From positions 1 to 59,046 of the IMG/VR virus record IMGVR_UViG_3300030329_000446: a stretch of DNA of 59,046 nt, one strand, 5' to 3'. The notes below the pieces were generated by a model. The model searched no databases, was not told the DNA's origin, and was given only the letters and a program-made list of their open reading frames with translations. Position 1 is the first letter of the stretch. Every line of letters starts with the position of its first letter. Below, one piece after another: positions 1 through 59,046 of this stretch. The DNA is from a virus (taxonomy: Duplodnaviria > Caudoviricetes). Both the position numbers and the translations under genes were made by a program.

Positions 1-165
1 TTATCCTATATAATACAACAATTAACTAAAAAATTAAAAAGTTTGGATACAAAGTCTACTCCTAAGACTACTCCTAAGACTACTCCTAAAGATGGTGGTT
101 TTAAATCTACTAAGGTTAATGGTACAAAAACACCAATAAAAAAAGCTACACTTAATAAACAACCA
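1..165 (+). repeat. Terminal direct repeat, left copy (assembly circularity overlap)
   Basis: Identical to 58894-59046 except for one extra 12-bp unit ACTACTCCTAAG. Confidence 0.95.
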
Positions 166-963
166 GATTCAGGATTTAAATCTACATCAAATCTAAAATC
201 ACCTACACCAAAACCAAAGAAAGTTAGTGGTACTCAACCAAAACCAAAGAAAGTTAGTGGTACTCAACCAAAACCAAAGAAAGTTAGTGGTACTCAACCA
301 AAACCAAAGAAACCTATGTCTCGTACTGAAAAAGTTATAAGATCAACTTTAGGATTAGGTACTACAGCAGGTAGACGTTCAGGACAAGCTATCCGTGATA
401 AAAAAGGAAAAGTTCATGGTGTATCTAAAAGAGATCAAAAACTAGCTAGAAATATACGTAGAGGAGGTGCTGCTGCTGCTGGTCTAGCTGGTATAGGAAC
501 TGCATTATATTATGCTAATAAAGATAAGGAGAAAGATAAAAAGTCTTCTCTAGCTAATGTCACACCTCCTCGTAAACCTAAACGAGGATATAAACCTCCA
601 TTTGAAATGGAAGACCCTACTTTTAGTAAACCTAAACCTCGTGTAGATACTTTTAAGGATATGCCTAAAAAGAAAAAGAAACCTACTAAGACTTCTCAAG
701 AAGCTAAAGAGCGTAAAGATCAAAAGACTGCACAGGGACGCTATCGTTACTATGGTAAACCAGGAGAAACTATAGGTGATCTCTCACGTAAGTTTGAGAT
801 AAAGTATGATACTAAACCTCAAGCAATGTTACCACATGAAGAAGGCTTCCAAGAAAGTAATAAGCGTGGTGGTCAGATTAAAGGCTATAAGAAAGGTGGT
901 AAGGTTTCTCGTCCTCGTGGAGTAGGAGTGGCTCTACGTGGATGGGGTAAAGCTATGAGGTAA
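1..963 (+). CDS. 3' part of a ~480-aa Lys/Pro/Thr-rich basic protein that starts at 58414 (probable internal virion protein)
   Basis: Frame open from base 1 and in frame with 58414-59046; C-terminal KRGGQI/YKKGGKV and RPRGVGxALRGxG motifs; function inferred. Confidence 0.8.
   Translation, partial: LSYIIQQLTKKLKSLDTKSTPKTTPKTTPKDGGFKSTKVNGTKTPIKKATLNKQPDSGFKSTSNLKSPTPKPKKVSGTQPKPKKVSGTQPKPKKVSGTQPKPKKPMSRTEKVIRSTLGLGTTAGRRSGQAIRDKKGKVHGVSKRDQKLARNIRRGGAAAAGLAGIGTALYYANKDKEKDKKSSLANVTPPRKPKRGYKPPFEMEDPTFSKPKPRVDTFKDMPKKKKKPTKTSQEAKERKDQKTAQGRYRYYGKPGETIGDLSRKFEIKYDTKPQAMLPHEEGFQESNKRGGQIKGYKKGGKVSRPRGVGVALRGWGKAMR
211..312 (+). repeat. Perfect 30-bp tandem repeat, about 3.4 copies (KPKKVSGTQP)
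   Basis: AAACCAAAGAAAGTTAGTGGTACTCAACCA at 211, 241 and 271, partial copy at 301. Confidence 0.95.
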
Positions 964-965
964 TT

Positions 966-1469
966 ATGGCTAGAGGAAAACTTTTACAAGCAGGACTAGG
1001 TTTAGGTGCGGGTAGTGCTACTCGTGAAGGAGTTGACCAAGGAGTCATTCCTCAGTCTGCTGTTCATGCTGTAGATGCAGCAGCATTAACGAGTATGGGA
1101 GCACAAGGTCTTAGATGGGCTTATAATAAACTTCCTGAAAGCTATAAAAAGAAAGTTCCTTTTAGAACATTTGCAAAAGCTGCAAGAAAACAAATAAAAG
1201 ATAAATTTACTAGTCCAAAAGCTATAGCTAAAAGAGGAGCAAAGACAGCAGGTTCTTTAGCGGCTGGTCCTTTTGCTCCTCTTATGAGTGTTGGATTTTT
1301 AGGCCATGATATATATGATCTAGGTAAAACATTATATGGTCTAGCAGATCAAAAAATAAGTGGAAAAAAAAGAGGTGGACAGATTAAAAAGACTAAAAGG
1401 AAAGTTCGTGGTAGACCTCGTGGAGTAGGTAAAGCTCTACGTGGTTATGGTGCGGTTTCTAAACGATGA
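966..1469 (+). CDS. Basic protein sharing its C-terminal module with the upstream gene
   Basis: KKRGGQIKK...RPRGVGKALRGYG. Confidence 0.8.
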   Translation: MARGKLLQAGLGLGAGSATREGVDQGVIPQSAVHAVDAAALTSMGAQGLRWAYNKLPESYKKKVPFRTFAKAARKQIKDKFTSPKAIAKRGAKTAGSLAAGPFAPLMSVGFLGHDIYDLGKTLYGLADQKISGKKRGGQIKKTKRKVRGRPRGVGKALRGYGAVSKR

Positions 1470-1537
1470 TTGATATTATCATTAGTGCTTACCTTATAAA
1501 GTATATAGATATTGTAACTATGGGATTTATTTGTTAG

Positions 1538-1672
1538 ATGCCTTTTAAATCTAAAAAGCAACAGGACTTCTTAAAAATAAACCATCCTGAGATTTACAGG
1601 AAGTGGAAAAAGAAGTATGGTACTAAGATTAAAAAGGTAACGAAAAAGAAGACTACTAAGAAGAAGAAGTAA
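1538..1672 (+). CDS. 44-aa basic protein MPFKSKKQQDFLKINHPEIYRKWKKKYG... (below the ORF-track cutoff)
   Basis: Hand translation; TAATG coupling to the next gene. Confidence 0.7.
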   Translation: MPFKSKKQQDFLKINHPEIYRKWKKKYGTKIKKVTKKKTTKKKK

Positions 1673-2058
1673 TGGCAGAGATTAGTGATCAAACTTCTGT
1701 GGCTATGCCTATACGTAATCTTTTAGCCATTATTTCTAGTGTGGTTATAGGAGCATGGGCGTATTTTGGGGTAGTAGAAAGATTAAATAAAATGGAAACT
1801 AAGATGCAGCTTATGGACGCTGATCTTACAAAGAACAATGAGTTTAGGATTAAAACTCCTCAAAGCCCTACGGATAAAGAACAGTATATGTTAATAGAAC
1901 ATATATCAGGAGAGGTAGAGAAAGTTCAACAACAAATAGAGTCAATGGCTCATAACAAAGTTAATATTAGTAGACTACAAAAAGATGTTGAAAAAACTAT
2001 AGATAATATAGAAAAGTTAAAAGATGGACAAAGAAATTTAAAGTATAATGGAAAATAA
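1672..2058 (+). CDS. Membrane-anchored coiled-coil protein
   Basis: N-terminal TM segment followed by heptad-like helix. Confidence 0.7.
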   Translation: MAEISDQTSVAMPIRNLLAIISSVVIGAWAYFGVVERLNKMETKMQLMDADLTKNNEFRIKTPQSPTDKEQYMLIEHISGEVEKVQQQIESMAHNKVNISRLQKDVEKTIDNIEKLKDGQRNLKYNGK

Positions 2059-2060
2059 TA

Positions 2061-2288
2061 ATGGAGTTATTTGTTGGATTTATTTTACACTTATATAATA
2101 GTGTGACAGGACAACTACTAGAGTTTACACCTAGAGATAGTTTATCGGAATGTCTTAAAGTTAAACGAGTAATTGAACGGAGTGATCCACCAAAAGAGAA
2201 TCCACGTTGGGTTTGTAAAAAAGGAAAGTTAAAGTTAAAGAAGATGGGGGATGGAAAATATCATCCAGTAGAAATTATAGAGGATTAG
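2061..2288 (+). CDS. Hypothetical protein with two Cys
   Basis: ORF tightly packed in the operon. Confidence 0.65.
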   Translation: MELFVGFILHLYNSVTGQLLEFTPRDSLSECLKVKRVIERSDPPKENPRWVCKKGKLKLKKMGDGKYHPVEIIED

Positions 2289-2290
2289 TT

Positions 2291-2707
2291 ATGAAAATAT
2301 TAGGAATACTATTAGGTATGTTTATCCTAGTAGGATGTCAAACAACTCCCCCTGTTGAACCTAAAGTAGAAAAAGTTCAGGAGAAGAAAAAAAGTAAAGT
2401 AGGAATAATGACTATATCGTGTGTAGATATAAGTGCTATTCTAGATTTATCAGAAGCAGATAAAATATCTGCTCAAGCAGTACAAGCAAGACTACAACAG
2501 TATATGATGCTAAGTAAGTGTGGAATACATAATCCTAGAATAGCTGTTCCTCTCGAAACCTTAATAGCTGAGTATACAGATTTTATGGGTGTAGAAACTC
2601 AAATATGGAAAGTAAAAAATCTAGACTTATGGACATTAATTGCTAAGAATGTAATACAATATGAACGACAAAAAGAAAAAAAAGACAACGATAAAACATC
2701 TGTCTAA
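2291..2707 (+). CDS. Putative lipoprotein
   Basis: Signal peptide ending in lipobox LVGC. Confidence 0.7.
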   Translation: MKILGILLGMFILVGCQTTPPVEPKVEKVQEKKKSKVGIMTISCVDISAILDLSEADKISAQAVQARLQQYMMLSKCGIHNPRIAVPLETLIAEYTDFMGVETQIWKVKNLDLWTLIAKNVIQYERQKEKKDNDKTSV

Positions 2708-2804
2708 ACCTAAAAGAGAAGACTTTAATACGTTTAAGGAATATATGGATAAACAATGTGACTACCTTATTGAAAAATATAAAGATACATATGTAAAGGA
2801 ATAA
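2661..2804 (+). CDS. 47-aa hypothetical protein (below cutoff)
   Basis: Hand translation MNDKKKKKTTIKHLSKPKREDF...; fills the gap before 2806. Confidence 0.4.
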   Translation: MNDKKKKKTTIKHLSKPKREDFNTFKEYMDKQCDYLIEKYKDTYVKE

Positions 2805-2805
2805 C

Positions 2806-3480
2806 ATGGCACTCTCAGGTACATATACATTTGACTTAGATATTGATGCTGTTATTCAGGAGGCTACTGAGATGATTGGTGGTGGGGAAATCCTGGGACA
2901 TGAACCTGCATCGGCACGTAGGTCACTTAATTTACTACTAGCAGACTGGCAGAATCAAGGGATACTTCTATGGTCTACAGATGTAAGTACTATTACTGTA
3001 GCCGTAAGTACAACTACGTATGACCTGAGTAGTGCTACTATTGATGTTATGGAAGCTGTCCTTAATAGGGATAATACTGACCTACAGATGACCCGTATAT
3101 CTTTTGAGGAATATCTCAAGATACCAACTAAAGGTCAAACAGGAAGACCTTCTCAATATACTGTTAAACGTAACCAAGATTATCCTACTCTTTATGTATG
3201 GCCTTTACCTGAAAATGCGACAGATGTTATTAAAGTAGAACGTATAGGATTTCTTCAAGATATAAATAAATCTGCTGGTCAAAATGCGGATATACCTCGT
3301 AGATTTTTACCATGTTTAACAACTGGATTAGCTTACTATATGTCAATGAAGAGGCCAGGAGTTGATGCTACTCGTATTGCAATGTTAAAAACAGTTTATG
3401 GAGAACAATTTAAAAATGCTATGGAAGAGGATAAGGAAAGAGCAAGTTTGTATTTTAAACCTAAGTTAGGTTATGTATAA
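2806..3480 (+). CDS. Head-tail adaptor / tail tubular protein A-like
   Basis: ARRSLNLLLADWQN, GRPSQY, LYVWP motifs typical of podovirus adaptor proteins; synteny. Confidence 0.7.
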   Translation: MALSGTYTFDLDIDAVIQEATEMIGGGEILGHEPASARRSLNLLLADWQNQGILLWSTDVSTITVAVSTTTYDLSSATIDVMEAVLNRDNTDLQMTRISFEEYLKIPTKGQTGRPSQYTVKRNQDYPTLYVWPLPENATDVIKVERIGFLQDINKSAGQNADIPRRFLPCLTTGLAYYMSMKRPGVDATRIAMLKTVYGEQFKNAMEEDKERASLYFKPKLGYV

Positions 3481-3758
3481 TGGCTAATAATAAAAATGCT
3501 TTAGCTATTTGTGATACCTGTGGATTTAGATATCCTCATAGGATAATGAGATTAAATAGTTATGGTATGCTTGTATGTCCTACAGATTGGGATGGTGCAT
3601 TTAACTTAGTTAATAATCCTCAAAATAAATCTCCTGATGTACGTGACGATGAAAACATTCGTAATCCAAGACCAGATGTAAACTTAGTTTTTGATACTGC
3701 TTGGAATACAAATATTAATAATTGGGAAGTTGAACAAAGACGGTGGGATTCAATATGA
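3480..3758 (+). CDS. Small Cys-motif protein of the neck module
   Basis: CDTCG...VCPTD motif; coupled to the adaptor gene. Confidence 0.65.
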   Translation: MANNKNALAICDTCGFRYPHRIMRLNSYGMLVCPTDWDGAFNLVNNPQNKSPDVRDDENIRNPRPDVNLVFDTAWNTNINNWEVEQRRWDSI

Positions 3759-6043
3759 GCACAAAATTAACAGGTAAACAAATATCCAATACATATAACC
3801 AATTATTAAAGGTTAATGTATCTACAAATACAGGAATTACTTCTGACTTACAAACTATTCAGTCAGGAGATTCTACTAATAGTGCCTTACAACTCTCACA
3901 GGGGGTAGTTAATATTAATGGCACATTTGCTTTAAATGGTACAAATTTAACGGCTGATGCGTCTGCTTTAAATGCTATAACAGACTTATCTGGGGTTACT
4001 GGTATAGTAGCTATGGATAGTGGAACAGCAGCAGGTAGAACTTTAACGGCTGGTACTGGTATTACAATTAGTAATGGTAATGGTGTAGCTTCTAATCCTA
4101 CTATTGCAGTTAGTTTAGCAGGTATTCATGTATCTACTTCTTCTGGTCATTTTACTGGCAATGTTACTGCTGCTGGTTTTTATGGTCCTCTTGTAGGAAA
4201 TGTTACAGGAGATATTGATGGGGCTACAGGAGCTTTTAGTGGTACAGTTAGTGCAACTAATGTTCATTCTGTTAGTATTAATAGCACTCGTTTAGTAGCT
4301 GCTACAGGTAGTTTTACAACTAAAGTATCAGGTGTTGCAGCAGAGTTTAGTGGTAATGTTTCCGTAGGAGCTTCTATTTATGCTGCTGGTGGAGTTTATA
4401 CAGGTACAGTTAGTGCAGCATACTTTGTAGGAGATGGATCAGGATTAACTAATGTCCCTTCAGCAGAAGGTGGAACTGTAAAAACATTAGTAAGTGGTCC
4501 TGGAATGGCCTTTACTGTAGGAGGAGTAGCTGCTACAACTATTGCTGTTAGTGGTGTTATTGGTCTAGCTGCTAATCAGACTTTTGGGACTGTATCCCTG
4601 GGAACGGTAGCTGTTACTACTGGATTATCAGTTCCTTCTGGTAGTGCAGCTACTTTTGGTGTACCTATATCTGGAACATCAGCAGTATTTTCAGGAGATG
4701 TATCAGCAGATAATGTTTATGCTGCTACACAGATGTATGTAGGAGGTGTAGCTGTTCCTGATGGTGCTGCTCTTACATCTATAAATACGGTATTAGCTGC
4801 TACATCCTCTGCATTAGCCACGAGTATAGGTAATAGTAATAGTGCTATAACTTCAATTAACACTGTTATTGGAACTGTTTCCAGTGCGTTAGCTACAAGT
4901 ATAGGGAATAGCAATAGTGCTATAACTTCTATTAATACCGTTATTGGTACGGTATCAGGAGCTTTAGCTACGAGTATAGGAAATAGTAATACTAATATAA
5001 CTACTAATGCTTCTGCTATTACTTCTATTAATGCCGTTTTAGGTGATGGTAGTGGGTTTGTAACAGATAGTGAATTAGCTACTGTATCAGGAGCTTTAGC
5101 AGCGAGTATAGGTAATAGCAATACAAATATAACAAATAATGCATCAGCTATAACCTCTATTAATACTGTAGTAGCTGATACATCATCGGCTCTTGCAACG
5201 AGTATCGGGAATAGTAATAGTGCTATAACTTCGATCAATACGGTTATTGGAACTGTATCAGGAGCTTTAGCTACTAGTATTGCTAATCATCTACCTCTAG
5301 CTGGAGGAACTGTTACAGGAGCTACAAAGTTTGAAGCTAATGTATCTATATTTGATTCTGAATTAGAATTACGTAATGATGATGCAGGTGCTTCTAATGC
5401 TCCTATATTATCATTATTTAGAGATAGTGCTTCTCCACTAGCAGGAGATAATTTAGGAGCTATCTATTTTTATGGTAATGATTCGGCTGGTAATAAAACT
5501 CCGTATAATATTCTGAGGGGAGAATTAGACGATCCTACAAATGGAAGTGAAGATTCTTCAATTTATATATGGAATTTAAGGGGAGGAGGCCAGTATCTTA
5601 CTCAAGTATTTGGAAATAGTGGTACATATTTATATGGGACAGTAAGTGCAGGTGATGTATATGCGGATAATGCTGCTTTTGGAGTAAATACTTTATTAGG
5701 AAAAGATTTACATATTGGAGGAGCAGCCGTAGCTGATTTAGTAAGTTTAACGGATGGGGCTAATATCTCTGTAGATTTTAATTCAGGACAAAACTTTCAT
5801 CTCACTTTAGGTGGGAATAGAACTCTTGATAATCCTACTAATTGTGTTCCAGGGCAGACAGGAAGTATATTTATTGTACAAGATGGAACAGGAAGTAGAA
5901 CATTAGCTTATGGAACTTCATGGGAATTTATAGGGGGTACTGCTCCTACTTTAACTACGGATGCTGATGCAGTAGATCGTTTAGACTATATAGTTCGTAC
6001 CTCAACAGCAGTTCAGTCTATTTTATCACAAGGATATAGTTAA
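3755..6043 (+). CDS. Tail fibre protein with internal coiled-coil repeats
   Basis: G/S/T/A-rich; repeated ALATSIGNSNSAITSINTV; C-terminal domain shared with 11506-12639; start MSTKL preferred over 3743. Confidence 0.8.
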   Translation: MSTKLTGKQISNTYNQLLKVNVSTNTGITSDLQTIQSGDSTNSALQLSQGVVNINGTFALNGTNLTADASALNAITDLSGVTGIVAMDSGTAAGRTLTAGTGITISNGNGVASNPTIAVSLAGIHVSTSSGHFTGNVTAAGFYGPLVGNVTGDIDGATGAFSGTVSATNVHSVSINSTRLVAATGSFTTKVSGVAAEFSGNVSVGASIYAAGGVYTGTVSAAYFVGDGSGLTNVPSAEGGTVKTLVSGPGMAFTVGGVAATTIAVSGVIGLAANQTFGTVSLGTVAVTTGLSVPSGSAATFGVPISGTSAVFSGDVSADNVYAATQMYVGGVAVPDGAALTSINTVLAATSSALATSIGNSNSAITSINTVIGTVSSALATSIGNSNSAITSINTVIGTVSGALATSIGNSNTNITTNASAITSINAVLGDGSGFVTDSELATVSGALAASIGNSNTNITNNASAITSINTVVADTSSALATSIGNSNSAITSINTVIGTVSGALATSIANHLPLAGGTVTGATKFEANVSIFDSELELRNDDAGASNAPILSLFRDSASPLAGDNLGAIYFYGNDSAGNKTPYNILRGELDDPTNGSEDSSIYIWNLRGGGQYLTQVFGNSGTYLYGTVSAGDVYADNAAFGVNTLLGKDLHIGGAAVADLVSLTDGANISVDFNSGQNFHLTLGGNRTLDNPTNCVPGQTGSIFIVQDGTGSRTLAYGTSWEFIGGTAPTLTTDADAVDRLDYIVRTSTAVQSILSQGYS
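4775..5290 (+). repeat. Degenerate ~75-bp (25-aa) coding repeats, about 6 copies
   Basis: S(S/G)ALATSIGNSN(SA/TN)IT..INTV repeated with diverged synonymous codons. Confidence 0.85.
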
Positions 6044-9000
6044 TGGTATTTAGTAATAATCTTTTAATGGGTGCAGCGGCAGCAGCAGCAAGTGGAGATT
6101 CAGTTTATGTTCCTAAAGGAGCAATTTGGACAAATGGTACTGATGAGTATCTTACACGAACACCATCGTCAACAGGAACTCCAAAAGTACAAACATTTTC
6201 TTTTTGGGCTAAGATCAATGAATTTGGGTCTGGAGCAGGTGGTTCTACTATAGCTGCATGGGCCGATGCCTCAAACCATTCTTATATAGATTTTAATGGT
6301 GGTGGTGCAGGTGCTTTACGGGTAGCTACACAGGTTAGTGGTGGAAATAAACTTGATTTACAAACATCTGTAGTATTTCGTGATCCTACAGCTTGGTATC
6401 ATTGGTGTGTAATATGGGATTTTACAAATGCTGTATCGGGTGAAAGAGGACAAATATATCGAAATGGTGTTAGAGTAAGTTCTTTTGGAACAGAAACTTA
6501 TCCAGCAACTTCTGATGTTCCACAGTGGGCTACATCAGGTACAGCAGAAACTATAGGTCTTATAAATACAGCATATGCAAATATGTATTTCTCTGAATTT
6601 ATTCGGCTTGATGGGTATGCTGGTACTCCTTCAGACTTTGCCCAATATAATTCAAATGGAGTTTGGGTTCCTAAAGACCCAACGGATTTTGTCTCTACAA
6701 ATAAAGGTACAAATGGATTCTGGTTGGACTTTGCTGACTCATCAGATTTAGGTAATGATGTTAGCGGTAATAATAATGACTTTACTCTTAATAATATAGA
6801 TTCATCTAACGCTACAGCAGATCGTCCAGCAGATGAAGCTCAAGATACAGGAAATTTTTCAACATTCAATCCGTTAATACCTCAGTCAGCTTTTGCGTAT
6901 TCTGAAGGTAATTTAAAGACAGTCGGAACCACAAGTGCTTCACATAAAAGCACTTTAACGACAATAGCTGTAACAGGAGGTAAATGGTATTACGAGCATA
7001 CAGTTACTGCCCTGTCTGGCGCACCAGCAGAAGGATATTATGTGGGGGTACAGCCAGCATCAGGGGCTGGTTCATTAACAGAACACCTTGGAGATAACGC
7101 TGATAGCTTTGCCTACACGGATACTGGCGATAAAGTAAATAACAATACTTTTGCAACCTATGGCGATACATTTACGACTAGTGATGTGATTGGGGTTGCT
7201 CTTGATCTTGAGAACGGAAAAATATTCTTTTCTAAGAATGGCACATGGCAAAACTCTGGCGATCCTGCAAATGGAACCAATGCAGCGTATACAACTCTTT
7301 CAACAACTACAGGATATATTCCAGGCTTCTCAGTTTATAACAATGGTACGGCAACATTAAATTTTGGTCAAACAGCTTTTAGTCATACCCCACCAACAGG
7401 CTTTAAAAAAATAAATACCTCTAATATGTCTACGCCTTCTATAGCAAAACCTTCTGATAATTTTAAACCTATAATTTATGAAGGTAATGGTACAGGACAG
7501 CGTGTAGGCCAGTTTATACCCTTTACGGATGATTATGACATTACTCATGCTGCACTCTTTGATAGTACTAGTAGCACTAGTTACTTAACCAAAACCTTTA
7601 GCTCTAATCCTACAGGAGGAGGAGCTAATGGTAATCAGAAATTTACTTTATCATTCTGGCTAAAAATGAATTTGAACAAAGGCATTGGGGGTGCGGCTGG
7701 ACAAGGAAGCGCATTATATGGAAGTGATGTAGATAGTGGGTCAGGGGCTGTACTATGGCAATGGGCTTGGAGTGTTGCCGTAGGTCCAACATTTAACTGG
7801 ACAGATTGGAGTAATGTCAGTGGGGGAGGTAGTAATTGGTTACGGAGGGTATTGGGTAATGCGACTTCTACAGCTGGTCCTCAAGGGGGTCGAGTGCAAT
7901 TAGATTATACTGCTTGGCATCATTACGTCATAGCTGCTGATTGGTCATCAGGTGGAGGATTAGCTGGAACAGATTCTTGTGCTAAAGTATATATTGATGG
8001 TGTTTTGCAGACACTCTTCCTTTATGATGGTTCTTCACTAATAAAAACAAATCCAGCCACCAGTAATTGGTCTAATGTAATGGCTAATGGAGTAGCTAAT
8101 TATATTGGAACATATAATGCGGCTAACGCATCTAGCTATCAGAGTCACTATTATATGGCAGAGGCTATTGGTGTAGATGGACAGCAATTAGCCGCATCTG
8201 TTTTTGGGCAGACTGATACTTCTTCTAATCGGTGGGTTCCTAAAGACCCAACAACCACATTATCTTCAGCATCCGACTTTGGTACTAATGGATTTTATTT
8301 AAAATTTGAAGATGGAACTAATTTAGGCAATGACTCTAGTGGGAATAATAATGATTGGACCATGACTAATATGGATACCACTAACGGGTCTAATCAAATG
8401 TATGATACGCCTTCAAGAAATACAGCAACTATATCAAAAGGAGCGGCTGCTAGTACTGCTGAATTAAGTGGAGGTAATTTAACTATTGGTGGTAGTTCAG
8501 GCGATCCACTTAGTAGTCCTTTCACTATACAAGAAGTTTCTAGTGGTAAATGGTATTTTGAAGGACGGCTTGATGCTATTGATACATCTACGGGTGGTCC
8601 TTCAATGGGATTCGCTCTATCAAGTGCTTTATCTAATTCTACTAATACTGCTGCAAGTCCAGCTAATTATTACACAATGAGAATAAGGGGAGGTCCATCT
8701 ATTCAATGTAATAATGATGGAGTCAGTTGGCAACCCTCTAATGCTCCTACTGTTGCTGTAGGAACAGTATATGGACTTTTTATTGATTGTGATAATGGAA
8801 AGGCATGGGGAGCCGTAGATGGCACTATAATGCAAAACTCAGCAGGAGATTCAGTTGGTAGTCCTAGTGCTGGAACTAATCCTACTTTTCTATTTCCAAA
8901 TAATACCGCTATAACATTTTTTGCAGGGGGTTCAAATGCTGGTGATATAACAATTAATCCTGGATCGTTAAGATATTTTGATGGTGCTGCAACTACATTA

Positions 9001-10011
9001 GACTCTGATGCAGGAGGATATTTTCAATCCACATCAATTCCTACTGGTTTTAAAGCCCTTAATCAAGATAATGTACCTGAAAATACGGCTGGCATTACAG
9101 GCTTTTCATGGATCAAGAACCGTGATGCTGCTGACAATCATATCTTACAAGATCGTGTAAGAGGAATTTATGAATATATTATAAGTAATGATAGTGACGA
9201 TGAGGTTATAGCTAATAATACTGTCAGACGCTTTTTACAACAGGGTGTTCAAATAGGAAATATGGATGCTGTAAATACTGCTAATGAATCATATGTACTT
9301 TGGCAATGGGCAGCTAATGGAACGAGTAATCCTTCTGTTAATACTAATGCAGGATTCAGTATAGCTACTTATACAGGAAATGGCTCTGCTGGAAATACTG
9401 TAACACATTCCTTGGGCGTAATTCCTGAGTTTATTTGTGTTAAGAAGCTAGGGGATGGAGATGATTCTACTAATAGACACTGGGCAGTTTATCATGTCAG
9501 CGAAGGAAATACGAAATACGGGCTGTTAAGTGATACTAATGCTTTTGGTACAAGTTCAGGTTATTGGAATAATACTACACCAGGAACTTCCACCTTTACA
9601 GTAGGAACTGATGATTCAGTTAATGGTAATAATGCACCTTATGTTGCCTATTGTTGGACTGGAGTAGAAGGTTATTCAAAGTTTGGATCATACACAGGGA
9701 ATAACGCTTCTGATGGTTCTTTTGTTTATCTAGGGTTTGAACCCGCATGGCTAATGATCAAGCGTATTGATGCTGGATACGCATGGCATATACATAACTC
9801 AGCTATGTCTCCTTACAATCCTGTGGCTGAAGGACTTAATGCCAATGACACAGGAACAGAAGCAGCAACTACTTTCGGTGACTTTACTGCAACAGGATTT
9901 AAACTACGAACTACTAATGGAGGCTATAATGGCTCGGCAACATATGTTTACGCTGCGTTTTCCGAAAATCCATTTGGGGGTAGTGGCGTAGCACAGGCCA
10001 AGGCACGATGA
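6043..10011 (+). CDS. Large receptor-binding / fibre protein with duplicated LamG-like and SPRY-like domains
   Basis: Two copies each of WVPKDPT, GTNGF.L.F.D...LGND.SGNNND and GKWY.E; C-terminal WIKNR...GFSIATYTGNG module. Confidence 0.8.
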   Translation: MVFSNNLLMGAAAAAASGDSVYVPKGAIWTNGTDEYLTRTPSSTGTPKVQTFSFWAKINEFGSGAGGSTIAAWADASNHSYIDFNGGGAGALRVATQVSGGNKLDLQTSVVFRDPTAWYHWCVIWDFTNAVSGERGQIYRNGVRVSSFGTETYPATSDVPQWATSGTAETIGLINTAYANMYFSEFIRLDGYAGTPSDFAQYNSNGVWVPKDPTDFVSTNKGTNGFWLDFADSSDLGNDVSGNNNDFTLNNIDSSNATADRPADEAQDTGNFSTFNPLIPQSAFAYSEGNLKTVGTTSASHKSTLTTIAVTGGKWYYEHTVTALSGAPAEGYYVGVQPASGAGSLTEHLGDNADSFAYTDTGDKVNNNTFATYGDTFTTSDVIGVALDLENGKIFFSKNGTWQNSGDPANGTNAAYTTLSTTTGYIPGFSVYNNGTATLNFGQTAFSHTPPTGFKKINTSNMSTPSIAKPSDNFKPIIYEGNGTGQRVGQFIPFTDDYDITHAALFDSTSSTSYLTKTFSSNPTGGGANGNQKFTLSFWLKMNLNKGIGGAAGQGSALYGSDVDSGSGAVLWQWAWSVAVGPTFNWTDWSNVSGGGSNWLRRVLGNATSTAGPQGGRVQLDYTAWHHYVIAADWSSGGGLAGTDSCAKVYIDGVLQTLFLYDGSSLIKTNPATSNWSNVMANGVANYIGTYNAANASSYQSHYYMAEAIGVDGQQLAASVFGQTDTSSNRWVPKDPTTTLSSASDFGTNGFYLKFEDGTNLGNDSSGNNNDWTMTNMDTTNGSNQMYDTPSRNTATISKGAAASTAELSGGNLTIGGSSGDPLSSPFTIQEVSSGKWYFEGRLDAIDTSTGGPSMGFALSSALSNSTNTAASPANYYTMRIRGGPSIQCNNDGVSWQPSNAPTVAVGTVYGLFIDCDNGKAWGAVDGTIMQNSAGDSVGSPSAGTNPTFLFPNNTAITFFAGGSNAGDITINPGSLRYFDGAATTLDSDAGGYFQSTSIPTGFKALNQDNVPENTAGITGFSWIKNRDAADNHILQDRVRGIYEYIISNDSDDEVIANNTVRRFLQQGVQIGNMDAVNTANESYVLWQWAANGTSNPSVNTNAGFSIATYTGNGSAGNTVTHSLGVIPEFICVKKLGDGDDSTNRHWAVYHVSEGNTKYGLLSDTNAFGTSSGYWNNTTPGTSTFTVGTDDSVNGNNAPYVAYCWTGVEGYSKFGSYTGNNASDGSFVYLGFEPAWLMIKRIDAGYAWHIHNSAMSPYNPVAEGLNANDTGTEAATTFGDFTATGFKLRTTNGGYNGSATYVYAAFSENPFGGSGVAQAKAR

Positions 10012-10012
10012 T

Positions 10013-10609
10013 ATGGATCCAATTACGATAGGAGCAGCTATTGGAGCAGCCAAAGCTGCTGTAGGAACAGCTAAATCTATCCAGGAATTAAGTCATAGTC
10101 TCCAAGATTTATGGACAGCAGAAACAGATTATAATGAAAAGAAACGGAATAAAAGAAAAAAACCTGTTAAAGCTACGAGTCGGATGCAACAGATACTACG
10201 TAGACGGGCAGGAGAAAGTGAAGAAGCCTATGGAGATGACACAAGTATAGCTAATGTAGCTACAGCTGTATTACAGGAAGAAGAAAATAAAAGACTACTG
10301 GAAGATTTAGCTATTGAAATTGACCATAAATGGGGTAAAGGAACCTGGAATAAAATAAGAGTTGAAAGAAGTAAAAGACTTAAAGCTAACATAGAAGCTA
10401 AAAGAAAAGCAGCGTTAGATGCAAAGATAAAAAAAGCAGAAGATGATGCTTTATTAAAAAAAGTTTTTATGGAAAGTGGTAAAGCAGTATTAATTATTTT
10501 ATTTATTATAAGTTTAATTTATGGTTTAATATGGGCAAAGAATAAAGAAAAGACTAATAGGTTTGCAGTTAATAATATAAAGATAGTAAAAACATGGAAT
10601 TTGGTGTAA
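10013..10609 (+). CDS. Hypothetical membrane protein
   Basis: MDPITIGAA start, helical middle, C-terminal TM segment. Confidence 0.7.
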   Translation: MDPITIGAAIGAAKAAVGTAKSIQELSHSLQDLWTAETDYNEKKRNKRKKPVKATSRMQQILRRRAGESEEAYGDDTSIANVATAVLQEEENKRLLEDLAIEIDHKWGKGTWNKIRVERSKRLKANIEAKRKAALDAKIKKAEDDALLKKVFMESGKAVLIILFIISLIYGLIWAKNKEKTNRFAVNNIKIVKTWNLV

Positions 10610-10932
10610 GAGAATTAGTTCAATTTGGAACATTACTAGCTTCTTTAGCTGGTGCTTTTGCTGTTGTAAAATCTCAACTAGCTAGAGTAATACAGGATAT
10701 TAGTACTATACAAAAAGAGTTAGCTATTATTAATACTCGTATAGATCAGGCTGATGCGGATCGTGCTGTAATTAAACACCAAAATAAAATATTTGGTGGT
10801 ATCTTATCACCTTCTAATTTAGAGAAATTAAATATAAAGATAGCTGAATTACAAACAGAGATGAAAGTTGTTCATAAAAATTTAGATAAGATTCAAGATA
10901 TGCATAATGGAGCACATCCTAATATCAATTAA
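10594..10932 (+). CDS. Membrane-anchored coiled-coil protein
   Basis: N-terminal hydrophobic helix plus heptads. Confidence 0.65.
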   Translation: MEFGVRELVQFGTLLASLAGAFAVVKSQLARVIQDISTIQKELAIINTRIDQADADRAVIKHQNKIFGGILSPSNLEKLNIKIAELQTEMKVVHKNLDKIQDMHNGAHPNIN

Positions 10933-10943
10933 AGGAGAATAAT

Positions 10944-11495
10944 ATGTTTGCGTTAGTTAAAGCTGGACAGGTAATTAAAGAATTAAACGGAGGATCACCT
11001 TATATTGATGAGGATGGTACTCAATATCCTGCTAATATCTTTTCTGTTTGGTCTGTTGATGAATTAGTTGCTATTAATATTTATCCACTTAATTATACAG
11101 ATAATAACTTAGATGCTAGAACAGAAAAAGAAACTGGTTCTTATGAATATACTATTAATGATAAGTCAGTTTCTAAACTAAAAACTAAGTCAGACTTAGA
11201 TATTGATAAAGTAAAGGCTCGTGAAATTTCTTTAGTAAAGAATACTCAAAATAGTATATTAAGTTCTACGGATTGGTATTATATTAGAAAGACTGATAAG
11301 GGTACAGCTATTCCTACAGATGTACAAAATTATAGAGATGAAGTAAGGACAGCAGGAGATAAAATGGTTACAGATATTACGGCTGTAAGTAATAAAACAG
11401 GATTCCAAGCATTGTATCCTGTATGGAATGAAAATAAAGAAAATACTGGTGGAACACTAGGCATTTGGCCTTATGCAGAAGATTATAATTTATAG
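10944..11495 (+). CDS. Tail fibre assembly chaperone-like protein
   Basis: LSSTDWY..RK...AIP..VQNYRDEVR motif; AAGGAG RBS. Confidence 0.7.
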   Translation: MFALVKAGQVIKELNGGSPYIDEDGTQYPANIFSVWSVDELVAINIYPLNYTDNNLDARTEKETGSYEYTINDKSVSKLKTKSDLDIDKVKAREISLVKNTQNSILSSTDWYYIRKTDKGTAIPTDVQNYRDEVRTAGDKMVTDITAVSNKTGFQALYPVWNENKENTGGTLGIWPYAEDYNL

Positions 11496-11505
11496 GAGAT
11501 AGGAA

Positions 11506-12639
11506 ATGTCATCAACTTATACATCACGCATTAAATTAGAGCTACAAGCTGATGGCGAAAATGCTAATACTTGGGGTCAGCGTTTAAATAATAATGTCAT
11601 TCAACTCGTAGATGATGCTGTTGCAGCTTATACAACTATCTCAATAGGTAGTGCAAGCTATACTCTTACAAATAATGATGGTGCAACAGATGAAGCTAGA
11701 AGTGCTATACTAGAATTTACTGGAGTTGTATCTACTTCTATCAATGTTATTATTCCTAGTCAGTCTAAATTTTATTTAGTACGAGATAAAACTACGAGAG
11801 CAAATGATGCATCTTATGTTTTACAAACGGCTGGTAATGCAGGTATAAGTCCTGCTGTAAGTTCTCGTGGGGTTTACTTCTGTGATGGTACAAATATTCA
11901 TACCCTTAATGCTGCTGGATTAGGTTTAGGTACAGTAGCTTCTTTTGATGTAACAGATACTTCTATTGTAGGTAAAGCTGATGTTAATGGTGTTGTATCA
12001 GCAGCTACAGCTATAATAATAGATAATACTTCTACAGGTGGTGGAGCAGCCGTTAGTATTAAAGCTGGCTGGACTGTACATGGTACATCCGTAGAAGCCA
12101 GTACACACGTAGTTACTCGTGATAGTGCTACTCAAATTACGGTTAATACAGCACAGACATTAGCTGATGATACACTTTTAACATTTAAAAAGCCTGTAAG
12201 TGCTACGCAAGTACCTGATGTATCTGCTGCTGATGCTAGATATGTACGGGTATCTACGGCTGATACAATTAGAGGAGCTAAGATATACACCAGTATAGCT
12301 ACCTTTAATGGTCCTGTAGCTACTCCTGCTGTAGCTGTTTCTTATCCTGGGTCATTAACTCTAGACTTTGCTACAGGTAATACGTTTATTGTAAGTCTAT
12401 CAGCTAATAATTGTAGTGTTAATACACCGTCTAATGCTACGGCTGGTCAGTCAGGATCAATATATTTTATTCAAAATGTTTCAGGAGCACATACAGTAGC
12501 CTTTGGAAATGCATGGAGATTTCCAGAAGCTAGTGCTCCTTCTAATAGTACCTCAGTAAGTGCAGTTGATCTCGTAGTGTATAATGTACGATCAGCTACT
12601 ACTATTGATGCAATAATGTTAAAATCTTTTGGAAGATAA
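11506..12639 (+). CDS. Tail / fibre protein
   Basis: MSSTYT..IKLELQADGENANTWG N-terminus; C-terminal domain paralogous to the 3755 fibre. Confidence 0.75.
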   Translation: MSSTYTSRIKLELQADGENANTWGQRLNNNVIQLVDDAVAAYTTISIGSASYTLTNNDGATDEARSAILEFTGVVSTSINVIIPSQSKFYLVRDKTTRANDASYVLQTAGNAGISPAVSSRGVYFCDGTNIHTLNAAGLGLGTVASFDVTDTSIVGKADVNGVVSAATAIIIDNTSTGGGAAVSIKAGWTVHGTSVEASTHVVTRDSATQITVNTAQTLADDTLLTFKKPVSATQVPDVSAADARYVRVSTADTIRGAKIYTSIATFNGPVATPAVAVSYPGSLTLDFATGNTFIVSLSANNCSVNTPSNATAGQSGSIYFIQNVSGAHTVAFGNAWRFPEASAPSNSTSVSAVDLVVYNVRSATTIDAIMLKSFGR

Positions 12640-12642
12640 TAT

Positions 12643-14793
12643 ATGTCATCTATGAATTCCAAATATGTGAAGTTAAACTTCAGGCCAGGGTTTCATAGGG
12701 AAACTACGCAGTATGCTGAAGAAGGTGCGTGGTATGATGGAGATCGTGTGCGTTTTAGAGCAGGTAGGCCAGAAAATTTAAGAGGTTACTCACAGAAAAG
12801 TGATACAGCTTTCTTAGGTAATGCCAGAGATTTACTTACTTGGTCTGATAATGATACTCTAAGGCATATGGTTTTTGGTACAGACAAAAAACTATATACC
12901 TATTATACGGATGATACAATCTATGATATAACTCCTATTGTGAGTACCGTAGTTGTAGGAGCAGGAAAGATTGGTTCAACATCAGGATCAGTTATTGTTT
13001 CTGTATCTCAGGCTGCACATAATTTAAGTGAAGGAGATTATGTATTATTTACTTCTGTTTCTGATGGTAGTGGTGGAGATATTGGTGGTTTAAGTTTAGA
13101 TAATAATAACTATCCTGTATCTTTAGTTAATGTAAATAAATTTACTATTACTGCATCAGCAACAGCTACAGGAACAGATACAGGAATTGGTACACTTAAC
13201 TATCTATTACCCACTGGCACATCATCAGCTATTCAGGGGTTAGGATATGGTGCTGGTGTATATAATGCAGCATCGGCTGGAACAGCAGGGTATACAAGTG
13301 TAGCATTTTCTAATGCATTTAGTGTAGTAGGTTCTAATACAAATGTGAGTGTAGCAGAGACAGGACATAGCCACGTAGTAGGAAACTTTGTAGAATTTTA
13401 TGATGCTACAACGATTGGTGGTAATGTAGTCTTATCTTCTACGGCTCAAGGTGGACCTATATTCCAGATAACGAGTGTACAAACTAATGCTTTTAGTTTT
13501 ACCTTATCTTCTGTAGCTAATGCTACCAGTGCAGCAACAGGAACAGCTACAGGATTTTTCTTACCTGTATCTATTACGACAACAGTAGGATATAGAGCAT
13601 GGGGAGAAGAAGCTGATCAGAGTGGTATAACATTTGAAATATCACAGTGGAGTCTGGATAATTGGGGTGAAGATATAGTTGCTAATCGTAGGGGTAATGG
13701 TATATACTATTATAATGTAGATGCAAGTTCTACACCACAGAGAGCAGTATGGGTAACAGCAGGAGATGCACCTACAAATGTTAGGACTATCTTACTAGGA
13801 CCAAAGAGACAATTAATTGCATTTGGTTGTAGTGTCTATGGTGGAGATTATAGTCCAATGGCTGTACGATGGGCTGATAGTGAAGATTATAATGATTGGA
13901 CACCTGCTAGTGATAATACATCAGGAGATAACATACTTACAGATGGTACAGAAATTATAGGGGCAGTTAGATCACGTAATGCTATTAATGTATGGACAGA
14001 TAATTCTCTATGGTTAATGACATTTATTGGTGGTAATGATGTCTTTGGTTTTAAACAAATGGGTACTAACTGTGGATTGATTGCTACTCATGCAGCCGTA
14101 GACTTTGATGGTAGAACTTTCTGGATGGGAGAAGATAACTTCTATGCCTTTGATGGACAGGTTAGAAATCTAGATTGCACCGTTAAGAGATACATCTTTG
14201 ATAGGATTAATAAGACTAATAAGGATAAGATTTATGCTGGTATTAACTCAGAGTTTAAAGAAATTGTGTGGTTATATCCTTCAACAGGGCAGGATGAGTG
14301 CGATAGTTATGTTGTATTTAATCCAGTGGAAAACTATTGGGTATACGGAACAGGTTTCTGGACTACTTACTCAGATAAAAATGTCTATAATAATACCATT
14401 ACTACTGGTACATCAAGCTCTGGTAATTCTTATCTTTATGATAATGAGCCAGTAAGTATTTATACAGGGACTAATAATACAGCATTGACTTCTTACCTAG
14501 AATCTGCTACATTTGAAATAGATGATGGTTCTAGAATTATGTTTATGGATCGTATGATCCCTGACTTTACTATGGATAATAGTGGTACACTTCAGTTTAG
14601 TATTACTACTAAGCAATATCCAGCTAATACCTCAGTTACAAAAGGACCGTTTGAAATTACCCCTACAACACAAAAAGTCGATTTGAGAGCGAGAGGGAGG
14701 GAGGCTGCTGTAAGAGTATCATGTGATACGGCTGGTACTTCTTGGAGATACGGTTCTCTTCGATTAGCAGTTCAACCAGATGGGATGCGATAA
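12643..14793 (+). CDS. Tail nozzle / stabilisation protein (P22 gp10 / T7 gp12-like)
   Basis: WYDGDRVRFR, WSLDNWGED, VRWADSED motifs; beta-rich; position before ejection genes. Confidence 0.7.
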   Translation: MSSMNSKYVKLNFRPGFHRETTQYAEEGAWYDGDRVRFRAGRPENLRGYSQKSDTAFLGNARDLLTWSDNDTLRHMVFGTDKKLYTYYTDDTIYDITPIVSTVVVGAGKIGSTSGSVIVSVSQAAHNLSEGDYVLFTSVSDGSGGDIGGLSLDNNNYPVSLVNVNKFTITASATATGTDTGIGTLNYLLPTGTSSAIQGLGYGAGVYNAASAGTAGYTSVAFSNAFSVVGSNTNVSVAETGHSHVVGNFVEFYDATTIGGNVVLSSTAQGGPIFQITSVQTNAFSFTLSSVANATSAATGTATGFFLPVSITTTVGYRAWGEEADQSGITFEISQWSLDNWGEDIVANRRGNGIYYYNVDASSTPQRAVWVTAGDAPTNVRTILLGPKRQLIAFGCSVYGGDYSPMAVRWADSEDYNDWTPASDNTSGDNILTDGTEIIGAVRSRNAINVWTDNSLWLMTFIGGNDVFGFKQMGTNCGLIATHAAVDFDGRTFWMGEDNFYAFDGQVRNLDCTVKRYIFDRINKTNKDKIYAGINSEFKEIVWLYPSTGQDECDSYVVFNPVENYWVYGTGFWTTYSDKNVYNNTITTGTSSSGNSYLYDNEPVSIYTGTNNTALTSYLESATFEIDDGSRIMFMDRMIPDFTMDNSGTLQFSITTKQYPANTSVTKGPFEITPTTQKVDLRARGREAAVRVSCDTAGTSWRYGSLRLAVQPDGMR

Positions 14794-15068
14794 TGGCAAG
14801 GTATCCAGAAGTCTCAACATTTATAATGGTTGATCTGTCCAATGAAGAGAGCCGTTCAGTCTATAATGAATTACAGCTATGGAGTGGAGCTTTAATTAAT
14901 GAATTAGATACTCGTGACACAGAAGTAGATGCAGCACCAGCTACCACCGTATTAGCTGTAACAACTGTTACAAATATTGGTGCTCCTATTGCAGGTAATA
15001 TAGCTTTCTCTACTGGCGAAAGTAAATTTAAAGGATATGATGGAACTAACTGGCAGGATTTACACTAA
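14793..15068 (+). CDS. Small tail-associated protein
   Basis: Start MARYPE just after the nozzle stop; C-terminal GNIAFSTGESKFKGYDGTNW fibre-like repeat. Confidence 0.6.
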   Translation: MARYPEVSTFIMVDLSNEESRSVYNELQLWSGALINELDTRDTEVDAAPATTVLAVTTVTNIGAPIAGNIAFSTGESKFKGYDGTNWQDLH

Positions 15069-15286
15069 TGGATATGAATGAATTTTATAAATTTTTAAAT
15101 GAAAGTACTTATATTAATAATGTAAATACTGGACAGGCTATGGTTCCTAATATGTTCCAGGGTCAACAATCATTTCAACCAATGAAATCAGGTGGAAAGA
15201 TAGATACAAATGTTTATGCTAATAGTACCAAAGCACAGTCTAATTATATGAATCCTCAGAAGTTAAAGGATAAGTCATGGCAATGA
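15068..15286 (+). CDS. Hypothetical protein containing MKSGGKI
   Basis: Coupled ORF. Confidence 0.6.
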   Translation: MDMNEFYKFLNESTYINNVNTGQAMVPNMFQGQQSFQPMKSGGKIDTNVYANSTKAQSNYMNPQKLKDKSWQ

Positions 15287-15933
15287 TGAAGATGCCTCCG
15301 CTAGGGAGAATAGGACAAACAATGGGGCGTATGGGTCGTATGGGAGATACAACTCTGGTACATATGAATCCCCAAGAAATTCAAGGATTAGCTACACTTG
15401 GTAGACTAACCTATAATCCTATTACTGGTTTACCTGAAGCCTTTAACTTTAGTGAAGTAATTGAAGAAGCAGTAGAAGAAAAAGAAACAGACAGAGGTAA
15501 GCAATATTTTGTAGACTTGGTAGAAAAAATACATGAAACATTTGTTGATCCTAAACCTACAGGAATTGCAGGAGCAGTACCTCCTAGTATGCCTATACCT
15601 CAACAACCTCCAGTACCAATGCCACAACCACCTATGCCTATGCCTCAACCTCCTATGCCTCAAGGAATGGCTGGTGGTGGATATGTTGAAGGTGAAGGAC
15701 ATGGTATGGAGGACAATCAGATGTTTCCTATTCATGGAGGAGGATTAGCTGCATTATCTCCTAAAGAATATGTAGTTCCTGCTGATGTAATGGCTGGACT
15801 AGGTAATGGTAATCCTGACGATGGTGCGGAAAAGATGGATGATTTTATTTCTGACTTCCGTAAAGAAAAATATGGCAGAGATAAACAACCACCTGAGATG
15901 GATGGGAGACAACAATTAGAGAAACTTGCTTAA
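15277..15933 (+). CDS. Virion-module protein with two short domains joined by a Pro/Met linker
   Basis: GRMGDTTLVHMNPQE...NPITGLPEAF; MAGGGYVEGEGHGMED...LSPKEYVVPADV. Confidence 0.7.
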   Translation: MAMMKMPPLGRIGQTMGRMGRMGDTTLVHMNPQEIQGLATLGRLTYNPITGLPEAFNFSEVIEEAVEEKETDRGKQYFVDLVEKIHETFVDPKPTGIAGAVPPSMPIPQQPPVPMPQPPMPMPQPPMPQGMAGGGYVEGEGHGMEDNQMFPIHGGGLAALSPKEYVVPADVMAGLGNGNPDDGAEKMDDFISDFRKEKYGRDKQPPEMDGRQQLEKLA

Positions 15934-16412
15934 TGGTTATTAGGGAAGCACAATTAGCTGATATATTTGAAATTACAAATATTTTAATAGAAGAGATGTA
16001 TACAGAGGTAGGAATTGGAGAACCTTCACGATCAAAAGTATTAGACTATATTACTTTTTTATTTAATGATGGAGCATTATATGTAGCTCAGAGTAATATA
16101 GTTAAGAAAGATGGGAGTGGAACAGAGTTAGCAGGAATGACAGGTGGACATATAAGTGAGTGGTGGTGGTCGGATCAAGAATTTTTATCAGAAGATTTTA
16201 CATTTGTACGTAAACAATTTAGAAAGGGTAGACTAGCCTTAAATTTAATGAAGAAGTTAGATACCCATGCAAAGAAATTAAACATACCACTAGTAACTGG
16301 TGTATTTAATGATATAGAACATGAACGAAAAAACAAACTCTTTTCTAAATTATATAAACATTTTGGATATATTTATTTAGGTGGAGACTTAACGATGATA
16401 GGGAGAAGTTAA
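15933..16412 (+). CDS. GNAT-fold acyl/acetyltransferase (positional analogue of T7 gp13)
   Basis: IREAQLADI start and FVRKQFRKGRLALNLM acetyl-CoA motif A. Confidence 0.75.
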   Translation: MVIREAQLADIFEITNILIEEMYTEVGIGEPSRSKVLDYITFLFNDGALYVAQSNIVKKDGSGTELAGMTGGHISEWWWSDQEFLSEDFTFVRKQFRKGRLALNLMKKLDTHAKKLNIPLVTGVFNDIEHERKNKLFSKLYKHFGYIYLGGDLTMIGRS

Positions 16413-18278
16413 ATGTGTTTTGGTGGTGGTAGAAGTAAGCCTCAAGTTGTCTCAACAGGAACTCAACAGATAACTGACAAGAGTTGGGAGACACTAGAGC
16501 CATATATAAAGAATGTTCTAGAATCATCTAGGTCACGCTTTGAGGATCAACTAGCTGAAGGCTATCAGGCATTTCCTGGTGGATATGAGGGACGCTATGA
16601 AGGTCCATCAACAGAAGAACTAGCAGCTAGAGAGGGTATCCTTCAACAGGGATTATCTGGCATAGCTGGTACTGGTATGTCTTCTGCTCGTCCCTATTAT
16701 GAGTCAGGACTATCAGCCCTTACATCTTCTATGGATCAGTTTGGCCCACAACAAGCACAGCAGTACATGAATCCCTATCAACAGGCTGTGGTTGATGTAG
16801 CTAAACGTGAAGCAGTAAGACAGGCACAACCTACCTTTAGGGGTATTGGAGATCGTGCTGAAGCTGTAGGAGCTTTCGGTGGTAGTAGACAGGCAATAGC
16901 AGAAGCAGAAGCTAATCGTAATCTCCAACAGCAACTAGGTGATATTCAGACACGAGGGATGCAGTCAGCCTTTGAACAGGGACGCTCTGCTTTTGAGGCA
17001 CAGAAAGCTAGGGAAGCTGCTGGTGCTCAACGTATGTTTGCTCAAGCTCCTCAAGCATGGCAACAGGGATTACGTGAGTTAGGAGCAGTAGAAGAAGTAG
17101 GTAGGGCTAGACGAGGAGATGAACAGGCTAAGAAAGATTTTCTCTACGAACAGTTTGAGGCAGAGAAAGTATTTCCATCACAGGTATATGGTGAACATCT
17201 AGGTCATGTACGTGGGTTTCCTTATCAACCATCTATGTATAAGACTACTACTAATATGCAGCCTCGCCCTAGTATGGGAAGACAGTTACTAGGTGCTGGT
17301 ATGGGTCTTGCTAGTATGGGTAAGAATTTAGGTTTCTTTCAAAGTGGTGGACAAATTCAGGGTGGTCTTAGTGGTCTTGTTCAACGACACCAGAATAATG
17401 CTGCTATAGACTATGATAGTTTAGATGAATACCAACAACAATTATATGATATTGGTGGTTCTCCTTATATGGCTACTGAAACTGAAACACAGACAGTAAG
17501 AGAGCAACCTGCTACACCTAAACCTACTATTCCTACAAGAAGTGGTACAGATTATGATGCAATGTATCTGGCAAATTTAGATAAAGCAGGTAGTTTATAT
17601 GATGTATTAAGAGAAAAAGTTGAAAAAAGAAATGCTCCTGCTTATAAAGAAAAAAGAAAAGCTGAACTTGCTCAAGCAAGAAAAGATGCAGCATGGGATC
17701 AAGTGGGTAGGATAGGTGCAGCTATAATGGCTGCTCCTGGACATATGGATATGTTACAGTCAGCAGGACACGCCTTAAAAGAAACAGGAGCTATAGATAA
17801 ATTAGGTGAAGCGAGAAAAGAAGAAAGAAAAGGTATTAGAGAATTAGAAGATCAAGACTTAAAAACTACTAAAGAGTTAGCTGCACTTGATCTCAATACT
17901 TTAAAAATAGAAAATGAAATTATAAAAGCTGCTCAAGCTGGTGACTTAAAGAAAGCAGAACTCTTATCTAAGAGGTTTGAAAGTCAATTAAAATATGCTA
18001 ACTTTGAATTAAATAAAGCTAAATATAATAATGATATAGCTAAACTTTTAGCATCTGATCAACTGACTGCTGTGTTAGGTAGTGGAGATAAGAAACGTAT
18101 AAGAGCAATTCTTGAGCAAAATGTAGGAAAGTATGGATTATCTTCTCAAGATGTTGAAAAGATTATGAGTGAAGCAGATGAACATATTGCTTCTGCTAGA
18201 GCACTATTACCTTCTCTTCAAAGAGGAGGAACTGCTACAGGTGGAGTAGACTCTTTAGATGAACATGAGTGGAAATAA
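16413..18278 (+). CDS. DNA ejection / internal virion protein
   Basis: MCFGGG start; YMNPYQQAVVD...GAFGGSRQAIAEAE; Q/A/G-rich helices. Confidence 0.7.
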   Translation: MCFGGGRSKPQVVSTGTQQITDKSWETLEPYIKNVLESSRSRFEDQLAEGYQAFPGGYEGRYEGPSTEELAAREGILQQGLSGIAGTGMSSARPYYESGLSALTSSMDQFGPQQAQQYMNPYQQAVVDVAKREAVRQAQPTFRGIGDRAEAVGAFGGSRQAIAEAEANRNLQQQLGDIQTRGMQSAFEQGRSAFEAQKAREAAGAQRMFAQAPQAWQQGLRELGAVEEVGRARRGDEQAKKDFLYEQFEAEKVFPSQVYGEHLGHVRGFPYQPSMYKTTTNMQPRPSMGRQLLGAGMGLASMGKNLGFFQSGGQIQGGLSGLVQRHQNNAAIDYDSLDEYQQQLYDIGGSPYMATETETQTVREQPATPKPTIPTRSGTDYDAMYLANLDKAGSLYDVLREKVEKRNAPAYKEKRKAELAQARKDAAWDQVGRIGAAIMAAPGHMDMLQSAGHALKETGAIDKLGEARKEERKGIRELEDQDLKTTKELAALDLNTLKIENEIIKAAQAGDLKKAELLSKRFESQLKYANFELNKAKYNNDIAKLLASDQLTAVLGSGDKKRIRAILEQNVGKYGLSSQDVEKIMSEADEHIASARALLPSLQRGGTATGGVDSLDEHEWK

Positions 18279-18292
18279 AGGTACTATAATAT

Positions 18293-21200
18293 ATGGCTAT
18301 AAAAACTCCTACTTACGAATCACTTCAGAATGATCCTAAGTTTTTGTCAGCAGCACATCATACGCTGAACGCTCTTAGTATCCCTACTTCTGAAAATCCA
18401 CAAGAGATTGTAGATAATTTCTTAACACATCGTAGGTATTTTAATACAAATCTTGGGTCTACTATTAAACAGGGTTCACGTATTATGGACTTACCTGATC
18501 AGTATAAACAAGCCTATGCTTATGCTACAGATCAGATAGACAAGATGCCTGACTTTGGTGAGGGGTCTGCACCTCTTATGGATGGTGTATTAGATTATAG
18601 TATTGCTGGAGTAACAGACCCTACTAATTTAGTATCTATTTTAGCAGGAGCTTTTACAGCAGGGGCAGGAGGTGTGGCAGGATTTGCTGCTAAAGAGGCT
18701 GCTAAAAAAGGAATAATAAACCGTTTAAAAACAGCATTTACTAAAAATGCATTAAAGGCATATGCAGTTGAGGGTACTATTGCTGGAGCAGGAGGAGCAG
18801 CACAGGCTGCAAGAGGACAGGAAGTAGATATAGATATTGGTAGGCGTAAGGATTATGATCCCACACAGATAGCACTTCAGGGATTGGCTGAAGGAATAGT
18901 AAGTCCTGTAGCTGGTGGATTAATATCAGTAGTAGGAGGAGCTACTAAGGATGCGGTAGGTGGTTTAGCTAAAACAGTAGGGGATAATGAAGCCGTAGGT
19001 AATGCAGGACGGTGGATAAAGAATAGAATTTTACCTACTTCTTCTTTAGATGAAATCAGTCAACGTATTGTAGAGCGTAGTACAGGTGAGATGCGTCCTA
19101 TTCAGAAGGCTGCTGAAAAATTATCAATGGATATTGATGATACTTTTAAAACAGACTTTAAACCTGATGAACATACAGACTTATTGAACCTAGCTTTAGA
19201 AGGAGATACGGCAGCATTAAAAGAAGTTAAAGATATAAGCCCTAAGATGCACCAACATATTACTGACCTATGGGATTATGTAAAACAGGCACAAGAAATT
19301 GCAGGTACAGCTAAGTATGGTTCTAATTATGTTAAAGGAATTTATAAACATAATCCTAATAAGCCCTACATTAGAGATATCTTTGAAAAGTTTACGGCTA
19401 TCAATAGAGAACCCTTTGAAGAATTTATAAAGAAGTCAGAGAATAGTGGGGTATTAGATGAGTTAAGAACTTTAATTGTTAATAATAAAGATATTGCTAA
19501 ACAGGCAGGGTTTCTAGATCAGAAGGGAGAATGGATAGACTTATCTCCTGAACGTAGTGAAGAATTAATTGAGAAATTTGCTAGGCAATTATATGATCCT
19601 ATTGGTTCTGCTAAACGTAGAAAACTAGGAGTGTTAAAAAAGAAAGAGGATATTCCAGAAGTTATGCGTAAGTTATTTGGGTATAACTATGAACCTGGGG
19701 TTAGAGCTATGGAAACAGTACGAGGTATTGTTGACTCCTCTTCTAGATTTAGAATGGCTTCTTCTTTAGTAGATAGTTTACTTACCAGAGGTCAAGCAGT
19801 AAAAGCTAGAAATGCGTTAGAAGCTGAAAGTATAACAGGAGAAACAATGGTTCCCTATATTACTTCTCGTAATCCTGCTGGTGAAGCCTTTGATGAAAAT
19901 GCTGTATTTGCTATCTCTTCTAGTCCTGATGGAAAGCAAGGACTTTTAGCTCCAGAATTAAATCAAATATATGTTACAAAGTCTGAAGCTGAAAAATTAA
20001 AGATGCTTACTGATGAGTTTAATCAACCAGATTGGGGATGGTTCAAACCTTTAATAGATGTAATGGCTCCTGTGCAAGGATATTTAAAGAAGGCTAAAAC
20101 TGTTTATAATCCGTTAGCTCACATAAGAAACTTTTTAGGAATGACAGGATATACTATAGGGTCAGGTAACTATAGAGGTCTTATAGATGGAATAAAATTT
20201 CTTGGAAAGAATTGGAATGATCCTGTTAAAAGAAGAGAGATTATAGATAATATTGATAAGTTAGGATTAACGGGTAGTCAAGTAGAACTAAATCAAATCT
20301 TAAATCGTATTAATGATTTTAATAGAGTTAAAGACCCTAGTAAATTACAGAGTGGTATTGTAAATGCTATGACAGGAGGACTTCCTTGGCTTGAAAAAGC
20401 AATATCTAGAAATAAACTAGGTCGTAAGGTAGTACGTGGTGCTCAAGATATCTATGGGGGTACAGATGACTTAGGAAAGATTATGACTTTCTTTAGAGAA
20501 CAGAAACGATCTCAAGATATTTGGGATCAAATGTCTCCTGAAAGACGTAATCAATTACGTAAAGATTATGCTAATAACTTTCAAGAAAAACTTAGAGTTG
20601 AAGGAGATAATCCTAAATTACTAAAAGACTTTGATGATAAAGTTATAAGTGAAATGGCTGTTGAAAAAACAATGAATATTGTACCTGTCTATTCTCGTAT
20701 TCCTAAAATACTAGAACGTATGAGAGGTGTTCCAATAATAGGTTCCTTTACTGCCTTTCCTGCTGAGAACCTGAGAAATAAATATAAACTATTTCAATTA
20801 GCTGGTAATGAAATTAGAGAAGGAATGGATACAGGTAATAAAGCTCTGGTAAAAGCAGGAACTAATAGATTAGTATCTCAACTAGGAGTCGCATCTGCTC
20901 CTTCTATTATAGCTGCTACCTATAACTCGTTAAATGGTACTGAGGGTGTAGCTGATGCTATGGCTACGAGTTTACCTGATTGGGAAAAAGATCATGCTAT
21001 TGTAGTACGTAAGGATAAGGATGGTAATTTTAAATATACTGATTTAAGTTATAACAATCCTGATCAATATGTACTTGATTTTATTATGCCTTTTATGCAT
21101 GAGGTAGCCAGTGGTAGAGATGTGAAAGAATCACTTGATGAAAAGTTTATGGAAATTTTAAGAAGGCAAGCCAAAGTTTTTGCTGACCCATCATTAGCTA

Positions 21201-22045
21201 CTAAACAAATTTTTGATACGGTTGGTGGTAATCTTCTTAAAAGTTTTATGGGAAGTCCAGAAGAACAGGGTGATGCTTTAGTTGATTGGTATAAACTTCA
21301 GGAAACTGGTCTAGGTAAGATGGCAAGAGAAACTCTTCAAGACTTAGGAGCACCTGAATTAATAGATGAAATTACCAAACCTTTAGGTATGGGTACACCA
21401 GCTAGTAAATTTGAGTCTGAACTTAATAAGTTATATTATGGTGATCAACGATATAGGTTTAATGATACTGAAGAATTATCAGACTTCTTTGCTAAACAAG
21501 GGCTTAATACTAAGCATGGGTTAGCTGCTGCACCTTTTACACTAGCTGCCAAAGAAAGAACTTTTAATCCACGTAAACAATTTGCTTTTACTTTAAAAGG
21601 ATTACTTAGACCTACAAATAAAAATAGACAGGATTTAATGCAAGAGATAACTAATAGTTTATCTGAAGTTAATCCTACTATGTCTCCACAAGAATTAGTA
21701 AAAGATTATGATGATCAGTTACGTACAGATTTTGAAGCACAAAGAGGTATATATGATTTAATTCAGTCTTATCGGAGGTTTATTCCTCCTTCTACATTAA
21801 ATAAGTTTATTATGCAGGATAAAGATGTTACAGGAACACTCTCTAAAAAACAATTAATAGGATTAATTAGAGGACAATTTATTCCTAAACAACTTAGTAC
21901 TAATAATAAATTTTTAATGAGGATAAAAAAGAATAACCCTACTATAAATATAGGTAAGTTAAGAACTTTATTAGCGCAGATTGAAAAAAGATATATGAAC
22001 GCAGATATAAGATTAGATGTAGAAAAAGTTGAAGTAGGAGATTAG
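18293..22045 (+). CDS. Large internal virion (ejection) protein
   Basis: 1250 aa, helical, with G/A-rich membrane-like segments; position equals podovirus core proteins. Confidence 0.65.
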   Translation: MAIKTPTYESLQNDPKFLSAAHHTLNALSIPTSENPQEIVDNFLTHRRYFNTNLGSTIKQGSRIMDLPDQYKQAYAYATDQIDKMPDFGEGSAPLMDGVLDYSIAGVTDPTNLVSILAGAFTAGAGGVAGFAAKEAAKKGIINRLKTAFTKNALKAYAVEGTIAGAGGAAQAARGQEVDIDIGRRKDYDPTQIALQGLAEGIVSPVAGGLISVVGGATKDAVGGLAKTVGDNEAVGNAGRWIKNRILPTSSLDEISQRIVERSTGEMRPIQKAAEKLSMDIDDTFKTDFKPDEHTDLLNLALEGDTAALKEVKDISPKMHQHITDLWDYVKQAQEIAGTAKYGSNYVKGIYKHNPNKPYIRDIFEKFTAINREPFEEFIKKSENSGVLDELRTLIVNNKDIAKQAGFLDQKGEWIDLSPERSEELIEKFARQLYDPIGSAKRRKLGVLKKKEDIPEVMRKLFGYNYEPGVRAMETVRGIVDSSSRFRMASSLVDSLLTRGQAVKARNALEAESITGETMVPYITSRNPAGEAFDENAVFAISSSPDGKQGLLAPELNQIYVTKSEAEKLKMLTDEFNQPDWGWFKPLIDVMAPVQGYLKKAKTVYNPLAHIRNFLGMTGYTIGSGNYRGLIDGIKFLGKNWNDPVKRREIIDNIDKLGLTGSQVELNQILNRINDFNRVKDPSKLQSGIVNAMTGGLPWLEKAISRNKLGRKVVRGAQDIYGGTDDLGKIMTFFREQKRSQDIWDQMSPERRNQLRKDYANNFQEKLRVEGDNPKLLKDFDDKVISEMAVEKTMNIVPVYSRIPKILERMRGVPIIGSFTAFPAENLRNKYKLFQLAGNEIREGMDTGNKALVKAGTNRLVSQLGVASAPSIIAATYNSLNGTEGVADAMATSLPDWEKDHAIVVRKDKDGNFKYTDLSYNNPDQYVLDFIMPFMHEVASGRDVKESLDEKFMEILRRQAKVFADPSLATKQIFDTVGGNLLKSFMGSPEEQGDALVDWYKLQETGLGKMARETLQDLGAPELIDEITKPLGMGTPASKFESELNKLYYGDQRYRFNDTEELSDFFAKQGLNTKHGLAAAPFTLAAKERTFNPRKQFAFTLKGLLRPTNKNRQDLMQEITNSLSEVNPTMSPQELVKDYDDQLRTDFEAQRGIYDLIQSYRRFIPPSTLNKFIMQDKDVTGTLSKKQLIGLIRGQFIPKQLSTNNKFLMRIKKNNPTINIGKLRTLLAQIEKRYMNADIRLDVEKVEVGD

Positions 22046-22046
22046 A

Positions 22047-23594
22047 ATGTGTTTCGGTGATGGTAATAAAAAACTTCAGGCTACGATTGATATTGATACA
22101 TCAAGTCTGGGAGGTTTAACAGATATATTAAATAAACAACCTACCGATGAAGAGGTAGCAGCAGAAGAAACTGTAGAGGCTACAGAAGAAACTACTGCAC
22201 CTAATCTTCTGAATCAACCTGTGCTTGACAAACTAGAAAAGATGTCAGAGAATTTACCTGAAAGAACTACAGGTGAAACTATGAGAGCTATGATGCCAGC
22301 TATACAGCATAGTGATCAGATGATGCATCATATGAATAGAGATCAGATGCGTATGTTAGAAAGAATTATGCAGCGTACAGGACGTAGACCTTTTAATCCT
22401 AGACATCCAAGAGGCGGTTCCTTTGGTAAAGGAGGAGGTCATAGTGATCCTAGAGTACCTAGACCTAGATATCAAACTTTAGGAGCTAATCCACAAGTAG
22501 CAGGACTAGCAGGATTGTTTGGTAGACCTCACCAACACGCAGGAATTAGAGGTAAAGGGATTAATCCAGAACAAATAATGGCTACTCCTACACAATTACC
22601 TAACTTTCCCAAACAACAAATGGCTACACCTATGCAACCAGAAGTAGTAGAGGAACAACAACAGATGGAGATACTAGGTCAACCTAAACAGTTTGCTGGT
22701 GGTGGTCTTGTTAATGCTCTGATGGCTACACCTGTGGGACAGGCTGCAATAAAACAATATGCAGAGGGTGGTGATATAAAATTTGGTGATTATGTTTTTG
22801 ATTATAAATTAACTGACGATGATCCACTAGATATACTACGAGGCAGGATATATGATGATGGAAGAAAAGCTAGGTTCTTTTCTTCTGAGGCTCATATGAA
22901 AGACCCTTCTGAACCTGTAGTGAAGTGGAGAAAACCAGATGTTGTAAAAGAGATTACAGAAGACCTTAAACCTGTACGTAGGAAGAAAAAGAAAGGGGAA
23001 CCCCATGAAGGTGATAGTCAAGTTCCTGGGGGTGCTCCATCGGACAGAACAGCAGCAAATAACTGGGGATATATAGGTCATAAAGGACGAGGACTTATGA
23101 GTGTATTAGGTGCAGCAACTGGTCTACCATTAGGACTTCTAGGAGCACTTAATGATTATCAGGCTATGAATATGGGACGTACTGGGTGGAGTACCCAATT
23201 TAGTCCTAGTTTCTGGGATACATTAACTATGGGTCTTTTTGATAGTAGTGGTATGTATGATAAGACTGTAGAAAATATGGAAAATAGAAATATTGCTGGT
23301 CGTGAAGGATTACTTGGTGATCCTAACTCACCGTTAGGTCAAGCTAAACTTATGGATTATACTCATAAGTATGGTACTGAAGAACCTATAACTGAACAGG
23401 AAGAAAAAGACTATAGAGACTTAGTAGGCCAAGTAGAGGCTTTAGACCCTAGTGATTGGGACGTAGATGAGGCGGGAGAAGAAGGTCCAAGTGATCCTAG
23501 TGGAGGGGATATGGGGCATGGTATGGATAACAGTGCTCAAGACAGTACCCCAAGTGATGAGGCTGAAGAAACTGGTTCAGAATCAGCATGGTAA
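22047..23594 (+). CDS. Low-complexity putative internal virion protein
   Basis: MCFGDG start; FAGGGLV and YAEGGDI motifs; acidic C-terminus. Confidence 0.65.
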   Translation: MCFGDGNKKLQATIDIDTSSLGGLTDILNKQPTDEEVAAEETVEATEETTAPNLLNQPVLDKLEKMSENLPERTTGETMRAMMPAIQHSDQMMHHMNRDQMRMLERIMQRTGRRPFNPRHPRGGSFGKGGGHSDPRVPRPRYQTLGANPQVAGLAGLFGRPHQHAGIRGKGINPEQIMATPTQLPNFPKQQMATPMQPEVVEEQQQMEILGQPKQFAGGGLVNALMATPVGQAAIKQYAEGGDIKFGDYVFDYKLTDDDPLDILRGRIYDDGRKARFFSSEAHMKDPSEPVVKWRKPDVVKEITEDLKPVRRKKKKGEPHEGDSQVPGGAPSDRTAANNWGYIGHKGRGLMSVLGAATGLPLGLLGALNDYQAMNMGRTGWSTQFSPSFWDTLTMGLFDSSGMYDKTVENMENRNIAGREGLLGDPNSPLGQAKLMDYTHKYGTEEPITEQEEKDYRDLVGQVEALDPSDWDVDEAGEEGPSDPSGGDMGHGMDNSAQDSTPSDEAEETGSESAW

Positions 23595-23618
23595 AAAATC
23601 TTAGGAGGATAATTTAAA

Positions 23619-23999
23619 ATGGATTGGCAGTACTTTACTGAAGAAGAGATGGCCTGTAAGGGTACAGGTGAATGTGAGATGGAACCAGAGTTTATGGATA
23701 AGTTAATAGCTATCCGTGAACAAATAGGAAAGCCTATGATTATTACATCTGGTTACAGACATCTAGCTCATAACTCCACTATTGGAGGAGCAAAGAACTC
23801 ACCACATCTCTACGGTAGGGCAGTAGATGTAAAGGTAGCAGGTGGAGATGCTTTAGAATTGATAGAGGTAGCACTTCACTATGGTATGACAGGGATTGGT
23901 GTAAAGCAGAGAGGGCCACATGACAGCAGGTTTATACATATTGATGATATGCCTAACTCCGATGACCATCCTAGACCTTGGATATGGAGTTATAAATAA
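23619..23999 (+). CDS. Peptidase M15A-type endolysin
   Basis: SGYR..HN..IGGAKNSPH..GRAVD...FIHID Zn-peptidase motifs; AGGAGG RBS. Confidence 0.9.
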   Translation: MDWQYFTEEEMACKGTGECEMEPEFMDKLIAIREQIGKPMIITSGYRHLAHNSTIGGAKNSPHLYGRAVDVKVAGGDALELIEVALHYGMTGIGVKQRGPHDSRFIHIDDMPNSDDHPRPWIWSYK

Positions 24000-24265
24000 T
24001 GACAATGTTTGCTAAGATAGAAGATGTCTTAGCAGATAAGATAGCACCCTATATGATAATGCATGGAGGTACTATAAAGTTATTAGACTATGATGAAGAT
24101 GTAAAGAATGTTCATGTGGAATTAGGAGGAGCTTGTGCTGGTTGTGCATCCTCTACCATCACATTAAAATTAGGAGTGGAAAATATGTTGAAGCATGAGT
24201 TTCCAGAAGATATAAAAACTGTAACTCATGTGGAGACAGAAGTAACTAACCCCTTCTATGTATAG
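23999..24265 (+). CDS. NifU C-terminal (Nfu) domain Fe-S carrier
   Basis: IAPY...HGG.I.L...V.L.GACAGCASSTITLK.GVE..L. Confidence 0.9.
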   Translation: MTMFAKIEDVLADKIAPYMIMHGGTIKLLDYDEDVKNVHVELGGACAGCASSTITLKLGVENMLKHEFPEDIKTVTHVETEVTNPFYV

Positions 24266-24267
24266 AA

Positions 24268-24540
24268 CTAAGAGAAGAAGTAGGAAAAGATACCGCTTAG
24301 AAAGATAGATATTCCTACGGCATTAACTACTATGAGTGCTCGATCATTCCAGATCAGTGCGACTAAGAGCCAGCCAATTAATCCAATAAGCTCTAGGAAT
24401 AAGTTATAAGGGTATATGTTTTGAGCAGTAGCAACTGTGCCTATAATAATAAAAAAAGTAGCTCCCCATTTTATATACCAATCTTTAGTATGTAAGGGAG
24501 TTTGTTTTGTAACAGTAATCTTATCCTTTACTGTTCCCAT
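24268..24540 (-). CDS. Small 3-TM membrane protein
   Basis: WYIKW...NIYPYN...GWLLVALIWNDRALIVVN. Confidence 0.7.
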   Translation of the reverse strand: MGTVKDKITVTKQTPLHTKDWYIKWGATFFIIIGTVATAQNIYPYNLFLELIGLIGWLLVALIWNDRALIVVNAVGISIFLSGIFSYFFS

Positions 24541-24938
24541 TTACAAGTCTTCATTAGCTTCTTCATTTCTTCTTTACCAATGACCTTCATAGCAGATTGA
24601 ATATCAGATACAATCTTATCTACATTAAGAATGTCATCGTCACTTGTCTTATTCCCACGTACTCGTGATAGAATTTCTAATGCCTTAATAGCACTGTTAG
24701 TATGTCCATGTCCTTTAGCATAGCTATACTGGTTTTCTAATTCTTCAATAACATTTACATCTGTAGTCATTTCCTGTTCTGCATCATAGATACGTTGTTG
24801 TATCTCTTCTTCTTGCAGTAACCTATGTCCCTGATTACGTGCAGAGCGTTCACTATAACCAGCTAATCGTGCAGCCTCAGATGCATTACGACTAAGAATA
24901 TAATGCTGTACAAAAGCCTCTTGTTTTTCATTTAGCAT
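24528..24938 (-). CDS. terS: Terminase small subunit
   Basis: LNEKQEAFVQHY...NASEAARLAGYSERSA...G.RLL HTH signature; SAIKALEIL. Confidence 0.85.
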   Translation of the reverse strand: MLNEKQEAFVQHYILSRNASEAARLAGYSERSARNQGHRLLQEEEIQQRIYDAEQEMTTDVNVIEELENQYSYAKGHGHTNSAIKALEILSRVRGNKTSDDDILNVDKIVSDIQSAMKVIGKEEMKKLMKTCKWEQ

Positions 24939-25317
24939 TTACAGTTAAGTCCATATCTGTTGGATCATAAGGGCCAGATGTAAAGACTATATCTTTAGGA
25001 TGGAAGCTCTCCCCACACCCACACATAGATTGGACATTAGGATTTTCTATAAATAATCTTTGTCCAAAAATATCTTTCTTGTAGTCTACTTCCATACCAG
25101 CAAGGTACATAACGGATGTACCATCTACTACAAGTTTACCTACATCCAGGTCTAATTCCAAGTCTGTTACTTTGGTTTGCAGTTTCTCCAATGGTTGCCA
25201 ATCATAATTGAAACCAGAGCAGCCTCCTCCCTTTACTGCTAAGAGGATACCTTCAAGGTTATTCTCAGCAATAATAGAGGAGAGGTGTATATCTGCTGCT
25301 TCAGTTATGTTTATCAT
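24928..25317 (-). CDS. iscA: A-type Fe-S carrier (IscA/HesB/ErpA family)
   Basis: INITEAA, VKGGGCSGFNY, NPN..SMCGCGESF; all three Cys present. Confidence 0.92.
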   Translation of the reverse strand: MINITEAADIHLSSIIAENNLEGILLAVKGGGCSGFNYDWQPLEKLQTKVTDLELDLDVGKLVVDGTSVMYLAGMEVDYKKDIFGQRLFIENPNVQSMCGCGESFHPKDIVFTSGPYDPTDMDLTVNAK

Positions 25318-25724
25318 CTACTCTTTCTCATATTTTCTCTGGCTACACCCTTGAATTTTTCTGCTGATCGCATACCACCTAGTCCTAGTAATGATAAGGT
25401 AAGGGTCATTAACCCCTCAGTAGGGATAATAGGAATAGCTATGTCTGCACCAGAGATTGCTATACCCCATACAAATACAGGTTGAAATACATACTGCCAA
25501 CCTAAACCAAAGGCACATATCCACATGATAGCTGGTCTACTACCACTGACAAAGATAGAGGGATGCTTTGCTTGTTCTACGTTAGCCTGTGCTTGAGCAA
25601 GGTCAAGGCTAACCATCTGTTGTTTAAGTTCAGCATTAAGTTTAGTCTTTAAATCCTTATCTTCAACGAACTTATCTAAGACCTTACCTGCTACACCAAC
25701 AACACTCTCAGCTAACCCAAGCAT
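25314..25724 (-). CDS. Holin (3TM GTA-type holin family)
   Basis: LDKFVEDKD...HPSIFVSG.RPAIMWIC...LLGLGGMRS.EK.KGV. Confidence 0.8.
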   Translation of the reverse strand: MLGLAESVVGVAGKVLDKFVEDKDLKTKLNAELKQQMVSLDLAQAQANVEQAKHPSIFVSGSRPAIMWICAFGLGWQYVFQPVFVWGIAISGADIAIPIIPTEGLMTLTLSLLGLGGMRSAEKFKGVARENMRKSR

Positions 25725-25954
25725 TATATCTTAGCCTGTATTAGTTGATTAGGATCATCATCTTCTTGAGGATAGTGATCTTCTATGGTGCGTATCTTCT
25801 CGTCATTCTCTGCAATAATAGCTATTTGTTTATCTACTTCCTGAACAATATCAGAGTGTTCTCCTATTCCTACTGAATGATTAAGGTACACTTCTATATT
25901 AGCTTTCGCTATAGCTATCTCTCCTTGGTATTTAGATATTAAGGCATCTAACAT
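25724..25954 (-). CDS. Conserved small phage protein
   Basis: AKANIEVYL...VGIGEHSDI motif. Confidence 0.7.
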   Translation of the reverse strand: MLDALISKYQGEIAIAKANIEVYLNHSVGIGEHSDIVQEVDKQIAIIAENDEKIRTIEDHYPQEDDDPNQLIQAKI

Positions 25955-28233
25955 GGTAGGAACTCCTTATAATGTTTAGTCTTACTTATACGTGAATTAT
26001 TCCACAAGGTCTTTACGAGGGTATTCTCTCCATGAACAGTGATCTCCATATCTACATCGTCACGTTCAAAGAGTTTCTCACAGTCCTGTGCCATAGCAAG
26101 TAGCTCACCTGTAGTCCAGAACTTATGATCATCTACGGTAACATTCATATACTTAGGTCTACCATCTCTCTCTTTCTTTTTCTTATCTTTATCTGATGGC
26201 TCTGGTATAATACAGTCATAACCAAACAAGTCAAAGGTTCTAAATCCCAGGATGTGCATCATTCCTATAGCTCTCATAGCCGCACACGTTCCTCCTGTAA
26301 TGAAGGTAGTGTCTGGTGGTATATCAAACTCTTCAGAAACTTGTATTGTATTATCTCTCACAGGTTTATTCTTATCTGTAGCTGCACGTAAAGTCTCTGA
26401 AAAAGCATGCCATCCCCACAGATTAGCTCCCTGTTTCTTGAGAAGCCTTGTTACTGAAGGATTGGTCATAGATGCAAGAAAGAATATAGTATCTTTATCT
26501 ACCTTATTAAATAAAGTCTTACGGATAATACCATGTGTAGACTTACCGCTTAGTGGTCTTGGGTCTAGTATAACACATCCCCACGGTTGTATGCCATGTT
26601 TTAAAAGATGGGGGTATGAATGTTTCACACAGACCACACGAGTATGATCTTTCCGACTAAGTTCTTTTACATGGTTCCAGTCTGTGCTATCTCCACCTGA
26701 TACAATGATAACTCTATCCGAATGTGCTCTGCCTTTCTCTAACCAGTTGTCCATAAGTTTAATATTCTTTTTAATATTACTTACAAGGTTCTGATCAGGT
26801 ACACAGTCTTTAGGAGTGACATGAATAGGAACTTGCATAACCTTATTCGTTAAGTCAGGCAGGTTATCATCAATCAGGACTACAGCTAAGTGAGTATGTC
26901 CTCCTTCTCGTACTCCATCACTGGATGGTAACACCTGTTTACGGTGGGTAACTTCTTCTATAATTCTATTTACTTCTCTAAACTCTTCATCGACACAGTT
27001 ACCCTGTGCATCTGCTGTAAAGAAGTCATCAAAAACCAGAATAGGAATATGCTTTAACTTGTCATAGTCATTACGTACTGTTTTGGTACTATGTCCACCA
27101 TCAATATAAGCTAAGTCTGCTTCGATACCAGCTTCTAAAGTTTCGTTAGTGTCTCCTTTTGTTAGGGTAAAGGTGAAGGTCTTATTCCTTTCTTCCTTCA
27201 TCTTCTTTTTAAACTTGTTTAAATGTTCTGTTATTTCATCTATTGAAACAATCCTCTTAGCATTAAGTTCTTTAATACTAAGTTCTTCGTTACCTTCCTC
27301 AAATAAATCATAACCAATATATTCAAAGTCGTCCCTATTTTCAAAGGAAGCTAGGGCCATTTCAATCGCACGTTGTCCTATCCATGTCCCTGTCTCTACT
27401 ACTTTAGCTGGTTGATACTGTCGTATAATATCAGCAAGTTGTTTATATCTTTGTGCTGGTGGAATAGGTTTACTTTCTACTGTACCTTTACGATCTCCTT
27501 TAAGATGTTCCATAAACTCACTAAGAGGGAAGGACTCAAAGGCTTGCTTACCTTTTACAAGGTCTGTTATATCTAAGTGACCAGTGAAGTCTTGTACTCT
27601 CATGCCATGAGCACGATAGATAGTCAGTAGTCTTTCAAAGATAAAACCATCATGCCACTCACGATAGTTGACTACTTCACCAGAGTTGTAGGCTCCACGT
27701 AGATCACCTAGTAAATCTAAAGCTCCACGATATTTAAGATTAAATGCCATGAAGGATGTTTCACTGTAGTCAAAATGCTTCCTTCCCAAGAAAGCTAACT
27801 CTGCTTTAGGATTAAGAAAGTTATCTAAGTCTTTGGAAGTAAAGTCTTTCTTAGTAAATGTATCAGCATCTAACCAGATACACCAGCCTGGATCACGACT
27901 GTCATCAGATAATTCAAATGCAAACTCTGTAAGAGCAAAGACTTTATGACAGAATTTTACTGCGTCTAACCTAAAGTTATATTGTAACTGTCCTCCCTCC
28001 GTACCATTATGTTTCTGGAATGTCTCTCTGAAAGCTGTCATTTCTGTGAGAAGGTTAAGATTACGATACTCTATATGATTAGGACGAGGTACATCATGCT
28101 TGTCTATATCAAAGTCATGGTAGTAGACAGTAAGTTTGAGTGGCTCTTTCCAGTGTCGGGCAGCAGTCTCCAGCATTTTCATGCCATAAAGTTTTAATCC
28201 TTCTTCATTCATAGAGGTAACAAAGTTATACAT
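25948..28233 (-). CDS. Three-domain fusion: GT-A glycosyltransferase, class I SAM methyltransferase, Maf/DUF115-like transferase
   Basis: WLDADT (DxD); VETGTWIG...YDLFE...IDGGHS...VFDD; IIVSGG.S...ILDP...GGT..MRAI.MMHILGFR.FDLFGYD. Confidence 0.78.
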   Translation of the reverse strand: MYNFVTSMNEEGLKLYGMKMLETAARHWKEPLKLTVYYHDFDIDKHDVPRPNHIEYRNLNLLTEMTAFRETFQKHNGTEGGQLQYNFRLDAVKFCHKVFALTEFAFELSDDSRDPGWCIWLDADTFTKKDFTSKDLDNFLNPKAELAFLGRKHFDYSETSFMAFNLKYRGALDLLGDLRGAYNSGEVVNYREWHDGFIFERLLTIYRAHGMRVQDFTGHLDITDLVKGKQAFESFPLSEFMEHLKGDRKGTVESKPIPPAQRYKQLADIIRQYQPAKVVETGTWIGQRAIEMALASFENRDDFEYIGYDLFEEGNEELSIKELNAKRIVSIDEITEHLNKFKKKMKEERNKTFTFTLTKGDTNETLEAGIEADLAYIDGGHSTKTVRNDYDKLKHIPILVFDDFFTADAQGNCVDEEFREVNRIIEEVTHRKQVLPSSDGVREGGHTHLAVVLIDDNLPDLTNKVMQVPIHVTPKDCVPDQNLVSNIKKNIKLMDNWLEKGRAHSDRVIIVSGGDSTDWNHVKELSRKDHTRVVCVKHSYPHLLKHGIQPWGCVILDPRPLSGKSTHGIIRKTLFNKVDKDTIFFLASMTNPSVTRLLKKQGANLWGWHAFSETLRAATDKNKPVRDNTIQVSEEFDIPPDTTFITGGTCAAMRAIGMMHILGFRTFDLFGYDCIIPEPSDKDKKKKERDGRPKYMNVTVDDHKFWTTGELLAMAQDCEKLFERDDVDMEITVHGENTLVKTLWNNSRISKTKHYKEFLPC

Positions 28234-29020
28234 TAGATAGTCCTTCTTCTATTATTATCTTATCTTTCAGTTCATTCCATTCTGTAGCATACTTTATATC
28301 TACATCACGAGAAGCTGACCAGTTCTCGAACCAAGGTCCACCTGTAGTAAAGTGTACATTCTTAGGCTCTAGAGTTTCAGATGAATGATGGTCTAACCAG
28401 TTCCACTCCTCTTCAATTTTTCCCATAGGAAATTGTGTCATCCTTCCATGCTCCCAACCATCTAACCACTTAAAGTTATGAAGCCAATAACCAGACTTAG
28501 TATTAACATCATCTACAGTAAGATTAAGATTAGCTTTATGTCCACAATTCCAAAGCATAAAGCTAGACCAATTTTTTCTGGAGTAAGCCTCTTGTATTTG
28601 ATTGTCCATCTTAGTTTCATTATTAGGTTGATATTTATGCCACACACAAGATACCGCATGAACATCATTAGAGTATCTATGAAATACTTCCATGATGTCT
28701 GAACGTACCATCATATCACAATCCATAAAGATTGCGTAACCATCGTATTGATTAAGGTGGGGGATTAAGAACCTAGTAAAGCTGAAATCAGTAGAAAAGG
28801 GTTTACCATCAGAGAGATCAACCTTTTGTTTCTTGTTATCAGGACTGATAGACCATGCTCTACGGTATAATCCAGCAGCCCTTAGTGCGTGTTGATCTAG
28901 TTTTATAATGTTTAAGTCTTTAACTGAGGATGTTAATTCAATAGACTTAACTAAAGTTTCAAATGCCAGATGTTCTCTTTCATCGTAGCCAATATAAATT
29001 GTTGGTTGTCTCTGATACAT
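28226..29020 (-). CDS. GT-A fold glycosyltransferase (GT8-like)
   Basis: IYIGYD.RE, STDFSFTRFLIP, FMDCDM, RKNWSS, EWNWL, VHFT.GGPW. Confidence 0.85.
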   Translation of the reverse strand: MYQRQPTIYIGYDEREHLAFETLVKSIELTSSVKDLNIIKLDQHALRAAGLYRRAWSISPDNKKQKVDLSDGKPFSTDFSFTRFLIPHLNQYDGYAIFMDCDMMVRSDIMEVFHRYSNDVHAVSCVWHKYQPNNETKMDNQIQEAYSRKNWSSFMLWNCGHKANLNLTVDDVNTKSGYWLHNFKWLDGWEHGRMTQFPMGKIEEEWNWLDHHSSETLEPKNVHFTTGGPWFENWSASRDVDIKYATEWNELKDKIIIEEGLSNV

Positions 29021-29038
29021 AAACCCTCTCTACTCCTC

Positions 29039-29284
29039 CTATTTTTTAGATTCAAGTTGTGGTAGTGAATCTTCAACAGACTTACGATAAGTCTGGAGTT
29101 CTTCTATTCTGTCATCAATAGATTGAAGAGTTTGTTTTTGTTTTTTCTGTTCCAACTCTTTCATTCTTTCTTCTGATACTACATAAACAGTAGGATGTAC
29201 ATACCTACTTGGAAGTCCACGCCTCATAACAAATAAATCATCAAACATAGCGTTAATAAAATCACCATAAATACTAGTATACAT
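29039..29284 (-). CDS. 81-aa hypothetical protein with C-terminal coiled coil
   Basis: Start revised to 29284 (AAGGAG 7 nt upstream); has its own promoter. Confidence 0.75.
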   Translation of the reverse strand: MYTSIYGDFINAMFDDLFVMRRGLPSRYVHPTVYVVSEERMKELEQKKQKQTLQSIDDRIEELQTYRKSVEDSLPQLESKK

Positions 29285-29344
29285 CTTTATCTCCTTTTGT
29301 TTAAGCAAGAAGGGGAACTATCCTATGATAGCAATAATTCCCCT
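29285..29344 (-). promoter_or_regulatory. Two-hairpin 5' UTR resembling a ROSE RNA thermometer
   Basis: UCUUGCUU pairs with AAGGAGA (SD) leaving a bulged G; upstream hairpin AGGGGAA...UUCCCCU. Confidence 0.6.
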
Positions 29345-29356
29345 ATGATACTATAT

Positions 29357-29385
29357 ATTGTATCAAAGTATCTTACTTATGTCAA
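29357..29385 (-). promoter_or_regulatory. Sigma70-like promoter
   Basis: TTGACA-N17-TACAAT. Confidence 0.75.
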
Positions 29386-29392
29386 GCACTTT

Positions 29393-29470
29393 CTACATTA
29401 ATTTAATTACGTGTAAAGCTAGAGGAACTACTTGAATTACCATGGCAGCTATAAATAATCCTGTTAGCAT
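29393..29470 (-). CDS. 25-aa hydrophobic peptide (below cutoff)
   Basis: MLTGLFIAAMVIQVVPLALHVIKLM; GGAGG upstream; abuts the Na/Pi gene stop. Confidence 0.45.
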   Translation of the reverse strand: MLTGLFIAAMVIQVVPLALHVIKLM

Positions 29471-29929
29471 TTAAAACCTCCCTATAAATCTTGCGATATG
29501 ATTGACCCATGGCAGTAACATTAATGCCATTAATAGATTAGCTCCTGTATGAGCTATAGCTATTCTTAATGTGTCTCCTTTAGGAAACCCATCAGATACA
29601 AATAATCCTGCCAACCAGATAGTACCTGTAGTCCCTATATTAGCCCCTAGAACAGCAGCTATAGCACTAGGTAAGGGTAAGAACCCACTGGCTACTAAGG
29701 CTATGATAGCTGTAGTACTTAAAGAACTGGATTGCCATGCTAATGTACATACAATCCCACCTAAGAACATCCAGTATGGGTTAGTAATAAACCACTCTAG
29801 ATGTTCCACATTTCCTAAAGACTTCATACCTCCAGCAAACATTTTCAGACCAAAGTAAAATACAACCAGCCCTATACCTATCTGTACTATAGGCATATCC
29901 CAATATTTAATCATTAATGTTTTCTCCAT
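29471..29929 (-). CDS. Na+/Pi cotransporter family protein, single repeat
   Basis: FGLKMFAGGM, WQSSS, AIAAVLGANIGTT, RIAIAHTGAN. Confidence 0.85.
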   Translation of the reverse strand: MEKTLMIKYWDMPIVQIGIGLVVFYFGLKMFAGGMKSLGNVEHLEWFITNPYWMFLGGIVCTLAWQSSSLSTTAIIALVASGFLPLPSAIAAVLGANIGTTGTIWLAGLFVSDGFPKGDTLRIAIAHTGANLLMALMLLPWVNHIARFIGRF

Positions 29930-30075
29930 GAGTTTTTAAATTCTAACTCATCTACTATTTCTTGTAAGACTTGAGCAGCCGTATTAAACCTACCTCCATC
30001 GTGATCCATACGCTCATACTTTTCCTTTATTAATTGTATCTCTGTCTTTAAGACTTCTATTCTTTCATCTAGACT
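29914..30075 (-). CDS. Small hypothetical protein
   Basis: ORF following RNR; start uncertain (approximate). Confidence 0.5.
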   Translation of the reverse strand, partial: SLDERIEVLKTEIQLIKEKYERMDHDGGRFNTAAQVLQEIVDELEFKNSWRKH

Positions 30076-30086
30076 ACGATATACCA

Positions 30087-31781
30087 TTAGCCACACTCCT
30101 TCTGTCCAGTTGCAGGATCAATGAAGCAAGCTGCTCCCTCATCTTCTTTAGTAGCTGGTTCACTCTTATTAAGAATACCATACCTCTTACCAGCTAGTCT
30201 AAACGTAGTAACTCCTTTTAACTTTCCTTTCCAGCCCTGAAGATAAACATCTTTAAATTCTTCAAAGGTTACATTATCTCCTACATTAATAGTCTTGGAT
30301 ACAGCACTATCAATATAAGGTTGAATAGCTACCTGCATTTTCAGGTGCTCTTCCACTGACAGGTCTTCAGTTGTCTCTGCCTTTTCATTAAAATGAGCAT
30401 AGACATAATCCTGTAATTTAACTATCTGTGGTCCTTCCTCTGTGATAACAGTACGATCTACCTCATGCATAAAGACAGGCTCTATTCCACTACTAATATT
30501 ATCAGCCGTGAAACTAATCGTTCCTGTCGGAGCAATACTGGTTAAGTGGCTATTACGAATACCACACTTGGCTATCTTTTCTTGTAAGTCTGGTGGTAGT
30601 TTCTTTACATATCCACTCTGTAAGTACTGAGGATCATAGAGAGGAAACGATCCCTTCTCTTTAGCTAGGTCACAACTGGCTGAGATAGCTGTATAAGCTA
30701 AAGACCTACCTATCTTTCTAGTAAAGCGTACAGCCTCATCTGATCCATACCGTAGCCCTACCATAGTCAGACAGTTAGCTAGACCAGTAATACCTAACCC
30801 CATCCTCCTTTTATTCTTTGCTTCAGTCTCTTGATCTGGTAGTGGATAACGAGTACGGTCAATAACATTGTCCATTGCCTGTACCACTCTATGAATATCT
30901 TCTTCAAATAATTCAAAGTCAAAGACTCCACCTACAGTTTTCACATACTTAACTAAGTTAAAGCTACCTAGTAGACACGCTCCAAAGGGAGGTAGTGGTT
31001 GTTCCCCACAGGGATTGGTAGCTTCGATAGTCTCACAATACCAGAGAGGATTGTCTTGATTTATCCTATCAATAAATAAGACTCCAGGTTCAGCCCACTC
31101 CCAATTAGCTCTCATAATTTCATCCCATAAAGCTACAGCATTTATTTCTTTGTAGACTGTATCATTAAACTTTAATTGGAATGGGGTGTTACGTATAACA
31201 GCTTGCATAAACTCATCAGTAACACCTACTGATATATTAAAGTTAGTAAGTTTATCTTGGTTCTGTTTGGCCCTGATAAATTGTTCTATGTCTGGATGGT
31301 CTACACGTAAGACCCCCATCATCGCACCACGCCTATGACCAGCAGAGACTATCGTTCTACACACCGCATCAAATATGTGCATAAAAGATACAGGCCCACT
31401 AGCGGAACTATCAAGGCTAACAATCCTGTCACCATCAGGACGTATGCGAGAAAAGTCATACCCAATTCCCCCACCTCTCCGCATCGTTTCAGCAGCTTCA
31501 GTAGCCCTTGCCATAATGGATTCCATACTATCCTCAATGACTCCTGATACAAAGCAGTTATAGGCTGTAACATCCCTTGGACTCCCCATTGCTGACTGAA
31601 CTCTACCTGCTGGCATAAACCTTTGATTTAAAAAGATTTCTTTTATTTCTTGCCTATGATCTTCATCGTCTGACATAGCAGACGCATTACGATTAGCTGC
31701 TTCTTCAAAGCTCTCGTTTGGTAAACGATATTTAGTGGCGTGTAACTCCTCACATGCTGCAACTTGTGGACCGTATTCCAT
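30087..31781 (-). CDS. nrdJ: Class II (adenosylcobalamin-dependent) ribonucleotide reductase
   Basis: PAGR, NCFV, TNPCGEQPL, APTGTIS, C-terminal Cys pair; no beta subunit gene and no ATP cone seen. Confidence 0.88.
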   Translation of the reverse strand: MEYGPQVAACEELHATKYRLPNESFEEAANRNASAMSDDEDHRQEIKEIFLNQRFMPAGRVQSAMGSPRDVTAYNCFVSGVIEDSMESIMARATEAAETMRRGGGIGYDFSRIRPDGDRIVSLDSSASGPVSFMHIFDAVCRTIVSAGHRRGAMMGVLRVDHPDIEQFIRAKQNQDKLTNFNISVGVTDEFMQAVIRNTPFQLKFNDTVYKEINAVALWDEIMRANWEWAEPGVLFIDRINQDNPLWYCETIEATNPCGEQPLPPFGACLLGSFNLVKYVKTVGGVFDFELFEEDIHRVVQAMDNVIDRTRYPLPDQETEAKNKRRMGLGITGLANCLTMVGLRYGSDEAVRFTRKIGRSLAYTAISASCDLAKEKGSFPLYDPQYLQSGYVKKLPPDLQEKIAKCGIRNSHLTSIAPTGTISFTADNISSGIEPVFMHEVDRTVITEEGPQIVKLQDYVYAHFNEKAETTEDLSVEEHLKMQVAIQPYIDSAVSKTINVGDNVTFEEFKDVYLQGWKGKLKGVTTFRLAGKRYGILNKSEPATKEDEGAACFIDPATGQKECG

Positions 31782-32137
31782 TACTTCTTCTCCTTTAACT
31801 CTATAAGTTTTTTATTATACCATTCGGCTTTCTTTAAATCTTCCGCACCATTTTTATACCTATATCTCCATAGGTATTTCATAATATTTCCCTGTAGATA
31901 ATACTCAAAGCCTTCATCTAATGCTGCTTCAATAGCATCAATACATTCTATACCAGCTTGATTATAATGTACAGGATTATTTACGTTATCTTGATCGGAA
32001 GGTCTTTTCTTAGTATGAGGTTTATCTTCTGTCGGACTTTCCTCTTGTGTTTGGATTGTATTAATTGTTGGGCGAACACTCTTGTATCTGAATAATCTAT
32101 TCCAGCGTGATCGCATACCGTTATATAATCTTTGCAT
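31781..32137 (-). CDS. DUF3310 (T7 gp1.7-like nucleotide kinase) protein
   Basis: DNVNNPVHY..GIECIDAI...GNIMKYLWRY..KNG.EDLKKA.WY; start uncertain. Confidence 0.85.
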   Translation of the reverse strand: MQRLYNGMRSRWNRLFRYKSVRPTINTIQTQEESPTEDKPHTKKRPSDQDNVNNPVHYNQAGIECIDAIEAALDEGFEYYLQGNIMKYLWRYRYKNGAEDLKKAEWYNKKLIELKEKK

Positions 32138-32352
32138 GTTACCCCCACACTAGCAAAGAACCATGCCCTTGCTCTCTCTCTATTTTCAGTTATCGTATCA
32201 GTCTCAGTTTCAAACTTAGGTTTACTAGCATCAAGTAAAGCCTGTAACACAACAGCAATAAACAGGCATTGTTCTGGCCTGTCCCGTTGTAGTTTCTTTT
32301 CTATCGTGTATAGAAGATTTGTTCTTTTATTTTTTTTAGTAATAATCTTCAT
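31981..32352 (-). CDS. Conserved phage hypothetical protein
   Basis: LFIAVVLQALLDA...ARAWF...VCDHAGID. Confidence 0.7.
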   Translation of the reverse strand: MKIITKKNKRTNLLYTIEKKLQRDRPEQCLFIAVVLQALLDASKPKFETETDTITENRERARAWFFASVGVTCKDYITVCDHAGIDYSDTRVFAQQLIQSKHKRKVRQKINLILRKDLPIKIT

Positions 32353-32695
32353 AAAAATAATCTTCTAAGAATTGTTCTGCATCTAATACTACCAAGGGCT
32401 TCCTCCTGTTCATCTTAATAAAAAGAATAGGTGGTAAATCACTATGACTTTGTGCTTGATCTAACATATTATAGATACCAGTAAACTTTTCTTGGTTCTT
32501 ACACTCAATAGAGAAGGGGAACAGATGTTCGCAAGCACTACTGAGTTTAACATCTGCCCCATTCTCTCCCATGATAGCTGTAGTAATCTCTTTATCTAGC
32601 TCATGGGTATGATCTTCATCCAAATACTCTATGAGTTTACTCCTCACCCAATCTTGTAACTTACGTCCTTTAGCTTTGGCTGAAGATGTTTTCAT
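32336..32695 (-). CDS. Holliday junction resolvase-like PD-(D/E)XK nuclease
   Basis: SAKAKGRKLQ, GADV, SIECKNQE, PLVVLD. Confidence 0.8.
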   Translation of the reverse strand: MKTSSAKAKGRKLQDWVRSKLIEYLDEDHTHELDKEITTAIMGENGADVKLSSACEHLFPFSIECKNQEKFTGIYNMLDQAQSHSDLPPILFIKMNRRKPLVVLDAEQFLEDYFYEDYY

Positions 32696-33555
32696 TAGTT
32701 TATCCTAACTTCTGGTACATCTGGAACTTTACTAACACGAGTTAGATATACTCTCCCTCGCTTATAATCAAAAGCTCGTAGTCCTACACCTCCATTCACA
32801 TCAGACCAACAATCCTTTTTAAAAGCACAATAAGAACAGTTGACATTCAGTTTATAATTACCTGACTTACCCTCTGGTATATCAGAATAACATCTATCAG
32901 GTGGGGTATCGGACTTAATCATTCCTTTTAAATATTTAATCCTTTCTTCTGTGTTAGTTATCTCAAGCTCATTTAATTCCATGAAGCATAACTCACCTGA
33001 TAGTTTATTCATTACTAGAAAGCCAGCTTCATCTGCCTTCTCTGCCGTAGCATAAGAAGATAGTTGATCTATATAACCAAATGGATCGTCACTATATAAT
33101 ACCTTATCTTCAAACTTTCTAAAACTCATAGGTGATGCTGACTTAACATCAACCAAGATATTATCTATGCGTCCATCTATATGTCCTTTAATTCCTCCTA
33201 GATTAGTTTCCTTCTGTCTATCTCTTACCTTATGCCCTGCTAATTCTGCAAAGCAGAAGACTAATTCCTCAATGATATGACCATACAGGAATTTAATAGG
33301 ATCATTATCTCGTAGCCTTTCTCCTTCTACATTTTGAAATTGATACCATAGTTGTCTATCAGGATATCCAACATTAGACATTCTAAGTCTAGCTTCATCC
33401 TTATCCTTTCCCATAATAGAAGTAGTAAGTTGTTTACGAATGTTTTCCACACACGTATCAATAATCTTATCTCGTTTACTATCCGATAGTTTACATCCCT
33501 TATCTTCTTTAAAGAGATTGTATATATCTTTAATCAAGGAAGTTATTTTTTTCAT
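32695..33555 (-). CDS. Cas4-like PD-(D/E)XK exonuclease
   Basis: LRMSNVG, GHIDG..D..LVDVKS, GYIDQLSSY, CSYCAFKKDC. Confidence 0.8.
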   Translation of the reverse strand: MKKITSLIKDIYNLFKEDKGCKLSDSKRDKIIDTCVENIRKQLTTSIMGKDKDEARLRMSNVGYPDRQLWYQFQNVEGERLRDNDPIKFLYGHIIEELVFCFAELAGHKVRDRQKETNLGGIKGHIDGRIDNILVDVKSASPMSFRKFEDKVLYSDDPFGYIDQLSSYATAEKADEAGFLVMNKLSGELCFMELNELEITNTEERIKYLKGMIKSDTPPDRCYSDIPEGKSGNYKLNVNCSYCAFKKDCWSDVNGGVGLRAFDYKRGRVYLTRVSKVPDVPEVRIN

Positions 33556-33558
33556 AAT

Positions 33559-33600
33559 AAAAAGTGGGGAGGATATACGTAACTTTATATACCCTCCCCC
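33559..33600 (-). terminator. Rho-independent terminator after SSB
   Basis: GGGGAGG..TATA stem followed by a T-run on the minus strand. Confidence 0.65.
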
Positions 33601-33613
33601 TCCAAGTTAAAGG

Positions 33614-34087
33614 TTAAGCTGAAAAGGGGATGTCTTCAGCTTCATCGGAAGTAAAACCGTCAGGGACTACATCAAACGCATCGTCCTCTTCGGTTGAGTA
33701 CGGCACTAATTCGGTCACTTGTACCGCACGTAGATCGGCAGAAACACCAGTCTTCCCACCGAAATTCCATTCAAACGGCTCATAAAGTACATTAACTTTA
33801 GAACCATTACCAATCATCGTATCAGTAACCAGACGCTTGTTAGCATCCACTACATTAGGCTGACGATTAAGATTACCTTTATTGTTACGAACCTTACGCT
33901 TGATCGTAACAAAGTCTTCCTTCTCATCACCCTTGTTCTTAACAGTCAGCCCATCCTTCTGAGCTTTCTTTTTGTTAAGATCGTCAAGGTTTCCGACATC
34001 AATCGTCCATACACCATCCGAATCAAACTTGGTGTTAGGAGTGATAACGGAAGCCCAATAAGCCGTACCTGCAATTACTTTACTCAT
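33614..34087 (-). CDS. Single-stranded DNA-binding protein (T7 gp2.5-like)
   Basis: GTAYWA, IGNGSKV, LRAVQV.ELV.Y, acidic tail ending DIPF. Confidence 0.85.
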   Translation of the reverse strand: MSKVIAGTAYWASVITPNTKFDSDGVWTIDVGNLDDLNKKKAQKDGLTVKNKGDEKEDFVTIKRKVRNNKGNLNRQPNVVDANKRLVTDTMIGNGSKVNVLYEPFEWNFGGKTGVSADLRAVQVTELVPYSTEEDDAFDVVPDGFTSDEAEDIPFSA

Positions 34088-34123
34088 TCTTTATCTCCTT
34101 CATATGAGGTTTGTTAATGATAC

Positions 34124-34152
34124 ATAATAACAAATTAGAATTATAAAGTCAA
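34124..34152 (-). promoter_or_regulatory. Sigma70-like promoter for SSB
   Basis: TTGACT-N17-TATTAT. Confidence 0.7.
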
Positions 34153-34171
34153 GTTTTATTTTCTCCTTTCT

Positions 34172-35809
34172 TTAATGAGTGTCAGCCCATGTTTGTCCCA
34201 CCTTGTATTCATTATCAAGGGGGCATTTAATATTAAAGATTTCTTCTGTCTCTTTCATAGCCTTCTTAGTTATATCACAAAATTCTTTTGTGTCTTTGTT
34301 ATGTACTTCAAATTGATACTCATCATGGATAGATGCTACCAACTTTACATCTAGGTTCTTTGCATGATCCATCATCTGCACCAACCACTGTTTACAGATG
34401 ACTGCACCTGCTCCCTGTATGAGGGTATTTAAGGCACTGTGATAACTTCTTATGTGTAGTTTCCTACCATCTAAACCAGTGATCAGTTTCTTTTTAGAAG
34501 CTATGTCTACTCGTGATCGTAGCTTCTGTAATGCTGGAACATTACGTAAGAAGTTATCAATAAGTTTCTGTCCTTCAGATGAATTAACACCAGCTACCTT
34601 ACCTATCTTAGCAGGGCCAGCACCATAAATCAGGGCATACAGGAATGTCTTTGCCTGATCTCTAGTCTCTAGGTTAGCAGCCTTCTGATTAGCTGTATGT
34701 ACGTCACCCTCTAGAACTTCCTTAATGTAATCCTTATCTCCCATGTAGTGAGCTAGTGCTCGTATCTCTAGACCAGAAGCATCTGTACCTACCAGACTAT
34801 AATTCTCTGGATCAGAGACAGTCCAACAGTCACGGCACTCCTTACCATACGGTGAGTAGACTGCTGGAACCTGTGCCATGTTAGGACTATTGTGAGCCAT
34901 ACGTCCTGTAATAGTTCGTAAGGTCATTACCCTACCATGTACACGCCCCGTTAAATCTACGGCTTCTATCCACTGTTTAATCTGTGATACTCTCTTTTGT
35001 AACAAGAGATACCGTGACATTAACTTAGCTTCAGGTATATCCAGACTATCTAGTATCTCATCACTAACAGCTATGTTACCCTTGTCTGTCTTTAACTTAG
35101 GCTTCCATCCCTTTGCCATTAACCTTTCAGCTATCTGCTTACGAGAAGCAGGATTAAAAGGAATAGATTTAGTCTTAGTCTTTAGCTCAACAATCGTAGG
35201 AGGAAACACCTCCTGTAATTGACCTTCTATTTGAGTAGCCTCATCTTGAAACCTACTCATTAGGATCATAGCACGTTGCTCATCTAGATAAAATCCATTC
35301 TCCTCTTGTTGGTTAATCAAGTGTCGTATCTTATGTTCTAGTTTAATAGACTGACTAGAGAAGTCAGACCCCTCATGCACTAGCCGCTTCAATAACTTAT
35401 AAGTTACATCAACATCACGATTACAGTAGTCTAACATAGCAGGGGTATAGAGTGAGAAGTCTTCTGGTGGATTACCTTTTGGAAATCCTAGTCTCTCACC
35501 CCATGCTGATAATGAATGTCCCTTCTCTCGCATAGGATTAAATAACTGTGATAAGATCAGAGTATCCACAATATTAGACATAGGAATGTTAGCATCAGTA
35601 AGTTTATTAATAACTCTCCCATCAAATGATACTCCATTATGCATATAAAATTTATCTACTTCCTTAGACCACTGAGGAAAGATAGTATAACACTCATCCT
35701 GTACAAACTCCTTTACTTCATCAGTCTTTACATCTCTTGTTACTATACAATGTATCTTACTTGCATCAAGAGCATCTGTCTCTATGTCCAGTACTATTCC
35801 CTTGCTCAT
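34172..35809 (-). CDS. polA: Family A DNA polymerase with 3'-5' exonuclease (T7-like)
   Basis: DIETD, HNGVSFD, YCNRD; DASGLEIR; RDQAKTFLYALIYG; IHDEYQ. Confidence 0.95.
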   Translation of the reverse strand: MSKGIVLDIETDALDASKIHCIVTRDVKTDEVKEFVQDECYTIFPQWSKEVDKFYMHNGVSFDGRVINKLTDANIPMSNIVDTLILSQLFNPMREKGHSLSAWGERLGFPKGNPPEDFSLYTPAMLDYCNRDVDVTYKLLKRLVHEGSDFSSQSIKLEHKIRHLINQQEENGFYLDEQRAMILMSRFQDEATQIEGQLQEVFPPTIVELKTKTKSIPFNPASRKQIAERLMAKGWKPKLKTDKGNIAVSDEILDSLDIPEAKLMSRYLLLQKRVSQIKQWIEAVDLTGRVHGRVMTLRTITGRMAHNSPNMAQVPAVYSPYGKECRDCWTVSDPENYSLVGTDASGLEIRALAHYMGDKDYIKEVLEGDVHTANQKAANLETRDQAKTFLYALIYGAGPAKIGKVAGVNSSEGQKLIDNFLRNVPALQKLRSRVDIASKKKLITGLDGRKLHIRSYHSALNTLIQGAGAVICKQWLVQMMDHAKNLDVKLVASIHDEYQFEVHNKDTKEFCDITKKAMKETEEIFNIKCPLDNEYKVGQTWADTH

Positions 35810-36173
35810 CTAACTCTCCTCTCAGTCGAGCGTGCTCTATGCGGTGACAATTAGCACATAGCATTAAACATTTATCTAATTCTTTTAGTATTTCTTTGCT
35901 GTTAAATAACTCATCTACATTTCTATCTAGTGAATCACTAATTTCAAAATCTTTTTTATTCGGATCAGTATGGTGAAACTCATATACCCCATCATAAGGA
36001 TATGAGACACTACAATGTTCACACTTTCCTCCTTTGTATAAAATTAAAGCAGCTTTCGATTGTTGTCTACGTTTTCTCCTAGCTTCATTCTGTTGTTTAC
36101 GATATCTCTTATGGTATTTTTTATAGTGTTCTCTTTGATACTGTCTTTGCTTTTCTTTATCTTTATAAGGCAT
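35766..36173 (-). CDS. HNH endonuclease
   Basis: CEHC...EFHH.DP..K...KCLMLCANCHRIEH; start MPYKD preferred. Confidence 0.85.
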   Translation of the reverse strand: MPYKDKEKQRQYQREHYKKYHKRYRKQQNEARRKRRQQSKAALILYKGGKCEHCSVSYPYDGVYEFHHTDPNKKDFEISDSLDRNVDELFNSKEILKELDKCLMLCANCHRIEHARLRGELDEQGNSTGHRDRCS

Positions 36174-36175
36174 CG

Positions 36176-36832
36176 TCAATCCCCTGTAGTTAAACATTCC
36201 CAAGAGGTAGGGAAGTGTTCCCTAGCTAATGACGATATATCATGGGCTATAAACCTAGTCTCAAGTTGAGTATCTTTTTTACATCGTAAGTTACATACCC
36301 TAGCAAAAGCAGCAAGACTACCACTCCAATACCATTCAGTATACATAGCTTGAGGTAGTACCATACGTGCCTGTTCAGGACAGATACCTTTGTTTAACAT
36401 ATTCTCATAACACTGAGTAACATATTCAATTAAAGGTTTCATATCATACTCAATAGAGGATAGTGGATCACTACCCTGCTTCTTATTCTCTGCTCTCCCT
36501 CTAAATAATTGAGGGTCAAAGAACTCTGGCTTGCTGTCCACATACCTACGTGATACCTCATTCCAGACTAATCCTACTTGATGTTTAGCTAATTGTCTAG
36601 CAATAAATATTGGAGCCTTGATATGGAACTGTAAGTAACAGTGACCAAAGGGAGTCCAATGATTATGTTTAGCTAGATACTTTATCAGGTTTTCATCTTC
36701 TATTTTTAAATAGTTTCCTACTACCCCGTCATCAGCAATAACATTCCATTCAGAAACTTTATCAAAGGATACACGGGCAGCATTAACCACAGTTAAATCA
36801 CTACCCATATGGTCAATCAGTTTTACTTCCAT
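36176..36832 (-). CDS. thyX: Flavin-dependent thymidylate synthase
   Basis: VNAARVSF, HWTPF, ARQLAKHQ...NEVSRRY, EQARMVLP. Confidence 0.95.
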   Translation of the reverse strand: MEVKLIDHMGSDLTVVNAARVSFDKVSEWNVIADDGVVGNYLKIEDENLIKYLAKHNHWTPFGHCYLQFHIKAPIFIARQLAKHQVGLVWNEVSRRYVDSKPEFFDPQLFRGRAENKKQGSDPLSSIEYDMKPLIEYVTQCYENMLNKGICPEQARMVLPQAMYTEWYWSGSLAAFARVCNLRCKKDTQLETRFIAHDISSLAREHFPTSWECLTTGD

Positions 36833-37316
36833 CCTTAACTCCTAAATCTATAAGTTCAGCCTTATCTACTGGTACTTTAAAAAAGTATTCTCCTTTTCTA
36901 ACGGCCCGATTAGGAACCTCAACTACAGGTGAATCCTTAACTATAGTAGCATCCATTCTCCATGCTACTTTACAGTCTCCTCTTATTATATAGAAATAAA
37001 AGTTAGCATCTTGATCTTTATCATAGACTTTCCTAAGTAACCTCTGTTTCCTAAAAGGAATATGAATATCCTTCCATGCTGTAGGCCACTCTCCTTCCCA
37101 CATATGCTTCATTTCTACTTCATGGTAGTGTTCATGGAGTATTCCTCCATCCCAATACGTACTCTGTAAGTCTACCCCATAGTCTTCTTCTGGTGGAAGA
37201 ACATCATGGCCTACTCTTTCTAGGTATTTAGTAATACACTCCTTGGCTAGACCGTCTGACTTCTTATAGGCTACGGGATCAAACCGTTTTCGTTTAGACT
37301 TAGAAGGGTATATCAT
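36813..37316 (-). CDS. Putative PD-(D/E)XK-fold protein
   Basis: YGVDL...HEVEMK pattern; start MIYPSK preferred. Confidence 0.55.
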   Translation of the reverse strand: MIYPSKSKRKRFDPVAYKKSDGLAKECITKYLERVGHDVLPPEEDYGVDLQSTYWDGGILHEHYHEVEMKHMWEGEWPTAWKDIHIPFRKQRLLRKVYDKDQDANFYFYIIRGDCKVAWRMDATIVKDSPVVEVPNRAVRKGEYFFKVPVDKAELIDLGVKDGSKTD

Positions 37317-38961
37317 TTTTATATTCCTCTTCAGTTGGTTCACGTTCGGGATCGAATGGGTTATCAATAGATGCCATCCTTCCCGTATCCTTATCATAGT
37401 AGAGGTGAGCCGCTACACCAGTGTCACCTGTATATCTATTCTTTAGAATACGAATGACTGTAGTGTTAGCTTCAGTCTCATCCTCACTCTGTTGGTTACG
37501 TTCCAAGGCTATGACCGCATCACTAAGATGCCCAATAGATGCTGACCCTCGCAAGTGAGAGAGTGTTACTTCTTTACCTTCTTCAAATCCCTTATCACCT
37601 CCACGCCTACGTAAGTGAGACACTAGGAGTAGTCCTATCCCTGTCTCCTCTACGAGGGAACGTAGCTTGGTCATTAGAATATCAATAGACTTACGTTCAT
37701 CTCCCATATCCTCCTGACCTGACACTAGAATAGACAGGTGATCTAACATGATCCACTTACAGTCTAAAGCTCGTGCCATGTACCGTACCCTGCCTAGTAT
37801 CTCATCGTTAGAGATAGAACCAAAGTGGTCAAAGGCAAACAGCCTACCCGTTCCAAGCGTAGATTTTTCCCACTCGTTTAACTGTTCACGATTATACTGA
37901 TCACGTATTTCTTTAATGTATAACCTAGCGTTAGCTTCCACTGACATGATATTGAAGGCAGTATTCCTCACGTTTTCTTCCAGAGCCAGGATACCTATGT
38001 TATCTTCCGTACTCTTGAGGATATGGTGCATCAATTCCCGTATGATACTAGACTTACCCATGCCAGAACCAGAAGTAAAACAGACTAGCTCTCCCGTTCT
38101 CATGCCATACAACTTCTCGTTCATACCTTCCCAAGGATAGAGACAGGTTTCACAGAAGTCTTCCTCATATAAGGCAGACCCTATATCCCGTAGGTTTATT
38201 ATACCAGCAGGGGTATGAGGTGAAGCAGCCCACCATGCTCGTATAAAATCCTCACGCTTTCCTACCTTGAGATACTCGTTAGCATCCTTGAAGTCTAGCT
38301 TTACTATCTTAGCTTTATTAGGCTCAAATAATTCAGCTACTCTTGCACTGGCCTTACGTCCAGCATCATCGTTATCAAAGCAGATAATTATATTATCAAA
38401 TGAATTAAGATACTCCAAGTTTGCTTTACAATCCCGTACTGCACTACCAGCACCAGACTTAATAGACACAGAAGGGAACCGTGATCCATTCATTTCAAAG
38501 ACAGACATAGCATCTATCTCTCCCTCACATAGGGTAAGATACTTGGCACTTCCAGCAGGGAAGAGACGTTGCCCAAACAGTTGTCCAGAACCTAGATCAC
38601 CTTCCGTAAAAAAGTTCTTAGGATCAGTCTGCCTTACCTTGTTCGCTACATGGCAGTCATCCTTATCAAAGTAGGGATAGATATGTTTATTAATCTTAGC
38701 TGTAACTCCATATTTTTTAGCTGTATCTAAGGATATACTACGGCTCTTTAATTCCATGCTCTCTCCTCGTGAGAGAACATTATTTATTACACCCTTAATA
38801 GGTGCAGTATTTTGTTGGCTCATGGGATAATCCCCTTTCTCTCTGCCATAAGTTTCACACTTAAAACAATACCAATGACCATCAGCATACAATACCCTAG
38901 CCATTTCTGCCCCACACTCATCATGGGGTAGACGGTCTGCAACAATATCATTATCTTCCAT
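37300..38961 (-). CDS. T7 gp4-like primase-helicase
   Basis: Zn finger (DGHWYCFKC), TOPRIM EGEIDA and FDNDDAG, Walker A SGSGMGKS, LDHLSI, LRGS, KNRYTG. Confidence 0.95.
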   Translation of the reverse strand: MEDNDIVADRLPHDECGAEMARVLYADGHWYCFKCETYGREKGDYPMSQQNTAPIKGVINNVLSRGESMELKSRSISLDTAKKYGVTAKINKHIYPYFDKDDCHVANKVRQTDPKNFFTEGDLGSGQLFGQRLFPAGSAKYLTLCEGEIDAMSVFEMNGSRFPSVSIKSGAGSAVRDCKANLEYLNSFDNIIICFDNDDAGRKASARVAELFEPNKAKIVKLDFKDANEYLKVGKREDFIRAWWAASPHTPAGIINLRDIGSALYEEDFCETCLYPWEGMNEKLYGMRTGELVCFTSGSGMGKSSIIRELMHHILKSTEDNIGILALEENVRNTAFNIMSVEANARLYIKEIRDQYNREQLNEWEKSTLGTGRLFAFDHFGSISNDEILGRVRYMARALDCKWIMLDHLSILVSGQEDMGDERKSIDILMTKLRSLVEETGIGLLLVSHLRRRGGDKGFEEGKEVTLSHLRGSASIGHLSDAVIALERNQQSEDETEANTTVIRILKNRYTGDTGVAAHLYYDKDTGRMASIDNPFDPEREPTEEEYKNDIPF

Positions 38962-38984
38962 ACTAACCTCTCAACTCTGAGAAG

Positions 38985-39013
38985 AGTTTACCATAAGTAA
39001 AAAGATATGTCAA
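38985..39013 (-). promoter_or_regulatory. Sigma70-like promoter for the replication operon
   Basis: TTGACA-N17-TAAACT. Confidence 0.65.
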
Positions 39014-39016
39014 TAA

Positions 39017-39202
39017 TTATCTATCACTATAAGATTTATTCACCACATCATCAATGAAGTCTAGTCCATCGGTCATAATTTCTTCTGTCTCCTGTCTAGC
39101 TAAACGTCTAGCTTCTCTTCGGGAATATCCCTCATTTAAATAATCTGTTGTTAAACTTCTAAATAAAGATTCTCTATCTTTTTCCCATAGATTTTTACTC
39201 AT
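39017..39202 (-). CDS. Hypothetical protein
   Basis: EGYSRREARRLA motif; packed ORF. Confidence 0.65.
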   Translation of the reverse strand: MSKNLWEKDRESLFRSLTTDYLNEGYSRREARRLARQETEEIMTDGLDFIDDVVNKSYSDR

Positions 39203-39356
39203 AACCTATTGTTCCTTTGCTTGATAATACTTTAATTCTTTTATATGCTTCTTGTAATTGTCCTTGTAATGTATAAATATTTTCTTCTAATATTCTAATT
39301 CTTTCTTTTAACTTTTCTATCTCTTCCATATTTTTTATCCAATCATAACTGGGCAT
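39195..39356 (-). CDS. 53-aa coiled-coil protein (below cutoff)
   Basis: Hand translation MPSYDWIK...LQGQLQEAYKRI; GGAG RBS. Confidence 0.55.
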   Translation of the reverse strand: MPSYDWIKNMEEIEKLKERIRILEENIYTLQGQLQEAYKRIKVLSSKGTIGYE

Positions 39357-39360
39357 TTTA

Positions 39361-39885
39361 TTATTCTCCACCGTAATAATAAAATAAATGTTTACCTACC
39401 TTTGTTATAAATTCTAATTCTTTTATCCAATACGGATCAACATAAGACGCATGATAGAATGTTGCACCTTGAGTTTCTTCATAGATAACACCATCAATAG
39501 CCATATTAGCTACATTCTGTGCAGTTTTAAGTGCTTGTTTATCCTTCATAATTTCTGGTTTACCATCACACCAATAAGAAAAAGCACATCTATTTCTTAT
39601 AGGATTTCCTTCCCAATATCTTCCAGCATGTACAACTTCACAGACAGTTGGTGGAAACCTACTGTCTCTAACTCTCTCTAATATTACATTCGCTACTGCT
39701 AATTGTCCAACAAAAGTTTCACCTCTTGCCTCAAAATATATTGCTTCAGTTAAACATTCTTGTTCAGTTGGTTTAGCTTCTGCTTTATTAATAGCTATAT
39801 AAGATACTAAATATAATGCAAAAGTTATTATAAATACAAACATTAATTTAAATGATTTAGTAAATTTCATGTACGACTTATCCAT
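39361..39885 (-). CDS. SleB / Hydrolase_2 cell wall hydrolase
   Basis: CLTEAIYFEARGE..GQLAVANV...FP.TVC.VV...FSYWCDGK...GATFYHA.YV.P.W; N-terminal TM/signal. Confidence 0.9.
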   Translation of the reverse strand: MDKSYMKFTKSFKLMFVFIITFALYLVSYIAINKAEAKPTEQECLTEAIYFEARGETFVGQLAVANVILERVRDSRFPPTVCEVVHAGRYWEGNPIRNRCAFSYWCDGKPEIMKDKQALKTAQNVANMAIDGVIYEETQGATFYHASYVDPYWIKELEFITKVGKHLFYYYGGE

Positions 39886-40169
39886 ATTACTTTCCCTTCT
39901 TGATCTCGACCATAGAAATTATCTATCCAGTCTCCATGCTTGAGGTAGTGCCTCATGTGTTTGATGTAACCTTCACATGAAGCCCGTTTAGCAATCGCTC
40001 CCTTTATATTCTGTCTCTCCTGTTTACGATACTCACTCACTAAAGATTGATTGTGGGTTATCCACTCCATCACTTTCAAGTAGTGGATAGGATGATCCTT
40101 TGACATTTTTCTTAGTGACGGGTGTATCCCCTTTAGCGATACCTTCTTCCCTTTCTTTTTGCCACGCAT
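39867..40169 (-). CDS. Conserved phage hypothetical protein
   Basis: EGYIKHMRHYLKHGDWIDNFYG. Confidence 0.6.
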   Translation of the reverse strand: MRGKKKGKKVSLKGIHPSLRKMSKDHPIHYLKVMEWITHNQSLVSEYRKQERQNIKGAIAKRASCEGYIKHMRHYLKHGDWIDNFYGRDQEGKVIWISRT

Positions 40170-40401
40170 CTTCTAACTCCTTTATCTTCTTATCATCATA
40201 TCCCAGGATATCTACAGTTAAGATACCCCACGCTATGTCTGTTTCAGCAGGAGTTAATTGTTGTTCCTCAACAATCTCTGCCAGCATCTTACGCCCATCC
40301 CATCCCCTTAACTTAGATGCCTTACCTTCAGCCATCTTCTCTAGGAAGATAGTTTTTACTCCCTCCATGAAAGGGATATAATCTGTTTTATTTAAGTCCA
40401 T
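40033..40401 (-). CDS. Hypothetical protein
   Basis: ORF; 3' end overlaps the downstream gene. Confidence 0.55.
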   Translation of the reverse strand: MDLNKTDYIPFMEGVKTIFLEKMAEGKASKLRGWDGRKMLAEIVEEQQLTPAETDIAWGILTVDILGYDDKKIKELEDAWQKEREEGIAKGDTPVTKKNVKGSSYPLLESDGVDNPQSIFSE

Positions 40402-40642
40402 CTAAACTCTCCACTTTATCCGTATCTACTAATAGTAGATCATAAGTTACTGTGTCATTTGTATTAGGGCAATGACCTGTTAAGTTTTCTATCTTAACCA
40501 TAGTATTACTAGTTATATAATTATCAAAATCTTCTTTACTCATTCCCCCATCTTCCCTCGTTACACATAGATTATCTTTTTCGTAATCAGGATCATCAAC
40601 TTTATGAACATTATATTCTATAATAAGTTGCATTATCACCAC
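40388..40642 (-). CDS. Hypothetical protein
   Basis: Packed ORF. Confidence 0.55.
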   Translation of the reverse strand: MVIMQLIIEYNVHKVDDPDYEKDNLCVTREDGGMSKEDFDNYITSNTMVKIENLTGHCPNTNDTVTYDLLLVDTDKVESLDGLK

Positions 40643-40854
40643 TCCTCTACATCATTTGATACATCATTCAAGTCACCATCTTTATCTATCTCAAAGACAG
40701 CATCTATTTTAAAGTCTCCTGACCAACCATCATCTTCAATCCAATCCTCTCCTTCCATCCATTCCGCTTTATCTTTAGCTTCCGTAGGATTATCTGCTTC
40801 CACATCCATATGTACATCCGTATATATTGTGGCTGTTACTCTATACTTTGGCAT
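40636..40854 (-). CDS. Acidic hypothetical protein
   Basis: Start MPKYRV with CAGGAG RBS; VEADNPTEAKDKA. Confidence 0.6.
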   Translation of the reverse strand: MPKYRVTATIYTDVHMDVEADNPTEAKDKAEWMEGEDWIEDDGWSGDFKIDAVFEIDKDGDLNDVSNDVEEW

Positions 40855-41013
40855 AATAATCTCCTGTAAATTCATCCTGTTTTTCTCTAAAGATACGGTT
40901 ATAATCATAGAACATTATGTACCTACGATTACGTTCAAAGCTAGTCACCTTCGTTTCCATGTATGGATTTATAGGGTATAGCTTTTCTTTTTCTTTGTCA
41001 AGTTTATAATAAT

Positions 41014-41199
41014 TCATACAGTGTATCTCCAAGTCCAAGGTTCAACTTCCTCATATTCTTCCTCAACAAATTCTAATACTTTGATAGGTATGTTATATTT
41101 TTTGAGTAGATTTATCAGGTGATCAGGATGCATGTCAAAGACACACATCCATTTACCTTTACTCTCTGAGTAGTAGAGAGGATACTTTTTACTAGGCAT
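41014..41199 (-). CDS. Hypothetical protein
   Basis: YYSESKG...DMHPDHLIN; GGAG RBS. Confidence 0.55.
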   Translation of the reverse strand: MPSKKYPLYYSESKGKWMCVFDMHPDHLINLLKKYNIPIKVLEFVEEEYEEVEPWTWRYTV

Positions 41200-41201
41200 T
41201 T

Positions 41202-41375
41202 CTAATCTCCAAATATAATATTAAAACCTTTGTTAGCAATAAATTCTAAAGCACTATGCTCTGTCTCATCAGCATTGATAGCTGACCAAGGCTGAAAGTC
41301 TGGGTCAATCCAACCCAAACTCTCAGCATCTTCTATGGTTTCACCATAAGATTTATACCGATATTCTTTCTGCAT
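41202..41375 (-). CDS. 57-aa hypothetical protein (below cutoff)
   Basis: Hand translation; GGAGAGG RBS; fills the gap. Confidence 0.45.
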   Translation of the reverse strand: MQKEYRYKSYGETIEDAESLGWIDPDFQPWSAINADETEHSALEFIANKGFNIIFGD

Positions 41376-42382
41376 TACACCTCTCCAGTTTCTTCGTAGT
41401 AATCAATCGCCAAGGGCTTTGCCCACTCTTTAGATCGGAGCATCTTACGCACTCGTTCCTCACGCATAACTCTTACATTCTGTAAGTTCTCTGATCGTGC
41501 TTTAGCTTGGCCTCTGGTTGTATGTGTAGACCAGTGTGTAGCCGCTTGGTAAGCAGTCCACAGGCTACCTACATCCTGCTTATTCTTTCCTTCATACAAA
41601 GCCTTGCCGTGACAGTGACGGTTCTCCTGATCAAAGATATTCATCAGGTGAGAGAGAATAACTTTGTTATGTTTATTCTTACGGGTCACATTATCCATAC
41701 GCTTGGCTAGTGTAGCCTTGAATAATTTTACTGCATCGTCACGGTGTAAGGGAGTGTTAAACCATTCCTTCATTTCTTTGATGGCATCCCCTCTAATATA
41801 TTCCCCTGCATTTTTTATCTTCGCAGTAAAAGCAGGGAGGTTAAAGCCTTTGGTATGCCTACCATAGACATAAGCCAGCTTGTTACCAGACACTAGACTA
41901 TTAAAGCATGAGCTTCTCCATAGTCCCATCATTCCATTGTTAGCCCACGTTCCATCCTGACTGGTACGAAACTTGAACTCTGGTTTTACCACACCCACTC
42001 CATCTATGCTTGTCTCATGGGCAGGGAAGTCTGCAATTAATTCTAATTGTGCTCCCCCTTTATAGACGTTAGTTACAAACCTAGCATCAGTCAGGTCCAT
42101 ACCAGAATTTGTGATAGCAGTTTCTATATCTTGTACTGTAGTCTTATACTGCATCACTTCGTATCTATCTTTAACTACAGCAAAAGGTTTCTTGTTATCC
42201 TTTCTTCGCAGCAATGAACCTACATCTGATGCTAGTTCTGAATAGTGCTCACCATACAAAGGACGACTACCATCGTAATAACAATCACTTACTGCACTCT
42301 GATACAGTGGAACTTTCTCTACTTCAAAGTCTATTAGATCGTGGTTAAACATCGTTGTCATAATACCATTCCTCTTGCTCAT
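41375..42382 (-). CDS. DUF932-like protein
   Basis: VVKDRYEVMQ, TSQDGT, RSSCFNSL, GRHT, SLWTAYQAATHWSTH; start probably a few codons later. Confidence 0.7.
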   Translation of the reverse strand: MSKRNGIMTTMFNHDLIDFEVEKVPLYQSAVSDCYYDGSRPLYGEHYSELASDVGSLLRRKDNKKPFAVVKDRYEVMQYKTTVQDIETAITNSGMDLTDARFVTNVYKGGAQLELIADFPAHETSIDGVGVVKPEFKFRTSQDGTWANNGMMGLWRSSCFNSLVSGNKLAYVYGRHTKGFNLPAFTAKIKNAGEYIRGDAIKEMKEWFNTPLHRDDAVKLFKATLAKRMDNVTRKNKHNKVILSHLMNIFDQENRHCHGKALYEGKNKQDVGSLWTAYQAATHWSTHTTRGQAKARSENLQNVRVMREERVRKMLRSKEWAKPLAIDYYEETGEV

Positions 42383-42941
42383 TTAAAAACTCATTAATGT
42401 CATCCATATCTAGATGACCTACATCCTCAACACCACTAACAGTTATTATATAATCATATAATGTTAGTGGCAAGTCTCTTACGTTTCGGTAGTTGAAAGG
42501 CTTATCCATATTATTATTCCTCAACATATTGGTTTATCATAGGTTCTTCCTCCATCTGTTCTGTAATAGTAGCCATAGCTAAACATATTTCAGACCATTC
42601 ATCAGCATACTCCATGCTGTCTTCATCTTGTCCTATCTTGTTTCCTAAAGAATCTTCAGCATAAGAATGTAATATATTCCATATGTGATCTAATGCTTGT
42701 TCACCAGTCATCATCTCACTACTCCTACAGTTTCTAACTCAACATTCCGTACCCCAAAGCAATCTATACTTTGTTGTTCACCATCAGGTGATGTAACCTC
42801 TATGTTTACAACTTCATAGAAGTTTTCACTATCTTCAGCTAGGCTCAATTTATTTATTTTAACTTCAATCTTTGAAGCCTCGTGAAAATATATGTTAGTC
42901 TTACCTACCATTTTACTTCTCCTTTTTTTTACCATACATAC

Positions 42942-42970
42942 ATACTAAAACTTAATAAGATAAAGGTCAA
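42942..42970 (-). promoter_or_regulatory. Sigma70-like promoter
   Basis: TTGACC-N17-TAGTAT. Confidence 0.5.
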
Positions 42971-44421
42971 GACAAATAATAAATAATCTTTAATCTTATT
43001 AAGACACCTATCTCTCTTATAATAATCATCCATATCCACACCTATCATAGATTATAATACATTACTAACCCTTTTTTTAATACTCCCCATCCATGTACGC
43101 TCCCATGATACATCCTATTCCTATTGGAACAGAACCTAACATACACGCTAGATACATTTCACCTACACTCTTACCTACTATAACTAATACTATCATCATA
43201 AAGATAAAAGTAAAGATAGATAACACACCAGTAATTAACGAAACAAATCTAATCGGGGTCATAACTTATCCTTCCAATTCTTTTGGACTAAATCAAGATA
43301 CATAGTTTCATCTATGATCTTTAGGTTCATAGCATCATCCTTGCCTGTAGATCGGACAGTTACACAAGGCATTACTCTCAGATCAAACTTATAAGTTATA
43401 TCTTCCATCACTAGTTCTTCTAGTGGTGACATTATGTAATCCATTACAATTTCTCCCATGCTCCATCTATAGGTAAGTTGAGCTTGTCTTTTTCTTCTTG
43501 GGTAAACACCTCACAGGTAGAGTAGTCTACCCATCCGATCTTATTGCTCCAAAAGCTATCGTCTTTCATGTTACGAATTAGCCAATTATAATCTTCCATT
43601 ATGGTTTCTCCAATACACAACTAACCGTATAGCTTCCATCTTTGTTCTGTTTCTTAAAGACTATGTAAGGTTTATATCCTTCAACTTGAGCAGGGTATAC
43701 CCTAGCTTTTGTCTGCTCGACAACTCCTACTTGGTTACACTCATGCTTACCTACATACTGCCAGTTATTTTCTTTGAAATTATAGGCAGTTAAGATTGTT
43801 ACGACAGCTAATACAAATCCAATCATTTTCTTTTCCTATACTTCTATGGATACTAAATGTTTTTGTTTACGAACGTATGCCCCTTTACCTTTCTTTGATT
43901 TCTCCACACCAGCTTTACGTTTTCTAGCATGAACCGCAAAAGGATTACGAGGTTTCTTATAATTGGTTGGTGTCTTACTTACTGGTGTTACTTTCATTAT
44001 TAATCTCCACTTCAAAGTCTTTATCAAATAGAGGATCAACCCAACGTAAATCCCAGGTTAGGGTTGACCTAACAAATAATTTTTGTGGTTGTAATTCAGA
44101 AGCATGATCTATTACTTCCCACTTGTTTCCATTCTCTCTCACTCTATTCTTACCGTGGTTAGTTTTACCTGTTAGTGTAACAAACATTTTATTTCTCCTA
44201 TCTAAAAGTATTAATCCATTCTTCAGGTGTTACACCTGTCATTAAAAATTCTCTGTCATCAACAGAGACATTAGGCATAGCATCTTGAATAAGAGCACCA
44301 TTTGCCCAATCATCAATCTGTGATTGAGTAACAGGAATATCCATTGTATTCCACTCGCCACTAAAAATACTTTTCTTTGTAATAAGCATAGCTTTCTCCT
44401 TTGTTAAAGTTAAATCTTCTT

Positions 44422-44456
44422 ATGTGAAGCAGATACCCCGTTGATATCTGCCCCAT
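44422..44456. other. Intergenic hairpin (terminator or RNase III-like site)
   Basis: GCAGATA...TATCTGC stem. Confidence 0.45.
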
Positions 44457-44689
44457 AAAAAGACTATGCTACAGTGACCACACCCTTGCGGTCTACGATA
44501 GACTTAATATTCCAGAAGGTTCCCTTGTCCATCTTGTAGATAACAAGTTTACCCAACTGAACCCGAATGGATTTATCCAAACGATCTACAGCCCACTCAC
44601 TCTTTTTTGAGCGTACACGATAGATGAATTCCATTCCGAAAATGTTAAGCTTATTCATAGTAAGTCTCCTATGGTTGGTTGATGATTAG

Positions 44690-44718
44690 ATTGTAGTTTA
44701 ATTAGTTTATCTTGTCAA
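44690..44718 (-). promoter_or_regulatory. Sigma70-like promoter
   Basis: TTGACA-N17-TACAAT. Confidence 0.75.
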
Positions 44719-45314
44719 CTTATATTATGTATTCTACGCCAGACTACCCAAGTTATAGCCTGTATCTCAAATGCTTTCAATGATCTCCCTTGCACCCTCA
44801 CTTTCTTTCCAGCGTCCACGTAGGCTTGTGATATTTCTTGGTATTCTTTCTTGCCTACATTCGATTTATCGTCTGTCAGACCATGCCTCACACCATAGTA
44901 GATATTCTTAGCATGCCCATCTACGGTGCAGGTATCATGTCCCATAATATTCCTGTAAAATGCTGTTATCTTTTGACCGTTAAGTATCGTTATCACTCCC
45001 TCATTATCAGGCATCGCTTCCAGAATTGACCATGCTTTCTTTTTCATAGTATGGTAGGTGCTAACCTTGATATTGTCAGCGTGTTCCCCATTCAAAAATC
45101 CCTGTATTAAATCCCTTGCATTAACTACATTTCTATCCCATTTGTTATTCGGGGATAGAGAGGCAACTACACCTACGACAATGTTAATTGGCACGTTTAA
45201 GTCCACTGCTATACGTTTGCAGTCTGCATAAGCATTAACATACCAGACAATACCATCACGCTTTTCCTCAGGCGTTGCCATCCGATATATACTGATAATG
45301 TTTTCTACTGACAT
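44715..45314 (-). CDS. Conserved phage early protein, possibly of DNA-glycosylase-like helical fold
   Basis: G..WY, VASLSPNNKWDRN, GQKITAFYRNI, TVDGHA, IQAITWVVWR; fold is inference. Confidence 0.6.
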   Translation of the reverse strand: MSVENIISIYRMATPEEKRDGIVWYVNAYADCKRIAVDLNVPINIVVGVVASLSPNNKWDRNVVNARDLIQGFLNGEHADNIKVSTYHTMKKKAWSILEAMPDNEGVITILNGQKITAFYRNIMGHDTCTVDGHAKNIYYGVRHGLTDDKSNVGKKEYQEISQAYVDAGKKVRVQGRSLKAFEIQAITWVVWRRIHNIS

Positions 45315-45318
45315 CGTA

Positions 45319-45576
45319 TTACCCCTTCAATAGATTGTTAAATATCTTCTCTGCTTCTAAGTAGAGTATACCATTATCAAATTCATAGTCAATATAATTC
45401 TCTGATATAGCATCCTCTAAGTGTTTGGTGATAAAGATAATCTTCACATCTTCATCATCATTTTGTTCTACTCTTAACATATCCTCTCGCAGAGGTTTAA
45501 TGTTCATGTAAAAGCTATCGAGGATACCATCAAAAGCATCCTCGATCATGGATTGATAATAACTAGGTAATGACAT
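45319..45576 (-). CDS. Acidic hypothetical early protein
   Basis: AAGGAG RBS. Confidence 0.6.
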   Translation of the reverse strand: MSLPSYYQSMIEDAFDGILDSFYMNIKPLREDMLRVEQNDDEDVKIIFITKHLEDAISENYIDYEFDNGILYLEAEKIFNNLLKG

Positions 45577-45691
45577 TTATTCTCCTTTCGGTTCTAGTAT
45601 TTCTAATTCTGCGATATGTTCTGCACTTTCTGTATCGTATCCCATATCTTCATAATATGCAACAATTTCGTCATAATCTTTTCTCATTATC

Positions 45692-45946
45692 TTATCCTTT
45701 CTCGTTTAGGTTTTCAATTAGACCATACAGATTAACGGTATCTCCAGCTTCATCATAGACTATCCCAAAATCTGGGTCAAATACGTGAAGGATTGAATAG
45801 TTAATCTGTGGGTTTTCATTCCTTCTCGCTACGTTATACCAATAATCATCTGTTATTGCGTCATTGTCAATAAAATAATTTCTCTCAATCAATTCTCCCT
45901 CATGTTTACCAGTTAGGTAATATCTTTGTTCAATAACTGTTTTCAT
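45692..45946 (-). CDS. Hypothetical early protein
   Basis: GAAAGG RBS before MKTVIE. Confidence 0.6.
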   Translation of the reverse strand: MKTVIEQRYYLTGKHEGELIERNYFIDNDAITDDYWYNVARRNENPQINYSILHVFDPDFGIVYDEAGDTVNLYGLIENLNEKG

Positions 45947-45967
45947 TATTTTTCCTTTCAATTTTTA

Positions 45968-45996
45968 AAGATACAGTAGTAACAAGGACAATTCAA
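45968..45996 (-). promoter_or_regulatory. Sigma70-like promoter (weak match)
   Basis: TTGAAT-N17-TATCTT. Confidence 0.4.
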
Positions 45997-46057
45997 GTTT
46001 AATTTACACTTAATTAAAAGATATAAATCTTTTACCTTAGATATAAACATTTTCATA

Positions 46058-46243
46058 TTATCTTATTCTCCTATGACAGGCCATTGCTACGTCAGCTTTG
46101 GTTGCTGGTTTTTTCATCCAGAATTCACACTGTTCATATTCACGATTAAACATACCATGGTTTTTAATACCTTTCAAACCCTTTCTATAAACATTGTTGT
46201 AGTGTCCCGCTTTATCTAGCTCAATCAGTTGTTTAATGTTCAT
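46058..46243 (-). CDS. Hypothetical early protein
   Basis: GAAAGG RBS before MNIKQL. Confidence 0.55.
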   Translation of the reverse strand: MNIKQLIELDKAGHYNNVYRKGLKGIKNHGMFNREYEQCEFWMKKPATKADVAMACHRRIR

Positions 46244-46256
46244 TATTATACCTTTC

Positions 46257-46291
46257 AAAAAGAAAGAGAGAGAGAAGTTAATCTCTCTCTC
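46257..46291 (-). terminator. Terminator after the first early gene
   Basis: GAGAGAGA/TCTCTCTC stem followed by a T-rich tail on the minus strand. Confidence 0.55.
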
Positions 46292-46299
46292 GATAGTGT

Positions 46300-46482
46300 T
46301 TAAGCAGTGCGAAGGATGTCACCGAATTCTGTGAAGATGCGGTGGATGTTTGCCGCTTCCTCTGCGTCTGCTTTAGTGCGATATGGTCCATCGAATTGAG
46401 ATGTGCCATTTGGGAAAGCAACTTGGACTTTCCAAGGATATTTGGAATTAAAAGTATCCTTGATTACAAATACAGTATCCAT
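46300..46482 (-). CDS. First early gene, hypothetical
   Basis: GGAG RBS; GPYRTKADAEEAA. Confidence 0.65.
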   Translation of the reverse strand: MDTVFVIKDTFNSKYPWKVQVAFPNGTSQFDGPYRTKADAEEAANIHRIFTEFGDILRTA

Positions 46483-46546
46483 AATGTGTCTCCATTAATG
46501 TTATGTATTGTCGTCATTAATCATATGATCACGTGACGTAATGATG

Positions 46547-46574
46547 ATAGTATCTGATTATTAGATAATGTCAA
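46547..46574 (-). promoter_or_regulatory. Sigma70-like first early promoter
   Basis: TTGACA-N16-TACTAT. Confidence 0.65.
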
Positions 46575-46981
46575 ATAAATAATAAAACACCAATGAATTC
46601 AATAGGTTAGGTATTATCTGGATAGTCTACCAATGAGAGAAAATGTATTAAATAGATAACCTTCCCCTAACATTTAATAGATATGTAATGATCTACACTA
46701 ATTGAGGGAAGGTATTTGAGGGAAGGATATAGCTAAGTAATTGATATTAAAGGATAAAAGATAGTTATCTCAGAATAAAAAGATATGATGTTATCTATGA
46801 AGACGGGGGAAGGAAAAAAACACTGGCTGTTATATAATATATATATGGGGGTGACATATATTGAGCTAAAAACTAGGGGTCTATATTTTTTTAAATCCGT
46901 AAATATCAGATATTTTAAGCCAGTGATAGATATGGTATTACCCCCTAGACTACATAGACATTATAGCATAGATTTTTCTAC

Positions 46982-47010
46982 TTGGCAACCCCTAAAAAGT
47001 ATGTTATTAT
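46982..47010 (+). promoter_or_regulatory. Sigma70-like promoter of the packaging arm
   Basis: TTGGCA-N17-TATTAT. Confidence 0.55.
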
Positions 47011-47039
47011 AGTATAGTGAAAATTAATTGGAGGTGTAT

Positions 47040-47327
47040 ATGGAAAATGATCCTTTAAGAAATATGGAGATACAACTAGGCTTAGAAGAAGGAGAACTAC
47101 AAAACTTTATTCAACTGGATTCTATCTCTTGTTGTAAAGTACTATCTTATATTATGAAAGATATTACTACAGGTCTTGCTGTTTCTCCTGCTGCTTTGAA
47201 GCGTACTCGTAGAGGAGAAGCTATTAGAGATTATGTTACCAGTATGGTAGGGATTATAGGTGAACTTAGAGAATTATTTGTAGAGGACCATGAACAGAAT
47301 GAATTTAGAAGAGAACATTTCAATTAA
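47040..47327 (+). CDS. Hypothetical protein upstream of TerL
   Basis: GGAGG RBS before MENDPL. Confidence 0.7.
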   Translation: MENDPLRNMEIQLGLEEGELQNFIQLDSISCCKVLSYIMKDITTGLAVSPAALKRTRRGEAIRDYVTSMVGIIGELRELFVEDHEQNEFRREHFN

Positions 47328-48855
47328 CTATGAACAGATAGAAAGTTTATTATCTTTAAGGGACTCCCTTAATACTTATAAACAATCTAAAGCTCATACT
47401 AACTTCCTGTCTTTTGTTAAGATGATGGCTCCTACTCTGGTATCTGACTGGGAGATGGGTAAACATATAGAAGTCATCTCTGATAAACTACAGGAGATAC
47501 AGGATGGTACACTCAAGAGGTTGATGGTCTTCCTACCACCACGTAGTTCCAAGTCTGTTATCTGTTCCAAGTTATTCCCTGCATGGTATATAGGACAAAA
47601 TCCTAACCATGAGATACTGACGGTATCCCACAGTGATCAGTTATCTTCTGACTTTGGTAGGTCAGTTAGGGATATAGTGAACAGTGAAGACTTTCAGAAT
47701 ATCTTTACGGGGGTACAATTAAGACAGGATGTACGGGCTGCTGGTAAGTGGCAGACTAATCAGAAGGGATCATACTATGCTGCTGGTGTACGGTCACAGA
47801 TAGCTGGTCGTGGTGCTCACATAGCTATACTGGATGATGTAATGTCTGAAGAGGATTCCTTCAGTGCGGCAGGTAGACGGTATGTTAAGGAGTGGTGGCC
47901 CTCTGGTCTACGTACTCGTATCATGCCTAATGGTTCCATTGTTATTATTAATACCAGATACCATCACGATGACCTGTGTGGTTGGTTACTAAAGCAGGAA
48001 CAGGAAATGCATGACTATGGTACAATACCCTGGGAGGTAATTAAGATACCTGCATGGGTAGACGAGGATACATCAGAACTCTTAGACCTGCCTGTAGGAT
48101 CATCTTACTTTCCTGAGTGGAAACCAGATGAACTTCTCAAGATAGATGAAGAAGAGATCAAGGCTACCAATGGTACAAAGTATTGGGAGTCACTGTATAT
48201 GCAGAACCCCACACCAGAAGAGGGAGGTCTTATTAAAAAGAAGTGGATTGAGTGGTGGCCCTACGATGAACCTCCAGGTTGTGACTTTATTATTCAGACA
48301 TACGATACAGCTTTCTCAACCAAGACTACGGCTGACTATAGTGTAATCCAGACCTGGGGTATCTTCTATGCACCTGAACAAACCCATGACGGTATGGAGA
48401 GTGCAGAGGCACAGCTTATACTCTTGGGTAATCTACGTGGGAGATATGAGTATCCTGAATTAAGACGGATGGCTCAGATGTCTTTTGATGAACATAGACC
48501 TGACGTATGTATCATAGAAAAGAAAGCTAGTGGTCAATCCTTGATACAGGATATGAGAAGGAGTGGTCTACCTGTACTGGAGTATATGCCTGACAGGGAT
48601 AAGGTATCCAGAGTATATGCTGCTACTCCATCAATGGAAGCTGGTCGTGTATGGTTTCCTAAAGGAAGAAAGTGGGCAGAAGAACTTGTAGATGAATTAA
48701 TTACCTTCCCTAATGGAGCACACGATGACCAAGTGGATGCTATGACAATGGCTATTCACTACATGAAAGAGTCATGGAATCTGCTACATCCAGATGATCC
48801 TGACTGGGAAGATGCTCCACCTACGAAAAAAAGAGTTGCATACTGGAACTTTTAA
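47290..48855 (+). CDS. terL: Terminase large subunit
   Basis: LPPRSSKS (Walker A variant), GRGAHIAILDD, TRYHHDDL, YDTAFS, IEKKASG, HDDQVDAMT. Confidence 0.95.
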   Translation: MNRMNLEENISINYEQIESLLSLRDSLNTYKQSKAHTNFLSFVKMMAPTLVSDWEMGKHIEVISDKLQEIQDGTLKRLMVFLPPRSSKSVICSKLFPAWYIGQNPNHEILTVSHSDQLSSDFGRSVRDIVNSEDFQNIFTGVQLRQDVRAAGKWQTNQKGSYYAAGVRSQIAGRGAHIAILDDVMSEEDSFSAAGRRYVKEWWPSGLRTRIMPNGSIVIINTRYHHDDLCGWLLKQEQEMHDYGTIPWEVIKIPAWVDEDTSELLDLPVGSSYFPEWKPDELLKIDEEEIKATNGTKYWESLYMQNPTPEEGGLIKKKWIEWWPYDEPPGCDFIIQTYDTAFSTKTTADYSVIQTWGIFYAPEQTHDGMESAEAQLILLGNLRGRYEYPELRRMAQMSFDEHRPDVCIIEKKASGQSLIQDMRRSGLPVLEYMPDRDKVSRVYAATPSMEAGRVWFPKGRKWAEELVDELITFPNGAHDDQVDAMTMAIHYMKESWNLLHPDDPDWEDAPPTKKRVAYWNF

Positions 48856-48864
48856 GTGTATAAT
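48836..48864 (+). promoter_or_regulatory. Sigma70-like promoter
   Basis: TTGCAT-N17-TATAAT. Confidence 0.7.
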
Positions 48865-48890
48865 ATATAGTGTAGAGTGGAGGATATTAT

Positions 48891-49964
48891 ATGGCAGGTT
48901 TATCTACAGTATTAAAGATGGTAAATATGGCTATAGAGGCTGGAGGAAAAGCAGCACCTAAAGTTATGTCTGTAGATAATAAAGGACTTAAAAATTTATT
49001 ACAGTCTGATGATAAAATAGAGGAGTTTCAAAAAGTATGGAAGTCTTCCCCTGAAAATAAATTTGATCAAAGACAGATACAAGACGTGGATGTTAGAGAA
49101 GCTGTAGAACAATTTGACAAGGGTGAACTTACAGGAAAGAAATTAAGAAATATTATTAAAGAAAAGTTACCGATGGAAATGATAAATAGTGTTCAAAAAA
49201 TTCCTAGCTTTTCAGATATGATTGGAGCCTTAAATAAAAGTCAAGTTAAGGCTGGTATTGTAGGATTAAATAAAAGTCTAAAGGGACAACGAGTAGCAAC
49301 AAGATTAGATATACCAGCATATAATCGCCATGATAAATGGATTGTAAGTATACATGATGGTATGAAGGGTAAAGCTATTGGTTATGGAAAAACTGCAAGA
49401 CTTAAAAATGTAGAGTTTGGAAGTCAACCTAGAATAGCAATGGATATTGCACAAGAAAAATTAAAGCCAGATTCTAAAAAAATGAAACAAGCGAAAGAAG
49501 AATTTTTTCTTACAAATAAAAGAAAACCTAATACAGATGAAATTAAACAAATGAGAGCCGACCCATCTAATATGAGTAAGACAGATAAATCTACTATTGC
49601 AAGAATGGAAGGAGACTGGACAGAAACTCCTGATAGTGATACCATCTCTTTTGCAGAAAATTTATTTAAACGACAGAAGGATGGAAAGTTTTTTGATGAA
49701 GCAGGTGAAGAATGGATACAGGTAGGAATGAACCCGTATAGAGGAAGTAATTTTTATGATAAAGCTACAGGCCAAGCCCTACAAGTAGCCGATGAAGTAA
49801 TACAAGTTGGTCCTCTTGTATTTGCAAAAGGAGCACGTAAACCTACTTTATCTGAGTATAAGAAGAATTTTACATTTAAAGATACCCAAGGAAAAACAAA
49901 AGTATTTAATAGGGGTGGTATAGTAGCACGTAATCCCTACCCTGAAGCGAGAGGAATATATTAA
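48891..49964 (+). CDS. Globular protein of unknown function with a C-terminal FNRGGIV tag
   Basis: RLDIPAY...WIVSIH...GMNPYRGSNFYDK...VIQVGPLV; lies between TerL and portal. Confidence 0.75.
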   Translation: MAGLSTVLKMVNMAIEAGGKAAPKVMSVDNKGLKNLLQSDDKIEEFQKVWKSSPENKFDQRQIQDVDVREAVEQFDKGELTGKKLRNIIKEKLPMEMINSVQKIPSFSDMIGALNKSQVKAGIVGLNKSLKGQRVATRLDIPAYNRHDKWIVSIHDGMKGKAIGYGKTARLKNVEFGSQPRIAMDIAQEKLKPDSKKMKQAKEEFFLTNKRKPNTDEIKQMRADPSNMSKTDKSTIARMEGDWTETPDSDTISFAENLFKRQKDGKFFDEAGEEWIQVGMNPYRGSNFYDKATGQALQVADEVIQVGPLVFAKGARKPTLSEYKKNFTFKDTQGKTKVFNRGGIVARNPYPEARGIY

Positions 49965-52498
49965 TGGCTGTTGAGAAAAATCCTTATGATGTGTTAAAGT
50001 CTAATGTTATTCCTATGGATATAGGAATAGAGGAAGAGTCTGCTGCATCTATTGAAGTAGATGATGATGGAGGAGTAATTGTAGACTTTGGTATGGAAGA
50101 GGAAATAACGGAAGAAGATGCGATTGGTTTAGGAGAATGGTATGACGATCTCTGTGGAGAGATTGATGAAGATGAATTAAGCGATATTGCCAATCAAGTT
50201 TATAATAATTATCAGAGTGACAAGGACTCTCGTGGTGAGTGGGAGGATATGTTTGAACGTGGCTTTGATCTTCTTGGCCTTAAACTTCAGGATGCAACAG
50301 AACCATTTGAGGGAGCCTGTACGGCTGTTCACCCTCTACTTATTGAGTCTGCCGTAAAATTTCAATCAAAAGCCTCGCAGGAATTATTCCCTGCTGGAGG
50401 TCCAGTCAAGACACAGATTATAGGAAAGCAAACTCCTGACAAGGAGATGCAAGCTAATCGTGTTAAAGACTTTATGAATTATCAATTAACAGAGCAGATG
50501 TCTGAATACTTCGATGAGTTTGAACGGATGTTGTTCCATCTGCCACTTATAGGATCAGCTTTCAAAAAGATATATTATGATGCAAATCTTAAACGCCCTG
50601 TTTCAGAGTTTGTGCCTATTGACCAGTTTTACGTGTCTTATTTCGCTAGTGATTTGCGTAGGGCTGATAGGTATACTCATGTCATCTACCGTAGTCCTAA
50701 TGATCTTAAAAGGGATATCGCTGCTGGAGTCTATGTTGATATAGAATTACCCCAAGCAGGTACTCCTGAACAGAGTGCTATGGAAGAAAAAATGAATACT
50801 ATTCTAGGGTTTTCACCATCCAGTGATAATGACCCTCAGTATGTATTACTTGAACAACATTGTTATCTAGATTTACCTGCTCCATTTAATGATCCAGATG
50901 GTGTGGCTCTTCCCTATATCGTAACCATAGAAGAAAAGTCTAAGCAGGTTTTAAGTATTCGTAGAAACTACAACCAAGACGATCCCAATAAACAGAAAAA
51001 GTTACACTTTACACATTATAGATTCGTTCCAGGGTTCGGTTTCTATGGATTTGGCCTAATGCATTTCTTAGGTAATCTCACGATGACTGCTACAGCAGCT
51101 ATGAGAGCCTTGGTTGATGCAGGTCAATTTGCGAACTTACCAGGAGGTTTTAAAGCAAAGGGTGTACGGGTAGTTGGTGACAATGATCCTATTGCTCCTG
51201 GTGAATTTAAGGAAGTGGAGTCAACTGGTATGGACCTCTCAAAGGCTATTGTTCCCTTGCCATACAAGGAGCCTTCCTCAACTCTCTACCAGATGCTCCA
51301 GTTTGTATCAGCAGCAGGACAGAAGTTTGCCGATAGTTCTGAACAGATCATTTCGGATAACTCCTCCTATGGTCCTGTTGGAACGACAATGGCTCTACTT
51401 GAAGCATCAAGTAAGTTCTTTAGTGCAGTCCACAAGAGACTCCACAAATCTCAGAAAGATGAGTTTAGATTGTTAGCTACGATTGATTATGAGTATCTAC
51501 CCTCTAAATATCCATATGAGATTCCTAGTGCTAATCAGCACGTATTTAGGAGAGACTTTGATGGTCGAGTAGATGTTCTTCCTGTCAGTGATCCAAACAT
51601 TCCTTCAAATGCACACAGGATGATGATGGCTCAAATGGCACTTCAACTTGCTCAGAACTCGCCTCCTGGTATGTTCAACTTAGAAGCACTTAACAGAACA
51701 ATTCTTAATTCTGCTAATATGCCTAATATTGAGGAGATACTCCCACCTAAACAACAACCACAGAAACTTGATCCTGTATCTGATATTATGGCTGCAACTA
51801 AGGGATTACCTATTGCAGCATTTCCAGGGCAGGATCACGATGCTCATATACAGGTAAAGATGGCTTATCTTCAAGACCCTATGAATGGAGCAAATCCAAT
51901 TATGGAACGTATTGCTCCTGTAATACAGGCTAATATACAGGAACATTCTGTAATGAAGTATCAGGAACAGATGAGTGGTATGACTCAACAATTAGCACAG
52001 GGAGCGCAAGACCCTGCTGTTATTGAACAGGCTATGGCTCAAGCTGCTCAACAGGTTATGCAAGCTAATCAAATGGCTGCACAGGGTATGGGACAGTCGA
52101 TTGAACAACAGACTATACAACTTCAACAGGGTCAGCTTATGTTAGAGAAAGAAAAACTTACGGCTGATACTATGAAAGATAGTGCAGAAATGGCTCTCAA
52201 GAATAGAGAACTAAATCTCAAGGAAGACCAACTTAAAGTTCAGGCTTATAAAGATGGAGCTTCAGCTATTATGAAGGCAGAAGAAAAAGAGAAGGATCGT
52301 GTTGCTAAAGAAAGTATGCAAGCAGTAGAATTAATGTCTAAGATGGCTGAACAGGAAATGATAGATGATACTAAGCGTGACCTGAAGTTAGCTGATATAA
52401 AAGCTGACATGGCTAAAGAAGAAGACCGTACTGCTCGTGATATGGAATTATCTAATATTCAAACCCATAGAGATGAAAGACTAGAAGGAGAGGAGTAA
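49964..52498 (+). CDS. Portal protein
   Basis: PFEGAC.AVHPLLIESAVKFQ, FMNYQL, LPLIGSAFKK.YYD, PGFGFYGFG, PVGTTMALLE; Gln-rich C-terminal barrel. Confidence 0.9.
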   Translation: MAVEKNPYDVLKSNVIPMDIGIEEESAASIEVDDDGGVIVDFGMEEEITEEDAIGLGEWYDDLCGEIDEDELSDIANQVYNNYQSDKDSRGEWEDMFERGFDLLGLKLQDATEPFEGACTAVHPLLIESAVKFQSKASQELFPAGGPVKTQIIGKQTPDKEMQANRVKDFMNYQLTEQMSEYFDEFERMLFHLPLIGSAFKKIYYDANLKRPVSEFVPIDQFYVSYFASDLRRADRYTHVIYRSPNDLKRDIAAGVYVDIELPQAGTPEQSAMEEKMNTILGFSPSSDNDPQYVLLEQHCYLDLPAPFNDPDGVALPYIVTIEEKSKQVLSIRRNYNQDDPNKQKKLHFTHYRFVPGFGFYGFGLMHFLGNLTMTATAAMRALVDAGQFANLPGGFKAKGVRVVGDNDPIAPGEFKEVESTGMDLSKAIVPLPYKEPSSTLYQMLQFVSAAGQKFADSSEQIISDNSSYGPVGTTMALLEASSKFFSAVHKRLHKSQKDEFRLLATIDYEYLPSKYPYEIPSANQHVFRRDFDGRVDVLPVSDPNIPSNAHRMMMAQMALQLAQNSPPGMFNLEALNRTILNSANMPNIEEILPPKQQPQKLDPVSDIMAATKGLPIAAFPGQDHDAHIQVKMAYLQDPMNGANPIMERIAPVIQANIQEHSVMKYQEQMSGMTQQLAQGAQDPAVIEQAMAQAAQQVMQANQMAAQGMGQSIEQQTIQLQQGQLMLEKEKLTADTMKDSAEMALKNRELNLKEDQLKVQAYKDGASAIMKAEEKEKDRVAKESMQAVELMSKMAEQEMIDDTKRDLKLADIKADMAKEEDRTARDMELSNIQTHRDERLEGEE

Positions 52499-52501
52499 AT
52501 T

Positions 52502-52693
52502 ATGAAGTATATGAACCAAGGCAGCATCGGCAATAATGATTCCAATCGCTCAGTAGGTGATTGGGATGATGTCGATTATTCTAGCTGGAGTGTTAGGGCT
52601 AAGAAGGGTATTACAGAAGAGTTCCCACCTGATACTTATAAAGTTCCTAATCCCAAACGGAGCACTCGTGAAACTAAGGGACCAGGATTATAA
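52502..52693 (+). CDS. Hypothetical protein
   Basis: GAGGAG RBS. Confidence 0.6.
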   Translation: MKYMNQGSIGNNDSNRSVGDWDDVDYSSWSVRAKKGITEEFPPDTYKVPNPKRSTRETKGPGL

Positions 52694-52827
52694 GAGGAGA
52701 TTCCCATGAAGGACTGGTTAAACGAGAAAATTAAAAAAATTACTTGTAAGTGTGGACTATCCTGTAAGGGGATGTGGATAGCTTTAGCATTATTTATAAT
52801 TTTAATAATGATGGTATCTGCAATATA

Positions 52828-53025
52828 ATGGATATTTGGGATGACGTTATTCAATCCTATAATAAAGAAATGGAGAATTTAAAAAATTCTCTTGCATCTG
52901 GAGGTATAGAAGACTATGCACATTATAGACAACTTGTTGGGTCTATTAATGGTATAGAATGGTCACGACAACAATTAAGTGAAATTCTTAAACGTAGACA
53001 ACATCTAGATGAAGAGGATTTTTAA
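52828..53025 (+). CDS. Conserved small head-module protein
   Basis: LASGGIEDYAHYRQLVGSINGI; start revised to MDIWDD. Confidence 0.7.
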   Translation: MDIWDDVIQSYNKEMENLKNSLASGGIEDYAHYRQLVGSINGIEWSRQQLSEILKRRQHLDEEDF

Positions 53026-53445
53026 ATGAGACACGTTGACTTATCTAATGCTATCAAGAACGATGAATGGATTGATGCAGTAGATGGAGAAGTAACTGTG
53101 GATGAGCTTCCCGAAATTCCTGGGTATCATGTATTGGTACGCCCTTTCTCAGTAAAGGAGAAAACTAAGAGTGGTATATTTATTCCAGATTCCATTAAAG
53201 ATGATATTGCCTATCTTACAACAGTAGGACAGGTTATCGTAGTTGGAGACTTAGCTTATGAAGATGTAAATAAGTTTCCTAAAGGTCCGTGGTGTGCAGA
53301 AGGTGATTTTGTCTGTTATGGTAAACATACAGGGACTAAACTCTTTTATCAGGGACAAAGATTTATACTATTATTTGATGACCAGATTATTATGAAGGTA
53401 AAGTCTCCTAGTCATTTAGACCCTACTTTTAATTTAAGTCATTAA
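53026..53445 (+). CDS. groES: GroES-like co-chaperonin
   Basis: GYHVLVRP..VKEKTKSGIFIP...GQVIVVG..AY...GPWC.EGDFV.YGKH.G...LLFDDQI. Confidence 0.85.
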   Translation: MRHVDLSNAIKNDEWIDAVDGEVTVDELPEIPGYHVLVRPFSVKEKTKSGIFIPDSIKDDIAYLTTVGQVIVVGDLAYEDVNKFPKGPWCAEGDFVCYGKHTGTKLFYQGQRFILLFDDQIIMKVKSPSHLDPTFNLSH

Positions 53446-53450
53446 AAAAG

Positions 53451-53480
53451 TTGCGTACCCCCTATATAATAGTGTATAAT
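53451..53480 (+). promoter_or_regulatory. Sigma70-like promoter for scaffold/capsid genes
   Basis: TTGCGT-N18-TATAAT. Confidence 0.6.
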
Positions 53481-53529
53481 ATTATTATTGGACGTAAATA
53501 CGTTTGAGTCGTCAACAACGGAGAATATT

Positions 53530-54528
53530 ATGGCAGAAGAAAGAGAAATTGAAGTAGAAGAACAGGATGATGGTGGATGGAATCAGATTACTATCCCTGA
53601 ACATGAGGAATTACAAGTAGAAGTAGAGGAAGAAGTTCAGGCTGTTCAAGAAGAAAAAGAAACACCAGAACCTAATCCTCCTCCTTTAAAACCTGATGAA
53701 CCTGAATTAGATGGAATTCAAACTCAGGGAGCAGAAAAAAGAATTCGTAAATTAATTCGTCAACGTAAAGAACGTGATGAAGAAATTGAAAAGTTAATGA
53801 GGCATAATAGTGAGCTTCAGTCTAAACTAAGTAATAAAGAAACAGAAGTTGCTACAAATGTTAAACAGAATATTGAACTAAGTTCCAAACAGGTTGATGA
53901 TAAAATTGAATTAGCTAGGACTGCATATCTTAATGCCTTTGATGGTGGAGATAAGGAACAGCTTCTTTCGGCACAGGAAATTTTAAATCAGGCTCAGTTT
54001 GAAAAACAACGGATTGAAGATGCTAGGACTGCTCTTGATCAATATGAGACAGCACAAGAGAACCAACAGACGGTTCAGGAGCAGCAACAAGAATTTAAAC
54101 CTGATCCTAAAGCTATGAGGTGGGCATCTGAAAATGACTGGTTTGGTCAGGATCAGATAATGACTTACGGAGCTTTAGAGATTGATAAACAATTAAAAGA
54201 AGAGGGATATGATCCCTCAGAAGATGAGTTCTATGTAGAAGTGAATAGGAGACTTCAGGAGACTTTTCCTAATAAATTTACAGGAGAACCTGAAGTACAG
54301 AATTCACAACCCCGTCAGCAGGAAACGTCACCTGCTCAAGTGGTCGCTGGTACATCACGCTCACCTAGCACTGCCAGTAACCGTAAGGTTAAGCTAAGTC
54401 CAGAAGACATTCGACTGGCTAATAAATGGCAGATACCACTTGAAGTATATGCGGCAGAGAAGCTAAAAGTTGATAAAGCTGAAGGCGAATATACTAATGT
54501 TGTAACTAATAAGCGTGGAGGACAATAA
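53530..54528 (+). CDS. Capsid scaffolding protein
   Basis: Acidic coiled coil; EKRIRKL, PDPKA..WA..N.WFG, VKLS...LA...I.LE.YA; start MAEERE with GGAG RBS. Confidence 0.75.
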   Translation: MAEEREIEVEEQDDGGWNQITIPEHEELQVEVEEEVQAVQEEKETPEPNPPPLKPDEPELDGIQTQGAEKRIRKLIRQRKERDEEIEKLMRHNSELQSKLSNKETEVATNVKQNIELSSKQVDDKIELARTAYLNAFDGGDKEQLLSAQEILNQAQFEKQRIEDARTALDQYETAQENQQTVQEQQQEFKPDPKAMRWASENDWFGQDQIMTYGALEIDKQLKEEGYDPSEDEFYVEVNRRLQETFPNKFTGEPEVQNSQPRQQETSPAQVVAGTSRSPSTASNRKVKLSPEDIRLANKWQIPLEVYAAEKLKVDKAEGEYTNVVTNKRGGQ

Positions 54529-54530
54529 TT

Positions 54531-55019
54531 ATGGCACGGACAGAATCACGTAGTTCACAAGAAAGGGAAAGTCAAACCAGAGAAGAAGTATATACATTTG
54601 AGGAGGAAGATGCTTTAGCAATACCTGAAGAGGTAAAGGAAAGATTTCTAAATCAAGGTATGGTTCTTCGTTGGATACGAATTCAGATCAGAGGCAATGA
54701 CGATTATCAAAATGTCGGAAAGCGTCAACGAGATGGATGGGTGTTCGTAGCACCAGATGAAGTACCCGAATTGTCAACAAGCTCCATCGTGAAGGAGAAT
54801 GGTCGCTATGCAGGTACAGTGGTTAGAGGGGATGTAGCTCTAGCAAAAATGCCTGAAGGTCGTGCAATAGCGAGAAGAGAGCATTATGAGAATAAGGCTA
54901 ACGAATTAATGAACGCTGTAAATAGCCAATTAATGAGTAATAGTGATTCTCGTATGCCCATTTATAATAATAGTAAGTCAACCGTGACTAGGGGAAAAAG
55001 TCCTAAATTTCAAGACTGA
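54531..55019 (+). CDS. Conserved head-module protein
   Basis: LRWIR...DD..NV....DGW.FV...E.PE...GDVALAKMP. Confidence 0.7.
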   Translation: MARTESRSSQERESQTREEVYTFEEEDALAIPEEVKERFLNQGMVLRWIRIQIRGNDDYQNVGKRQRDGWVFVAPDEVPELSTSSIVKENGRYAGTVVRGDVALAKMPEGRAIARREHYENKANELMNAVNSQLMSNSDSRMPIYNNSKSTVTRGKSPKFQD

Positions 55020-55053
55020 TTTCCTAGTGTGATTATGGAAGGAGAAAACTAAA

Positions 55054-55647
55054 ATGGATACTAAAGTTTCCGTCTTAGGTGGATTCCGTCCTGCACGTAA
55101 TTATGGCTCTACGGCTAATAGTACGGGTATGAAGATATTACCTATTGCTTCAGGAGATTCTCGTGATATTTTTAAGGGTGATCTCGTTAAAGTAAGTCTT
55201 GGTAATATCGAACCAGTTAGTGCCGCTGCGGATTATGCAGTTGGTGTATTCCAGGGTGTATACTATGAAGCAGATGGTGTACCGACTTGGAAAAAATACT
55301 GGCCAGCTAATACATCGGCTACGAATATTCAAGCCAATGTAATTGCTGACCCTGATATGACGTACAACATTATGGCTGATGCCTCGTGTAGTTCGGGAGA
55401 TATTTACTTAAACTTTGAACTGACCCTTGGTGCTGGTAATACCGCTACAGGTATTTCAGGCTTTGGGTTGAAAGCATCAACACGGACTGCTGCTACGGCT
55501 CCTGTAAAGGCTGTCGGAGTAGAAGACATCCCTGGTAATGACATTGATGTGGCTACGGAACGTGCGTTCCCCATTATGGCAGTTAAGATACTCCGTAATG
55601 AAGTAGCTATGTATGATGTAGCATCCAGTGTTGTTGGTCCGATTTAA
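55054..55647 (+). CDS. Capsid decoration / minor capsid protein
   Basis: GFRPA, IFKGDLV, VGVFQG..Y, V..DPD; directly upstream of MCP. Confidence 0.65.
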   Translation: MDTKVSVLGGFRPARNYGSTANSTGMKILPIASGDSRDIFKGDLVKVSLGNIEPVSAAADYAVGVFQGVYYEADGVPTWKKYWPANTSATNIQANVIADPDMTYNIMADASCSSGDIYLNFELTLGAGNTATGISGFGLKASTRTAATAPVKAVGVEDIPGNDIDVATERAFPIMAVKILRNEVAMYDVASSVVGPI

Positions 55648-55663
55648 TAGGGGAGGATAGAAA

Positions 55664-56602
55664 ATGGCTATTTCAAGAGCTAGTATCGCCAAAGAACTTC
55701 TCCCTGGTCTTAATGCCGTATTCGGTCTTGAGTACGGGGAAGTCAACAACGAACATGAGGCACTCTTTGAAGTCGAGAATTCTGATCGTGCTTTTGAAGA
55801 GGAAGTAATGTTCACTGGCTTTGCAACTGCACCTGTAAAAGGGGAAGGTTCAGCAGTCAGTTATGATACGGCACAAGAAACGTATGTTTCTCGTTACACC
55901 AATGAAACGATTGCCCTCGCATTTGCAATCACAGAAGAAGCTATGGAAGATAATCTTTATGATACGTTCTCCAAACTTCGTGCTCGTGGTCTTGCTCGTG
56001 CAATGGCAAACACCAAGCAAGTGAAGGCTGCTGACGTTTTCAATAACGGCTTCAGTACTGCTGCTGCTTACATTGGTGGTGATGGAGCAGCTTTCTTCAG
56101 TGCCGCCCACCCAACCGTATCAGACGGTGTACAGTCTAACCTAGCTGCCGCTTCCGACCTTTCTGAAGCTGCACTAGAAACTGTTATCACGAGTATCCAG
56201 AAGATCAAAGATGATCGGGGTATTCTTATCGGTGCTAATGCGGTATCATTGCATATCCCACCTGATCTATGGTCAACTGCTGATCAGATTCTCCACTCGC
56301 CAGGAACTACGGTTGCTGGTGGAAGTGGTGATGGAACCTATGCTCAGAACAACATCAATGCTGTTCGTCACATGGGTATGATTCCAGAAGGCTTCATGGT
56401 GAATCGCAGGTTTACGGATACCAATGCGTACTTCATTAAAACTGATGTACCGAATGGTGCTAAAATGTTTGTACGTGTTCCGCTACAAACTAAGATGGAA
56501 CCTGACTTCGACACAGGTAATCTTCGCTTTAAGGCTCGTGAGCGTTATAGCTTCGGGTTCTCTGACTGGCGTAGTTACTTTGGGTCGGCTGGCTCCAGCT
56601 AA
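55664..56602 (+). CDS. Major capsid protein
   Basis: KELLPGLNAVFGLEY, SDRAFEEEV, ALAFAITEEA.EDNLY, DFDTGNLRFKARERYSFG.SDWR; strong RBS; downstream terminator. Confidence 0.92.
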   Translation: MAISRASIAKELLPGLNAVFGLEYGEVNNEHEALFEVENSDRAFEEEVMFTGFATAPVKGEGSAVSYDTAQETYVSRYTNETIALAFAITEEAMEDNLYDTFSKLRARGLARAMANTKQVKAADVFNNGFSTAAAYIGGDGAAFFSAAHPTVSDGVQSNLAAASDLSEAALETVITSIQKIKDDRGILIGANAVSLHIPPDLWSTADQILHSPGTTVAGGSGDGTYAQNNINAVRHMGMIPEGFMVNRRFTDTNAYFIKTDVPNGAKMFVRVPLQTKMEPDFDTGNLRFKARERYSFGFSDWRSYFGSAGSS

Positions 56603-56610
56603 GACCTGTA

Positions 56611-56650
56611 AGAGAGGAGGGGGTGTAATAACCCTCTCCACTCTATTTTG
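56611..56650 (+). terminator. Terminator after MCP
   Basis: AGAG.GGAGGGGGT...ACCCTCTCC.CTCT stem followed by ATTTT. Confidence 0.7.
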
Positions 56651-56664
56651 ATGAAGGGAACAAC

Positions 56665-56991
56665 ATGGCTACAAATATTAAAACAGCAACAGTTACAGGA
56701 AGTGGACAGCTTATAGATTATTCGACTTCAACTGTTCCAACTACAGCTACAGGTGGAATGGGAGATGTTATTGCAGTTGGTACTCGTATACTGGGTATTA
56801 CGGCTGCTGTTACAGGAACCTGCAATATTACTGATACTTTTACTTCTGTTAATACAAGCAAAACTTTGACTCGCATTAAATTTGCTGGTAATAGAGATAC
56901 GTACTTTGGTGAACAGGGTGTAAAATTTAAAGGTAAGATTATGGTATCTGCACCAACTTCTGCTTCTGTTGTTATGGTATTCTATGGTTAA
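56665..56991 (+). CDS. Small virion structural protein
   Basis: Thr/Gly-rich beta protein ending FYG; follows MCP. Confidence 0.6.
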   Translation: MATNIKTATVTGSGQLIDYSTSTVPTTATGGMGDVIAVGTRILGITAAVTGTCNITDTFTSVNTSKTLTRIKFAGNRDTYFGEQGVKFKGKIMVSAPTSASVVMVFYG

Positions 56992-56993
56992 TT

Positions 56994-57653
56994 ATGCCTG
57001 ATTATGATTATTTAATCACGGATGTAAAAAATACGGCAGAAAATGATGGGACAGAATTTGCAGCACAATTACCCAAGATTGTAAATAAAGCAGAAAATAA
57101 ACTTACGACTGATCTAGACGATCATGGCTTAACCGTATATACATCTATAGCGATTACATCAGGAAAGGCTGTTGTTACAATTCCTAGTGGTACTCGTATC
57201 GTTAGGAATTTTTCCATGACTCAAAACGGGTCACGGAAGAATATGCTATTGCGTACAATGGAATTTGTTAATGACTTCTGGCCTGTTAGTGCCAGTACCA
57301 GTGCTCCAATCTATTATGCTTATAGAGGTAATACAGAGATAAGAGTTGCTCCCACTCCAGCATCTACCCATAACGGTGAGATTATGACAGTGGTTAGACC
57401 AACCACTCTTACCTCTACAGGTACAACTTCAAATTACTTTACGGATTTTTGTTACGATGCTTTATTTACTGCCTGTATGGTAGAAGCATCTTTATTTATG
57501 AAAGACTCTACAGCTTCTCAATTATGGGAGAGTCAATATCAATATCATATTAATGCACTACGTAATCAGGCACGTAGAACGAGACAGGATGATATGGCTG
57601 TTAATGCCAGCCCTGCTGGTGGACCTGATACTCTTATTAAAGGTTCAAGTTAA
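56994..57653 (+). CDS. Head-tail adaptor-like protein (second copy)
   Basis: KAENKL, P.YYA...IRVAPTP, DALF.AC..EA..FMK. Confidence 0.7.
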   Translation: MPDYDYLITDVKNTAENDGTEFAAQLPKIVNKAENKLTTDLDDHGLTVYTSIAITSGKAVVTIPSGTRIVRNFSMTQNGSRKNMLLRTMEFVNDFWPVSASTSAPIYYAYRGNTEIRVAPTPASTHNGEIMTVVRPTTLTSTGTTSNYFTDFCYDALFTACMVEASLFMKDSTASQLWESQYQYHINALRNQARRTRQDDMAVNASPAGGPDTLIKGSS

Positions 57654-57889
57654 TGTCTATTAGTAGAGCTAATATAGGAAAGGAAATTAAAATGGCCCCA
57701 TCAAAAAAGAAACTTAATATTAAGAAAGCGATTAAAAAACCTGGAGCTTTACGGGCAGCGTTAGGAGTTAAAAAAGGTCAAAAGATTCCTGCTTCTAAAT
57801 TAAATGCTGCTGCTAAACAAAAAGGTAAGATGGGACAAAGAGCGAGGTTTGCTAAAACACTTAGAAAGTTAAATCGGAGGAAAGCATAA
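57653..57889 (+). CDS. Small very basic protein with an MCP-like N-terminus
   Basis: MSISRANIGKEI...IKKPGALRAALGV..G.KIP..KL..AAK..G..G.RARFAKTL. Confidence 0.75.
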   Translation: MSISRANIGKEIKMAPSKKKLNIKKAIKKPGALRAALGVKKGQKIPASKLNAAAKQKGKMGQRARFAKTLRKLNRRKA

Positions 57890-58080
57890 TGGCTACTAAG
57901 GAAGCATTATATAAAGATTCTAAAATACCTGTGGCTAAACCAACAGGACAGGGATTTGGGGCTGCTAAGAAGGGTCCAGCCGTTCACGGCCCTATTCATG
58001 CAATCTGTGATTATGACTATCCACAGGGTAAAAGTTTCCCCATAGATCATAACACTACTTATACAAGAGAGGGGAATTAA
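57889..58080 (+). CDS. Small hypothetical protein
   Basis: KPTGQGFGAAKKG; coupled ORF. Confidence 0.65.
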   Translation: MATKEALYKDSKIPVAKPTGQGFGAAKKGPAVHGPIHAICDYDYPQGKSFPIDHNTTYTREGN

Positions 58081-58081
58081 A

Positions 58082-58402
58082 ATGGCTAAAATGTCACATA
58101 TAGGTTTATATCCTGCTGAAGAAGCTCGTTCTGGTACGATGTCTGAAATGGAACGTGCCAAACATATGAAGAAGGGTGGTCAGGTTAAAAAGAAAAAGAA
58201 AAAACAGGGCTACAAAGATCGTAAGGATGAGTCTATTGCAATGCGTGTAAAGAAGAAGCGCACTAAGAAGCAGTTAAAGGCTAGTCGTGATGAGTCCTAC
58301 GGTAAGTGGGGTAGCGCAGCTAAGAAGCGTGGTAAGATTAATCGTTCCTCCAGTAAGGGATGGGATGGTAATCGTGAAGTCTCACGCCACTATGATTCGT
58401 AA
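58082..58402 (+). CDS. Small very basic protein with MKKGGQV
   Basis: KQGYKDRKDESIAMR...SRDESYG. Confidence 0.7.
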   Translation: MAKMSHIGLYPAEEARSGTMSEMERAKHMKKGGQVKKKKKKQGYKDRKDESIAMRVKKKRTKKQLKASRDESYGKWGSAAKKRGKINRSSSKGWDGNREVSRHYDS

Positions 58403-58413
58403 GGAGAAGAAAG

Positions 58414-59046
58414 ATGGCTATGAGTAAAGCAGAATCACGTAAATTAGTTTCAGAAGCATTAAGAGAGTTTGAAGAAAAAGGTGGAAAAATAGAAAAGGTT
58501 AGACCAGGAAGAGCAAAAGGTTTAAAACCTCAAGTAACTGAGCCAGGACGTAGAGGATCACCAGGAGTACGAGTAAGTTTACGGGGTGGAAATGTAATTA
58601 GTATTGATGGTCCTCCATTAACTGATACAGAAAAAAAACAACGAAAAAATAAAACTAAAACTCCTACTCCTAAACCTCCGACTACTACTACTAAACCTAC
58701 GAATACATCAAAGAAAACTAAAATTACTGGTCACTCTAAGACTCCAGGTAGATTTGTTGATAGAAAAACAGGTAAAGATGTTACTCAACCAATACCAAAG
58801 AAAGGTAGTAGTACTATACGTAAAGAAGCAAATAAAAATAAACCAAAATCTCGTGTAAAACCTATTAAAAAAATTCCAAGTAAAACACAAGGTTTATCCT
58901 ATATAATACAACAATTAACTAAAAAATTAAAAAGTTTGGATACAAAGTCTACTCCTAAGACTACTCCTAAAGATGGTGGTTTTAAATCTACTAAGGTTAA
59001 TGGTACAAAAACACCAATAAAAAAAGCTACACTTAATAAACAACCA
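58414..59046 (+). CDS. 5' part of the basic protein that continues across the junction to 963
   Basis: AAGGAG RBS, ATG at 58414, open to the window end, in frame with 1-963. Confidence 0.8.
   Translation, partial: MAMSKAESRKLVSEALREFEEKGGKIEKVRPGRAKGLKPQVTEPGRRGSPGVRVSLRGGNVISIDGPPLTDTEKKQRKNKTKTPTPKPPTTTTKPTNTSKKTKITGHSKTPGRFVDRKTGKDVTQPIPKKGSSTIRKEANKNKPKSRVKPIKKIPSKTQGLSYIIQQLTKKLKSLDTKSTPKTTPKDGGFKSTKVNGTKTPIKKATLNKQP
58894..59046 (+). repeat. Terminal direct repeat, right copy
   Basis: 153 bp matching 1-165 with one 12-bp unit fewer. Confidence 0.95.

Follow-up and report, generated by a model that had tools for sequence, protein, structure and literature searches.

Cargo-loading peptides of encapsulins bind directly to the shell protein; most are located at the C-terminus, and they are not known to copy a terminus of the shell protein itself. 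In phage T4, the prohead protease gp21 of the phage reportedly cleaves off the capsid targeting sequence (CTS) of the internal proteins. The internal proteins IPI–III are described as diverse, mostly basic and non-essential cargo with a common short N-terminal CTS, which directs them into the prohead core (PMC3012670). For the phage P1 protein DarB, the N-terminal 30 residues are reported to suffice for packaging (PMC9024508). Besides these N-terminal capsid-targeting signals, a common N-terminus of capsid and scaffold is already known. According to the study of the S. aureus phage 80alpha, the capsid protein (CP) and the scaffold share a motif of 13–14 residues with the host ribosomal protein L27, which is cut by Prp; the motif is also found on non-homologous proteins of other phages (PMC5744158). 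In the P22 procapsid, the α-helical N-arm of the coat protein is described as being held by the C-terminal helix-loop-helix of the scaffold (PMC9965877).

Here we analyze a marine phage locus in which a small basic protein begins like the major capsid protein (MCP). The window, i.e. the whole stretch of DNA that was analyzed, comprises positions 1 to 59,046 of the IMG/VR virus record IMGVR_UViG_3300030329_000446 (Caudoviricetes). Our tentative explanation, to which we give slightly less than even confidence, is that the first 13–14 residues of the small protein constitute a portable head-incorporation tag, which mimics the N-terminal helix of the MCP, probably has the scaffold as its binding partner and serves to load basic cargo that binds DNA. 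The following features of the window are relevant:

2806–3480, plus strand: second SU10-adaptor-like gene (PF24175, 2.9e-9), at the far end of the variable basic-protein cassette
53530–54528, plus strand: candidate scaffolding protein, acidic and Q/E-rich, between the GroES and MCP genes (phrog_28737, function unknown)
54385–54468, plus strand: scaffold candidate, C-terminal segment with the strongest conservation, in 68 distinct homologues including distant ones
55664–56602, plus strand: MCP, HK97 fold (PF25209, 4.7e-12; PF10124, 1.1e-8; phrog_371)
55664–55699, plus strand: N-terminal 12 residues of the MCP, the original of the arm, near-invariant in 80 MCPs
56994–57653, plus strand: SU10-type adaptor (PF24175, 1.5e-20)
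57653–57691, plus strand: arm, codons 1–13 of the small open reading frame (ORF), like MCP residues 1–12, with a predicted helix at 5–13
57677–57694, plus strand: SD-like GGAAAGGAA and in-frame ATG (codon 14), a possible second start
57695–57889, plus strand: basic linker and helical body including the stop codon, of an unnamed, widespread small-protein family
57889–58080, plus strand: conserved neighbor of 63 aa, no family
58082–58402, plus strand: basic protein of 106 aa in the same cassette, no family

The small ORF (57653–57889, plus strand) encodes 78 aa and begins with MSISRANIGKEI; the MCP ORF (55664–56602, plus strand) encodes 312 aa and begins with MAISRASIAKEL. The likeness of the two N-termini, pointed out in a preliminary description of this DNA, is real, and the first 11 residues include eight identities (M, I, S, R, A, I, K, E). 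The K/R-rich body mentioned there is equally evident: residues 16–78 contain 23 K+R but lack D and E altogether. In their DNA the two starts agree at 26 of 36 bases (counted by eye), and Ser4 is encoded by TCA in the MCP gene and by AGT in the small ORF. As these codons are unrelated, the likeness lies at the protein level and a nucleotide repeat is excluded. Over positions 2–12 the match is 7/11, with a runner-up of 4/11 among the 1,222 starts in the window that open an ORF of 30 aa or more. Only 7 of 2,000 shuffled MCP 11-mers gave 7 or more matches anywhere in the window. A scoring matrix built from relatives assigns 35.2 bits to the start at 57653 and 21.6 bits to that at 55664, followed by a third start at 1.8 bits.

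By matrix score, an arm of about 14 residues recurs on many small basic proteins of related marine podovirus contigs and is not a one-off. The 14-position matrix was derived from 27 arms and applied to these contigs with a threshold of at least 10 bits. It yielded 120 matches among 25,651 plus-strand starts, 80 of which belong to MCPs and 40 to small polybasic ORFs of 27–156 aa. No match was found among 16,747 minus-strand starts, and the highest score in a wider null set of 19,611 minus-strand starts was 6.0 bits. Together with the start and shuffle tests in the window, these nulls rule out chance as the origin of the likeness. A search of 1.84 billion cluster representatives gave 98 matches; about half were giant, K-rich low-complexity proteins matching at the polybasic positions only and were ignored, and the arm is present in 47 of 48 further small proteins. 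Of the 30 relatives whose interval between the two adaptor genes is complete, 9 have no arm gene, indicating that its function is dispensable.

The arm gene always lies within the structural (head-tail) block. It is located directly 3′ of the adaptor homologue in 16 of 38 loci, and a homologue of the 63-aa protein is the next recognized gene on its 3′ side, also in 16/38. In 8/38 it lies no more than 41 nt upstream of the second adaptor-like homologue. The adaptor stop overlaps the arm ATG in the window (TAATG), which suggests translational coupling. In the ESM Atlas, the head-module proteins of 197 aa and 162 aa fall into unnamed viral clusters only, the former with a weak lead to cement proteins (0.84).

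Judged from codon use, the arm is under selection at the protein level, since its residues are constant while the codons vary. Arg5 is invariant in 35 of 35 distinct arm genes despite the use of five Arg codons, and Ser is encoded by both the AGY and the TCN family. Q/E11 is likewise invariant in all 35, so that the ISR..I..E segment, whose loss from orthologues would have spoken against the preliminary description, is retained at both residues. The conservation spans the whole 12–14 residues with a helix-like spacing (I3, R5, I8, Q/E11, I/L12). The codon evidence also led us to reject a DNA-level repeat or regulatory element.

Of the 35 arm genes, 33 have either an SD-like site or a preceding stop within 10 nt of the arm ATG. 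Four relatives (L072, L037, P0024 and P0026) possess the arm and have no second Met, so the arm must be translated there; initiation solely at an internal Met is contradicted by these genes. An annotation artefact, i.e. an upstream in-frame extension, was rejected because L072 and L037 have arm-only starts and because arm genes have SD sites of their own. The possible second start noted earlier in the window is indeed present, with an ATG at 57692–57694 and GGAAAGGAA at 57677–57685 before it. A Met at position 13 or 14 occurs in 12/35 arm genes, in 9 of these with an SD-like site upstream, and armless homologues of the tail start near the same point (L005:3998, L016, L012). The codon-14 ATG is likely to be a relic of the original start of the tail gene, and it is possible that the small protein is made both with and without the arm.

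The surviving, apparently ancestral start and the overlap of the arm ATG with the adaptor stop in 16/38 loci would be compatible with a functionless protein. The arm would then be a relic of recombination with the start of the MCP gene, or a 5′ cassette for efficient or coupled initiation, and the peptide itself would be neutral. We find this scarcely credible: the residues are constant where the codons vary, the DNA of arm and MCP differs where the proteins agree, and the arm is retained in genes with their own SD sites at other positions. It also persists where the MCPs have diverged to about 53% identity, in gp50 of the cultured pelagiphage HTVC023P.

The 36 distinct arm proteins comprise at least four unrelated kinds of tail. 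The K+R fraction of the tails ranges from 0.26 to 0.92 (median 0.435), and 16 of the 36 proteins are no longer than 45 aa. As far as the tail comparisons indicate, the arm is exchanged among unrelated tails. The distribution of the tail classes on the MCP tree requires 24 changes, and the MCP clade of the window, with six members, includes three tail kinds. In L005, whose MCP is 94.6% identical to that of the window, the arm is located on a different protein of 118 aa, and a member of the window-type tail family follows without an arm.

The tail found in the window is a widespread helical 'KKPGALR' domain: 61 sequences share the invariant motif columns, and 3,184 protein clusters contain homologues at E ≤ 1e-3, none of them with a Pfam domain. 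The AF2 model of the 78-aa protein contains helices at 23–27, 29–37, 47–54 and 58–77 (pLDDT 84–92), and a helix is predicted for residues 5–13 of the arm (pLDDT ~66). The protein has no Pfam match even at E ≤ 10 and no PHROG; Foldseek against the PDB returned no match with E ≤ 0.001, and VIA reached a Z of 3.5 at best. Of the earlier proposal of a tag for DNA-binding cargo, the tag part stands, as the arm is a translated, conserved and portable module on strongly basic tails; DNA binding is plausible.

The MCP matches PF25209 and PF10124, both past the family cut-offs. Its model is of moderate quality (pLDDT 67.8), and the fold search with Foldseek retrieved encapsulin, GTA and SU10 capsids (E ~1e-4, prob 0.97–1.0) as well as T5 and HK97. 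A sequence search of the PDB with the MCP gave chance-level rows only. Among the 80 MCPs, A2, I3, R5, I8 and K10 are present in at least 90%, and L12 is invariant. The modeled N-terminus begins with a helix at residues 5–20, predicted with low confidence. In the models, a helix starts at residue 5 of the arm as well as of the MCP, at low confidence in each case (pLDDT about 56–66).

From its composition, position and conservation, we infer that the ORF at 53530–54528 encodes the scaffolding protein. It contains 72 D+E versus 43 K+R, with 33 versus 17 in the first 120 residues, and its position between the GroES and MCP genes is kept in all relatives. As expected of a P22-like scaffold, the gene lies 5′ of the MCP gene and its product has an acidic, helix-prone composition. 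The listed start of this ORF is a TTG at 53488, and its first ATG is at 53530. The window resembles P22 in the pairing of an acidic scaffold candidate, conserved at its C-terminus, with an MCP whose N-terminus is predicted to be helical. By analogy with the helix-loop-helix of P22 gp8, we propose the segment encoded at 54385–54468 as the docking site of both the MCP N-terminal helix and the arm. A PDB sequence search with the profile of the scaffold C-terminus gave chance-level rows only. In contrast to this likeness in layout, no sequence relation to gp8 or gp5 was found, and the P22 account cited above describes no natural mimic of the N-arm.

Among the sequences compared, the motif is translated, selected at the protein level, confined to MCPs and small basic proteins and placed in the head-tail gene block. 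As a tag, it presumably binds a partner, which would be whatever recognizes the MCP N-terminal helix during procapsid assembly. Following the P22 analogy, this partner would be the acidic scaffold, most likely with its conserved C-terminal domain. The polybasic tail, either a bare K/R run or a small basic domain, would be brought into the procapsid via the tag. When DNA is packaged and the scaffold exits, the basic cargo would remain on the DNA, where it could screen charge or anchor the DNA locally. The arm protein would accordingly be present in the virion and its tail would bind DNA. By our estimate, the expected copy number would be enough to neutralize just a minor fraction of the charge on the DNA, and a tag that competes with the MCP for the scaffold could damage assembly.

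A different partner would be the MCP shell itself. As suggested in the preliminary description, the arm could dock in a vacant MCP N-arm site, for example at the portal vertex, and tether a few DNA-binding copies to the inner shell. In mature P22 the N-arm is described as reaching the neighboring subunit, so N-arm-binding sites do exist (PMC9965877), and the MCP of the window has the HK97 fold. The arm gene also adjoins the portal-adaptor genes. Co-variation of the arm with the MCP N-terminus, put forward as a check in the preliminary description, appears as a slight excess over shuffled pairings but is weak. The mean identity of an arm to its own MCP is 5.15 versus 4.80 for shuffled pairings, a value reached in 2 of 5,000 shuffles, and without the clade of the window it is 4.82 versus 4.62 (192 of 5,000), both uncorrected for relatedness. 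Rare residues at position 7 are matched between the arm and its own MCP (D/D in L155, N/N in L143 and L085). The copy, however, stops at residue 12 and excludes the subsequent LPGLN..FG stretch, which all MCPs share, and the docked N-arm of mature P22 is an extended loop, the helix being the scaffold-bound procapsid form. Overall, docking at a vacant site appears quite improbable. Since the N-arm helix of the P22 procapsid docks to the scaffold, the scaffold is at least as likely a partner of the arm as an MCP site.

The T4 CTS resembles the arm in being a short, conserved N-terminal peptide on otherwise unrelated proteins. Descriptions of the CTS do not present it as copied from the MCP, whereas the arm copies the MCP N-terminus. 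In addition, many of the arm cargoes are only 27–45 aa long, and the Pfam scan of the 59 ORFs of the window found no prohead protease family, although remote homologues are possible; the sole protease is an M15 cell-wall peptidase.

The absence of a recognized protease family also speaks against a shared cleavable propeptide. One protease, of the host or an unrecognized phage enzyme, would trim the MCP and the small basic proteins, and the tag may prevent the basic peptide from acting before it has entered the head. Such a propeptide has a precedent in 80alpha, where the motif on CP, scaffold and L27 is cut by host Prp and where, as here, the capsid protein and another phage protein have a common N-terminal motif. 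In both proteins of the window the arm ends in a small residue, any residue and E/Q, followed by a hydrophobic residue. This presumably resembles the protease sites of giant phages, and T4 targeting sequences are also said to be cleaved. The 80alpha motif ends in an F|A cleavage site, whereas Phe-Ala is absent from the arm and from the first 15 residues of the MCP, and the second carrier in 80alpha is the scaffold rather than a polybasic microprotein. To our knowledge, Prp and L27 of this type occur in other bacterial groups only. While the 80alpha motif imitates a ribosomal protein of the host, the arm had no cellular counterpart when a degenerate DNA pattern of the motif was run against 185,579 species genomes: the five matches are three MCPs and two arm-bearing small basic proteins, and the pattern is narrow, which makes the absence of a cellular match weak evidence. 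The five matched contigs were binned in MAGs of unrelated phyla, apparently as binning noise. Conservation over 12–14 residues furthermore exceeds what a cleavage site usually needs, and we consider a propeptide unlikely.

The arm might also act on assembly without entering the virion. It would compete with the MCP N-terminus for the scaffold, timing or promoting scaffold release or limiting aberrant assembly, with its basic tail paired with an acidic part of the scaffold; retention in the virion would not be needed. The strongly acidic scaffold candidate, the strongly basic tails and the absence of the arm gene from 9/30 relatives are consistent with such a modulator, for which we know of no precedent. 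The tails are very diverse, though, and include folded domains that are widespread without the arm. As this diversity fits a cargo better than a dedicated regulator, we regard a modulator as highly improbable.

The tag reading finds further parallels in P1 DarB, where an N-terminal segment is a signal for capsid cargo, as proposed for the arm, and in the encapsulin peptides, which are likewise short and terminal and fasten cargo to the inner face of an HK97-fold shell; docking of the arm is proposed by comparison. Encapsulin 7s2t, with a bound targeting peptide, is among the best fold matches of the MCP model. DarB differs from the arm proteins in being a single anti-restriction cargo of 250 kDa, and its published account reports no likeness to the MCP N-terminus. 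Our literature searches found no tag that copies the MCP N-terminal helix on minimal polybasic peptides.

The carriers of the arm belong to the HTVC023P-type group. Our searches of the literature on this group found no proteomics and no mention of scaffold, protease, basic or internal proteins. According to one abstract, this group is widespread and ranks with the most abundant of the pelagiphages (PMC9599517). In HTVC023P, gp50 (46 aa) has the architecture of an arm and a basic tail; within the genome of this phage it is the top match of the matrix scan at 18.4 bits, followed by the phage's own MCP at 10.7 bits. The cultured phage makes the idea directly testable.

A bolder version, possible but on the doubtful side, is that the microproteins of HTVC023P-type phages, down to 27 aa and composed of an MCP-helix mimic and a poly-Lys/Arg tail, are 'phage protamines'. 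They would be loaded by the dozens or hundreds via the assembly interface of the capsid, be it scaffold or shell, and would condense or anchor the genome. The tag would then be a swappable cargo-loading module for protease-less HK97 capsids that has repeatedly been moved onto new basic cargo. If the tag reading is true, it would represent a route for loading internal proteins in scaffold-dependent phages without a prohead protease, would indicate protein counter-ions for packaged DNA, and would provide a 14-residue handle for cargo in HK97-type shells.

The 78-residue protein encoded at 57653-57889 (+) begins like the major capsid protein (MCP; 55664-56602, +), and the preliminary description had counted 8 identical residues among the first 11. 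This likeness is borne out. Among 1,222 start codons in the window, the small ORF matches the MCP 11-mer at 7/11 positions, while the next-best start reaches 4/11; only 7 of 2,000 shuffled MCP 11-mers scored at least 7 anywhere in the window. A chance match is unlikely within the window alone. Although 26 of 36 bases also match (counted by eye), the likeness lies at the protein level, since the two genes use different codons for Ser4, TCA and AGT. The proposed second start is present as well, at an ATG at 57692 with GGAAAGGAA upstream.

Among podoviruses, the window phage is a relative of the HTVC023P-type pelagiphages; its MCP, of HK97 fold, shares 53-55% identity with the MCPs of HTVC023P, HTVC027P and phage DSL-LC04. 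The 59,046-bp record is classed as a complete viral genome (CheckV 100%). Its ends overlap, with 58894-59046 matching 1-165 (92.7% over 55 aa, with a difference of one TTPK repeat unit), and a single long T/K-rich basic ORF therefore spans both ends (58414-59046, continuing into 1-963). The record appears to represent a complete, circularly permuted genome, though it is linear according to the source. Auxiliary genes on the minus strand (24928-25317, 29471-29929, 30087-31781, 36176-36832 and 25948-28233) encode, in this order, an Fe-S cluster biosynthesis protein, a Na/Pi cotransporter domain of fragment size, ribonucleotide reductase, ThyX and a methyltransferase/MptE-like protein of 761 aa. 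The small ORF follows the head gene block.

Head gene block and adjoining cassette of the window.
47290-48855: terminase
49964-52498: portal
53026-53445: GroES
53488/53530-54528 (+): acidic protein, 332-346 aa, between the GroES and 162-aa protein genes
54531-55019: 162-aa protein, after the acidic protein
between the 162-aa protein and MCP genes: 197-aa protein
55664-56602 (+): MCP
between the MCP and SU10-type adaptor genes: 108-aa protein
56994-57653: SU10-type adaptor, end of the head block, before the small basic ORFs
57653-57889 (+): first of a run of small basic ORFs downstream of the adaptor
2806-3480: second adaptor-like gene, closing the small-basic-ORF cassette

The two SU10-adaptor-like paralogues (56994-57653 and 2806-3480) flank a cassette whose small basic genes vary greatly, and the interval between them measures 751-5,412 bp in 30 relatives.

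We surveyed the MCP-like N-terminus (the arm, about 13-14 residues) in 80 loci, each surrounding an MCP of 65-96% identity. Comparison of each start codon with the MCP N-terminus of the same locus (at least 6/12 identities) gave 32 matches from 98 loci with 23,189 starts; shuffled arms gave 9. A 14-position matrix built from 27 of these arms (cut-off at least 10 bits) found 120 matches among 25,651 coding-strand starts and none among 16,747 on the opposite strand. Read by eye, the 120 comprise 80 MCP starts and 40 that open small basic ORFs (27-156 aa), with no other kind of start among them. Across 19,611 opposite-strand starts, taken as a wider null, the maximum was 6.0 bits. Two independent searches agree with the matrix survey. 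A degenerate DNA pattern scanned against one genome per prokaryote species (185,579) gave five matches: three are MCPs, and the other two are small basic proteins that add to those with the arm. When 1.84 billion cluster representatives were searched with a profile, 48 small proteins were recovered, of which 47 have the arm. The remaining profile matches, giant low-complexity K-rich proteins that fitted the profile in its basic part only, were set aside. Motif-bearing contigs (L186-L190) were binned in MAGs labelled Chlamydiia, Anaerolineales, Crocinitomicaceae, Thermodesulfobacteriota and uncultured bacterium. Because the matches are phage head genes, these bins probably contain viral contigs, and host assignment from the labels was rejected.

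The arm consensus, M-x-I-[SG]-R-[SA]-[SN]-[IV]-x-x-[QE]-[IVL]-x-[KR]-[PA], parallels that of the MCP N-terminus, M-A-I-[NS]-R-[AS]-S-I-[AS]-K-[EQ]-L-L-P-G. Serine codons of the AGY and TCN families alike occur in the 35 distinct arm genes.

Arm positions kept among 35 distinct arm genes.
I3: 34/35
R5: 35/35, through AGA, AGG, CGT, CGC and CGA
S/A6: 30/35
S/N7: 31/35
I/V8: 33/35
Q/E11: 35/35
I/V/L12: 34/35

An SD-like site or the stop of an upstream ORF lies within 10 nt of the arm ATG in 33 of the 35. Twelve have a Met at codon 13 or 14, nine of them with an SD-like site upstream, and armless homologues begin at this same point. We read the internal Met as the original start of the tail gene, which would have been retained when the arm was fused in front.

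The body of the window's protein (residues ~23-77; 57719-57886) belongs to a very large unnamed family, encoded by 569 of the 600 IMG/VR pattern matches listed and matched by 3,184 protein clusters (90% identity; 42-137 aa) in a 5.8-billion-protein set. No Pfam domain was found in these clusters, nor a PHROG or PDB fold match for the helical body. Most members have different N-termini; HTVC027P gp44, for example, starts with another module. The body pairs with many N-terminal modules, and some longer proteins end in it (e.g. in loci L008 and L040). Among 80 loci kept from the IMG/VR pattern search, the arm precedes this body in four (L004, L007, L072 and L037). L072 and L037 lack the second Met, and the arm must therefore be translated there. 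The arm or a close variant starts all 42 closest database relatives examined, in 18 of which the protein as called has one residue fewer after the Met. The most informative relative is L005, with an MCP 94.6% identical to that of the window: the gene directly 3' of its adaptor encodes a different, 118-aa basic protein starting with the same arm, and an armless homologue of the window's protein comes next.

Apart from basic composition, the tails of 36 distinct arm proteins have no alignable sequence in common. They include pure K/R runs, the helical domain of the window's protein, a different small domain marked by the motif G-[ST]-G-x-R-F, and several further kinds; the K+R fraction is 0.26-0.92 (median 0.435), and 16 of the 36 proteins have at most 45 aa, the shortest 27. 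Mapped onto a quick MCP tree, the classes of tail require 24 changes (possible minimum 4), and three different tails occur within the window's own well-supported six-member clade. In this run L084 was labelled armless only since its identical contig-mate L005 represented it. Certain short C-terminal motifs (such as ..FVASFYD or ..RHYD, ..YMGGSLN.., ..NRLY, ..ARRP) are found repeatedly among basic cassette proteins that are otherwise unrelated, both armed and armless (L005:3630-3986, L147:9683-10150, L133:3323, window 58082-58402), and may represent a second interaction handle.

With a cut-off of 20 bits, 38 arm genes were counted, and every one of them belongs to the structural block: 16 come directly 3' of the adaptor gene, 8 precede the second adaptor-like gene by at most 41 nt, and most others fall between the two, with two beside the portal gene. 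Exactly one arm gene is present in 21 of 30 loci with the whole adaptor-to-adaptor interval. It is absent from the other nine, low thresholds included, and is therefore common but dispensable.

Five complete records of cultured phages were scanned with the matrix. The top match in HTVC023P is gp50 (18.4 bits; its MCP, 10.7), an annotated hypothetical protein of 46 aa (32318-32458) with arm and basic tail. HTVC027P and DSL-LC04 have no small arm protein of this kind. Their best starts, compared with the null maximum of 6.0 bits, belong to the 339-aa HTVC027P gp82 (L184:13165-14184; 7.4 bits) and a 380-aa DSL-LC04 ORF (L167, minus strand, start 15322; 8.6 bits), which have a C-terminal 60-residue motif in common (53% identity, E=6e-12). 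This is a weak hint that the two could be larger cargo with the same tag. Pag-Yong1 and CRP-902 gave no convincing arm match.

AlphaFold2 predicts a helix at arm residues 5-13 (pLDDT ~66), a flexible linker and a confident helical body; the MCP N-terminal helix likewise starts at residue 5 (pLDDT ~56-62). In the P22 procapsid, as described in PMC9965877, the coat N-arm is an α-helix held by the C-terminal helix-loop-helix of the scaffold, and on maturation it becomes an extended loop reaching into the neighbouring subunit. By analogy with this procapsid, a copy of the MCP N-terminal helix would most simply be a scaffold-binding handle. The product of 53530-54528 is a candidate scaffolding protein: it is acidic (72 D+E versus 43 K+R), Q/E-rich and encoded upstream of the MCP gene, and its C-terminal ~30 residues are conserved even in distant relatives. 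In the window its gene is separate from that of the 162-aa protein, whose ATG lies 2 nt after the stop. In 9 of 68 distinct relatives (L092, L104, L088, L090, L125, L134, L120, L126 and L117) the two are fused in one open frame of 474-499 aa, which suggests that they work together.

We tentatively favour a head-incorporation tag for basic cargo, probably acting via the scaffold. In the preliminary description, the arm instead occupies an N-arm site of the shell lattice where MCP neighbours are missing, for example at the portal vertex. We regard this as unlikely, as the copy is limited to the helical first 12 residues and lacks the conserved MCP stretch beyond. Co-variation of the arm with its own MCP, also raised there, is weak: mean identity is 5.15 versus 4.80 shuffled (2/5,000 as high) and, outside the window's clade, 4.82 versus 4.62 (192/5,000), kinship being uncorrected in both comparisons. 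At position 7, a few rare residues match between arm and own MCP.

The closest precedent for a capsid protein N-terminus common to another phage protein is 80alpha. According to PMC5744158, its CP, scaffold and host L27 have a common motif cut by host Prp, which also occurs on non-homologous proteins of other phages. A cleavable propeptide common to the MCP and the small basic proteins is thus kept alive even without a phage protease; no prohead protease family was found in 59 window ORFs scanned against Pfam. We nevertheless consider it somewhat unlikely. The 185,579-genome scan, with its narrow pattern, found no cellular protein with this N-terminus. An assembly modulator is an improbable reading, and a functionless relic a very improbable one. 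Among known capsid-targeting tags, the N-terminal signal of P1 DarB (PMC9024508) works in a way comparable to the tag favoured here. On that reading the arm would be a variant of such tags. In the literature searched we found no description of an MCP N-terminus mimic on small basic phage proteins, and a term search in the main text of papers on the HTVC023P-type group found no mention.

The original observation therefore extends beyond the window: in a clade of marine podoviruses that are abundant, the arm is an N-terminal module, both conserved and portable, which was found only on MCPs and small polybasic proteins.
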